The position numbers and the translations under genes were made by a program. Of a stretch of 64,000 nt of DNA, positions 1-64,000 are shown piece by piece (positions within the stretch are counted from its first letter, which is position 1; each line of letters begins with the position of its first letter). The notes beneath the pieces were generated by a model. That model made no database searches. It was not told where the DNA came from and saw nothing but the letters and a program-made list of their open reading frames with translations. Source of the stretch: Antedon mediterranea (Eukaryota; Animalia; Echinodermata); the NCBI RefSeq assembly GCF_964355755.1, contig NC_092673.1, positions 20,023,648 to 20,087,647 on the forward strand. The letters are read 5' to 3'.

Positions 1-573
1 TTCTTCAAAACTCTGCAATAAAAGAGAAAGAAAAATTATTAATAATGTTATATATATTTTTTCTCTACCCCATGACTTATAAGAGAAAATTCTTGCATAG
101 TATTAGTAGGCATGCTCAAGCAGCATAATTGTAATACGCATGATATAATCATTCACTTCACAATCTTTGTGCGATTTAATCGCTTAATTAAACTCATTAG
201 TCGTTAAAGATGATAGATCAAAGAAACATACTATGTTGTGAGTCATAACTTGAAAATAATGTAGTCCAAACTATATGATTCTAGTTGGTATCTTTTACAT
301 AACCCAATTTTTTTTATAGGTTAAAATAAACTACAAAAACTAATGTATTTTTTTAATAAGGCCCTGTCATAGGTATCATGTAAAATGAATAATAATGATT
401 AATCGGCAGCACACGTGACTCATAATACACAAAATACTGTATAACACATTTCATGGTACCTGTAGTAGATTTTACCGATTTTAAATGATGTAAACTTTAT
501 TTTGCATTTTTAACAATTTTTAATGTATTTGTTTTATCACATCTTGATATTAACTGTATCAAGGGGTGTAATT

Positions 574-1102
574 GCTTCTTAATCAATGTCTGAAAAATTA
601 ATAAATTTCCTCAAAATGACTTTGGGTATGAGACGGCTGATTAGGGCCTACATGTAGTCTCAATGCTAATTTCATTTAATATTCACAAACAATAAAATCT
701 GAATTATGTAAATGTTTCATAATAGAAAATGCCTACAAAATAACAGGCAACAGTTCACAAAGTAAGGAAAATATGTTTTCTCCGTTTAACAGATAATCTA
801 CTAATACTCACAGCTGTAGCTGACACTGTAGGCCTATATTTTCTACAATCTAAAAAATACAAGTAAAAACATTAATAATGGCAATAAACAACATAAAAAC
901 TTTTTCCAAATCAACATGCTTCTTAATCAATGTCTGAAAAATTAAGAAATTTCCTCAAAATGACTTTGGGTATGGGCCGGCTGATTACATGTGGTCTCAA
1001 TGCTAATTTCATTTAATATTTTAATCACAAAAAATAAAATCTGAATTATGTAAATGTTTCATAATAGAAAATAATGCCTAAAAAATAAAAGGCAACAGTT
1101 CA
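574..1102 (+). repeat. Direct duplication of ~185 bp (574-757 and 919-1102)
   Basis: Both copies start GCTTCTTAATCAATGTCTGAAAAATTAA and end GGCAACAGTTCAC, with small indels. Confidence 0.85.
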
Positions 1103-1309
1103 CTCCCAATCATGAGGCCATTAATCATCTCTACAAATTATTTATTTTAATTCATGTACACTACTTACGATATTCTAGAGATTATGAAGTAAAAACAATG
1201 TTATTACACTATTGTTTATCTCTTCCAACAGCTACAAGACAAAAATATATTCTATAAAATATATTATAAAAATCAATACAAATTGTGATCAAAACAGCCA
1301 CAACATTTG

Positions 1310-1888
1310 GGCGCTAGTTCTGTTTCGCACCTGTCATTTATTTCGATTCAAAATTTGTTTAGTAACTTTATCGTGAGTACCACACCTTAGAATTAGGCCT
1401 CAAATACTTTTATGAAGGAGATCACACAAAAAGTAAAAAATAAATCCTTTAAATTGATGAATTTACAGACGTGTTTCTCGCACATCGGTTCGTGAATTTC
1501 GCATAGGCCTACGCCATGTTCAATGTTGTTGTGTCTATGGAGCGCCAATTGACATTGGCAAAATATATTAAAATTGAACGTAATTTTCACTAATAAATGC
1601 ATTAAATATACGCATTATAATAATTGAGTTTTCAGCTCTCTATTATGATTGCTCTTTTGGCGCTCCATAGAAACAACAACATTGAATGCAAAATTCACTA
1701 ACCGATGTGCGATAAGCACGTCTGTAAATTCATCAATTAAAAAAATTTATTTGTTACTTTTTGTGTGATCTTCTTCGTAAAAGTATTTTTGCGGCCTAAT
1801 TCTAAGTTGTGGTACTCACGATAAAGTTACTAGGCCTAAACAAATTTTGAGTCGAAATAAATGACAGGTGCGAAACGGAACTAGCGCC
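1310..1888. mobile_element. MITE/foldback element with ~240-bp TIRs and 8-9-bp TSD (Mutator-like)
   Basis: Left GGCGCTAGTTCTGTTTCGCACCTGTCATTTATTTCGA is the reverse complement of right TCGAAATAAATGACAGGTGCGAAACGGAACTAGCGCC. (C)AACATTTG flanks both sides (1301-1309, 1888-1896). Superfamily is inferred from GG termini, long TIR and TSD length. Confidence 0.85.
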
Positions 1889-4825
1889 AACATTTGTAAC
1901 AATGAGATAAGACAGGTGCGAAAGGGAACTACGCTGACCTACACTAGTACTACTAGGACTACTAGACTGACCTACAACATGCTATAATTGTAAGCTCATT
2001 CAACGAGTCGTTGTTTCTTCTCTTTAATTAAGAACTTATAAACTAAAAACTAAAGTTAATATATATATCCAAGGTGCAAAAGGAAACTAGCACCGTTAGT
2101 CCTACTAAAAACAGGCTAGGCCTAGGTACACTGTGTAGTAGACCTATTTGTTCATATTTAACATACACATCAGGCCATACACGATTGTCGTGCTGCTCCG
2201 GAAGCCATCGGGCAGAAAAACTTCACGACGTTTGTCATCTCTCAAACTACAGCCTTCCCGTATGGTGTATAGCACACTAAACACATGCCTCTATATCATT
2301 AGGCCTAGCTAGCCTAGAGGGTAAGTAGAAATTACAAAACAACTACAAATTAAACAATCCACATAATTTCTTACCTATTTCTAAACAAACTTGAGTTTGT
2401 TATCAAGTTTGTTATTTCTTAATATTCGTTATATATAAAATAGTATTTGTAATACAGTATTATCAAAGTTATTAATAAAGTTATCTTGTATCAGAACGAC
2501 TCTGTACAAACCAACATGGAGTTATCAACATATGAAGTATGGCATGCAATCCTCGCCAAAATTACCAATATGTAACGAATAAAGGAAATTAGTTGTGCAT
2601 CGCGTATCTCTAAAACGTGTAAACATAACATTTCATAACTTTGACAGCATATGGGCATTTACGTGTAGTTGTGCACCTCCTATTTTTAAATGACTTCAGA
2701 GTTGCGCAACATGACTTACGCGCGTTTTTACGAAATTCGCGTATTTAACATAGATCGAAAACCATTATAACAATTTAAAGTTTAATTTATATCTTGCGCT
2801 AACTGACTATGGAAAAATGGCATGTTTCACGCGAAGTTACGCGTGCACGTGCGTTTAAAATCTAAAAACGCAAAAAATCTATTTCTAATCAATTTTCTAC
2901 GCATTTCATGTCATTTTAAACTTATAAAAATTCCCACGCACGCATTTTTACGCGCGCGTGCGCATGTAGCGTTATTTTTTGTTTTTCCAGCCTTTTCTAG
3001 TAATTTTACCAATTTTAAAACAATTTCAACTTAATATCACGTCATACGAGCACGTAGAATTTGACAATTTGCGCGCGTTTTTGATGAAAAAGTTAAAAAA
3101 TTCGTCAAAATTATTCTTTTTTTAAACAGTCATAAATTCTAAACTACACGGTCAACTTTTTGTGGATGACATATTCTGGAAGTTGATGAGTTGTAAATAT
3201 CGGATCATGCATCAATATGGCTAACCGGACATTTTAACGTCATCGTATGGCCACTCGAATATAAAATATAGGATTTTTGTCTCTTTCGTCATAGCTCGTC
3301 ACATTTAATAGAGCGCATCTCCACTTATCCGTATTCCATTGCCTTCCATTTTTTCGTATTGTCTAGGTCAATCAATTATCTTTCGCATGATTTACCATTT
3401 TTTGAAATGTTTATGACGTCATCATGTGCAAAAGCGTCAGTAACTTTGGTCACTTATTTTCACCTATTCTGCACTGTATGTAGTACCTATACAGTATATA
3501 GCGTATACCGTATATACTTATACGTGACGCAAAATAGAGAGCGCGCTAAATTTTTTTTCAATGGCATAATCGTTTTTCTGCGCGCAAAATTCAGACGTGT
3601 GGCGTGCACGTGGATTTTTCGATGCGGATAACCTAACTCGTCCGTAGTGACGAGTTCAAATCTAGTATTTATTTCTTTCTTTCCACACTTCTCTCCCATT
3701 TTTTGTGGGCAGCGTATCTCTAATTCTAGCCAACAGAAGATTGTATAACTTTGTCAAAAGATTGCCCTATATCTGTAGATGTGCATGAAACTTTTTTTTT
3801 CAAATTTCGAGTTGCGCAGCGTAAGTTACGCGCGATTTTATGAATTTCAATTATTGATCATAGATTAAAAACCAAAAGTCATTTTGTATTGAAACTTGGT
3901 GAAAATTTAAGTCATATAAAGCGTAAACTTTCTGTAGATTAAATATGGCAGGTTGCGAAAAAAGTTACGCGCGCACGCGCGTTTAAAATTTCAAAATGCG
4001 AAAAATCAATTTCTAATCAAATTTCTACGCGTTTCATGTCATTTTGAGCATTTCAAAAATTCCCACGCTTGCACACTTTTCTTACGCGCACGTGCGCACG
4101 TAGCGCAAAAACATCTTTTTTTTGCTTGATTTTTGTTTTTTCTGTCTTTTATAATAAATTTATCAACTTTCAATCAATTTTGCCTTAAAATCTCGTCATA
4201 CGAGCACGTAGAATTAAACAATTTGCGCGCAATTTTGATGAAAAAGTCTAAAAATTTGTCAAAATTATGCCTTTTTTTAAACAGTCATAGATTCTAAACT
4301 ACGTGGTGAACTTTTTTGTAATTATATATTCTGGTAGTAGATGAGTTGTAGATATCGAATCATGTATCAATATGGCTAACAGGACATTGTGACGTCATCG
4401 TATGGCTACTCGAATATAAAATATAGGATTTTTTTCTCTTTCGTATAGCTCATCACATTTAATAGAGCGCATCTCCGGTTATCCGTATTCCATTGCCCTC
4501 CATTTCTTTATATTGTCTAGGTCAATCAATTATCTTTCGCATGATTAATCATTTTAGAAATTGTGATGACGTCATCATGTCCAAAAGCGTCAATAACTTT
4601 GGTCACTTATTTTCACCTATTCTGCACTGTATGTAGTACGTATACAGTATATAGCGTATACCGTATATATTCAGACGTGACGAAAAATAGAGAGCACACT
4701 GAAATTGTTTCAATGACTTAATGGTTTTTCTGCGCGCAATATTTTAACGTATGACGTGCACGTGGCCTTTGCGCTGCGGATAACCTAACTCGTCCGTAGT
4801 GACGAGTTCAAATCTAGTCTTTTTT

Positions 4826-6043
4826 TTGGTTATCCGCACTTGGCGGATAACCCCTTGTTATTGTCAGGATCTTTTTTTTTTTTTTTTTTTTCTTTTTTTT
4901 CTTTTTTCTTCTTTCTTTCCCAGAATTTTGTTGCGCGTGTATCTCAAAATCTTCTTAACATAACATTGTATAACTTTATCAGAAGATTGACCTCTATCTG
5001 AAGATGTCGTAATAAGGTTTTCAGTCCAGTCTGAGTTGCGCAGCGTAAGTTACGCGCAATTTTATGAATTTCAATGATTGATCGTAGATTAAAAACCAAA
5101 AGTAATTTTGTATTGAAACTTGGTGAAAATTTAAGTCATATTATGCGCAAACTTTCTATGGATTAAAAATGGCATGTTGCGCAGAAAGTTACGCGCGCAC
5201 GCGCGTTTAAAATTTCAAAATGCGAAAAATTAACTTCTAATCAACTTTCTACGCGTTTCATGTCATTTTGAGCATTTCAAAAATTACCACACGTGCGCAA
5301 TTTTTTTACGCGCGCGTGCGCACGTAGCGCAAAAACATCATTTTTTGGCTTGATTTTTATTTTTCCTGTCTTTTTTTAGTAGATTTACCAACTTTCAAAC
5401 AATTTCGACTTAAAATCACGTCATACGAGCACGTAGAATTGAAAAATTTGCGCGCGTTTTTGATGAAAAAGTTCAAAAATTCGTGAAAATTAAGCCTTTT
5501 TTTAAAATGTCATAGATTCTAAACTACGTGGTGAACTTTTTTAAAATTACAGATTCTGGAAGTAGATGAGTTGTAGATATCGAATCATGCATCAATATAG
5601 CTAACGGGACATTGTGACGTCATCGTATGGCCACTCAAATATAAAATATAGGATTTTTTTCACTTTCGTCTTAGCTCATCACATTTAATAGAGCGCATCT
5701 CCATTTATCCGTATTCCATTGCCCTCCATTTCTTTATATTGTCTAGGTCAGTCAATTATCTTTCGCATGATTCACCATTTTAGAAATTGTGATGACGTCA
5801 TCATGTCCAAAAGCGTCAAGAACTAGGGTCCCTTATTTTCACCTATTCTGCACTGTATGTAGTACGTATACAGAATATAGTGTATACCGTATACACTTTG
5901 ACGTGACGCAAAATAGAGAGCGCACTAACATTTTCTCGATGGCATAATCGTTTTTCTGCGCGCAATATTCTAACGTATGACGTGCACGTGGCGTTTGCGA
6001 GGCGGATAACCTAACTCGTCCGTATAGACGAGTTCAAATCTAG
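4826..6043 (+). mobile_element. Complete non-autonomous Helitron2-type element (short 'B' subfamily)
   Basis: 5' TTGGTTATCCGC-ACTTG-GCGGATAACC, then a T tract and body; 3' GCGGATAACCTAACTCGTCCGTATAGACGAGTTCAAATCTAG. Confidence 0.85.
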
Positions 6044-6051
6044 TTTCTTTT

Positions 6052-7645
6052 TTGGTTATCCGCAACGAAGTTGCAGGATAACCTCTTGTGATTGTACGAA
6101 ATCATCATCAACATCAACTTTTTATTTCTCTTCTTTCTTTCTGTATGATTTTTGTGGAACGCTTTTCTCGAAAACTTGCAAACATAACATTTTGTAACTT
6201 TCTCAACATATCGTCATGCACATGAAGATGTGCAGCGAAGCTTTTCATGATATTTACAATTGCGCAACGTGACCTACGCGCGATTTAACGATTTTGTCGT
6301 ATTTAACATAGCTCGACAACCAAATAACATTTCAACTTGAAACTTTGCAAAAGTTTAATTTATATCATGCGCTAACTTTCTGTTGAAAAAAAATTGCGTG
6401 TTTTACACAAAGTTACGCGCGCACGCGCATATAAAATTTCAAAATGCGCAAAATTAATTTATAATCAACTTTCTACGCGTTTCATGTCGTTTTAAGCATG
6501 TCAAAAATTCCCACGCGTGCGCACATTTTTACGTGTGCGGTGCGCACGTAGCATTGAAAACGTATTTTTTTCGCGTGATTTATGTTGTTCCAGCTTTTTC
6601 AAGTAATTTTACCAAATTTTAAACAATTTCGACTTAAACATACGTCATACGAGCACGTCGAATTGGACAATTGGCGCGCGTTTTTTATGAAAAGGTTAAA
6701 AAATTCGTTTAAAATATGCCTTTTTTTAAACAGTCGTAATTTCTAAACTAGACGGTCAACTTTTTGTGGATGGCATATTCTGGAAGTAGATGAGTTTTAG
6801 ATATCGAATCAGGTAGTAATATGGCTAACTGGACATTGTGACGTCATCGTATGGCCACACGAATATAAAATTTAGGATTTGTGTATCTTTCGTCATAGCT
6901 CATCACATTGAATAGAGCGCATCTCCACTTATCCGTTTTCCATTTTCACCCCGATTTTGATATTGTCTAGGTCAATCAAGTATCTTTCGCATGAGTTAAA
7001 AATATTTTAATTTTTTTGACGTCATCATGCCTAAAAATTTAAATCACGTGTGGCATTAATTTCATCTTTACAGTAAATTTTAATCTGTTATAGCTCGTAA
7101 GAATAAAATGTGATAATCACGATTAAAACTTTTTCTGGAAGCTATTGGATTGTAGATACGAAATTATGTAAAAATGTTGCCAATCGGATGTTGTGACGTC
7201 ATCATATGGCTAGTTAAACAAAAAAGGTCGTATTTTCATCTTTTGCGTCATAATTCATTACATTTAAAAGAGTGCGCATCAATATTTCACGTATTCAAAT
7301 TTCTTCTACACGCTAATACGTTGTTGCTGAGATAATTTCCTTTCGGAATTGCTACCTTCGCGTTTCATTTTAAAACCGTCAACATGTTAAAAATTGCAAT
7401 AAATAGCGGGTCCCTTAATTTCACCTATTCTACACTGTATGTGATATGGATACAGATACTGTGTATACTATATATGAATTTAAATAATAAAATTCAGCAA
7501 TAACAACATATCATATTCTTCAGTTCAGGTCATAATGCCAACGTGAACACTTCCTTTTGTCCTCAACCTATCCTCTTAATGTTTATGTTGCACCACTTGC
7601 GCGGCGGATAACCAAACTCGTCAAAGTGACGAGTTACATGTCTAG
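6052..7645 (+). mobile_element. Complete non-autonomous Helitron2-type element (long subfamily, extended 5' hairpin)
   Basis: 5' GGTTATCCGCAAC-GAA-GTTGCAGGATAACC; 3' GCGGATAACCAAACTCGTCAAAGTGACGAGTTACATGTCTAG. Confidence 0.85.
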
Positions 7646-10600
7646 TCTTTTTCTTTGTTCTTCTTTCTTTCCACGAATTTTGTTGGTCGCATATCTCTAA
7701 TTCTGGCAAATATAACATTGTATAACTTTGTCATAAGATTGACCTGTAGCTGTAGATGTGCAGCCAAGCTTTTGGACGATTTCGGAGTTGCGCAGCGTAA
7801 GTTACGCGCGATTTTGTGAATTTCAATGATTGATCATAGAATAAAAACTAAAAGTCGTTTTGTATTGAAACTTGGTGAACATTTAAGTCATATAATGCGC
7901 AAACTTTCTATGGATTAAAAATGGCATGTTTCACAAAAAGTTACGCGCGCACGCGCGTTTAAAATTTCAAATTGCGAAAAATCAATATCTAATCAACTTT
8001 CTACGCGTTTCATGTCATTTTGAGCATTTTAAACATTCCCACGCGTGCGCAATTTTTTTACGCGCACGTGCGCACGTAGCGCAAAAACATCATTTTTTTG
8101 CTTGATTTTTGTTTTTCCTGTCTTTTTTAGAAAATTTACCAACTTTCAAACAATTTCGACTTAAAATCACGTCATACGAGCACGTAGAATTGGATAATTT
8201 GCACGCGTTTTTGATGAAAAAGTTAAAAAATTCGTGAAAATTATGCCTTTTTTTAAAAAGTCATAAATTCTAAACTACGTGGTGAACTTTTTTTAAATTA
8301 CATATTCTGGAAGTAGATGAGTTGTAGATATCGAATCATGCATCAATATAGCTAACCGGACATTGTGACGTCATCGTATGGCCACGCAAATATAAAATAT
8401 AGGATTTTTTTCTCTTTCGTCATAGCTCGTCACATTTAATAGAGCGCATCTCCACTTATTTGTATTCCATTTCCCCCCATTTTTTTTATGTTGTCTAGCT
8501 CTATCAATTATCTTTCGGACGATTCACCATTTTCAAAATTGTGATGACGTCATCATGTTCAAAAGCGTCAATAACTTTGGTCACTTATTTTCACCGATTC
8601 TGCACTGTATGTACTACGTATACAGTATATAGCGTATACCGTATATACTCAGACGTGACGAAAAATAGAGAGCACACTGAAATTGTTTCAATGACTTAAT
8701 CGTTTTTCTGCGCGCAATATTTTAACGTAGGACGTGCACGTGGCCTTTGCGCTGCGGATAACCTAACTCGTCCGTAGTGACGAGTTCAAATCTAGTTCTA
8801 TTTTCTTCTTTCTTTCCACGAATTTTGTTGCTAGTGTATCTCTAAATCTTCTTAACATAACATTGTATAACTTTATCAGAAGATTGATCTCTATCTGAAG
8901 ATGTTGTAATAAGGTTTTCGGTCACGTCCGAGTTGCGCAGCGTAAGTTACGCACGATTTTATGAATTTCAATTATTGATCATAGAATAAAAACTAAAAGT
9001 TGTTTTGTATTGAAACTTGGTGAACATTTAAGTCATATAATGCGCAAACTTTCTATGGATTAAAAATGGCAAGTTTCACAAAAACTTACGCGCGCACGCG
9101 CGTTTAAAATTTCAAAATGCGAAAAATCAATATCTAATCAACTTTCTACGCGTTTCATGTCATTTTGAGCATTTCAAAAATTCCCACGCGTGCGCAATTT
9201 TTTTACGCGCACGTGCGCACGTAGCGCAAAAACATCATTTTTTTGCTTGATTTTTGTTTTTCCTGTCTTTTTTAGAAAATTTACCAACTTTCAAACAATT
9301 TCGACTTAAAATCACGTCATACGAGCACGTAGAATTAAACAATTTACGCGCATTTTTGATGAAAAAAGTTCAAAAATTTGTCAAAATTATGCCTTTTTTT
9401 AAACAGTCATAGATTCTAAACTACGTGGTGAACTTTTTTATAATTACATATTCTGGTAATAGATGAGTTGCAGATATCAAATCATGCATCAATATGGCTA
9501 ACCGGACATTGTGACGTCATCGTATGGCCACTCGAATATAAAATATAGGATTTTTGTCTCTTTCCTTGTAGCTTGTCACATTTAATATAGCGCATCTCCA
9601 CTTATTTGTATTCCATTTCCCCCCATTTTTTTATGTTGTCTAGGTCTATCAATTATCTTTCGCACGATTCACCATTTCAAAATTGTGATGACGTCATCAT
9701 GTTCAAAAGCGTCAATAACTTTGGTCACTTATTTTCACCTATTCTGCACTGTATGTAGTACGTATACAGTATATAGTGTATACCGTATATACTCAGACGT
9801 GACGAAAAATAGAGAGCACACTGAAATTGTTTTCAATGACTTAATCGTTTTTCTGCGCGCAATATGTATGACGTGCACGTGGCCTTTGCGCTGCGGATAA
9901 CCTAACTCGTCCGTAGTGACGAGTTCAAATCTAGTACTTCTTTCTTTCTGTCATTTTTGTGCGTCGCGTTTCTCTAAAACGTGTAGACAGAACATATCGT
10001 AACTTTGTCAACATATCGACATTTACGTGAACTTGTGCACCTCCTATTTTTGAATGACGTCAGAGTTGCGCAACGTGACTTACGTGCGATTTTGTGAATT
10101 TCAATGATTGATCATAGACTAAAAACCAAACATAATTTTGTTTTGAAACTTTGTGAAAATTCAAGTCATATCAAGCGCAAACTTTCTATGGATTAAAAAT
10201 AGCATGTTTCACAAAAAGTTACGCGCGCACGCGCGTTTAAAATTTTAACGTAGGAAATATAAACTTCTAATCAACTTTCTATGCGTTTCATGTCATTTTG
10301 AGCATGTCAAAAATTCCCACGCGCGCAAACATTTTTACGCACGCGATGCACACGTAGCGTTAAAAACATATTTTTTTCGCGTGATTTATGTTTTTTCAGC
10401 CTTTTCTAGTAATGTTACCAAATTTTAAACAATTTCGACTTAAAATTACGTCATACGAGCACGTCGAATTAGATAATTTGCACGCGTATTTGGTGAAAAA
10501 GTTCAAAAATTCGTCAAAATTATGCCTATTTTTAAACAGTCATAGATTCTAAACTACATGGAGAACTTTTTTTTAATTACATATTCTGGAAGTTGATGAG

Positions 10601-11534
10601 TTGTAGATATCGGATCATGCATTAATATGGCTAACCGGACATTGTGACGTCATCGTATGGCCACGCGAATATAAAATATAGGATTTTTGTCTCTTTCGTC
10701 ATAGCTCATCACATTTAATAGAGCGCATCTCCACTTATTCGTTGTCCATTTTCATTCCGATTTTAATTTATTCTAGATCTATCAACTATCTTTTGCATGA
10801 ATTAAAAATTTTTAAATTTTTTTAACGTCATCATGCCTAAAAATTTAAATTACATTGGTCATTAATTTCATCTTTACAGTAAATTTTAATCTGTTATAGC
10901 TCGTAAGAATAAAATGTGATAATCACGATTAAAACGTTTTTAGGAAGCTATTGTATAGTAGATACAAAATCATGTAAAATTTTGCCAATCGAATGTTGTG
11001 ACGTTATCATATGGCCAGTTAAATACAAAAAGTCGTATTTTCATCTTTTGCGTTATATTTCATTACATTTAAAAGAGCGCGCATCAATATTTCACGTATT
11101 CCAATTTCTTCTACACGTTAATATGTTGTTGCTGAGATAATTTCATTCTGAAAGTTCTACTTTTGCATTTCATTTTGAAACCGTCAAGATGTTAAAAATT
11201 ACAATAAAATACGGGTCCCGTAATTTCACCTATTTTACACTGTGATATGTTTACAGATTGTACTGTGTATACTATGTATATGACACAAAATAACAGAATT
11301 CAGAAATAACAACATATCATATTCTTCAGTTCAGGTCATAATGCCTTAATATTTTTCTGTGTGCAATATTCTAACGTATGACGTGCACGTGGCGTTTGTC
11401 GAGCGGATAACTAACTCGTCAAAGTGACTAGTTTCATGTCTAGTTAGTTATCCGCTTAGTAGCGGATAACTCCTTGTAATCGTCCTGTTACTTTTTGGTT
11501 ATCCGCCTCAAGCGGATAAGCCTTTGGAATTGTA

Positions 11535-14500
11535 ATTATGTGTACTTAATGCTCGATCCACGCAACGCAAAGCCTCAAGAAAAGGAGTGGAGCAAGTATC
11601 TGGAAATGGTGAGACGAGTACTAAATCCACAGAAAAGCATAGGTCTATAGAAAAAGCACATCTTAATTTTGGCGTTCTAAATGCACGTTCTCTGCGTAAC
11701 AAGTGTGATGAATTTGTGGACTTAGTTGTTAGCTATAATCTAGATGTAGTGGCGGTGTCTGAAACCTGGTTAAGACCAGATGATGATCTTGTGATTGGAG
11801 ATTTAACTCCACTAGGATATCGCTTTGTGCATGTCCCTAGGGTGGACAAAACTGGGGGTGGTGTTGGAATTCTGTCTAAGTCAAGCTTAGTTGTTAACTT
11901 GAAAACGGATGTACATACATATGCATCATTTGAGGCTATACATGTGCATATTACGTCTAACTCGAAATCTCTTCGTTTAGTTAACATATATCGACCACCA
12001 ACCTTGTCTGTTACAGAGTTCCTAAATGATTTTGAAAAAATGCTGTTTGACTTTATTCTCTTTTCGTCTGAAATTGTTTTCTGCGGAGACTTTAATATCC
12101 ATATGGATAATAAAAAAAAAAATGTGGCAGCGGATAGATTTAAAACACTGCTTAGATCGTTTGGTCTCCAGCAGCATATAAATGAACCCACACACTGTAG
12201 TGGGCACTGCCTCGACCTTATCATCACTAGAGATGATCTACTTCTCTCGGATGTAAAGATACACCCTGGCCTGTCAGATCATTTTGCCATATTTTGCAAG
12301 TTTGATCTTAAATGGCCCACAACACACAAAACTGTAAGAAAAAGTCGCAACCTAAAACAAATTGATATTGATAAATTCACAAATGACATTAAAGCCTGTG
12401 TGTCTAATAAAACTGATGTAAGTGTAATTCTTGAAGACAGTGTAGAAAGCTATTCTGATCTCAGAGCTGTACTTGATTTACATGCGCCAGTTCAGAACAA
12501 AACAATTAGGCAAAAGGAAGCTAAACCGTGGTATACCGATGAAATTCGATCTGAAAGGAAAGTACGTCGTCAACTTGAACGTAAATGGATGAAATCAAAG
12601 CTTCCTAAGGATAGACAGGAATACTGTGTTCAAAGATGCGTTGTAAATGGACTGATTGAAAAGGCCAAGACGCGGTATTACTCTAGTCTGGTTAGTGACT
12701 GCACAGGTGATCAAAAGAAACTTTTCAATATAGTAAATAAACTTTTACATCACTCCAAGTCATCGGTCCTTCCTTCGTCTGTCTCCGATGAAGCTCTTGC
12801 TGAAAGATTTTCTGTGTTTTTTGTAAATAAAATTAAATCAATTCGTGATTCACTAGAAAATGAAAATACTGGCGAAGTTATAACTGCTTCTGATAAATGT
12901 AATATATCTTATGGTTTAACTAGGTCTATACGGTTTTCTCAGTTCGAACCTGCAAGTGATGAGGAAATTTTAAAAATTGTCAAAAATTCTCCCTCTAAAT
13001 CATGTGCACTTGACCCGGTACCAACTTCACTGATTAAGAAATGTACTTCTGCATTTATTCCATTAATCACACATATTGTTAATAAGTCTCTTGAAAGTGG
13101 TTCTTTCCCAGAGTCTCTAAAAGTCACCCATGTTCGACCCACATTGAAAAAAACAGGTCTAGATCCCGAGATTCTGAAAAACTACAGACCTATCTCGAAT
13201 CTTAGTTTTTTAGGAAAAATAATTGAGAAGGTTGTTTCTAAACGGATTTTGTCGCATGTACAAAAACATGGCCTACTTGATCCGTATCAATCTGCCTACA
13301 AAGCGCATCACAGTACTGAAACGGCATTACTTCGTGTAAATAATGACATCCTACGTGGGATGGATGATGGAAAGCTAACTGCTCTAGTATTATTAGATTT
13401 AAGTGCAGCATTTGATACGGTTGATCATTCTGTGTTGCTAAATAGACTCAGTACTTATATTGGTATTGAAGGAAATGCACTTGATTGGTGTCGGTCATAT
13501 TTGGAAAAACGACCTCAACACGTATGTATTGGTGATGCTATTTCAAAAGCTTCTTTTCTAAACTTTTCGGTACCACAAGGATCTGTTCTTGGGCCGCAAT
13601 GGTTTACTATTTATTTACATCCGATACGGGATATCATAAGTAAATATGATCTGTGCTATCATGTTTATGCTGATGATACTCAGATTTATATTTCTTTTAA
13701 ACCTACTATGAAACACAGTGACATTTCTTTGGAATTGCTCCAACATTGTATCTATGAATTGCGTGTCTGGTTGAAAAACAACTTTCTTAAATTAAATGAT
13801 GAAAAAACAGAATTTGTTCTCTTTGGATCAAAACAGCAGTTGGAAAAACTGCCACCAAGCTTTATTCACATTGGTGAAACCCAAATTGACCCGGCTAGGC
13901 AGGTTAGAAATCTTGGGGTTGAAATGGATGTGGGTATGACTATGATTTCTCATATCTCAAAAACTATTTCTGCGTCGTCTTTTCACTTGCGAAACATTCG
14001 AAAGATTCGTAAGTTTATAAATGAGACAGCAGCTAAACAACTTGTTCATGCTTTTGTCACTTCACGACTAGATATGGGAAACTCTTTGCTATACGGGCTA
14101 CCACAAAAACAACTCCACAGGCTCCAACTGATTCAAAATACAGCGGCACGAGTTGTTAAAAAATTACCAAGATATGGACACATATCAAATACTTTGGAAA
14201 TATTGCATTGGCTCCCTGTTAGGTACCGCATTGTTTTTAAAATATTACTCTTTGTTTTTAAGTCTATAAATGGCATGGCTCCTGAATATATTTCTGACAT
14301 GCTTAGGCTGTATGTTCCCGGACGTAATCTGCGCTCTAGTGACTCGCTGCTTCTACATCAGCCTAAGTCTCACCACTCATGGGGTGACAGAGCATTCTCC
14401 GTTACTGCTCCTCGTCTGTGGAATGCTCTACCGAGCTCTATAAGATTTTGCAAAACTGTTGATACTTTTAAAAAATTATTAAAAACACATTTATTCATTA

Positions 14501-14845
14501 AGGCATATGGAAATCATGAGGTTTCTTAAAGTTGTTTAGACTTAGAATTGTTTTGTATACCTTTTCCTGGCCAGCATTCTCTTTGGGGTGCCTCTGTCTT
14601 GGTTGTTGTCTCTGAGCACCCGGTCGTCTGTGGCAAGGCAAATGTGTATCCTGCTCCTTTGTTTGGTCACCTAGGTAGGGGTCCGGGACCACGACAGAAT
14701 GACAACGGATGGGGACCCTCCAAAGAAATTGCATTTTATTTGCCAGGAATTTGTATGATTTATTTCTTTTTTATTTTTAAATGCGCCTTGAGCACTCTGG
14801 AGTGGTATGTGCGCTATAAAAATCTTATTATTATTATTATTATTA
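11535..14845 (+). mobile_element. L2-clade (CR1 group) LINE, 5'-truncated, with uninterrupted ORF2 and (TTA)n tail
   Basis: ORF2 motifs as in the next feature. L2-type 3' end GCGCCTTGAG...GCGCTATAAAAAT followed by (TTA)n at 14825-14845. It interrupts a Helitron head at GAATTGTA|GTGTT; the intact version GAATTGTAGTGTT is at 14889-14901. Confidence 0.92.
11587..14529 (+). CDS. LINE ORF2: AP endonuclease + reverse transcriptase (980 aa open frame)
   Basis: APE motifs LNARS, SETW, GDFNIH, SDH. RT motifs YRPISNL, LDLSAAFD, VPQGSVLGP, YADD. L2-type C-terminus TSRLD..LQLIQNTAAR..LHWLPV. The listed start is GTG; the frame is open from 11536 and has no ATG before the endonuclease. Confidence 0.95.
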   Translation: MEQVSGNGETSTKSTEKHRSIEKAHLNFGVLNARSLRNKCDEFVDLVVSYNLDVVAVSETWLRPDDDLVIGDLTPLGYRFVHVPRVDKTGGGVGILSKSSLVVNLKTDVHTYASFEAIHVHITSNSKSLRLVNIYRPPTLSVTEFLNDFEKMLFDFILFSSEIVFCGDFNIHMDNKKKNVAADRFKTLLRSFGLQQHINEPTHCSGHCLDLIITRDDLLLSDVKIHPGLSDHFAIFCKFDLKWPTTHKTVRKSRNLKQIDIDKFTNDIKACVSNKTDVSVILEDSVESYSDLRAVLDLHAPVQNKTIRQKEAKPWYTDEIRSERKVRRQLERKWMKSKLPKDRQEYCVQRCVVNGLIEKAKTRYYSSLVSDCTGDQKKLFNIVNKLLHHSKSSVLPSSVSDEALAERFSVFFVNKIKSIRDSLENENTGEVITASDKCNISYGLTRSIRFSQFEPASDEEILKIVKNSPSKSCALDPVPTSLIKKCTSAFIPLITHIVNKSLESGSFPESLKVTHVRPTLKKTGLDPEILKNYRPISNLSFLGKIIEKVVSKRILSHVQKHGLLDPYQSAYKAHHSTETALLRVNNDILRGMDDGKLTALVLLDLSAAFDTVDHSVLLNRLSTYIGIEGNALDWCRSYLEKRPQHVCIGDAISKASFLNFSVPQGSVLGPQWFTIYLHPIRDIISKYDLCYHVYADDTQIYISFKPTMKHSDISLELLQHCIYELRVWLKNNFLKLNDEKTEFVLFGSKQQLEKLPPSFIHIGETQIDPARQVRNLGVEMDVGMTMISHISKTISASSFHLRNIRKIRKFINETAAKQLVHAFVTSRLDMGNSLLYGLPQKQLHRLQLIQNTAARVVKKLPRYGHISNTLEILHWLPVRYRIVFKILLFVFKSINGMAPEYISDMLRLYVPGRNLRSSDSLLLHQPKSHHSWGDRAFSVTAPRLWNALPSSIRFCKTVDTFKKLLKTHLFIKAYGNHEVS

Positions 14846-14855
14846 GTGTTACTTT

Positions 14856-16137
14856 TTGGTTATCCGCCTCAAGGCGGATAAGCTCTTAGAATTGTAGTGT
14901 TTCTTTTTTTTATTATTCTTCCATATTTCCGCCACTTTTTGTGTTCAACTTTTCTCTGCAACGTGTTAACATAACATGTTGTAACTTTGTAAACATTTCG
15001 ACATTTAACTGAAGTTGTGCAGCGAAGCTTTTGGACGCTGTCAGATCCGCGTAGCGTAAGTTACGCGCGAATTTCTGAAAATCTTAAGTTGATCATAACT
15101 TCGAAACAAATATATATTTTTTAACGTAATTTCCAGCCACGTTTGCTTCACATCAATTTCTAACTTTTTCATCGTTACCGACATTTGTAACATTGGAAAG
15201 TGCGCGCGTAAACGGCTTTTGAAATTTTAAAATGCTCCAAATCAATTTCTGATTAAATTAGAGCACGATTCAGGTCATTTTAAGGGTTTGAAAAATTGCC
15301 ACCAGGTGCGCACATTTGAGCATTTCTTTTGCACGAGTTGTGTTTTTCAATCTTCGGTTAACAATTTTACGTTATTTTAATCACTATTCAACTTGAAATG
15401 ACGTTCTACGAGCACGTTAAACATGACTGGTTGCGCACGTAAAATGTTGAAAAAATTTGAAAATGTTGCAAAATATGTATACTTTTAAAAATGATACAGT
15501 TCATCAGAATGCAAGGTTACCCCCATTTTTTATTTTATTTTCTTGCAGTGTACGAATCATAGGTCTGATTTATTATAGTGTCGAATGTTAAAAGGTGTTT
15601 GGTGGCTACATTATTTGCATATTAAATATAATTTTTGAAATTTTTATCATCAAACAAACATAAACATTTTCAAAGAGCAAAATAATAAACATAACGTTTA
15701 TCTTTTTTCTTCACATGGTAATATATAAAACTTAAAAGTATGCACTTTCATAATATGTCACTGTTTAAAATTTGTGAAGATTTCTTCATAGCAAAAATTA
15801 TGATTTAGTTTGATAAGTAATAATCTATTTGCATCGAGTGGTTCACGACATACCGAATGGACGAGTAAACTTTCGTCGGATTTTCTTCAGCAGGTGCTCA
15901 TATGGCTCGATGTGTAGTGCCACCGACTTTGGTATCAGAGGTACCGGGATCGAGTCCCGTCACGGGAAAACAATTTAATAAAAGGATTTATTTGGTTGTT
16001 ACACTGAAAAGGCAGTTTTAATTTCGAATTGGCTACTTTTTGGAAAAGCCATAACTGAAAAGTACTTGAATGCGCAAGATACGTTTTGTGGCGGGCGGAT
16101 AACCAAACTCGTCCTCAAGTGACGAGTTCAGATCTAG
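14856..16137 (+). mobile_element. Helitron2-type element, 'C' subfamily, nested in a sister C element (head 11495, body 16138-17388)
   Basis: Two C heads (loop CTCAA[G]) are followed by two C bodies ending GCGGGCGGATAACCAAACTCGTCCTCAAGTGACGAGTT..GATCTAG. Confidence 0.8.
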
Positions 16138-17143
16138 TTTTTTATTATTCTTCTCTATTTCCGCCGATTTTTGTGTTCAGCTTTTCTCTGCAACCTGGTA
16201 TCATAACATTTTGTAACTTGGTAAACATTTAGACATTTAGCTGAAGATGTGCAGCCAAGCTTTTGGACGCTGTCAGAGCCGCGTAGCGTAAGTTACGCGC
16301 GATTTTCAGAAAATCCTAAGTTGATCATAACTTCAAAACAGATGAATATTTTTTAACGTCATTTTCAGCCACGTTTGCTTCACATCAATTGCTAACTTTT
16401 TTATCGCTACCGACATTTGTAACATTGAAAAGTGCGCGAGTAAACGGCGTTTGAAATTTTAAAATGCTCCAAATCAATTTCTGATTAAATTAGAGCACGA
16501 TTCAGTTCATTTTAAGCGTTTGAAAAATTGCCACCAGGTGCGCACATTTTTACGCGCGCACGGTGCAGGAAACACGTATGAGCATTTCTTTTGCACGATT
16601 TGTGTTTTTCAATCTTCGGTTAACAATTTCACGTTATTTTATTCACTTTTCAACTTCAAATGGCGTTCTACGAGCACGTTAAACATGACTGGTTGAGCAC
16701 GTAAAATGTTAAAAAATTGTCAAAATGTTGAAAAATATGTATACTTTTAAAAATGATACAGTTCATCAGAATGCAAGGTTACCCCTATTTTTTATTTTAT
16801 TTTCTTGCAGTGTATGAATCATAGGTCTGATTTATTATAGTGTTGAATGTTAAAACGTGTTTGATGGCTACATTATTTGCATATTAAATATATATCATCA
16901 AACAAACATAAACTTATTCAAAGAGCAAAACAATAAACATAACATTTATCTTTTTTCTTTACATGTTAATATATAAAACTTGAAAGTATGTACTTTCATA
17001 AAATATCAGCGTTTAAAATTTTTGAAGATTTCATCATAGTAAAATTTATGATTTAAGTTTGATATGTAATAATCAACTTGCATCGAGGGGGTTCACGACA
17101 TACCGAATGAACGAGGACTCTTTCTTCGGATTTTCGTCAGCAG

Positions 17144-17216
17144 GTGGTCATATGGCTCGATGTGTAATGCAACCGACTTTGGTATCAGAGGTACCGGGTT
17201 CGAATCCCATCACGGG
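17144..17216 (+). other. tRNA-derived (SINE-head-like) segment inside C-subfamily elements; copies at ~15893-15966 and ~37879-37951
   Basis: A-box-like TGGCTCGATGTG, anticodon-loop-like CTTTGGTA, then AGAGGTACCGGGTTCGAATCCC (T-arm/B box). The acceptor stem is not intact, so it is not a tRNA gene. Confidence 0.6.
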
Positions 17217-19016
17217 AAAACAATTAAATAAAAGGATTTGTTTGGTTATTACACTGAAAAGGCAGTTTTAATTTCGAATAGGCTACTTTTTGGAAAAGTC
17301 ACAACTGAAAAGTACTTGAATACGCAAGATACGTTTTGTTGCGGGCGGATAACCAAACTCGTCCTCAAGTGACGAGTTTAAGATCTAGTTTTTTAGTTAT
17401 CCGCTTAGTAGCGGATAACTCCTTGTAATCGTCCTGGATCTTTTTTTTTTTTTTCTTTATTAGTTATCCGCTTAGTAGCGGATAACTCCTTGTAACTGTA
17501 TGAAATCATCTTTTTTTTTTTTTTTTTCTGTATTATTAGTTATCCGCTTAGTAGCGGATAACTCCTTGTAATCGTCCTGGATCTTTTTTTTTTTTTTCTT
17601 TATATTATTCTTCTTTCTTTCTCCTCCATTTTTGTGTCTCGCGTATCTCAAAAACTTGTACACATAACATTTCATAACTTTGTCATCATATGGACATTTA
17701 CGTGAAGTTGTGCACCTCCTATTTTTTAATGACGTCAGAGTTGCGCAACGTGACTTACGCGCGATTTTATGAATTTCATTGATTGATCATAGGATAAAAA
17801 ATAAAAGTCATTTTGTATTGACACTTGGTGAATATTTAAGTCATATCAAGGGCAAACTTTCTATGGATTAAAAATGGCATGTTTTACAAGAAGTTACGTG
17901 CACACGCGCATTTCTCCTCCATTTTTGTGTCTCGCGTATCTCAAAAACGTGTAAATATAACATTTCATAACTTTGTCAACATATGGGCATTCACGTGAAG
18001 TTGTGCACCTCCTATTGTGAATGACCTCAGAAATGCGCAACGTGACTTACGCGCGATTTTATGAATTTCGCGTATTTAACATAGATTGAAAACCATATAA
18101 CAATTTAAATTGAAACTTAGCAAAAGTTTTAATTTATATCTTGCGCTAACTTTTTGTGCACTAAAAATGGCATGTTTTACACGAAGTTACGCGCGCACGC
18201 GCATTTAAAATTTAAAATGCGCAAAATTAATTTCTAATCAACTTTCTACGCTGATCATGACATTTTGAGCATGTCAAAAATTCCCACGCGCGCGAACAAT
18301 CTTACGCGCGTGGTCCGCATGTAGCGCTAAAAACATCTTTTTTGCGTGAATTATGTTTTTTCAGCCTTTTATAGTAATTTTATCAACTTTTAAAACAATT
18401 TAGACTTAAAATTACGTCATACGAGCACGTCGAATTGTACAATTTGTGCGTGTTTTTAATGAAAAAATTAAAAAATTCGTCAAAATTATGCCTTTTTTTA
18501 AACAATCATAGATTCTAAACTACGAGGTAAACTTTTTTTTACTTACATATTCTGGAAGGTGATGAGTTGTAGATATCGGATCATTAATCAATATGGTTAA
18601 CCGGACATTGTGACGTCATCGTATGGCCACACGAATGTAAAATATATGATTTTTGTCTCTTTCGTTATTGCTCCTCACATTAAATGGAGCGCATCACCAA
18701 TATCTGTATTCCTTTTTCTCCGAGATTTTAATATTGTCTAGGTCAATCAACTATCTTAAGCATGTGTTAAAAATATTTAATTTTTATGACATCATCATGC
18801 CTAAAAATTTAAATTAGGTGTATACAGATTATACTGTGTACTTTAAAATGTATATACTATGACACAAAATAGACAGAATTTAGTACTAACAACATATCAT
18901 ATTCTTCAGTTCAGGTCATAATGCCATAATCTTTTTCTGTGTGCAACATTCCAACGTATGACGTGCACGTGGCGTTTGTCGAGCGGATAACTAACTCGTC
19001 AAAGTGACGAGTTTCA

Positions 19017-20628
19017 TTAGTTATCCGCTTAGTAGCGGATAACTCCTTGTAACTGTATGAAATCATCTTTTTTTTTTTTTTTTTTTTCTGTATTATTCTT
19101 TCTTTCTGTCAATTTTGTGTCTCGCGTATCTCAAAAACTTGTAAACAAAACATTTTATAAGTTTGTCAACATGTGGGCATTCACGTGAAATTGTGCACCT
19201 CCTATTGTGAATGACGTCAGAATTGCGCAACGTGATTTACGCGCGTTTTAACGAATTTCGCGTATATAACATAGATCGAAAACCATATAGCAATTTAAAT
19301 TGAAACTTAACAAAAGTTTAAATTATATCTTGCGCTAACTGACTGTGGAAAAAAAATGGCATGTTTCACAAGAAGTTACGCGCGCACGGGCGTATAAAAT
19401 TTCAAAATGCGAAAAATCAATTTCTAATCAACTTTCTACGCGTTTCATGTCATTTTGAGCATGTCAAAAATTCCCACGCGCGCGCATATTTTTACTCGCA
19501 CGGTGCGCACGTAGCGTTGAAAATAAATTTTTTTCGCGTGATTCATGTTTTTCCAGCCTTTTCTGGTAATTTTACCAACTTTTGAACAATTTTGACCTAA
19601 AATTACGTCATACGGGCACATCCAATTGGATAATTTACGTGCGTTTTTGATGAAAAAGTTCAAAAATTTGTCAAAATTCGTCAAAATTATGCCTTTTTTT
19701 AAACATTCATAGATTCTAAACTACGAGGTGAACTTTTTTAAAATTATATATTCTGGAAGTTGATGAGTTGTAGATATGGAATCATGCATTAATATGGCTA
19801 ATCGGACATTATAACGTCATCGTATGGCCACGCGAATATAAAATATAGGATTTTTATATCTTTCGTCATAGCGCATCACATTTAGTAGAGCGCATCTCCA
19901 CTTATCCGTTTTTTATTTTCACCCCGATTTTGATATTGTCTAGGTGAATGAACTATCTTTCGCATGAGTTAAAAATATTTTAATTTTTATGACGTCATCA
20001 TGTCGAAAATTGTAAATAACGTGGGTAACTTATTTTCATCTTTACAGTAAATTTCAATCTGTTATAGCTCATCAGAATAAAAAGTGATAATCATGATTAA
20101 AACGTTTTCTGGAAGCTATGGGATTTTAGATACGAATTCATGTAAACATTTTGCCAATCGGATGTTGTGACGTCATCATATGGCCAGTTGAATAAAAAAA
20201 GTTGTATTTTCATATTTTGCGTAATAGTTCATCACATTTAAAAGGGTGCGCATCTATATTTTACGTATTCAAATTTCTTCTACACGATAATATGTTGTTC
20301 CTAAGATAATTTCCTTCTGAAATTGCTATCTTAAGTGTTTCATTTTGATACCGTCGCCATGTTAAAAATTGGAATAAATGGCGGGTCCCGTAATTTCACC
20401 TATTCTACACTGTATGTAATATGTATACAGATTATACTGTAGTGTTTGCATGTATACTATATGACACAAAATTGACAGAATTCAGCACTAACAGCATATC
20501 ATATTCTTCAGTTCTTGTCATAATGCCATAATCTTTATCTGTGTGCAATATTCCAACGTATGACGTGCACGTGGCGTTTGTCGTGGTGCGGATAACTAAC
20601 TCGTCAAAGTGACGAGTTTCATGTCTAG
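19017..20628 (+). mobile_element. Complete Helitron2-type element ('D' subfamily) inserted into the 3' terminus of another element
   Basis: Host terminus GACGAGTTTCA|TGTCTAG is split between 19016 and 20629-20635. The insert runs TTAGTTATCCGC...TCTAG, with no TSD. Confidence 0.92.
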
Positions 20629-23600
20629 TGTCTAGTTCTTTCTTTCTGTCAATTTTGTGTCTCGCGTATCTCAAAAACTTGTAAACAAAACATTTTATAA
20701 CTTTGTCAACATGTGGGCATTCACGTGAAATTGTGCACCTCCTATTGTGAATGACGTCAGAATTGCGCAACGTGATTTACGCGCGTTTTAACGAATTTCG
20801 CGTATTTAACATAGATCGAAAACCATATAGCAATTTAAATTGAAACTTAACAAAAGTTTAATTTATATCTTGCGCTAACTGACTGTGGAAAAAAAATGGC
20901 ATGTTTCACAAGAAGTTACGCGCGCACGGGCGTTTAAAATTTCAAAATGCGAAAAATCAATTTCTAATCAACTTTCTACGCGTTTCATGTCATTTTGAGC
21001 ATGTCAAAAATTCCCACGCGCGCGCATATTTTTACTCGCACGGTGCGCACGTAGCGTTGAAAATCAATTTTTTTCGCGTGATTCATGTTTTTCCAGCCTT
21101 TTCTGGTAATTTTACCAACTTTTGAACAATTTTGACATAAAATTACATCATACGGGCACATCCAATTGGATAATTTACGTGCGTTTTTGATGAAAAAGTT
21201 CAAAAATTTGTCAAAATTCGTCAAAATTATGCCTTTTTTTAAACATTCATAGATTCTAAACTACGAGGTGAACTTTTTTTAAATTATATATTCTGGAAGT
21301 TGATGAGTTGTAGATATGGAATCATGCATTAATATGGCTAATCGGACATTATAACGTCATCGTATGGCCACGCGAATATAAAATATAGGATTTTTATATC
21401 TTTCGTCATAGCGCATCACATTTAATAGAGCGCATCTCCACTTATCCGTTTTTTATTTTCACCCCGATTTTGATATTGTCTAGGTGAATGAACTATCTTT
21501 CGCATGAGTTAAAAATATTTTAATTTTTATGACGTCATCATGTCGAAAATTGTAAATAACGTGGGTCACTTATTTTCATCTTTACAGTAAATTTCAATCT
21601 GTTATAGCTCATCAGAATAAAAAGTGATAATCATGATTAAAACGTTTTCTGGAAGCTATGGGATTGTAGATACGAATTCATGTAAACATTTTGCCAATCG
21701 GATGTTGTAACGTCATCATATGGCCAGTTGAATAAAAAAAGTTGTATTTTCATATTTTGCGTAATAGTTCATCACATTTAAAAGGGTGCGCATCTATATT
21801 TTACGTATTCAAATTTCTTCTACACGTTAATATGTTGTTCCTAAGATAATTTCCTTCTGAAATTGCTATCTAAGTGTTTCATTTTGATACCGTCGCCATG
21901 TTAAAAATTGGAATAAATGGCGGGTCCCGTAATTTCACCTTTTCTACACTTTATGTAATATGTATGCAGATTATACTGTAGTGTTTGCATGTATACTATA
22001 TGACACAAAATTGACAGAATTCAGCACTAACAGCATATCATATTCTTCAGTTCTTGTCATAATGCCATAATCTTTATCTGTGTGCAATATTCCAACGTAT
22101 GACGTGCACGTGGCGTTTGTCGTGGTGCGGATAACTAACTCGTCAAAGTGACGAGTTTCATGTCTAGTATTATTCTTCTTTCTTTCTCCTCCATTTTTGT
22201 GTCTCGCAAATCTCAAAAACTTGTACACATAACATTTCATAACTTTGTCATCATATGGACATTTACGTGAAGTTGTGCACCTCCTATTTTTTAATGACGT
22301 CAGAGTTGCGCAACGTGACTTACGCACGATTTTATGAATTTCATTGACTAATCATAGGATAAAAAATAAAAGTCATTTTGTATAGACACTTGGTGAATAT
22401 TTAAGTCATATCAAGGGCAAACTTTCTATGGATTAAAAATGGCATGTTTTACAAGAAGTTACGTGCACACGCGCATTTCTCCTCCATTTTTGTGTCTCGC
22501 GTATCTCAAAAACGTGTAAATATAACATTTCATAACTTTGTCAACATATGGGCATTCACGTGAAGTTGTGCACCTCCTATTGTGAATGACCTCAGAAATG
22601 CGCAACGTGACTTACGCGCGATTTTATGAATTTCGTGTATTTAACATAGATTGAAAACCATATAACAATTTAAATTGAAACTTAGCAAAAGTTTAATTTA
22701 TATCTTGCGCTAACTTTTTGTGCACTAAAAATGGCATGTTTTACACGAAGTTACGCGCGCACGCGCATTTAAAATTTAAAATGCGCAAAATTAATTTCTA
22801 ATCAACTTTTTACGCTGATCATGACATTTTGAGCATGTCAAAAATTCCCACGCGCGCGAACAATCTTACGCTCGTGGTCCGCACGTAGCGCTAAAAACAT
22901 CTTTTTTGCGTGAATTATGTTTTTTCAGCCTTTTATAGTAATTTTATCAACTTTTAAAACAATTTATACTTAAAATTACGTCATACGAGCATGTCGAATT
23001 GTACAATTTGTGCGTGTTTTTAATGAAAAAATTCAAAAATTCGTCAAAATTATGCCTTTTTTAAAACAATCATAGATTCTAAACTACGAGGTAAACTTTT
23101 TTTTACTTACATATTCTGGAAGGTGATGAGTTGTAGAAATCGGATCATTAATCAATATGGTTAACCGGACATTGTGACGTCATCGTATGGCCACACGAAT
23201 GTAAAATATATGATTTTTGTCTCTTTCGTTATTGCTCCTCACATTAAATGGAGCGCATCACCGTTATCTGTATTCCTTTTTCTCCGAGATTTTAATAATG
23301 TCTAGGTCAATCAACTATCTTATGCATGTGTTAAAAATATTTAATTTTTATGACATCATCAGGCCTAAAAATTTAAATTAGGTGTATACAGATTATACTG
23401 TGTACTTTAAAATGTATATACTATATGACACAAAATAGACAGAATTTAGCACTAACAACATATCATATTCTTCAGTTCAGGTCATAATGCCATAATCTTT
23501 ATCTGTGTGCAACATTCCAACGTATAACGTGCACGTGGCGTTTGTCGAGCGGATAACTAACTCGTCAAAGTGACGAGTTTCATGTCTAGTACTTCTTTCT

Positions 23601-26600
23601 TTCTGTCATTTTTGTGCGTCGCGTTTCTCTAAAACGTGTAAACAGAACATATCGTAACTTTGTCAACATATCGACATTTACGTGAACTTGTGCACCTCCT
23701 ATTTTTGAATGACGTCAGAGTTGCGCAACGTGACTTACGTGCGATTTTATGAATTTCAATGATTGATCATAGACTAAAAACCAAACATAATTTTGTTTTG
23801 AAAGTTTGTGAACATTTAAGTCATATCAAGCGCAAACTTTCTATGGATTAAAAATAGCATGTTTCACAAAAAGTTACGCACGCACGCGCGTTTAAAATTT
23901 TAACGTGCGAATTATCAACTTCTAATCAACTTTCTATGCGTTTCATGTCATTTTGAGCATGTCAAAAATTCCCACGCGCGCGAACATTTTTACGCACGCG
24001 GTGCACACGTAGCGTTCAAAACATATTTTTTTCGCGTGATTTATGTTTTTTCAGCCTTTTCTAGTAATGTTACCAAATTTTAAACAATTTCGACTTAAAA
24101 TTACGTCATACGAGCACGTCGAATTAGATAATTTGCACGCGTATTTGGTGAAAAAGTTCAAAAATTCGTCAAAATTATGCCTATTTTTAAACAGTCATAG
24201 ATTCTAAACTACATGGAGAACTTTTTTTTAATTACATATTCTGGAAGTTGATGAGTTGTAGATATCGGATCATGCATTAATATGGCTAACCGGACTTTGT
24301 GACGTCATCGTATGGCCACGCGAATATAAAATATTGGATTTTTGTCTATTTCGTCATAGCTCATCACATTTAATAGAGCGCATCTCCACTTATTCGTTGT
24401 CCATTTTCATTCCGATTTTAATATATTCTAGATCTATCAACTATCTTTTGCATGAATTAAAAATTTTTTAATTTTTTTAACGTCATCATGCCTAAAAATT
24501 TAAATTACGTTGGTCATTAATTTCATCTTTACAGTAAATTTTAATCTGTTATGCCTCGTAAGAATAAAATGTGATAATCACAATTAAAACGTTTTCAGGA
24601 AGCTATTGTATTGTAGATACAAAATCATGTGTAAATTGTGCCAATCGAATGTTGTGACGTCATCATATGGCCAGTTAAATAAAAAAAGTCGTATTTTTAT
24701 CTTTTGCATTATATTTCATTACATTTAAAAGAGCGCGCATCAATATTTCACGTATTCAAATTTCTTCTACACGTTAATACGTTGTTGCTGAGATAATTTC
24801 ATTCAGAAATTTCTACTTTTACATTTCATTTTGAAACCGTCAAGATGTTAAAAATTACAATAAAATACGGGTCCCGTAATTTCACCTATTTTACACTGTT
24901 TGTGATATGTATACAGATTGTACTGTGTATACTATATGACACAAAATAACAGAATTCAGAAATAACAACATATCATATTCTTCAGTTCAGGTCATAATGC
25001 CTTAATATTTTTCTGTGTGCAATATTCTAACGTATGACGTGCACGTGGCGTTTGTCGAGCGGATAACTAACTCGTCAAAGTGACGAGTTTCATGTCTAGT
25101 TCTTATTTCTTTCTCCCCCATTTTTGTGTCTCACGTATCTCAAAAACTTGTAAACATAACATTTCATAACTTTGTCAACATATGGGCATATACGTGAAGT
25201 TGTGCACCTCCTATTTTTGAATGACGTCAGAGTTGCGCAACGTGACTTACGCGCGATTTTATGATTTGTTATGATTGACCATAGATTAAAAACCAAGCGT
25301 AATTTTGTTTTGACACTTTGTGAAAATTTAAGTCATATCAAATGCAAATATTCTATGGATTAAAAATGGCATTTTTTACAAGAAGTTACGCGCGCACGCG
25401 CATTTAAAATTTCAAAATGCGCAAAATTAATTTCTAATCAACTTTCTACGCTGATCATGACATTTTGAGCATGTCAAAAATTCCCACGCGCGCGAAAAAA
25501 TTTACGCGTAAGGGGCGCATGGAGTATGAAAACCATGTTTTTTTTCTTGAATTTTGAGTGTCCAGCCTTTCGTAGTCATTTTAAACAAGATTGACATCAT
25601 TTCAAGTTAAAATGACGTCATACGTACACGTTGATTTAGACCATTTGCATGCGTTTTAGTTGCAAAAGTGACAAAATATTGTCAAAATTATGCCTATTTT
25701 GAATCTATTATAGCTCGTCAGGATCAAAGGTGACCCCAATTTGTTTTAACTTATTATGCAAGAAGATAAATTGTAGATATAAATTCATGCAGATTTTTTT
25801 CCTCTCCGAAGTTATGACGTCATCGTATGGCCACACGAATGTAAAATATAGGATTTTTGTCTCTTTCGTTATTGCTCATCACTTTCAATAGAGCGCATCT
25901 CGGTTATCCGTATTCCATTTCCTCCGATATTTAATATTATCTAGGTCAATCAATTATCTTTCCATGAGTAAAAAATATTTTAATTTTTATGACGTCATTA
26001 TGTCTAAAAATGTAAAGCATATTATCACGTATTTTCATCTTTACAGTAAGTTTCAATCTGTTATAGCTCGTCAGAATAATAAGTGATAATCATGATAAAA
26101 ACGTTTTCTGGAAGCTATTGGACTGTATATACGAATTCATATAAACAGTTTGCCAATCAGGTGTTGTGACGTCATCATATGGCCAGTTGAATAAAAAAAG
26201 ACGTATTTTCATATTTTGCGTAATAGTTCATCACATTTAAAAGGGTGCGCATCTATATTTTACGTATTCAAATTTCTTCTACACGTTAATATGTTGTTCC
26301 TGAGATTATTTCCTTCTGAAATTGTTATCTAAGTGTTTCATTTTGATACCGTCGCCATGTTAAAAATTGGAATAAATGGCGGGTCCCGTAATTTCACCTA
26401 TTCTACACTGTATGTAATATGTATACAGATTATACTGTTTGCATGTACCGTATATACTATATGACACAAAATTGACAGAATTCAGCACTAACAGCATATC
26501 ATATTCTTCAGTTCTTGTCATAATTCCATAATCTTTATCTGTGTGCAATATTCCAACTTATGACGTGCACGTGGCGTTTGTCGTGGTGCGGATAACTAAC

Positions 26601-29600
26601 TCGTCAATGTGACGAGTTTCATGTCTAGTTCTTCTTTCTTTCCCGGATTTTCGTGACCAGCATATCTCTATTGCAAAATGCGCAAAATTCATTTCTAATC
26701 AATTTTCTACGCGTTTCATGTCATTTTGAGCATTTCAAAAATTCCCACGGGTGCGCAATATTTTTACGCGCGCGTGCGCACGTAGCGCAAAAACATGTTT
26801 TTTTGGCTTGATTTTTGTTTTTTCAGCCTTCTCTAGTAACTTTACCAACTTTCAAACAATTTCGACTTAAAATCACGTCATACGAGCACGTAGAATTAAA
26901 CAATTGACGCGCATTTTTGATGAAAAAGTTCAAAAATTTGTCAAAATTATGCCTTTTTTTAAACAGTCATAGATTCTAAACTACGTGGTGAACTTTTTTA
27001 AAATTACAAATTCTGGAAGTTGATGAGTTGTAGATATCGAATCATGCATCAATATAGCTAACTGGACATTGTGACGTCATCGTATGGCCACTCAAATATA
27101 AAATATAGGATTTTTGTCTCTTTCGCATAGCTCATCACATTTAATAGAGCGCATCTCCACTTATCCGTATTCCATTGCCCTCCATTTCTTTATATTGTCT
27201 AGGTCAATCAATTATCTTTCGCATGATTTACCATTTTTTAAATTGTGATGACGTCATCATGTCCAAAAGCGTCAATAACTTGGGTCCCTTATTTTTACCT
27301 ATTCTGCACTGTATGTAGTACGTATACAGAATATAGTGTATACCGTATATACTCAGACGTGACACAAAATAGAGAGCGCACTAACATTTTTTCAATGGCA
27401 TAATCGTTTTTCTGCGCGCAATATTCTAACGTATGACGTGCTGCGGATAACCTAACTCGTCCGTAGTGACGAGTTCAAATCTAGTTTTTCTATGTTCTTC
27501 TTTCTTTCTACGATTTTTGTTCGCAGCGTATCTCTAATTCTGGCCAACATGTGATTGTATAACTTTGTCAAAAGATTGCTCTGTAGCTGTAGATGTGCAA
27601 GAAACTTTTTTTTTTTAATTTTGAGTCGCGCAGCGTAAGTTACGCGCGATTTTATGAATTTCAATGATTGATCATAGATTAAAAACCAAAAGTCATTTTC
27701 TATTGAAACTTGGTGAAAATTTAAATTATATCATGCGCAAACTTTGTATGGATTAAAAATGGCATGTTTCACAAAAAGTTACGCGCGCACGCGCGTTTAA
27801 AATTTCAAAATGTGAAAAATCAATTTCTAATCAACTTTCTACGCGTTTCATGTCATTTTGAGCATTTCAAAAATTCCCACGCTTGCGCAATTTTTTTACG
27901 CGCGCGTGCGCACATAGCGCAAAAACATCATTTTTTTGTTTGATTTTTGTTTTTCCTGTCTTTTTTAGTAAATTTACCAATTTTCAATCAATTTCGACTT
28001 AAAATCACGTCATACGAGCATGTAGAATTAAACAATTTGCGCGCATTTTTGATGAAAAAGTTAAAAAATTTGTCAAAATTATGCCTTTTTTTAAACAGTC
28101 ATAGATTCTAAACTACGTGGTGAACTTTTTTATAATTACATATTCTTGTAGTAGATGAGTTGCAGATATCAAATCCTGCATCAATATGGCTAACCGGACA
28201 TTGTGACGTCATCGTATGGCCACTCGAATATAAAATATAGGATTTTTGTCTCTTTCCTCGTAGCTCGTCACATTTAATAGAGCGCATCTCCACTTATCCG
28301 TATTCCATTTCCTCCCATTTTGTTATATTGTCTAGGCCAATCAATTATCTTTTGCATGATCTACCATTTTTTAAATTGTGATGACGTCATCATGTCCAAA
28401 AGCGTCAATAACTTGGGTCCCTTATTTTCACCTATTCTGCACTGTATGTAGTACGTATACAGAATATAGCGTATACCGTATATACTTTGACACGACGCAA
28501 AATTGAGAGCGCACTAACATTATTTCAATGGCGTAATCGTATTTCTGCGCGCAATATTCTAACGTATGACGTGCACGTGGCATTTGCGCTGCGGATAACC
28601 TAACTCGTCCGTAGTGACGAGTTCAAATCTAGTCTGTATTATTCTTCTTTCCTTCCGTCATTTTTGTGCTTCGCGTTTCTCTAAAACGTGTAAACAGAAC
28701 ATATCGTAACTTTGTCAACATATCGACATTTACGTGAACTTGTGCACCTCCTATTTTTGAATGACGTCAGAGTTGCGCAACGTGACGTACGCGCGATTTT
28801 ATGAATTTCAATGATTGATCATAGACTAAAAACCAAACATAATTTTGTTTTGACACTTTGTGAAAATTTAAGTCATATCAAGCGCAAACTTTCTATGGAT
28901 TAAAAATAGCATGTTTCACAAAAAGTTACGCGCGTACGTGCGTTTAAAATTTTAGGATGCGAAAAATCAACTTCTAATCAACTTTCTATGCGTTTCATGT
29001 CATTTTGAGCATGTCAAAAATTCCCACGCGCGCGAAAATTTTTACGCACGCGGTGCACACGTAGCGTTAAAAACATATTTTTTTCGCGTGATTTATGTTT
29101 TTTCAGCCTTTTCTAGTAATGTTACCAACTTTTAAACAATTTCGACTTAAAATTACGTCATACGAGCACGTCGAATTACATAATTTGCACGCGTTTTTGG
29201 TGAAAAAGTTCAAAAATTTGTCAAAATTATGCCTATTTTTAAACAGTCATAGATTCTAAACTACATGGAGAACTTTTTTTAAATTACATGTTCTGGAAGT
29301 TGATGAGTTGTAGATATCGGATCATGCATTAATATGGGTAACCGGACATTGTGACGTCATCGTATGGCCACGCGAATATAAAATATAGGATTTTTGTCTC
29401 TTTCGTCATAGCTCATCACATTTAATAGAGCGCATCTCCACTTATTCGTTGTCTATTTTCACCCCGATTTTAATATATTCTAGGTCAATCAACTATCTTT
29501 TGCATGAATTAAAATTTTTTTAATTTTTTTAACGTCATCATGCCTAAAAATTTAAATTACGTTGGTCATTAATTTCATCTTTACAGTAAATTTTAATCTG

Positions 29601-30206
29601 TTATACCTCGTAAGAATAAAATGTGATAATCACGATTAAAACGTTTTCAGGAAGCTATTGTATTGTAGATACAAAATCATGTGTAAATTGTGCCAATTGA
29701 ATGTTGTGACGTCATCATATGGCCAGTTAAATAAAAAAAGTCGTATTTTCATCTTTTGCATTATATTTCATTACATTTAAAAGAGCGCGCATCAATATTT
29801 CACGTATTCAAATTTCTTCTACACGTTAATATGTTGTTGCTGAGATAATTTCATTCTGAAATTTCTACTTTTGCATTTCATTTTGAAACCGTCAAGATGT
29901 TAAAAATTACAATAAAATACGGGTCCCGTAATTTCACCTATTTTACACTGTTTGTGATATGTATACAGATTGTACTGTGTATACTATATGACACAAAATA
30001 ACAGAATTCAGAAATAACAACATATCATATTCTTCAGTTCAGGTCATAATGCCTTAATATTTTTCTGTGCGCAATATTGTAACGTATGACGTGCACGTGG
30101 CGTTTGTCGAGCGGATAACTAACTCGTCAAAGTGACGAGTTTCATGTCTAGTTCTTTTTGGTTATCCGCACTTGGCGGATAACCTCTTGTTATTGTCAGG
30201 ATCTTT

Positions 30207-31795
30207 TTGGTTATCCGCAACTTTAAGTTGCGGATAACCCTTGTGATTGTAAATATCTTTTTTTTCATCTTCTTCTTTGTTATTCTTCTTTCTTTCCCGG
30301 ATTTTTGTGCGTCGCATATCTCTCATCCTTGTCAACATAAGATTGTATAACTTTGTCAAAAGATTGACCTGTAGCTGTAGATGTGCAAGAAACTTCGTTG
30401 TATGACGTTAGAGTTGCGCAGCGTAAGTTACGCGTGATTTTATGAATTTAAATGATTGGTCATAGATTATAAACCAAAAGTTGTTTTGTATTGACACTTG
30501 GTGAAAATTTAAGTCATATCAAGGGCAAACTTTCTATGGATTAAAAATGACATGTTTCACAAGAAGTTACGCGCGCACGCGCATTTAAAATTTAAAAATG
30601 CGCAAAATTAATTTCTAATCAACTTTCTACGCTGATCATGACATTTTTAGCATGTCAAAAATTCCCACGCGCGCGAAAAAAATTACGCGTAAGGTGCGCA
30701 CGGAGCATGAAAATCATGTGTTTTTTTCTTGAATTATGATTTTACAGCCTTTCTTTGTCATTTTAAAAAAGATTTACATCATTTCAAATTAAAATGACGT
30801 CATACGAACACGTTGATTTAGACAATTTGCGTGCGTTTTAGTTGCAATAGTGACAAAATATTGTCAAAATTATGCCTACTTTGAATCTATTATAGCTCCT
30901 CAGGATCAACCGTTACCCCCAATTTTTTAAATTTAATATGTAAGCAGATATGTTGCAGATATGAATTCATGCAGAATCTTTACCCCTCAGATGTTATGAC
31001 GTCATCGTATGGCCACACGAATGTAAAATATTGGATTTTTGACTGTTTCGCTATTGCTCATTACATTAAATAGAGCGCATATCGCTTATACGTATTCCAT
31101 TTCCTCAGATATTTTAATACTGTCTAGTTCAATCAACTATCTTTCTAATGAGTTAAAAATATTTTAATTTTTATGACGTCATCATGTCTAAAAATGTAAA
31201 TAACGTGGGTCACCTATTTTCATCTTTACAGTAAATTTCAATCTGTTATAGCTCGTCAGAATAAAAAGTGATCATCATGATTAAAACGTTTTCTGGAAGC
31301 TATTGGATTGTAGATACAGATTCATGTGAATATTTTGCCATTTAGATGTTGTGACGTCATTATATGGCCAGTTGAATACAAAAAGTCGTATTTTCATATT
31401 TTGCGTCATAGTTCATCACATTTAAAAGAGCGCGCATCTATATTTTACGGATTTAAATTTCTTAAAATTTGTATTAATGTAATTATTTAGATACTTATCT
31501 TCTAAAATTGTTATCTTTATACGTCGATTTGATGACGTCATCGTGTTAATAATTGGATTTCAAAGATTGGTCTCGTAATATCGTCTATGCTACACTGTAT
31601 ATAACATATACAGCGTATTCTGTAAATACTGTAATATGATGTATGCTACAAAATAGGTACAATTCAGCACTGTAAACATATTTATTTCATGTCATAGGAT
31701 GGAATAATAATTGTCGAGGTTCATATGGTTAAGTTTGTGCATGTTGCGTTTGCGCGGATAACCCGAACTCGTCAAAGTGACGAGTTCAAATCTAG
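30207..31795 (+). mobile_element. Complete divergent Helitron2-type element nested in head 30158
   Basis: 5' near-perfect palindrome GGTTATCCGCAACTT-T-AAGTTGCGGATAACC; 3' GCGGATAACCCGAACTCGTCAAAGTGACGAGTTCAAATCTAG. Confidence 0.85.
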
Positions 31796-31849
31796 TTGGT
31801 TATCCGCACTTGGCGGATAACCTCTTGTTATTGTCAGGATCTTTTTTTA

Positions 31850-31893
31850 TTGGTTATCCGCACTTGGCGGATAACCCCTTGTTATTGTCAGGA

Positions 31894-31924
<31 letters not shown>

Positions 31925-33066
31925 CTATGTTCTTCTTTCTTTCCACGAATTTTGTCCGCAGCATATCTCTATCTTCTGGCTAACATAATATTGTGTAACT
32001 TTGTCATAAGATTGACCTACAGCTGCAGATGTGCAGCCAAGCTTTTGGACGATGTCGGAGATGCGCAGCGTAAGTTACGCGCGATTTTATGAATTTCAAT
32101 GATTGATCATAGATTAAAAACTAAAAGTAATTTTGTATTGAAACTTGGTGAAAATGTAAGTCATATCATGCGCAAACTTTCTATGGATTAAAAATGGCAT
32201 GTTTCACATAAAGTTACGAGCGCACGCGCGTTTAAAATTTCAAAATGCGTAAAATCAATTTCTAATCAACTTTCTACGCGTTTCAGGTCATTTTGAGCAT
32301 TTCAAAAATTCCCATGCGTGCGCAATTTTTTTACGCGCGCGTGCGCACTTAGCGCAAAAACATCTTTTTTTTGCTTGATTTTTGTTTTTTCAGCTTTTTC
32401 TAGTAAATTTACCAATTTTCAATCAATTTCGACTTAAAATCACGTCATACGAGCACGTAGAATTGAACAATTTGCGCGCGTTTTTGATGAAAAATTTCAA
32501 AAATTCGTCAAAATTATGCCTTTTTTAAAACAGTCATAGATTCTAAACTCTGTGGTGAACTTTTTTAAAATTTCAGATTCTGGAAGTAGATGAGTTGTAG
32601 ATAACAAATCATGCATCGATATGGCTAACCGGACATTGTGACGTCATCGTATGGCCACTCGAATATAAAATATAGGATTTTTGTCTCTTTCGCATAGCTC
32701 ATCACATTTAATAGAGCGCATCTCCACTTATCCGTATTCCATTTCCCCCCATTTTGTTATATTGACTAGGCCAATCAATTATCTTTCGCATAATCTAGGA
32801 TTTTTTAAATTGTGATGACGTCATCATGTCCAAAAGCGTCAATAACTTTGGTCCCTTATTTTCACCTATTCTGCACTGTATGTAGTACGTATACAGAATA
32901 TAGTGTATACCGTATACACTTTGATGTGACGCAAAATTGAGAGCGCACTAACATTATTTCAATGGCGTAATCGTATTTCTGCGCACAATATTCTAACGTA
33001 TGACGTGCACGTGGCTTTTGCGCTGCGGATAACCTAACTCGTCCGTAGTGACGAGTTCAAGTCTAG
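31850..33066 (+). mobile_element. Complete B-subfamily element nested in head 31796
   Basis: A|TTGGTTATCCGCACTTGGCGGATAACC ... AAGTCTAG|T. Confidence 0.85.
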
Positions 33067-36000
33067 TTTTTTTTTTTTCTATGTTCTTCTTTCTTTCCAC
33101 GAATTTTGTTCGCAGCGTATCTTTAATTCTGGCCAACATTAAATTGTATAACTTTGTCATAAGATTGACCTATAGCTGTAGATGTGCAGCCAAGCTTTTG
33201 GACGAATTCGGTGTTGCGCAGCGTAAGTTACGCGCGATTTTTTGAATTTCAATGATTGATCATAGATTGAAAACCAAAAGTCATTTTCTATTGAAACTTG
33301 GTGAAAATTTAAGTTATATCATGCGCAAACTTTCTATGGATTAAAAATGGCATGTTTTATATAAAGTTGCGCGCGCACACGCGTTCAAAATTTCAAAATG
33401 CGCAAAATTCATTTCTAATCAATTTTCTACGCGTTTCATGTCATTTTGAGCATTTCAAAAATTCCCACGGGTGCGCAATATTTTTACGCGCGCGTGCGCA
33501 CGTAGCGCAAAAACATGTTTTTTTGGCTTGATTTTTGTTTTTTCAGCCTTCTCTAGTAACTTTACCAACTTTCAAACAATTTCGACTTAAAATCACGTCA
33601 TACGAGCACGTAGAATTAAACAATTGACGCGCATTTTTGATGAAAAAGTTCAAAAATTTGTCAAAATTATGCCTTTTTTTAAACAGTCATAGATTCTAAA
33701 CTACGTGGTGAACTTTTTTAAAATTACAAATTCTGGAAGTTGATGAGTTGTAGATATCGAATCATGCATCAATATAGCTAACTGGACATTGTGACGTCAT
33801 CGTATGGCCACTCAAATATAAAATATAGGATTTTTGTCTCTTTCGCATAGCTCATCACATTTAATAGAGCGCATCTCCACTTATCCGTATTCCATTGCCC
33901 TCCATTTCTTTATATTGTCTAGGTCAATCAATTATCTTTCGCATGATTTACCATTTTTTAAATTGTGATGACGTCATCATGTCCAAAAGCGTCAATAACT
34001 TGGGTCCCTTATTTTTACCTATTCTGCACTGTATGTAGTACGTATACAGAATATAGTGTATACCGTATATACTCAGACGTGACACAAAATAGAGAGCGCA
34101 CTAACATTTTTTCAATGGCATAATCGTTTTTCTGCGCGCAATATTCTAACGTATGACGTGCTGCGGATAACCCAACTCGTCCGTAGTGACGAGTTCAAAT
34201 CTAGTTTTTCTATGTTCTTCTTTCTTTCCACGATTTTTGTTCGCAGCGTATCTCTAATTCTGGCCAACATGTGATTGTATAACTTTGTCAAAAGATTGCT
34301 CTGTAGCTGTAGATGTGCAAGAAACTTTTTTTTTTTAATTTTGAGTCGCGCAGCGTAAGTTACGCGCGATTTTATGAATTTCAATGATTGATCATAGATT
34401 AAAAACCAAAAGTCATTTTCTATTGAAACTTGGTGAAAATTTAAATTATATCATGCGCAAACTTTGTATGGATTAAAAATGGCATGTTTCAGAAAAAGTT
34501 ACGCGCGCACGCGCGTTTAAAATTTCAAAATGTGAAAAATCAATTTCTAATCAACTTTCTACGCGTTTCATGTCATTTTGAGCATTTCAAAAATTCCCAC
34601 GCTTGCGCAATTTTTTTTCGCGCGCGTGCGCACATAGCGCAAAAACATCATTTTTTTGTTTGATTTTTGTTTTTCCTGTCTTTTTTAGTAAATTTACCAA
34701 TTTTCAATCAATTTCGACTTAAAATCACGTCATACGAGCATGTAGAATTAAACAATTTGCGCGCATTTTTGATGAAAAAGTTAAAAAATTTGTCAAAATT
34801 ATGCCTTTTTTTAAACAGTCATAGATTCTAAACTACGTGGTGAACTTTTTTATAATTACATATTCTTGTAGTAGATGAGTTGCAGATATCAAATCATGCT
34901 TCAATATGGCTAACCGGACATTGTGACGTCATCGTATGGCCACTCGAATATAAAATATAGGATTTTTGTCTCTTTCCTCGTAGCTCGTCACATTTAATAG
35001 AGCGCATCTCCACTTATCCGTATTCCATTTCCTCCCATTTTGTTATATTGTCTAGGCCAATCAATTATCTTTTGCATGATCTACCATTTTTTAAATTGTG
35101 ATGACGTCATCATGTCCAAAAGCGTCAATAACTTGGGTCCCTTATTTTCACCTATTCTGCACTGTATGTAGTACGTATACAGAATATAGCGTATACCGTA
35201 TATACTTTGACACGACGCAAAATTGAGAGCGCACTAACATTATTTCAATGGCGTAATCGTATTTCTGCGCGCAATATTCTAACGTATGACGTGCACGTGG
35301 CATTTGCGCTGCGGATAACCTAACTCGTCCGTAGTGACGAGTTCAAATCTAGTCTGTATTATTCTTCTTTCCTTCCGTCATTTTTGTGCGTCGCGTTTCT
35401 CTAAAACGTGTAAACAGAACATATCGTAACTTTGTCAACATATCGACATTTACGTGAACTTGTGCACCTCCTATTTTTGAATGACGTCAGAGTTGCGCAA
35501 CGTGACTTACGCGCGATTTTATGAATTTCAATGATTGATCATAGACTAAAAACCAAACATAATTTTGTTTTGACACTTTGTAAAAATTTAAGTCATATCA
35601 AGCGCAAACTTTCTATGGATTAAAATTAGCATGTTTCACAAAAAGTTACGCGCGCACGCGCGTTTAAAATTTTATAAAGCGAAAAATCAACTTCTAATCA
35701 ACTTTCTATGCGTTTCATGTCATTTTGAGCATGTCAAAAATTCCCACGCGCGCGAACATTTTTACGCACGCGGTGCACACGTAGCGTTAAAAACATATTT
35801 TTTTCGCGTGATTTATGTTTTTTCAGCCTTTTCTAGTAATGTTACCAACTTTTAAACAATTTCGACTTAAAATTACGTCATACGAGCACGTCGAATTACA
35901 TAATTTGCACGCGTTTTTGGTGAAAAAGTTCAAAAATTCGTCAAAATTATGTCTATTTTTAAACAGTCATAGATTCTAAACTACATGGACAAATTTTTTT

Positions 36001-39000
36001 TAATTACATATTCTGGAAGTTGATGAGTTGTAGATATCGGATCATGCATTAATATGGCTAACCGGACATTGTGATGTCATCGTATGGCCACGCGAATATA
36101 AAATATAGGATTTTTGTCTCTTTCGTCATAGCTCATCACATTTAATAGAGCGCATCTCCACTTATTCGTTGTCCATTTTCACCCCGATTTTAATATATTC
36201 TAGGTCAATCAACTATCTTTTGCATGAATTAAAATTTTTTTAATTTTTTTAACGTCATCATGTCTAAAAATTTAAATTACGTTGGTCATTAATTTCATCT
36301 TTACAGTAAATTTTAATCTGTTATACCTCGTAAGAATAAAATTTGATAATCACGATTAAAACGTTTTCATGAAGCTATTGTATTGTAGATACAAAATCAT
36401 GTGTATATTGTGCCAATTGAATGTTGTGACGTCATCATATGGCCAGTTAAATAAAAAAAGTCGTATTTTCATCTTTTGCATTATATTTCATTACATTTAA
36501 AAGAGCGCGCATCAATATTTCACGTATTCAAATTTCTTCTACACGTTAATATGTTGTTGCTGAGATAATTTCATTCTGAAATTTCTACTTTTGCATTTCA
36601 TTTTGAAACCGTCAAGATGTTAAAAATTACAATAAAATACGGGTCCCGTAATTTCACCTATTTTACACTGTTTGTGATATGTATACAGATTGTACTGTGT
36701 ATACTATATGACACAAAATAACAGAATTCAGAAATAACAACATATCATATTCTTCAGTTAAGGTCATAATGCCTTAATATTTTTCTGTGTGCAATATTCT
36801 AACGTATGACGTGCACGTGGCGTTTGTCGAGCGGATAACTAACTCGTCAAAGTGACGAGTTTCATGTCTAGTTCTTCTTTCTTTCCACGAATTTTGTTCG
36901 CAGCGTATCTCTAATTCTGGACAATATCAAATTTTATAACTTTGTCAAAAGATTGCCCTGTAGCTGTAGATGTGCAAGAAACTTTTTTTTTTCGAATTTC
37001 GAGTCGCGCAGCGTAAGTTACGGGCGATTTTATGAATTCCAATGATTGATCATAGAATAAAAACTAAAAGTCATTTTGTATTGAAACTTTGTGAAAATTT
37101 AAGTCATATCATGCGCAAACTTTCTATGGATTAAAAATGGCATGTTTCACAAAAATCTACGCGCGAACGCGCGTTTAAAATTAAAAAATGCGAAAAATCA
37201 ATTTCTAATCAACTTTCTACGCGATTCAAGTCATTTTAAGCGTTTAAAAAATTGCCACTGGTGCTTACATTTTTACGCGCGCACGGCGCAAGCAACACGT
37301 ATGAGTATTTCTTTTACACGATTTGTGTTTTTAAATCTTTGGTTAACAATTTTACTTTATTTTATTCACTATTCAACTTGAAATGGCGTTCTACGAGCAT
37401 TTTAAACATGACAGGTTGCGCACAAAAACGTCAACAAATTGTGAAAATGTTGCAAAATATGTCTACTTTTAAAAACGATACAGTTCATCAGAATACAAGG
37501 TTACCCCTATTTTTTATTTTATTTTCTTGCAGTGTATGAATCATAGGTCTGATTTATTATAGTCTTGAATGTTAAAAAGTGTTTGATGGCTACATTATTT
37601 GCATATTAAATGCAATTTTTGAAATAATTATCATCAAACAAACATAAACATATTCAATGAGCAAAACAATAAACGTAACGTTTATCTTTTTTCTTTACAT
37701 GTTAATATATAAAACTTGAAAGTATGCACTTTCATAATATGTAACTGTTTAAAATTTGTGAAGATTTCATCATAGTAAAAATTATGATTTAAGTTCGATA
37801 TGTAATAATCAACTTGCATCGAGGGGGGTTCACGACATATCGAATGAACAAGACTCTTTATTCGGATTTTCTTCAGCAGGTGCACATATGGGTCGATGTT
37901 TAGTGCAACCGACTTTGGTATCAGAGGTACCGGTTCAAATCCCATCACGGGAAAACAATTAAATAAAAGGAATTGTTTGGTTATTACACTGAAAGTGCAG
38001 TTTTGATTTTGAATAAGCTACTTTTGGAAAAGTCACAACTGAAAAGTACTTGAATGCGCAAGATACGTTTTGTTGCGGGCGGATAACCAAACTCGTCCTC
38101 CAGTGACAAGTTTAAGTTCTAGTTTTTAAATTTAATTTATTTTTATTTATTTTTACTTAAGTGATACATAAAATATAACCTATATTCTTTGAAAGTAATA
38201 CAATGCAGTAACTTATGTAGGCTTATATATTCATACTTATATCGCTTAAATATATTACACTAAGTTTAGAGAGTGAGCTATAGCTCCATTAATTTACATT
38301 TTTCAGTATATGTACTTTGTATTATACACAGAAGCACCCCAAAGAAAACAAGTCCATTACAACATATTGTTTTGTATTGTATCGTACCTTATGGAATATT
38401 TGAGATAACAGCTCACTGAAGGAATATAATACACACTGTTTTTTTTTCTACATTTTTTATTGTACTCATGCATAAATGACTCAAATTACCTATAAGTTGT
38501 GAAGGTCTCACGTGTTAGGGTTCAAATACCAGGAATGTTCAATGATGATTACGATGTAGCAGATGAAAAGCCCTAGGATGGTCACATCGTAAGTGATTTC
38601 AAAATGTACAGTTTTTAAAATTGAAATGAGATCATTTGGAAGCTTGTTTAATTTTATAATAATAATTCAAACCATTTCCGAATAAAAATTATCATAAGAA
38701 TCAGACGGGCATAGACCTACAAACCTTTTCCCTAATTTACAAAAATAGAGAGAACGGTGCACAGTGTGTCATTCAATCGTAGAGTTGCGTTGCGGCTCAA
38801 GTCGGGAGTTATAGTGTAATATTTGAAGTGCTGATGTTATTGATAAATTTGACAAACTATGTGTCTAACCATGTAAAGTCAAGACATTTTGCGACAATGT
38901 TAAATATAGACAGACAATCGAGCACGACAACGAGTGTCTACCGCTTGTGAATTGATTTGATAAAAAGTTTAGTGAAGTTGAAAACTGGTTCAGCAATGAG

Positions 39001-39059
39001 GGTTGCGGGCATAGACGGCTGCCTTGACATTAACACTGAATCCTGAAATCACAAGAAGT

Positions 39060-39230
39060 TAGAATAAAAAAAATGCTAAAAGCATTTGAGATGTGGATCA
39101 GGGAAAGAATATTAAAGGTTAGAAAGAAGAATAACAAATGAGGAGGCTTGGACAAGGTAGGAGTTTAACGACGTAGAGGATTGATTAAAACAATAGGGAA
39201 GAGAACAGAAAGCTGGATACGACACATTAA
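39060..39230 (+). mobile_element. Degenerate RTE-clade LINE fragment
   Basis: GCATTTGAGATGTGG (AFEMW) ... AGAATAACAAATGAGGAG (RITNEE), then a WIxHI-like motif. These are typical of RTE ORF C-termini; the frame is broken. Confidence 0.55.
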
Positions 39231-39269
39231 CTCTGTTGCTGGTGTTGTTACCAATTTTGTCTTCATTTG

Positions 39270-39435
39270 TTCTTGAAATATTGTTGGAACCGCATTCCAC
39301 ACCAAAGTGTTCGAATATTTGAATGTGTGCGACTCTTTGAAGTGTAGCGAACACAAATGGTAATTCCTATGCAAATAAGTCATAGATTTGTTTTGTACTT
39401 TTTCAAGTCTGCAATTTTTAGCCCATTCAGCACAC
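39270..39435 (-). pseudogene. THAP zinc-finger domain exon fragment (probable DNA-transposase relic)
   Basis: Translation RCAEWAKNCR...LCSLHF...LVWNAVPTIF has the THAP W, CxxHF and AVPTIF box. It is preceded by a TTTTTGAG acceptor. No N-terminal CxxxxC exon was found. Confidence 0.7.
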
Positions 39436-40505
39436 CTCAAAAATGATTCATAATATAATATATATAATATAATGTAATAATAATAAATATAATAATAATA
39501 ATCATGACTTGCTAATGCTAACATATAGATTTAAAAAAAAATGATAACGCCCTCTAAATCTTAAAAAAAAGTTTGGAGAAACTTCTCAAACTAGTACTAA
39601 AAAAGAATCGGAACGACGAGGAACTGGCAACAGGCCGTTTTGCTTGTTTTCATTGACATTATCATTATTGGTATGGAATATTTATATTTATCATTTTAAG
39701 TGTTTAAAGAGGAATTTGCATATAGGCCTAGTAGTATATACAGTACGGTCGGTCTAGGCCATTAGTGGTAAGATTATAGGCCTAGTCCGGATAGTTTTTA
39801 ACATTCATTTATGATGGGTCACGTTCCTTGTGAGTGTGTGGATGTTCTTCAGTCGGATCGTGTATGTGTATACAAAACAGTACTGATACTAATTACTGAG
39901 TTGAAACAATGAATCAATGTGCTGTACTACAACTAATAATTTGTTGATTAATGCCGTATTTTGGCATAATATTAGAAAAAAAATGAAATCATTAAAATAA
40001 TAACGTATGCCATATATACGCACGATCGGAAGTATTAATGTGCGCGCTGTGTATTTATATGCGCGCATCAATCAATTAAATTATTCTAAATAGAATAATT
40101 ACGATGTTACGATGATTGAAATGCAAGTTTGAATTTTTTATTTCTCGTTATTTTTATTCCAAAATTGTTACGGTTTTTAATATAAATTTATCATAATCAC
40201 ATAAATAAATAAATAATTGAATAAATACCTAATAATTTTAATACTAACCTATGCCTAGACCTACCAATTGTCAATACTATATTTAGGCCTAAATCATAAT
40301 TTTATTTAAAAAAATGTAGGCCTAGGCCTATGTTGTTGTTTGAGTAATTAAATATTCAATAATTAAATTCACTAGCCTAGGTCTATATAAACCTACCTCC
40401 GACTACACCAAATATTAAAAAATACTACTGTGGTACCAATTTATTTAATTAAATAAGGTAATACCTAGGAATAGCCTAGTGTAGGAGAGAAGGCCTAGGG
40501 CCTAG

Positions 40506-42837
40506 TAGTCCATGGGATTTAGCTAAAAAATTACCCTTTTCTCACACAAATTGCAAGAAAAGGTTTTTTTGATGAAATGTGTTCTTTAGACCCTACTGAA
40601 CATATTTATCAACGTTAGGACATTTTTCGAAAACGGGAAGTAGCCTAATTTGCATAATTAAAAATGGCCGCCATTTTTGATAACGTACTCTGTATCTTGA
40701 AAACCGCTAGTCACAGATACTTAATTATGGTGTCAAAATCGTTAGAATATATGTTTTTATATTCACTTTATTGAAAAAGTTTGTCCAAAAATGAATGGAA
40801 GTGCTATTTCTAACATTATTGACCTTTGAACTTTGCACTACATAAAATCGCATAACTTTGAAAATATTGTACATATGAAATTATTTTTAATGTCAAATTA
40901 TTCAGAACATACATGTTTCTATAGAGTCCAATGACACATTATGTCCAATAATGGCCTATTGTATGGTTATTAACATTTGAACTATATTTGAAAAGCCTTT
41001 AAACCCAGAATCTTCTTCATGTGGACATCCATTAGAACATGTGATTTGGCACTCTAAAATGTAAGAGTTGCAATGTTGACTTATTATGTTTAGTTTAAAG
41101 TAGGCCATGGTACACTAAATTTATAAGCATAAACTATTGCATTCATCCATAAACTGCCTACAAGTTTACACGTTTGTTTATTTTATTTCTTATCGTTTTC
41201 GCAGCTGAAGCTGAATTACAATATATTTATATTAAAAGCATTAAAATTGATGGTTAAAAAATGGTAAAAATTAAATCACATAGAAACATGGTACATACAC
41301 AATACATTCACGTAAAAAAGTACAAAAACAAGTAATAAAAGGTTAAAAACTATACACGACTAGTAGTCGTACTGTATATGGTTATTGAAATAAATAAATA
41401 AATTCCATAAGAAACTGAGGTTTATACTGTATACGGCGAAAATATTGCAAGTGGTGGTCAGCCTAATTATGAGTCTCGATAGCCAATTAATTAAACTAAA
41501 CTAAATATGTTGCATTAATATCGATCTTTTAAAATTCCAGTTGTCAACAATGCGTCTATTAGTAGAAAATGCCTTCTTAATAAGACTATGTTTCAACCTA
41601 AAAGAATGCCCTCAAGAGTGATGCTATCCTTAGCAAAATATAAACTAAATAATCTTTAGAAATTTGTTTTTGAATATGCCATTTAATGGCAATTTAATTT
41701 GATCAAAATATAAATTACTAACTTGAAAAAAACGTTAATAAACCTGCAAAATGGCATGGCCTATTTAAAGTATGTACAATGTAACAATATATCATAAAAA
41801 AAACTACATTTTTGTTGGCTCTGTTAATAGTGTCAACACCAACTTTCTCCTGAGTAAGATGTAAGACCTAATTAAAAATTTATTAATAATCCAAACCTAT
41901 AATGTATGTATACATAGTCTAATATTTTTTTTTTTAAGTGAATATTTCAGTTTTTAAATTTAATTTAAATCAACTGGTTACATGCACTTTAAATTACCAC
42001 CATATTCTAAACAAGTAGGGCCAAATCACATGTTCTAATGAATGCCTACATGAAGAAGATTCCGGGTTTAAAAATCCTTTTCAAATATAGTTCAAATGTT
42101 AATAACCATACAATAGGTCATTATTGGACATAATGTGTCATTGGACTCTATAGAAACATGTATGTTCTGAATAATTTGACACTAAAAATAATTTCATATG
42201 TACAATATTTCAAAGTTATGCGATTTTATGTAGTGCAAAGTTCAAAGGTCAATAATGTTAGAATCGGCAATTTTTTGCAAAAACATGCCATTAGACTAAA
42301 TATAAATATGTAGTTTTTAAACAGTTTGAGCCATATTGTGTGTCTCTCAGATTAGTGGTTGCTAAGATATGATAAATCAAGGTCAAAGGTCAATAATGTT
42401 AGAATCCGCCATTTTTTGCAAAAACATGCCATTAGACTGGATATAAATGTGTAGTTTCTGAACAATTTAAGCCCTAATTTGTATATCTCCGATTAGTGGT
42501 TGCTGAGATATGATAAATCAAGGTCAAAGGTCAATAATGTTAGAAATAGCACTTCCATTCATTTTTGGACAAACTTTGTCATTAAAGTGAATATAAAAAC
42601 ATATGTTCTAATGATTTTGACATCATAATTAAGTATCTGTGACTAGCGGTTTCCAAGATACAGAGTACGTTATTAAAAATGGCGTCCATTTTTAATTATG
42701 CAAATTAGGCTACTTCCTGTTGTCGAAAAATGTCCTAACGTTGATAAATGTGTTCAGTATGGTCTAAAGAACACATTTCATCAAAAAAACCTTTTCTTGC
42801 AATTTGTGTGAGTTAAAAGTCTAAATCCCATGGACTA
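40506..42837. mobile_element. Non-autonomous foldback DNA transposon with ~550-bp TIRs and 3-bp TSD (Academ-like)
   Basis: TAG|TAGTCCATGGGATTTAG ... CTAAATCCCATGGACTA|TAG. Arms are ~40506-41050 and ~42020-42837. The right arm has extra ~141-bp tandem units (TCAAAGGTCAATAATGTTAGAA three times). Academ is inferred from the TAG..CTA termini and 3-bp TSD. Confidence 0.85.
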
Positions 42838-43054
42838 TAGTACTATAATAATATTAATAAATAGGATCAACTAAAATAAAAACTCCTTCTAACTTTAACT
42901 AAGCATAAAAAACTAAATTAACCTAATTTTACATTTATCACATTTCAATATAAGAAATATATATATAGTTTACCTTTCATGGTCTTTTGGAAATCTGTGA
43001 AACGTTAAATCATTGTTTTCGATTGAATTTGTGTAGCAATTACTTGCCACACAA

Positions 43055-43213
43055 CTACGTTTCCCCGTTTGACATTGTTGTGTTAGCGTGTCCGTAGAAA
43101 TGAGAAGGTGACGTTTGTGGAGGTTTAATATCGCATTCCACTTTGGCATCGCAACTAGTTAACAGAACGATAAATGTAATTATATTAACAATTTTTGAGG
43201 CAGCGCGCATCAT
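43055..43213 (-). pseudogene. Truncated paralog of exon 1 of the PAN-EGF-EAR-MAM gene (52 codons)
   Basis: MMRAASKIVNIITFIVLLTSCDAKVECDIKPPQTSPSHFYGHANTTMSNGET* versus MRATII...SCDGYVECDIKPPETSPSHFYGHANTAMSNELG at 59171. Homology stops after MSN. Confidence 0.8.
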
Positions 43214-43270
43214 GTCTGTTGAGAAGGAACGTTAAAAGTTCTTGTGTGTTTCGTGTCAAAATGGTGTATA

Positions 43271-43646
43271 AAGCCGATTTTCCACTAGGCGAATTTGTTC
43301 GCGCGAATCGAAAGCGTCATGCTATGCACATGCGTGTTCGCGTTTCTGTCTGTCATACCGCCTTCTTCGACGAATTCTAGTTCCTTTGATTTTTCGCTTC
43401 AGCGAAATTTACTAGTTCGAATTGTTTCTACTTTTTGCGAAGCGAAATATTGCGCAACAAATCAGAGCTCAGGAAATGAGCTATGACGCTTTCATGAGCA
43501 CTCATGCGAATCGGAATGCTCAGCAACCACGCGAGGAACATGAACGTCGCAGCTATTCGCTCTGTAGTGGAAAGAGAGTAGGCGATTTTTTTCTCTTCGA
43601 AACGTTGGATTCGCGCGAACAAATTCGCCTAGTGGAAAATCAGCTT
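43271..43646. mobile_element. MITE (TA/TWA target, Harbinger-like)
   Basis: TA|AAGCCGATTTTCCACTAGGCGAATTTGTTCGCGCGAATC ... GATTCGCGCGAACAAATTCGCCTAGTGGAAAATCAGCTT|TA. Confidence 0.85.
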
Positions 43647-44036
43647 TACGTTTCCTACAATTCGTGACTTAGAGCTCATCGATGGTTCCCCCACTAGCGT
43701 TGGTAGTTCACTGTCTTTCGCAATGCGCTTCCAAACTATTTAATATATTTCAGTATACTTTATTCTATGAACAAAAACCATTACAAACGTGCTTGGTAAT
43801 ATCATTATCTACCACCTATATACTTTACATATAAATAATTAAACCTAAGCATGGTTAAATATGCGTTTTAAAAACATTAATATTCAATAATATTCTTCAT
43901 GACCATAACTATTTTTTTTAAAATGCTGTAAACATGACAACGGAATCAACATAAACAACAAAATACCGTTGGTAGTTGACTGTCTTTCGCAATGTGTACT
44001 TCTAAGTTATTGTGATGCATTTATAATTGTGGCCTA

Positions 44037-44216
44037 AAGCCTGTTTTCCTGTCGACGTTAGACAATAATCGGCGATAATCTACGTAAACATTGAAATGTT
44101 AACGATTTACAGGAAAAGGTACTCGCCATTGTCATCATTTCAAGTTGATCGTTTCCAAACGATCGTCGTTGATCAACGACGATAGCGTCGAATAACGTCG
44201 ACAGGAAAACAGGCTT
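44037..44216. mobile_element. Small MITE with related termini
   Basis: TA|AAGCCTGTTTTCCTGTCGACGTTA ... TAACGTCGACAGGAAAACAGGCTT|TA. Confidence 0.85.
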
Positions 44217-44313
44217 TAGTGACCACTACGTGACATGTGAAAGAACACAAAAGGCCCGTATTCATGCCACATAGTGATGATGTATTAAATCTGTAGCAAA
44301 ATTACATTATCAT

Positions 44314-44518
44314 GTAGCAATCACACCATTCTCTTGTGTATACACTGGCATCGTCTCAACTAACCACACCAGCTAGTGAGGAGATTCCAAACGTGCGCAT
44401 GCGCCACATGGCATTTTGTTAGTAGCAATCACACCATTATCTTGTGTATACGCTGGCATCGTCTCAACTAACCACACCAGCTAGTAAGTAAATTCCAAAC
44501 ATGCACATGCGCCACATT
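44314..44518 (+). repeat. Tandem duplication, ~108-bp period
   Basis: GTAGCAATCACACCATT...CATGCGCCACAT occurs twice. Confidence 0.8.
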
Positions 44519-45411
44519 TTTATGCAAATTATTCCAGGTAAGCACGCCATCAACAGCAATTAAATAATCACTAAACTCAGTTACAGCATTATTTAAATAT
44601 ATACTTTATTATATGACTAAAAACAAACGTGCTTGGTAATAATTATCTAACACCTATGTTTATACTTTAATTAAATAAATTATTAGGCCTAACCATTGTT
44701 ATATATGCATTTTACAAATATTAATAGTCAATATTTTTCATAAACATGACCATACATATTAACAACTAAAACATGCGGTAACCATGACAACAGAAGTTCA
44801 ACATAAACAATACCATACTGTAAGAATTATATATAAAAATACCGCTCGTGTATTGGGTATAGAGGACGTACTTCATCCATGGTATAATAACGTTACGTTT
44901 ATAATCACGTTACGTTATACATCTAAGTAGTTGACAATATGTAGAGCGACAGGGATATAGTCATACTATTCTAGTTCTATTTTGTCTATTTTCTGACCAC
45001 TTTTTACCTTGATAAGACTTCTATAGATTTATACATATATAAATATGGCAAGATTGAACAATATCGGTTAAAGGCAGAAACAAACCTTTTATTTATTACA
45101 CATATTAACACATATTCCACTATAACTATCAATATACGCGGATTCTGCAAAAGGTACATTAGGTTACAGTCAAAATGAAATTATTTTAAAAATCCTGTAA
45201 TTAAACCGCAACTGATTTTACTTATAACAATAATCAAACTAACACGATAAATTGTGTGCATTTATTTGGGGTTTTGTGTGAGATATGTTTATATACAGGG
45301 AAAAAACAATCCTCCTCAATATATTAATTCTACGTGTAGCGTTTAACTTATTTTTATCATCTTGTAATTCGTTTTTGTACGACGAGACATGCGACGCATC
45401 TATTGAATCTA

Positions 45412-45696
45412 TCCACTAGGCGAATTTGTTCGCGAGAATCCAACGTTTCGAGGAGAAAAAATCGTCTATAAAGCGTCATAGCTCATTTCCTGAGCTCTGA
45501 TTGGTTGAGAAGTTTTCGCTTCGCAAAAAGTAGAAACAATTCGAACTAGTAAATTTCGCTGAAGCAAAAAATCAAAGGAACTTGAATTCGTCGCAGAAGT
45601 GAGTATGACAATGACATACAGAAATTCAAATACGCATGCGCATAGCATGACGCTTTCGATTCGCGCGAACAAATTCGACTAGTGGAAAATAGGCTT
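45412..45696 (-). mobile_element. Second, inverted and internally deleted copy of the 43271 MITE
   Basis: Same TIR core TCCACTAGGCGAATTTGTTCGCG; the interior is the reverse complement of 43300-43610. Confidence 0.8.
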
Positions 45697-46093
45697 AACG
45701 GTCCTTCTGCACACGCTCATTTCCTTCTGGTTGACGCGTACGCGATACTCTCTCTCTATCCCGCTTCCACAAAAGGTTAAATCAGAGTCATAGGGCGCAT
45801 GAGTTTATACTACAGTGTTTTAACAAAAACAAAAGACTTGTTTAACTTTTCGAATTAGTTACAGTTTTTAGTTTATTCATATAATAAGTTTATGTGCATG
45901 TTTTAGTTTAATAAGGCACAAGGCAGGAGAGCGGGACCTACAAATACACACCCATTGGTATATGTTGAAGTTTGGATTAGTTATGCCACTAAAAACTTTT
46001 ATTACAAACGTTTATTCGACTGGAAACATAAATTAATTTAAATTTAAAATGTCACCTTAAACTGGTTTTGAACTGAATCGGTTGATGTCTTAT

Positions 46094-46418
46094 CGGTACG
46101 ATGGTAGAAAAATAAAAAAGTAGTTTAGGATGTAGAAATAGGAAAAGTTTGTTAGTGCAAAAGTGTAGATTTTGAATGCGAGAAATGACTTGGATGGTAC
46201 ATTCCAACTAGAGTCCTATGTCAGCACCTAGGCCTATACAACGTCATGAGGTAATTTCCCGATTGATCGTAATCAAAACGGTACTGGGTATGGTCTACTA
46301 GCTAATAGATGAAGGAGGAAAATATAAAAGGTACGATGGTAGAAAAATAAAAAAGTAGTTTAGGATGTAGAAATAGGAAAAGTTTGTTAGTGCAAAAGTG
46401 TAGATTTTGAATGCGAGA
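46094..46418 (+). repeat. Direct repeat of ~89 bp (46094-46182, 46330-46418)
   Basis: GGTACGATGGTAGAAAAATAAAAAAGTAG...GAATGCGAGA occurs twice. Confidence 0.8.
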
Positions 46419-46829
46419 TCAAGGAGAATGTTAAGAAACTTGTTTTTCTGCAGTTTCTAAATTGTTCGCATAGTATAATGTCATTTAAGCATTTATAACA
46501 TAATATATGACGTCACAACTACCATATGACGTCATAGGTACGTCATATGGTAATTTAAATAAGTTAATTAGAATGTTTAATATCACATTTATTTCTACTC
46601 GTAATGCACTTAGGTGGTCGAAATCCAACCGTTAAGGAGATATGGGGCTTTAAAATAGCAAATGGCGGCCGTTTTGAATTTATGCTAATTAACCCATTTC
46701 CCGATGTCCGATTTTGGTAAACTTTGGAAATGATGTTCATGTTCACCATATCAACCATATAAAAAAAAATTCTGTTGCAATTTGTTCTAGGTTCAACCAT
46801 ATTTTTACTTTACACTAATACTTATACTT

Positions 46830-49800
46830 GCTTCCTAAACCAGGGGCCTCAGGGCTCTGTGTTACGCCGCAAGACAATTATCAACAATCAACAATAATTT
46901 ATCTGTTTTCTATTAATGATGCACTAATACTTATACTTGCTATACTTACTTATTATCCATATATACATGAAATAACGTATACGCATACAATTCAGAAACA
47001 TGAAATCTAATACAATATTGTTTAAGCATTGTGTTGGAATCGACTATGGTCATATTGCTTTATGTTACACATTACGTCAGTTTGTTTTCCAATCGTAATC
47101 GTAAGCTCGTGCGCGCGATACTAAAACTAAATACTAAAAATAAGTTGTTTTAATGTCATAGTTCCCGACGGAGATTCTTGTATTATAAGTTCTTTGGTGC
47201 AAGCTATAATTACTTCGCTCTGGGCATGCGCAATAGCGTGTCGGATTCCCAAACGCTGGGCAGTTGAGTTCCGGTGCCGGAATCCTAACCACGGCGTAAA
47301 ACGAATGTGTATATACCCAATAATTGCCGGCTAAATTGATATTGATAAAGCGCCACCAACTTAAATATTTCTTCTGAACTTCAGCTTTTTCTCTAAACAT
47401 AATAAATACAGTAGGCCCCTACTGTAATACCTCGAAAGAAATTCCCTTGGGCTTCTTTTCGAAAAGAAGCCCACCCCCTCCCGATCTTTGGTCTCTGTAA
47501 AAGAAGCCTCTTTCGAATCAAGACGGCCCACAGGGCTTCTTTTTTTTAGATAGACTATTTGAATGTAAAAGGAACATGGTGATTGATGCCTTAAATAACT
47601 ATGATGCAGATATAATAAAATGTATGATCGAGATAACTATCGTAGGCCAACATTAATTTTACAGGTTAAAATTGTATTTTATCAAAAATAATAATATATA
47701 TGTATGAATGACTTAATAAATCGAATCTGAATCTCAATATTGGCTTAAAATATGCAGTAACCGTCGCGAGAAAATTGAATAAAGCTTTGTTTTTCCTTTT
47801 TGGATGCAATGCGTACGACTAGCATGACAACGCAGCAAGCGAGTTGACCAATGGCAAGCGGCACACAGTTGGAATAGTCATCGAGTGTGATTGGTCAATT
47901 AAGAATGATTTGCGTTGCACTACGTCGTCCTTGCGTTGGACAAGCCTAAACAACGCAATATGAACGAAGAAAACAAAAACTAAATAGTGGCACATACATA
48001 ATACTCTGTTACAACTTTCTTCTAAAATGCCCACGAACTAATAACAAGACCCAGTGGCGTAACGGCTATGAGCGCCCGCTGGACCCTGAGCAGTGCCCGG
48101 AGGAAAAAACAGCAGGCATTAAAATATGTCGAAAAAGGCTCAAAACGCTCGAGGTCTCACATCGTTGGAGGCCGCTAAGGCTTCCTAAACCAGGGGCCTC
48201 AGGGCTCTGTGTTACGCCGCAAGACAATTATCAACAATCAACAATAATTTATCTGTTTTCTATTAATGATGCACTAATACTTATACTTGCTATACTTACT
48301 TATTATCCATATATACATGAAATAACGTATACGCATACAATTCAGAAACATGAAATCTAATACAATATTGTTTAAGCATTGTGTTGGAATCGACTATGGT
48401 CATATTGCTTTATGTTACACATTACGTCAGTTTGTTTTCCAATCGTAATCGTAAGCTCGTGCGCGCGATACTAAAACTAAATACTAAAAATAAGTTGTTT
48501 TAATGTCATAGTTCCCGACGGAGATTCTTGTATTATAAGTTCTTTGGTGCAAGCTATAATTACTTCGCTCTGGGCATGCGCAATAGCGTGTCGGATTCCC
48601 AAACGCTGGGCAGTTGAGTTCCGGTGCCGGAATCCTAACCACGGCGTAAAACGAATGTGTATATACCCAATAATTGCCGGCTAAATTGATATTGATAAAG
48701 CGCCACCAACTTAAATATTTCTTCTGAACTTCAGCTTTTTCTCTAAACATAATAAATACAGTAGGCCCTACTGTAATACCTCGAAAGAAATTCCCTTGGG
48801 CTTCTTTTCGAAAAGAAGCCCACCCCCTCCCGATCTTTGGTCTCTGTAAAAGAAGCCTCTTTCGAATCAAGACGGCCCACAGGGCTTCTTTTTTTTAGAT
48901 AGACTAATTGAATGTAAAAGGAACATGGTGATTGATGCCTTAAATAACTATGGTGCAGATATAATAAAATGTATGATCGAGATAACTATCGTAGGCCAAC
49001 ATTAATTTTACAGGTTAAAATTGTATTTTATCAAAAATAATAATATATATGTATGAATGACTTAATAAATCGAATCTGAATCTCAATATTGGCTTAAAAT
49101 ATGCAGTAACCGTCGCGAGAAAATTGAATAAAGCTTTGTTTTTCCTTTTTGGATGCAATGCGTACGACTAGCATGACAACGCAGCAAGCGAGTTGACCAA
49201 TGGCAAGCGGCACACAGTTGGAATAGTCATCGAGTGTGATTGGTCAATTAAGAATGATTTGCGTTGCACTACGTCGTCCTTGCGTTGGACAAGCCTAAAC
49301 AACGCAATATGAACGACGAAAACAAAAACTAAATAGTGGCACATACATAATACTCTGTTACAACTTTCTTCTAAAATGCCCACGAACTAATAACAAGACC
49401 CAGTGGCGTAACGGCTATGAGCGCCCGCTGGACCCTAGGGGCCCCTGAGCAGTGCCCGGAGGAAAAAACAGCAGGCATTAAAATATGTCGAAAAAGGCTC
49501 AAAACGCTCGAGGTCTCACATCGTTGGAGGCCGCTAAGGCTTCCTAAACCAGGGGCCTCAGGGCTCTGTGTTACGCCGCAAGACAATTATCAACAATCAA
49601 CAATAATTTATCTGTTTTCTATTAATGATGCACTAATACTTATACTTGCTATACTTACTTATTATCCATATATACATGAAATAACGTATACGCATACAAT
49701 TCAGAAACATGAAATCTAATACAATATTGTTTAAGCATTGTGTTGGAATCGACTATGGTCATATTGCTTTATGTTACACATTACGTCAGTTTGTTTTCCA

Positions 49801-49844
49801 ATCGTAATCGTAAGCTCGTGCGCGCGATACTAAAACTAAATACT
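46830..49844 (+). repeat. Near-identical tandem repeat, ~1350-bp unit x 2.2
   Basis: Units begin GCTTCCTAAACCAGGGGCCTC at 46830, 48180 and 49539. Only a few SNPs and a 10-bp indel (49436-49445) were seen. Confidence 0.92.
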
Positions 49845-49883
49845 TTAGGTGAATGCCGAAAAGCTCGAAATAGTGAATTCTTG

Positions 49884-50025
49884 ACGGCGTGTGGCGCAGT
49901 GTGTTGGACGTTGGACTATTGATCGTGGGTTCGAATCCAAAGCTCGTCGCATTGCTTGAATTTGAGGCACAATACTTTAATTTGCCTCTCTTCACCCATG
50001 TGTACAAATGGGTACCTGGTATAGG
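49884..50025 (+). mobile_element. tRNA-derived SINE (degenerate)
   Basis: A box TGGCGCAGTGTG, B box GGTTCGAATCC, then a conserved-domain-like CTCTCTTCACCCATGTGTACAAATGGGTACC. Confidence 0.7.
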
Positions 50026-50304
50026 TCAAAACAAACTGCGCTGATTACTGGCTGCAACATTGGGAGTATGATCCCAAAAGTAATTGGGGTAATAATTTGA
50101 AGGTATTATTAGGTCAAGCTGTAAAGTCAACAATAATGAATTATTCATTAGATAAGGTCGAAAAGTTGGGTAATGTTGAATTTGTTTCCAATAATATGCC
50201 TAAATTATTAAATGGGTAAAATTTCAAATACCAAAGCAGAGTCTTCTAAAATAGCAGTGACCTTTTTAAGTTCATTCTATATGCACGACTTGCATGATTT
50301 ACAA

Positions 50305-50571
50305 CTACACCCATTGGTACATGTTGAAGCTTGGATTAGTTGTGCCACCACTAACATTTCGTTGGTTCGACTGACCCAAAAAGTACTCCCCATCTCGCTC
50401 AAAAAATGTTATATCATAACATTCGTGTGATGGTATGGTTCCGTAATTTACGAACATACTCCCTTCTAATTTAAAAATTGGTGATGACGTAGTATAGAGT
50501 TCAAGATCGTCATAAGCACCACTTGATTCCGTTCTGCTTGTCGTTATTATCAAAAACACTTCTCCGCCAAC
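50305..50571 (-). CDS. Exon 14 (terminal): EAR/EPTP repeats 6-7
   Basis: VGGEVFLI..SPIFKLEGSMFVNYGTIPSH..FFERDGEYFL..MYQWV*. Confidence 0.8.
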   Translation of the reverse strand, partial: VGGEVFLIITTSRTESSGAYDDLELYTTSSPIFKLEGSMFVNYGTIPSHECYDITFFERDGEYFLGQSNQRNVSGGTTNPSFNMYQWV

Positions 50572-53500
50572 CTGTAAATAAAGACAACATCTTCATTGAC
50601 ATAGTGTATTATATAATACATACTACAGATTTAGAAAAAAACTGCAAAAAGTCACTAAGATCACCAAACCTTTTTTACGTCAGACATTTCAACAGAAAAA
50701 AATTACATTGACTCATTTTATTCGGTCAATTTTTCAATTTCCAGAAAAAAAGTAGTACAGTATAAGTATTTCAATCTATTTTTTTATTACCCTGTAATTT
50801 TGTATTAGTGTGAAAAAGAGGAGGCTGATTAGCATGGGTGGTACTTACTTTGAAAATGGTAGATTTCGTGGGGCAATGTTCCACAGGAATACGTTGATGA
50901 ATTTTAAATTCTTCAGACGACTTGTCCCATCTATACACTATTATGGCATGTGCACATTCCAAAGGATTCACAGCTACTAAGTAAGTATCACCGTCATTTG
51001 TGAATGTCTCGATTCCAGTTGACCAAAAAGCGTCCGATTCGTCTAGTGATCGATAAAAAAAGGTGATAAAAACACAAACTAGAGTGATGATTACGGTAGT
51101 ACGCAGGATAGTTAGGCCTACAGTACTGTATAATTAATCCTAACTAACAACATTTTAAAGTATACATACTACTGCAGCAATATTGAATATCATCAATTGC
51201 AATGTCAACAATGGCAATGTCACCAGTGCCGTCACTTTCTTTACTTGCTTCAAACACAATGTAGTTGTCTTCATCACCAGCTTTCTCAAATTGTACTACA
51301 GCATTACGCCATGAATCTCCTTGGTTACCACTTAATGTCCATAACAGTTCGTCCCCCAAGTTTGACGTTCTGTAAAGGTTGAGTGCTCCAATAGTAGCTC
51401 CGTACATGTGGTAAAAGAATGACAAAGATACACGTTGGCCTGGTGGTAGCAATGGACTTCTTAGGCGTGCTGGCCTTTCATTACCGGTACTTACAGAAGC
51501 ATAATAATCATCTATATGTATGTAAAAAACTTTGATTTATTATTTATATCTATGAATTTTTGATTTTAAACTAATATTCAACTGTATATCAATAACACAC
51601 CCACTATAGTGGTGGATCCAGAGGGACCGCATCCTCCGCACGCCCCGCCCCCTACAAATCTGGAAAAAAATTATCCTACCAAAAAATTAGAAAAAAAACG
51701 TAAGAGTAAATGACTTTCAGTTTTGATTAAAACACATTGTTTCAGCGCCGTGCTAAATTACTTTTCATTAGAGGTCACCATTGCCGTTGCGGTATAACGG
51801 ATGCAAAGGGGCGCACACGGCTCAGCAAAAAAAACCCCCAAAAACAACAACAAAAAACACTTTTAATTGCCACCGTCAGACAACTGCGTATGCCTACCTA
51901 TTGTTTAGATGGCTGGCAGTCAGCAAACATTAAGTATATATACGTAAAAAATTGAACGCCGTGGTTACCTACAGTATGTGTGGCTAGTAGCCTAAAGTGT
52001 ATCATCATCATAGATATGTTGATAATAATATATAATAGTACACTACTGTGGTAATTGTGTACTGTAGTTTACATTATAGCAACCGTTTTCTAGGCCACTC
52101 ACCGATATTTACGCAACTGTATCAATACCTATTTATATTGATATATTTAATTTCCTCAACAAATTGATGTAAATAAATATTGAGCTATAATAAGCATTAC
52201 ATTTTGTGCTTTTTTGGGGCTTCCCCTAGACGTACGTTCGCATTGAACGGAACGCAAGCAATCAAAACAAAATAGTGAATGAAATCGGCCAAAAAAATGG
52301 TCCTTTAGTCACGTGTGTTTATTGGAGGGAAAAAGTATGATCGTTTGCTTATTGGTAGCATGCTACATGATAGTGCCTTTTCCTGCAAATTAGAGGTGGC
52401 ATTTATCATTTATGTGCGAGAGTACCATTTCTAGCCATCTGGGGCGTCATTTAACAAAGTTCGCTTTGCCACAGGTCCTGTCGACGGTCCTGGACAAGCA
52501 CCCCTTTTCAGCCGTGCAAACGCTGAGTTACGCGAAGCGCCCTGTTGTGACGCTTTTACTCAAAATAGGCCTATGGGGAAAATGTCACCATTTAATAGGC
52601 TAGTACCTCAGTTTTCATATTTAAAATATCAATTTTTAATACATTTATAATAACATAAGAGTGCAATTTCTGACCATCTAGAGGTGTTATGTTTTCAAAA
52701 TCGCCCAAACTCAGAGTTGGTGACGTGTGGATTCTACAGTTGCGCCCCCACCCTTTCAAAAATTCTGGATCCGCCCCTGCCAGTATGAACCTATAAACTT
52801 ACTTGTATTCCCTGAATTGCCGTTTGTTGGTCCAGTGTTTACTGTTGGCGTAGAACCATATCTCCGTTTCCAATTATATTCTTTAGTCCAATGATTAAAA
52901 CCAGTCTCGAAATCTGATGTTGCTAAAACAATAACAATACTTTTTCGTCAAAAAATAAGGACGATAGGTTTAAAATCTGACTACTGCTCCTATATTAAGT
53001 TTTTTTTATTGTTGTATCTTTGTACTGTCCTTGTTTTTTTGGGAGGACAATTAATGAAATGAAGTTCTTGACAAATATATCAGGACAGTTCAAATGTAGT
53101 AACATTACGCCAGTATTTTCGCTCCTCCTCCTCTCTCTCTAAACACACCCCAGATACTGGGTGATGTGTTTAAGACAGTTCCAGTACAAATTATGTTAGC
53201 CATCACTAATCCCTCAAGCAGTTTTCAAATGTAGTTTAAAACATTCCCAATAAAGTTTCGATCATGGTGATAGGTTTACATCCCCACCCCAAACTCCCAT
53301 TCCTTTCCCAGGGATAATTTATATTATACTTTAACATTTTCTAACCACAATTAATTCTCATCAGTTTTATAGCCTAATACCCTTAGCCTAAGCAAAATCC
53401 CTACTATCCCCTAAACCCCAACTCCCACACCCTATCTCCCAACCCACTCCCACAAAATCCCCGGACTTTTTTAAATGTAGTTTAAAACCTTCCCGGTACA

Positions 53501-56500
53501 ATGACGATCATTTTGATACCCCATGGTTACATGCAGAAACAGAAATTTGTATAACGAACAAACATCGAAAGTGGGGAAAAGTGTGCCATTTTGACCACAT
53601 TTTGGCCACTAACTTGGATCCTAGATGGCGATGATGTTCAAATATAGTTTAGAACTTTCCCGGTATAATTGCGGTCATTTTGATACCCCATATGTAAAGT
53701 TACGTGCAGTAACAAAAAGTTGTATAACGAACAAACAAACCAACAAACAAACAAACAAACAAACACACGTACAAACTCTCTCACTTATAATATAGAAAAA
53801 AATTAGTTTTTGTGACGTCACCAATGTGTCAATTCAAGACGATAATTAACAAATTGTGGACGCTATAGTGCGAACAAAGCAAGTATACTTAGCAAAATTT
53901 TGTTTTGCCAAGTAAAAAGGTATACAGTATTTAGTATACATTTGATTATTCCTCAGATTACTAAACAATTCATTTAGTTGTCTGAGTTTTCTAATAGCAG
54001 AATTAAACTAGAAACTAGATATCTGAGATTTCTAGAAACTCAGATATGAAATCTGATTTTTAGACATTCGTTTTTATGTTGTTAACAAGTACTGTTAAAA
54101 AAGTACTGTAATTCTATAATCTTTATAAAATACATCATTTTAAAGTTACATACCACCATAATAAATATAATCAATTGCAATGTCACCAGTATAGGAACTC
54201 CCTTTAATTGCTTCAAACACAATGTAGTTGTCTCCATCACCAGTATGCTCAAATTGTACCACAACGCGATGCCATTGATCTCCTTGGTTACCACTTCTTG
54301 AGCATAACAGTTCGTCTCCCAGGTTTGAAGTTCTATAAACGTTGAGAGTTCCAGTAGTTACGTACATGTGGTAGTAGAAATATAATTGTATCTTAGGCGA
54401 GCTGACATCCCAGTTGCGTGTGATGTATCAACATAAACATAATAATCACCTGTATGTTGAAATAAAATTTTGAAATTTATTACAATATGTTACTGTATAT
54501 ATTTTCAATTTGAAGATTTTCATAATGATATTAAAAACTTTAATTTTTAACAAATCATGATTAATTTAGGATTAGGAATTTTAGATCCTGAAAACGAAAG
54601 GGAAGATGGATAGGAATTGAAAGGGAAAAACAAATCTGTAAAGTTTGCAAATGTAAAGATGTTGAAAATGAAAATTACTTTGTTTTAGTATGTCCATACT
54701 ACAACGAAATTAGACACTTCTTTTTAAAACATTATGATTTTAATCAACCAACAAATAAAAAGTTTATTTTACTAATGAAAAACAAAAAGAAAAAAGTAAT
54801 CAATAACCTGGTTAGTACTTCTTAAATTTTATAATATGTATTATTTTCTATTATTGTACTGTCGAACAAATGAATGAATGAATGTATAAAAAATAGAATT
54901 ATCAAATAACTTCAATCCCTACTTCTAGCACCTACGAACTTACCTGTACCAAAACGACCATTTGTTGGTCCAGCGTTTGGTGATGGCGTTGCACCTGTTA
55001 TCCGTGTCCAGTCAAACCCATCATTATTGTCTTGAGCCCAGCCTTCAAAACCTGTCTGGAAATCTGTTAGACCTATAAACAAAATTGTTCATACAAAATA
55101 AACGAAAAATAAACACCCTGGGCACAACCCGTAGACGAACGACGTTGTGTGTACAAAGATTCTATTTTTTTTCAAGATTTATTCTACGGCCGCCTGACCT
55201 GTATCAAGGGAAATTGGTTACAAAAGAACAGATTGGGATTATTATTTTAGTAATATGTGTACCGTAGTATCGAATGTCATCAATTGCAATGTCACCAATG
55301 CCGTTACTCCCTTGAATTGCTTCAAACACAATGTAGTTGTCTTCATCACTAATGTTGTGTGTATATTGTATTGAATTAGAATATGGCCATGAATCTCCTT
55401 GGTTACCACTTCTTGTCCATAACAGTTCGTCTCCCAAGTTTGACGTTCTGTAAACGTTGAGTGTTCCAATTGTATCTCCGTACATGTGGTAAAAGAATGA
55501 TAACGATACACGTTGGCTTGGTGGTAGCAATGGACTTTTTAGGCGAGCTGACATCCCTTCAGTTATTGGACTTGATGTTTCAATATAAACATAATAATCA
55601 CCTATGTATGTTGGAAATAAAAAAATGGTGCTTTGAAATGTAGTACAATATTTAACTCCAATCCCTACTAGAGCACCTACGAACTTAGCTGTACCTGAAT
55701 GAGCGTTTGTTGGTCCAGTGTTTGTTGATGGCGTTGCACCTTTCATCCGTGTCCAAAAAAAGTCATCATTAGCTTCTTGAGCCCAGCCATCAAAACCTGT
55801 CTGGAAATCTGTTTTAACTAAGAAAAACTGTTAGTACTAAAAAACAGAAATTGGAAAAAAACTCAAAACAGTACAGATTATATATATATTTGTGTAAATA
55901 AACAAAATAAGCAACATTTAGAATTTATGTTCTTTATATTGCTGAAACCTAATATAATATTTTACTTTATTAAAAAAAGAATTAGTTTTAGTGCATTCAA
56001 TAGATCTCAACGAACCGGAATTGTTTCTTTTGCAAACAAACTCTTGGATGGATCACTATAACATTTGATTAACAATCTCAAACCTGTACGCACTTACCTA
56101 ATGATGACGTATCAACATTTTGTTGAGTCCATTCATCAAAGCCATTATTGAAATCTGTATTAACTATAAAAATATCCTGTATTTGAATCGATAAATTAGC
56201 ATTTTTCACTGATCATGTATGATACCTTAACTCGTCGTCAATTGGTATACCCAATGCGCAACACCACTAACCATCACCTTCGGCGCTATACATACAAACA
56301 TTCACAAATTAGAGACAAGCTAGATATTTGGTCACCGTAAATGAGGTACATTATATTATAATGTAACTAAAAATAAATCAAATTATTAACTTTATATCAC
56401 TTACAGTTTTCTTTTATTTTCCAAACTTCTGGAGCTGCTGCTGCTGTTCCATTTAAAGTTGCTATTGCCGCGTACATTATACCATCTACTGAGAATAGTT

Positions 56501-59171
56501 TACCACTCAGAGACCCATGACTTGGTAGCTGAGCATACTCCAAGAAGAGGTTACTGGTAAAATTCCATTTATACACCGTTGAGTTCACTGCGTATGATGT
56601 CCCGTTAGTCACAAGTAAATAATGATTTGTAGTCAATTCTAAATACGATGCATCACATGCACCATGTGTTGCCATCGCTTGATGTTGTTCGAAAAAACCT
56701 AAAACAAATAAAATTACATATTTTTATAGAATAGAAATTAAAGTAGTGTGAGAAGATGGACGTTTCAGAATAAGTTGGACAGAAAAACGAAAAAGTAGAT
56801 TGGAGAGCAAAACATACATACAGCAAGTAAAAATCAAGAAATCGAGACGGACAGGACAATCAATTAATCAACATCAATCAATCAATATCAATGAATCAAT
56901 ATTAATCAGTATCAACTAATAAATCAATATCAATAAATCAATATAAATCAATCAATATAAATCAATCAATATCAATTAATCAACATCAATCAATCACCAT
57001 CAATATCAATCAATAAATCAATATCAATCAATATAAATCAATCAATATCAATCAATTAATATCAATCAACCAATATCAATCAATCAATATGCAATAACAA
57101 GTAAAAAAAAGGTAAAGTCGAAACCTAAGGTAATGCTAACGGCCGTGGTGCCCATCTCCATTTCCTTAGCGTTTGGGCCAGACTCCACTAAGTGTGTATG
57201 TTTGTGGGGGGTACGCCACTCCTCCCGCTAATAACAAGTAGAGTACCCTTACCTGTCTGTGAGTTAAATTTGTAGACGTAAACTATTCTGCTGTCTGCAA
57301 CAAGCAAAATATAGAGTTGTCCATTTATTTTAAAATTCTCAACTTTTTGTACATCACTTGTTCTAGTCAAACCTTGGTAATGTTCATACAGTTTATTAGT
57401 ATTGTTGTATCTGTATATTGGAGTTCCACAAGCACCGTCACTGAAATGTAAACAAAAGTTTCTCCAAATGTTTCCAGATCGTTCACTTATAATGCAAGGA
57501 CGTATACGCAATGTAAGCCTATTAGTGACCAATGGCAAACGACAGTTCGAACAATACATCGCTTGTGATTGGTCAAATCAATTACGTTGCGCCTACGTCT
57601 TTGTGTTAGACGCAAATGGGAACCAAGTCTTTTGAATGATTTTTCGTAATAAAATAATTATAATCATATATTATAACACAACAATTACGGACAAACATAC
57701 GTAGTATAACAAGGCATTTAATTAGATTCCAAACAGTCTTGAACTTGAGTTTCGAGAACCATTTCTCATCTTCTTTGCAGGACAATATAGGTTACACAGT
57801 ATACAAGTGATAGAGTTTAAAGAAGCATGGCTTTCGTCTTTGTTTAGGTTTTTATTTTATCCCTGTGGTCAAAATTCAAAATACTTACTATCCGCCAATC
57901 ACGAGATAATGTTTGTTCATGTATGTGAACGCCGTATTGCTTGCTGATGACAAACCAACAATGTTTGATTTAAACTCATACTCATGGATAAATTCTGAAA
58001 GATTCAATCTAAAGTGTAAGAGAGCTTAACTCTGCTCAAATTATACACGGCCTACAGTAAATAAGAATGGTCTGCATAACCGACTGTAAATTAAATACAC
58101 AAGGTGATAGCTAGAGTCTAAATTCACCGATTTCTGTTTGGTGCATTTAGCCGCGTGGAGCGTCATGAAACAAGTGTGAAAGACCATTTAAGCCTGTTTC
58201 CGTTAGGTGATTTTATTCACGCGGAAAGAAGCGTCTACTAGAAAAGGGTAGCGCGATATTTCTCTGCGAAAAGATTGGATACACGTGACTAAATTCGCCT
58301 AGTAGAAAACAGGTTTTAAGCTCTGTCTACACTATCAAACTTTATGTGACAAAAAATGTGATATGCATATATAGCCATTATGATATCATATCACTACCAT
58401 ATTTAGGTATATCACTACCACACTTTTTTTGTCAAACTAGTTTGATAGTGTAGACAGAACTCTAGGCAAGAGAAGACTATAGACTGTACTTACTGTTTTC
58501 ACAAAACTTCCCGTAAAAATCTGTTGGACATACACAGGTGTATCCCAGTTCTGAACAGTCATTGACACACGAGCCACCGTTGACGCATTTGTTCTTTGCT
58601 TGGCATGCTCCAACGTAATTCTATAACCAATAAACACATTCTAACATTTTCGCCTCACATGCTTTATCAGCATCCAAAGGAAATCGTAAGATTTACAAAA
58701 TTATAAAGCGCACAACAAACTTTAAGAACATGGGGTTGGGCATCCATTCATTTTAGTGAATTTTTTTCTGACTGGGAACCGGGGTTGAAAAGTAGAACAA
58801 AAATTTCATTTAAAACTTACTGTAGTAAAATCTTTTCTTTTTTGTCGCATGTCATAGAACCAGACACCAGATACCGTCTCCATGTGTTCCGGTCCAGTGA
58901 CGCTATCCCGATCAAACGTCGCACACTCTTGCGTATCAGCAGCGTACGTAAAAGCTAGACAACGTGCGTTCTTTCGACAAAGCTGCATACACTCGTACTG
59001 CGTTGCATTGTATTTGCCAAGTTCGTTTGACATTGCTGTATTAGCGTGTCCGTAGAAATGAGAAGGTGACGTTTCTGGTGGCTTGATATCACATTCCACA
59101 TACCCATCACAACTACTAGTTAACGCCAAAGTGGTGATACACGTGATGGTTGTAATAATTGTGGCGCGCAT
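50305..59171 (-). CDS. 14-exon gene (possibly pseudogenising): secreted signal peptide-PAN/Apple-EGF-4xEAR(EPTP)-3xMAM-3xEAR protein
   Basis: Manually spliced exons (minus strand): 59171-58821, 58620-58494, 57994-57889, 57440-57253, 56698-56405, 56163-56098, 55817-55689, 55601-55263, 55072-54944, 54449-54154, 52922-52803, 51511-51170, 51042-50849, 50571-50305. GT-AG and phases are consistent except for a CT donor at 55688 and a frameshift in exon 10. Confidence 0.8.
50849..51042 (-). CDS. Exon 13: EAR/EPTP repeats 5-6
   Basis: IETFTNDGDTYLVAVN..IVYRWD..FKIHQRIP; phase 1-0. Confidence 0.8.
51170..51511 (-). CDS. Exon 12: MAM domain 3 C-part
   Basis: DYYASVS..ARLRSPLLPP..FFYHMYG..GNQGDSW..GDIAIVDIAIDDI. 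Confidence 0.85.
51607..52779. mobile_element. Degenerate non-autonomous DNA element (hAT-like termini) in intron 11
   Basis: Left TAGTGGTGGATCCAGA versus right TCTGGATCCGCCCCTG; GC-rich subtermini; imperfect flanking CCACTAT/CCAGTAT. Confidence 0.5.
52803..52922 (-). CDS. Exon 11: MAM domain 3 N-part
   Basis: TSDFETGFNHWTKEYNWKRRYGSTPTVNTGPTNG; phase 1-1. Confidence 0.8.
53065..53796 (-). mobile_element. 5' part of a probable canonical non-autonomous Helitron
   Basis: The minus strand starts TCTATATTATAAG followed by a (GTTT)n microsatellite and internal subrepeats. The 3' CTAG end was not found, so the left boundary is approximate. Confidence 0.45.
54154..54449 (-). pseudogene. Exon 10: MAM domain 2 C-part, frameshifted
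   Basis: The SPLLPPxQR segment is deleted after ARL. The entry frame hits TAA at 54360-54358, while YYHMY..GDIAID continues in another frame. Confidence 0.8.
54944..55072 (-). CDS. Exon 9: MAM domain 2 N-part
   Basis: LTDFQTGFEGWAQDNNDGFDWTRITGATPSPNAGPTNG; phase 1-1. Confidence 0.8.
55263..55817 (-). CDS. Exons 7-8: MAM domain 1 (87-bp intron with dead donor, open in frame)
   Basis: DFQTGFDGWAQ..DDFFWTR..TPSTNTGP..H..GDYYVYIETSS..ARLKSP..FFYHMYG..GDIAIDDI. Confidence 0.85.
56098..56163 (-). CDS. Exon 6: short truncated MAM N-terminal exon
   Basis: NTDFNNGFDEWTQQNVDTSSL; 66 bp, phase 1-1. Confidence 0.65.
   Translation of the reverse strand, partial: LIQISIMALMNGLNKMLIRHH
56405..56698 (-). 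CDS. Exon 5: EAR/EPTP repeats 3-4
   Basis: FFEQHQAMATHGACD..HYLLVTN..NSTVYKWN..FLEYAQLPSHG; phase 1-1. Confidence 0.85.
56858..57090. repeat. Degenerate (ATCA)n/(ATCAAT)n simple repeat
   Basis: Directly visible in the sequence. Confidence 0.9.
57253..57440 (-). CDS. Exon 4: EAR/EPTP repeats 1-2
   Basis: DGACGTPIYRYNNTNKLYEHYQGL...FKINGQLYILLVA..VYVYKFN; phase 2-1. Confidence 0.8.
57889..57994 (-). CDS. Exon 3: EAR/EPTP repeat 1 (N-part)
   Basis: FIHEYEFKSNIVGLSSASNTAFTYMNKHYLVIGG; phase 1-2. Confidence 0.75.
58190..58317. mobile_element. Degenerate short MITE of the 43271 family
   Basis: AAGCCTGTTTCCGTTAGGTGATTTTA ... TAAATTCGCCTAGTAGAAAACAGGTTT. Confidence 0.55.
58319..58461. mobile_element. 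Small MITE (Harbinger-like)
   Basis: AGCTCTGTCTACACTATCAAACT ... AGTTTGATAGTGTAGACAGAACT. Confidence 0.8.
58494..58620 (-). CDS. Exon 2: EGF-like domain
   Basis: NYVGACQAKNKCVNGGSCVNDCSELGYTCVCPTDFYGKFCEN; TAG acceptor and GTAAGT donor. Confidence 0.9.
58821..59171 (-). CDS. Exon 1: signal peptide + PAN/Apple domain
   Basis: MRATIITTITCITTLALTSS; ECMQLCRKNARCLAFTY..C..F..YD; donor GTAAGT, phase 0. Confidence 0.85.
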
Positions 59172-59326
59172 CTTCAAGTTTCTTTTCTATTTTCATTCCT
59201 CTTGAAAATAGGTAGAAATCTACACTACTTCGTTAGTAGCGGTTAACATTCACACCTTCGCAATGTCAATACTTCCAAACTCTTTTCTCAACTGACTGTG
59301 TAACTTGCTACCTTACTTGAATTTGA

Positions 59327-61672
59327 ATGCGGTAACTCTGACAACGGTATACACAACGATGCTGGCATAGGGTAAAATAAATACTCAAGTCAATAGGCCT
59401 ATACTTTTAGCTTTAAATAACATAATAATGCGGTAACTGTTGTAATAGGGGTAAACCATAACGTATCTATAATTATCTATATATAAATTTACGTAAAAGC
59501 AAAATTCGGTAAATCGCGCCTTACTTCTAGAATTTTAACTCGATGGTATATAAAGTTGGTTCGTACTTTCGGTACTAATTTTAACCACCTGTTGTAACCC
59601 TGTTTACTAATTAAATAAGTTAGAATAATTAGTTATTGACTGTCTAATGGATGTCCATCTTGAAAAATACCCGCCACAAAAATGCGAGGAGGCTTCGCAT
59701 TTTCTTATCTCCTCCTACGATAATTGTTTTTAATAGCTGAAAACCGGTTAAACAGCTCGAATACAGCATCATAATGTTGAAGATTTTCTTTAAAAAATAC
59801 TATTTTGATAGATTTAATATACGATTATACAAATGTATTGATTTGCGATGAATGGAACATCCCACAGTCTGCCAGAGTTTGGTTTAACACAAGTAGGTAA
59901 ATTTATGAGCCCTTGGTTTAACACATACTGTAGGTAAATATATGGGCCCTTTGAGAATAAACTTGAACAATACTGTGACAATACTGTAAATACCTATTAA
60001 CTATTTTTGGCCCGATTTTTCGTCCTCATTTGAATCAAACATTTCTTACTGTGAATGTTCGTACTGTTAGATGTAGTATAAAAATATATACACATAAACT
60101 TTATTACTGAGATTGTGGATAGGCTCTACTGTTAGATATATAAACACATTATTATATACAAATAAACTTTATACTGACAGTTCCTTCTCAACGTTTGTAT
60201 TATTTAAATAATTACCAATAATATAAACGTCGTAGTGGTGTATCGTGACATGTACTTTAATATTTCAATCGATTATGACAGTGACAGTTTTAACAAAGTA
60301 TTAAATCGCAAATGTTTTACTGTATTTAGAGGTATATTACTTACAGGCCTATAAAACATGAACAAAATATTTCGTTACTGAGTGGATAAAGAATATATTT
60401 AAAAATTTTTCCTCTTTGTACGTATCCGCTTTCCCACCCTCAACCCTAATGTTACATACAAAACACAAATTGGGTTTCTTTAAATGAGTCCAAATCAAAA
60501 ATTTGGACTCATTTTGTGATAAGTTTCTCCTTCGGAAGTAATTCCCAGGGTGCTAATTTTAGTTGACTACATAAATCGCCGTGTCTATTTATTCGTTTCT
60601 GTAAACGACAATGTATTGTAGTCCTGCGGTACGTACATTTGAAATCGCCAGTTTTGTTACGCTGAAATTACTGTGTATTCGAGAACCATCTGTGGGCACG
60701 ACCTAGATGGTACGCGAGCGAAGCTAGTAACTACAATTTAATGACTTGAATACCCTCTTTTTACGAGCATGTACGCAAGTGCGTCTATGATTTTAGAATA
60801 AGATTTTTGATTAGTGAACATGATCTTGTTAGGTGTACTACGAACTATCTGTTACGATCTTAAAATCTCATCACTAAATGGGAGAAAATCCTTTTTAGTG
60901 TGATGTTCTGTTTTGTATTGTTTGTTGATTGTGAAATATTTATTCTGAATTAAAGGGATCAATCAATCAATCAACGTATTATTTAAATATTTTCACGTAA
61001 TATTACAATAGATGTTAACACAAAACAAAATTAGTACCGACAATGTCACATGAACTATAATTATGCTCATATTTGAAACTTACATTAAATTATCATGAGG
61101 TCAATCGCAACGGTGTAAACAACGATGTAGGCCTACAGTGAAATACATTAAACAAGTTTACATCATATCAGATGATGCTAACGCAATATGTGCCCGCTAT
61201 ATTTAACCTATTTAACAATTGAGTTTCAATTAAAACTTGAATTACCATGCGGTAACTCTGGCAACGGTATACACAACGATGCTGGCATAGCATAAAATAA
61301 ATACTCAAGTCAATAGACCTATACTTTTAGCTTTAAATAACATAATAATGCGGTAACCGTTGCAATAGGGGTAAACCACAACGTATCTATATAACTACAA
61401 TTTAATGACTTGAATACCCTCTTTTTACGAGCATGTACGCAAGTGCGTCTATGATTTTAGAATAAGATTTTTGATTAGTGAACATAATCTTGTTGTGTGT
61501 ACTTGAACTATCTGTTACGATCTTAAAATCTCATCACTAAATAGGAGAAAATCCTTTTTAGTGTGATGTTCTGTTTTGTATTGTTTGTTGATTGCGAAAT
61601 ATTTATTCAGAATTAAAGGGATCAATCAATCAATCAACCAGTGTATTATTTAAATATTTTCACGTAATATTG
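59327..61672 (+). repeat. Local duplication: 59327-59471 + 60728-61004 match 61247-61672
   Basis: Colinear, high-identity match once the Helitron is removed. Confidence 0.85.
59476..60727 (+). mobile_element. Canonical non-autonomous Helitron (TC...CTAG) at an A|T site
   Basis: Starts TCTATATATAAA and ends GCGAAGCTAG. The paralogous empty site ACGTATCTATA|TAACTACAATTT is at 61381-61403. There are 4 extra bases (ATTA) at the 5' junction. Confidence 0.8.
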
Positions 61673-62424
61673 AAATTTTATTTTATTTTTCTTGTATTTT
61701 CATTAGGCCCAGGAGTAGGAATAAAAGGAAACCCACTGCCGCCTGATGGGTGTGTGGCTCCCTATAGATGAATGGATGTGAGTGGCAGTGGCTGTGTGTA
61801 GGAGGCCTATAATAGTACTCTGGGGTCACCACGCTACTCGTCTCGAAAGATGTCTTAACCGCCTGGCCAGTAACTCCCTTTCAAGTCGCCATTTAAGTTA
61901 TCTGGTAATACCAAATACATTTTCTTTTGTGTAAATGTAAGAACAAGTTAAATTCATTTATTTACATAAACCAGGGAGATGTCCTATTACAAGTCATAAC
62001 CTTCACTGATCAACCGGTACCAGAAATGACAAAACGACACCGTATTTTGATTAGGCCTACTCATATGTAATAGGCCTACTGTCATGGTTCGGGAATCCCT
62101 AAACTTTGATTTAGGTCGCGTTGGTGTGCAAGACCAATTACCCCATTCGAAATATTTATCAGTGTTTCAATATATAACACAAACAAATCCATTGAATAAC
62201 AATACAAAGAATTACAATAATTACGTAACCATTTGTGGATTACGAAGTATAAATAGCGCCATCATTTATTTCGGCCAATAATATTCGTAGGTTGTGGTAC
62301 AAAATGACAGCTTAATTTATAATTCAGTCGTACACTCTTTACAACATCTAACTTGTTGTAATAATATGACGTAATACCAGACTCCCGTACTCATAGTGAA
62401 CCACGAGTACAACACTCTCTCTAT

Positions 62425-63624
62425 ATAATAATAATTATAAATACTTTATTTTAACACGGAAAAGCTTGTGTCACCATAAAGGTGTTCTTCTACAAGGCCG
62501 TCATCAACTAACAGTAATACAATGCACATTTAGAAATAACAAATTTTAAAAATAACAAATTAGAGAACAAAAATATATGAACAGAAACCTTAATTACATT
62601 TATGCTAAGAGTACAAAATAAATAATGAATCACACCAATAATTTTTTAAAAGTATTTAAATTTGTGGCATTTTGCATTGTTTTTTAGAGTATTCCATAAA
62701 CTAGCACCATGATATGAAAAACTTTTTTATTAATATTCTGTTTTGGGTTTATCCAATTTTAATACATCCCTTGATCTTGTATTGTATGTGTCTAGTTTGG
62801 GTGTAAATAGTTCGTTTATATATGGTGGTGCTTGATTATGGAATATTTTATATAACATTTTGGCTTCATTATTATGTAGTTGAGTATTAAGATTTATCCA
62901 GTTTAAGTTTTGCAGGGCTTGTGTACTTGAGTCGTATTTCCTTGTTTTTGTAATAATTTTGGCAGCTCTGTTTTGTAGCATTTGTAGTTTATTAGTATTT
63001 TTTTTATTTGATCTGGCCCACACAATATTACAATAGTTAAACTGTGGATAGATGATGCTATTATACATTAAGCAAGATACATGTTTTGGGACGAGATTTG
63101 AAGATTTTTTTAAGTAGTACAAGCCTGGCAATACTTTACTTTTAACATTATCTATTTGTTTATCCCACAGTAAATATTCATCAATAACAACACCTAGATG
63201 TTTACAGCTTTTTACTCTTTGTAGCCGAACATTGTCTATGTTTAAATTTAGATCAATGTTTGCTAATTTTGCAAGCCTTTGTTGTGTTCCTATAAACATA
63301 CACTGAGTTTTATTTATATTTAGACTACGCTTGTTACTTGCTAGCCATGATTTGATTTTTTTTAAATCTTCATTAATTTTTGCAAGTACTTCATTTATAT
63401 CAGAAGATGCAAAGTAAAGAGCTGTATCATCTGCATACATACTAATCTGTACACTATTTACATGCTTTGGTAGATCATTTACATAAAGTATAAATAAGAG
63501 TGGTCCCAAAATTGATCCTTGGGGGATTCCACAATTACTAGGCCTATAGCCTTTATCTGATCGGACACCATTTACTTGTGTTAAGTGCGTACGATCACAA
63601 AGATAGTCTTTAAACCAATTTATA
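62425..63624 (-). mobile_element. 5'-truncated degenerate CR1-group LINE (RT C-terminal half + 3' UTR)
   Basis: NWFKDYL..GIPQGSILGPLLFILYVND..YADD..LQMLQNRAAK. In-frame stops precede KSFSYHGASLWN. AATAAA and a (TAT)n tail lie at ~62425-62450. Confidence 0.9.
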
Positions 63625-64000
63625 ATCTATCTATATGTATGACATTTAAGCATTACTTTATTTTATTAGTCAATCACGTATAACGGATTGTAACTAGCAC
63701 CATCACAACAAGATACTTTCAAGAAAAAAACAATCGTGCGATTACAGAATTTAGTAAATATCTGGGTTTCGAACATCTTTTGTTCCTTTTGGCATTAAAT
63801 TCTTCACGAATTGTCTTTAAACTTCAGTGTTTCTTTACAAACCATTAAATAAACGAGTCACAACTGGTAGCTGCTCGCCAGGGTTTAATTTAGGCCGAAC
63901 CCTGGTTACAAGGGCGTAGACTTCGGGTTATGAGTAGTTTTTTCCCCTCAGTTTCTACTGTATGATCAGCGCTTAGATAGGTTTCACATCATAAAGTGCT

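Follow-up and report, generated by a model that had tools for sequence, protein, structure and literature searches.

Non-autonomous elements of the Helitron2/Helentron type (HINE, DINE-1, Cg_HINE; HLE2) have been described previously (PMC3627910, PMC4067079, PMC2374699, PMC7492417, PMC11417382; here and below, statements refer to the accessible parts of the cited texts), and their definition includes an inverted repeat of 8-15 bp placed 0-2 bp from the 5' end (PMC3627910). In the Fusarium element FoHeli1, short 5' ends (31-85 nt) are repeated in stacks, which was explained by self-insertion near the 5' end (PMC5148889, PMC13342296), and one copy with five 5' termini was attributed to the same process (PMC13342296). 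Maize Helitrons prefer to insert near or inside other Helitrons, and their multiple termini result from nesting (PMC3288121). Other described arrangements are (i) tandem Helitron arrays produced via rolling-circle replication in a plant centromere (as cited in PMC5148889 and PMC5876387) and (ii) Helitrons of Paramecium that occupy a single strand of the telomeric repeats (PMC13085455). Little is known of target choice by Helitron-type transposases past two to five bases; the literature searched contained no assay of Helitron2 integration.

General features of the array

In this study, a window of 64,000 nucleotides (the whole stretch analyzed) of the echinoderm Antedon mediterranea (NC_092673.1, 20,023,648-20,087,647) was investigated. 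Its positions 2592-38122 (+ strand) are occupied by a 35.5-kb array of non-coding Helitron2-type elements, with 13 heads (5' ends) and 24 tails (3' ends), all of them on the + strand. Element DNA constitutes 91% of the array and the remainder is one LINE. The elements are small, protein-less, uniformly oriented and fall into about eight subfamilies. A sequence-only reading of this DNA had placed a nested system at 11444-25099; the nesting is real, but the true array is bigger. Once the LINE was set aside, the array contained no stop-to-stop frame of at least 150 aa, and an Rfam search of the sequence gave no match. The exact head palindrome occurs 10 times, compared with 0 in 100 shuffles. As a side observation, the X4 contigs show a depth of ~150-300 and the flank ~925, where depth does not equal copy number.

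Termini and classification of the elements

The elements are non-coding copies which, judging from their termini, carry Helitron2/Helentron (HINE-type) ends. This assignment, proposed in the sequence-only reading, was borne out in all 13 heads by the inverted repeat and the hairpins. A 12-bp inverted repeat begins at position 1 of every head and, compared with its 3' copy, shows no mismatches in 8 cases and 1-2 mismatches in 5. It takes part in a predicted 5' DNA hairpin in 13/13 heads (-9.2 to -15.7 kcal/mol). The 3' inverted repeat, expected in HINEs at about 20-30 bp from the end, begins a terminal segment in which it is 29-32 nt away from that end and immediately followed by a predicted hairpin with a stem of 8-10 bp (-6.6 to -10.1 kcal/mol), again in all 13 elements. 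The elements start with TT, and all 24 tails end with CTAG (one of them split by an insertion). The TT start and the 5' hairpin in 13/13 heads differ from canonical Helitron1 (TC, no 5' hairpin), whereas the canonical 3' traits (hairpin and CTRR end) are present, with CTAG on 24/24 tails.

The reported lack of target-site duplication also held, apart from a single T that may be duplicated: the leaders (i.e. the T-rich segments behind the 5' hairpins) of A1 and B1 are restored base for base save for T-run length. A T follows each of the 24 tails on the 3' side of the junction. As to insertion strictly between two T, a site is preceded by T in 7 of the 13 cases, by A in 4 and by G in 2 if the ends are defined as TT...CTAG, and the boundary may shift by one base. 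Pattern scans of metagenome contigs, viral contigs and prokaryote genomes for a partner gave neither a match nor a transposase. HINEs are expected to share their termini with an autonomous Rep-helicase element of the HLE2 clade; in Helentrons proper, this partner has an apurinic endonuclease domain.

Dissection of the stack at 11444-25099

The best resolved part of the array is a stack on the + strand reaching five levels. It opens with the head of element D (level 1; 11444-11494), comprising the TT start, the 12-bp terminal inverted repeat, the hairpin and the beginning of the leader, and adjoining the tail of a sister D body. The head of C1 (level 2; 11495-11534) sits in the T run of D and is interrupted by a 5'-truncated, 3.3-kb LINE (11535-14845) with endonuclease and reverse transcriptase, an open frame at 11536-14529 and an ATT-repeat tail; read contigs extend 414-832 letters further upstream of 11534. 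The remainder of the C1 head with the first three T of its leader (14846-14855) is followed by the intact C2 (level 3; 14856-16137), placed in the T run of C1, and by the body and tail of C1 (16138-17388). Four T of the D leader (17389-17392) separate guest C1 from guest A1. Then come the head of A1 with the beginning of its leader (level 2; 17393-17459), the same parts of B1 (level 3; 17460-17535), A2 from its head up to its split tail (level 4; 17536-19016), carrying a 293-bp internal duplication typical of subfamily A, the intact B2 (level 5; 19017-20628), the final 7 nt of the A2 tail (20629-20635) and, in reverse order, the bodies with tails of B1 (20636-22167), A1 (22168-23589) and D (23590-25099).

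This confirms the heads earlier recognized at 17393, 17460 and 17536, with their leaders, and the bodies ending at 20635, 22167 and 23589; excision of 17536-20635 and of 17460-22167 yielded the predicted junctions. Rebuilt A1 is identical to intact A2 over the first 107 nt (98.45% overall), and rebuilt B1 differs from intact B2 within the first 140 nt only by three T in a run (99.0% overall). Two further pairings had been proposed. The C heads at 11495 and 14856 do pair with C bodies (ending at 17388 and 16137, respectively), but the LINE, not mentioned earlier, also has to be removed, after which C1 and C2 share 92.7% identity. The joining of the D head at 11444 with the body at 23590-25099 agrees with the bracket order and with a perfect 12-bp terminal inverted repeat, but the window holds no intact D copy for comparison. 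The claimed fifth level exists (19017-20628), but B2 lies in the tail of A2 rather than in a leader; it sits 34 nt past the 3' inverted repeat, with only the last 7 nt of 17536-20635 behind it.

Across the array, last-in-first-out pairing matched all 13 heads to 13 of the 24 tails and left none open. The excisions rebuilt A, B, C and E elements matching intact copies, and swapped head/body pairings produced hybrid elements. Every testable open head received a body of its own subfamily (5/5, P=1.6e-4); random pairing equalled the result in 310 of 2,000,000 shuffles. Moreover, the base at position 3 of the 5' repeat, either A or G, agrees with the class of the 3' repeat in 13/13 pairs. The idea that the two C heads represent a target-site duplication of the LINE was rejected: the heads differ at 4 of ~50 positions, the bodies likewise by 7%, and the LINE is young, with an open frame. 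The 9 nt preceding both C heads are identical, which was taken as a coincidence.

Other parts of the array and traces of recombination

All remaining parts also lie on the + strand. At the left edge there are two headless E-like bodies (2592-4817), the first cut inside its 5' part; in other copies, found in read contigs, a T-rich leader precedes the base equivalent to 2593. The intact E1 (4826-6043) and G (6052-7645) are neighbours, both within the leader of the body that follows, and three headless bodies (E, E, D; 7646-11443) come next, each beginning in leader sequence. Behind the resolved stack there is a headless body H (25100-26628) with a 41-nt stub of an otherwise lost body (up to 26669), and then a segment (26670-28632) duplicating 33390-35352 with 7 differences in 1963 nt (99.6%), because of which 2 of the 24 tails are not independent. 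A headless D' body (28633-30151) precedes a second resolved stack (30158-35352) with E2 outermost. The guests of E2 are F (30207-31795) and E3 (31796-34204), the latter itself holding E4 (31850-33066). The array closes with a headless D' body (35353-36871) and the outermost body (36872-38122), an E/C chimera directly followed by T-rich unique DNA.

The 99.6% duplicate, the truncated stub, the E/C chimera and the cut left end show that recombination shaped the array too. Eleven of the 24 tails lack a head. Most of these heads would have been lost in a single deletion at the left edge; the 2-kb duplicate would stem from later recombination, as would the chimera at the end of the array. At the left edge, among the matches listed, no contig bridges 2591/2592 and none has a loose end there, with two of four runs uncovered at 2400-2503, which is uninformative either way. 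Contigs of one public sample (possibly the source of the window) contain joints of E tail to E leader with 3, 4, 5, 6 and 8 T, and 4 of these 5 forms are absent from the window. A contig joint of head to head (11496 to 11444) was dropped as a sign of a D head stacked elsewhere, as the A stack of the window can yield it at 90% likeness. Another joint (9935 to 11372; E tail, then tail-proximal sequence) is a weak observation.

Distribution of insertion sites

The 21 independent insertions inside the array all share one strand; leaders hold 20 of them and a tail holds the other one. Of the 9 with a visible host head, 8 are in the leader. The single tail-located insertion used a T-poor site (8 T in 20). 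A landing pad ~40-80 bp behind the hairpin had been proposed in the sequence-only reading. The elements do carry their own leader, but the sites lie 49-76 nt from the 5' end of the host, i.e. ~20-50 nt past the hairpin. In all 13 elements, the leader provides the 30-mer with the highest pyrimidine content, which reaches 27/30 in 10 of them, whereas no 30-mer with 27/30 pyrimidines was found in the 28.5-kb flanks, both strands scanned.

This concentration far exceeds what follows from the TTTT^T/C target rule of the literature: leaders hold 23% of TTTT^Y sites, and 8/9 insertions there gives P=5.3e-5. When bases in T runs of at least 7 are considered, 42% are in leaders, compared with 20/21 insertions (P=3.9e-7). 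With T runs of at least 8, 70% of the sites are already in leaders and the excess is modest (P=0.006), and leaders hold 133 of the 143 windows with at least 16 T in 20. A generic long-T rule may therefore be enough to explain the sites. Since the outermost tail adjoins one of only three + strand 20-mers with at least 16 T in the right flank, the founder chose T-rich, non-leader DNA. In a branching model, a cluster of 21 has P ~1e-6 per founder if half of the copies are nested, and therefore the pad alone may not explain the size of the array.

Two candidate causes of targeting found no support: body windows melt more easily than the leader in 9/13 elements (nearest-neighbour values), and the insertions, at 32-58 nt from the resident repeat motif, do not keep to the constant 41-44 nt seen in the tail. 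CTnn^T is present at 3 of 7 distinct visible-host leader sites compared with 7% expected (P=0.011, with the opening bases of the T run as a confounding factor), which is only suggestive of a target that might mimic the circle junction. Guest and host share the repeat class in 8/9 visible-host cases; this was not taken as a homology search, because temporal bursts of activity would produce such a pattern too.

Origin of the array

We favour, as the probable explanation, that new copies land on one strand and almost only in the T/C-rich leader behind the 5' hairpin of an earlier copy, likely because a Rep-helicase transposase supplied from elsewhere prefers a long pyrimidine tract. By analogy with Helraiser (a Helitron1), the top strand would be copied into a circle and joined at a nick 5' of a T, which would explain the fixed orientation and the lack of duplication. 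Every insertion would add a fresh leader and therefore heads would accumulate on the left and bodies on the right; growth of the locus would then be autocatalytic, as suggested earlier. The sequence-only reading also opposed independent insertions to concatemers. The intact guests are not identical to the split copy nearby; independent arrival is supported for A2 and B2, which are intact although their sole same-subfamily neighbour was already split at landing. In this respect the reading was supported, but recombination contributed as well.

An alternative of rather low probability is tethered targeting, in which a transposase on the resident inverted-repeat motif integrates the circle 32-58 nt downstream on the same strand and the leader merely supplies T. 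Consistent with it, 13/13 insertions with a visible left flank sit at this distance past a motif copy, the sole non-leader insertion lies 34 nt past the tail's motif copy (a zone of 0.45% of non-leader T sites), duplex stability fails to single out the leader, and 4 of the 6 head-arm cases free of ambiguity are 32-37 nt away, in a window that holds 16% of sites (P=0.008) and was picked post hoc. However, distance and leader are confounded in 12/13 cases, the distances disagree with the spacing in the tail, the founder sits in unique T-rich DNA, and C2 may postdate the LINE, which put its site 3.3 kb from the motif. A bolder version, in which transposases bound to the terminal inverted-repeat motif aim at resident relatives and integrate into a pyrimidine pad located 32-58 nt downstream and maintained by the elements to this end, is likewise of rather low probability. 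It is rather unlikely that there is no special pad and that an ordinary preference for long T runs acted in a region tolerating or attracting insertions. A T-rich target is an established trait of HINEs, DINE-1 and Cg_HINE, leaders hold most long T runs and T-rich windows (see above), the LINE landed here also, the flanks contain other repeats, and the window was selected on account of the array. Nevertheless, several sites are off the T run (A^T within the TTC segment, and one in a tail), the founding insertion is the only one in the 28.5-kb flanks despite their 19 T runs of at least 8, and the branching estimate requires a high nested share.

Less probable still is that the headless bodies are not due to one deletion, being 5'-truncated or end-bypass composites, concatemers, or copies whose hairpin heads were lost singly via T-run slippage. 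5'-truncated Helitron2 copies and one-ended transposition have been described (PMC3627910), composites from nested Helitrons were proposed in maize and Fusarium, and two sister D bodies, 97.5% alike, have their starting base in common (9935-11443, 23590-25099), the tail of the first adjoining the head of the second like a circle junction. Random truncation, on the other hand, would start 8/8 bodies within the 40-nt leader with a probability of about 1e-12, only 2/24 tails adjoin a head (one across subfamilies), and neighbouring units are 70-99% alike, not identical; the 13 paired elements are left untouched in any case. Satellite-like amplification through unequal crossing-over, or an assembly artefact, is highly improbable. 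The 2-kb duplicate (99.6%) and the chimeric last body speak for it, but copies within 11444-25099 differ by 1-7% with scattered substitutions, the order of heads and bodies has bracket structure and no period, and the family is abundant in independently assembled contigs of public runs. Near-identical units with one fixed junction are not seen; subfamilies are mixed and joints varied.

Since ~22 insertions can be ordered by nesting, the locus provides direct target data and the sequence of subfamily activity (seven insertions entered element D while it diverged by at most 2.5% from its sister), as well as a concrete test of the pad alone against the pad plus motif. If targeting at resident relatives were true, self-nesting would be a built-in safe-harbour strategy, turning dispersed elements into polarised arrays of tens of kb in many animal genomes. 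It would constitute a route from transposon to satellite-like DNA needing neither concatemers nor unequal crossing-over. Such arrays are liable to be annotated as satellites or truncated copies, and stacked heads will break tools that pair left with right ends.

Comparison with known Helitrons

The Antedon elements resemble HINE, DINE-1 and Cg_HINE in having asymmetric terminal inverted repeats, hairpins at both ends, a T start, a T-rich target, no target duplication, no coding capacity and a boundary ambiguous by one T. They differ in their ends (5' TT and 3' CTAG), which PMC11417382 assigns to proto-Helentron, and in the central satellite array, which was not seen in them. Self-nesting of HINE, DINE-1 or Cg_HINE elements is unreported in the accessible parts of those papers, and the word "nested" occurs 0 times in those of PMC7492417 and PMC2374699.

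Maize Helitrons share with the Antedon array the nested intermediates and the insertion near relatives, but they are canonical Helitron1 elements with decayed internal 3' ends and, as described, have no fixed landing zone and no ordered array. Tandem Helitron arrays are similarly long and unidirectional, with 3' ends outnumbering 5' ends; the Antedon units, in contrast, represent mixed subfamilies and are joined at varied leader positions, direct tail-head joints being confined to the two noted above. Paramecium Helitrons also have a strand-specific, pyrimidine-rich target, proposed to fix orientation, but they insert into a repeat of the host, are autonomous and belong to another clade.

FoHeli1 is likewise of Helitron2 type, with stacked 5' ends arising from self-insertion. 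However, it has several heads per 3' end and moves as a composite, whereas in Antedon the heads pair one by one with bodies of their own, following the bracket order (0/13 heads unpaired). The Antedon array comprises about eight subfamilies with a pyrimidine-tract landing zone, and the accessible parts of the texts on FoHeli1 describe no built-in pad. The suggestion that nesting five levels deep had not been described does not stand, as five 5' termini of FoHeli1 are already in print (PMC13342296), though no matched bodies are shown there. An equally dissectable nested array of 35 kb was not found in the literature searched. Self-insertion is known for the Helitron2 class, and what the Antedon locus adds is a cleanly dissectable array.

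Structure of the nested array

A scan of both strands placed 13 heads (element 5' ends with a hairpin) and 24 tails (3' ends closing in CTAG) between positions 2592 and 38122, every one on the + strand; two of the heads, which have longer loops, came from a simple list of motif hits. Ten exact copies of the head palindrome are present, versus 0 in 100 shuffles. In a stack parse all 13 heads were paired, none was left open and 11 tails had no head. Re-inspection confirmed the heads that the sequence-only reading had reported as stacked (17393, 17460 and 17536) and their closing tails (20635, 22167 and 23589). Its last-in-first-out order also holds: every head pairs, and excision rebuilds intact-like elements. 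Between 11444 and 25099 the structure is D[C1[LINE, C2], A1[B1[A2[B2]]]], where letters denote subfamilies, numbers denote copies and brackets enclose guests, i.e. elements that landed inside a host element. A second stack, E2[F, E3[E4]], was parsed at 30158-35352 (+ strand).

Excision was expected to restore the consensus and did so: after removal of the inner elements, A1 is 98.45% identical to the intact A2 and B1 is 99.0% identical to the intact B2. The rebuilt leaders (T/C-rich tracts behind the hairpin) are restored base for base, T-run length excepted, and swapped head/body pairs gave hybrids. The bracket proposed for the C heads and bodies needs one amendment, as C1 is restored, but only when a LINE is removed too (boundaries used: 11535-14845, of which the left end matches public contigs). 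The pairing of head 11444 with body 23590-25099 (subfamily D) is based on three signs, namely the bracket order, matching repeat classes and an unbroken T run; all D copies in the window are incomplete or split. Each of the five open heads with an intact reference is closed by a body of the matching subfamily, which occurred by chance in 310 of 2,000,000 trials drawing from 17 unattached bodies, and in 13/13 pairs the repeats at the 5' and 3' ends are of one class, starting with TTAG or TTGG. The nested array is confirmed as an observation, and its first interpretation is partly supported.

Eight bodies begin inside the ~40-nt leader (chance by random truncation, ~1e-12), and the first body is cut within its 5' part at 2592, where other copies show T-rich leader. 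A single deletion of the left head stack would be the simplest account of the headless bodies, and under it the array would reach a depth of nine or ten levels.

Landing sites

The base after the tail is T in all 24 cases. For the landing-site count, tails 27484 and 28632 were left out as part of a 99.6% duplicate of 33390-35352, and tail 38122, which adjoins unique DNA, was set aside. Twenty of the remaining 21 tails run into leader sequence, or into a head itself sitting in a leader; the other (B2) splits a tail 7 nt short of its end. Where the host head is visible (n=9), eight insertions lie at host positions 49-76 and one in the tail. None of these nine lies in the bodies (~1.2-1.5 kb), which carry ~18 T runs of at least 5 per element (both strands).

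The leader provides 3.8% of N^T sites (insertion 5' of T) and 23% of sites under the published Helitron2 rule, TTTT^Y (Y = T/C). With the latter, 8/9 in the leader gives P=5.3e-5, and the 20/21 excess falls as the rule lengthens (P=3.9e-7 at T runs of 7, 0.006 at 8). The most pyrimidine-rich 30-mer is the leader in 13/13 elements (26-30 pyrimidines), the maximum being 25 in bodies and, on the opposite strand, 21; 10/13 leaders reach 27/30, as does no window in the 28.5 kb flank, where 10 sites reach 25/30. The least stable duplex is not the leader in 9/13 elements. On these figures, a long top-strand T or pyrimidine tract suffices to describe the target, and the elements do carry a rare good example of such a tract.

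The base before the insertion site (11444-38122) may vary with repeat class, being mostly A/G for TTAG-start guests and mostly T for TTGG-start guests (Fisher P=0.088 for visible sites, 0.008 when six inferred sites are added).

Matching sequence was present in seven public runs, four of them from one sample and with ~60% of the words; five were compared, as contigs only. Comparison of one run with 8797-14815 gave, among the matches listed, E tails joined to E leaders through 3, 4, 5, 6 or 8 T, with depths ranging from 500 to 2641, contig depth not being copy number. Only the 5-T form is in the window, and therefore leader insertion happens at other places in that sample, which may itself be the window's source. 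Another run, from a second organism, contains members of this element family that are 90-99% alike to those of the window, together with an almost complete copy of the LINE at 11535-14845 (~94%); the family thus spans more than one species label.

Growth of the array

Growth by independent insertions, as initially proposed, accounts for part of the array, and traces of recombination are present too. A1 was already split by B1 when A2 entered B1, and B1 was already split when B2 entered A2; A2 and B2 are nonetheless intact, and therefore must have originated elsewhere or on the other chromosome. The nested C pair and the nested E pair are a mere 92-93% alike. For Helraiser, PMC4778049 describes local hopping as absent.

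The recombination traces are a 2-kb duplicate, a 41-nt stub, an E/C chimera and the cut left edge. The duplicated stretch (26670-30151 versus 33390-36871) comprises two E bodies, 99.6% identical (7 differences), followed by a D' body at 98.3% (26 differences); given this difference in identity, the replication template probably switched from one D' copy to another, so that the guests of one were copied onto the other. The last body (36872-38122), the chimera, resembles E for 290 nt from its start (92.9% to E2) and C from there on (92.8% to C1). D and its sister at 9935-11443 (97.5% alike, tail directly joined to head) could be a dimer.

PMC4778049 and PMC5876387 describe Helraiser as nicking the top strand at the 5' end, displacing it and circularising it at the 3' end, after which the circle joins a single-stranded target. 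In the array, start, end and target are each cut 5' of T, which would fit such chemistry and a fixed orientation, were it carried over to Helitron2.

As to targeting, we prefer, with reasonable though incomplete confidence, the reading in which the leader acts as a landing pad. In a branching estimate, the probability that a founder gives rise to a cluster of 21 is 1e-6 when 50% of copies are nested and 3e-4 when 67% are, so the pad would yield such clusters readily only with most copies nested, and a further factor is plausible. The main candidate, itself rather unlikely, is tethering of targeting to the repeat motif: 13/13 visible sites sit 32-58 nt behind a motif copy, but in 12 of these pad and tether are confounded, and the distance window was picked after the fact. 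The lone tail insertion lies 34 nt behind a motif copy, as 0.45% of non-leader sites do.

Other features of the window

The LINE at 11535-14845 is young and 5'-truncated, has an open 997-aa frame and may be of L2/CR1 type. In public contigs the full element extends further 5' and depth rises ~40-fold at the 3' end, as would be expected if truncated copies are numerous or if a short partner element exists. A ~600-bp element with long inverted repeats lies at 1305-1910; one run has a contig skipping 1310-1910, so an empty site exists, as allele or paralogue. Two elements of foldback type, whose inverted arms are several hundred bases long (40506-42837, with a 141-bp repeat within one arm, and 43252-45715), are followed by a tandem duplication (46830-49844; 1.35-kb unit, ~2.2 copies, 99% identical). 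The - strand carries a reverse-transcriptase fragment from a second LINE (62730-63626) and gene exons that encode repeated MAM domains (51181-55830; Pfam PF00629), by which the host is recognisable as an animal.

Comparison with known Helitrons

The array elements (1.2-1.6 kb; ~8 subfamilies, 50-99% alike) contained no coding frame of 150 aa and gave no match in an Rfam comparison; an autonomous partner did not turn up in four pattern scans of metagenome, viral and prokaryote collections. For FoHeli, whose 5' ends of 31-85 nt are repeated (three copies in a Metarhizium case), PMC5148889 proposes that elements insert into themselves close to the 5' end; five 5' termini on a single element (PMC13342296), a Xenopus HLE2 with two left ends (PMC11417382) and nested maize Helitrons (PMC3288121) are also on record. 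The comparison further covered PMC13085455, PMC13286980, PMC7492417 and PMC2374699. No bracket-ordered multi-subfamily array or carried landing tract was found in the main texts of the open-access literature searched. Self-nesting of Helitron2 is already known, and the array is a variant of it without precedent in the literature searched.

Its elements act like self-nesting non-autonomous Helitron2, with which all structural tests run agreed. A 12-bp inverted repeat lies at element position 1, within the hairpin, and recurs 29-32 nt before the 3' terminus, ahead of a second hairpin and the terminal CTAG. This anatomy at both ends is the one described for Helitron2 in PMC3627910 and for HINEs in PMC4067079.
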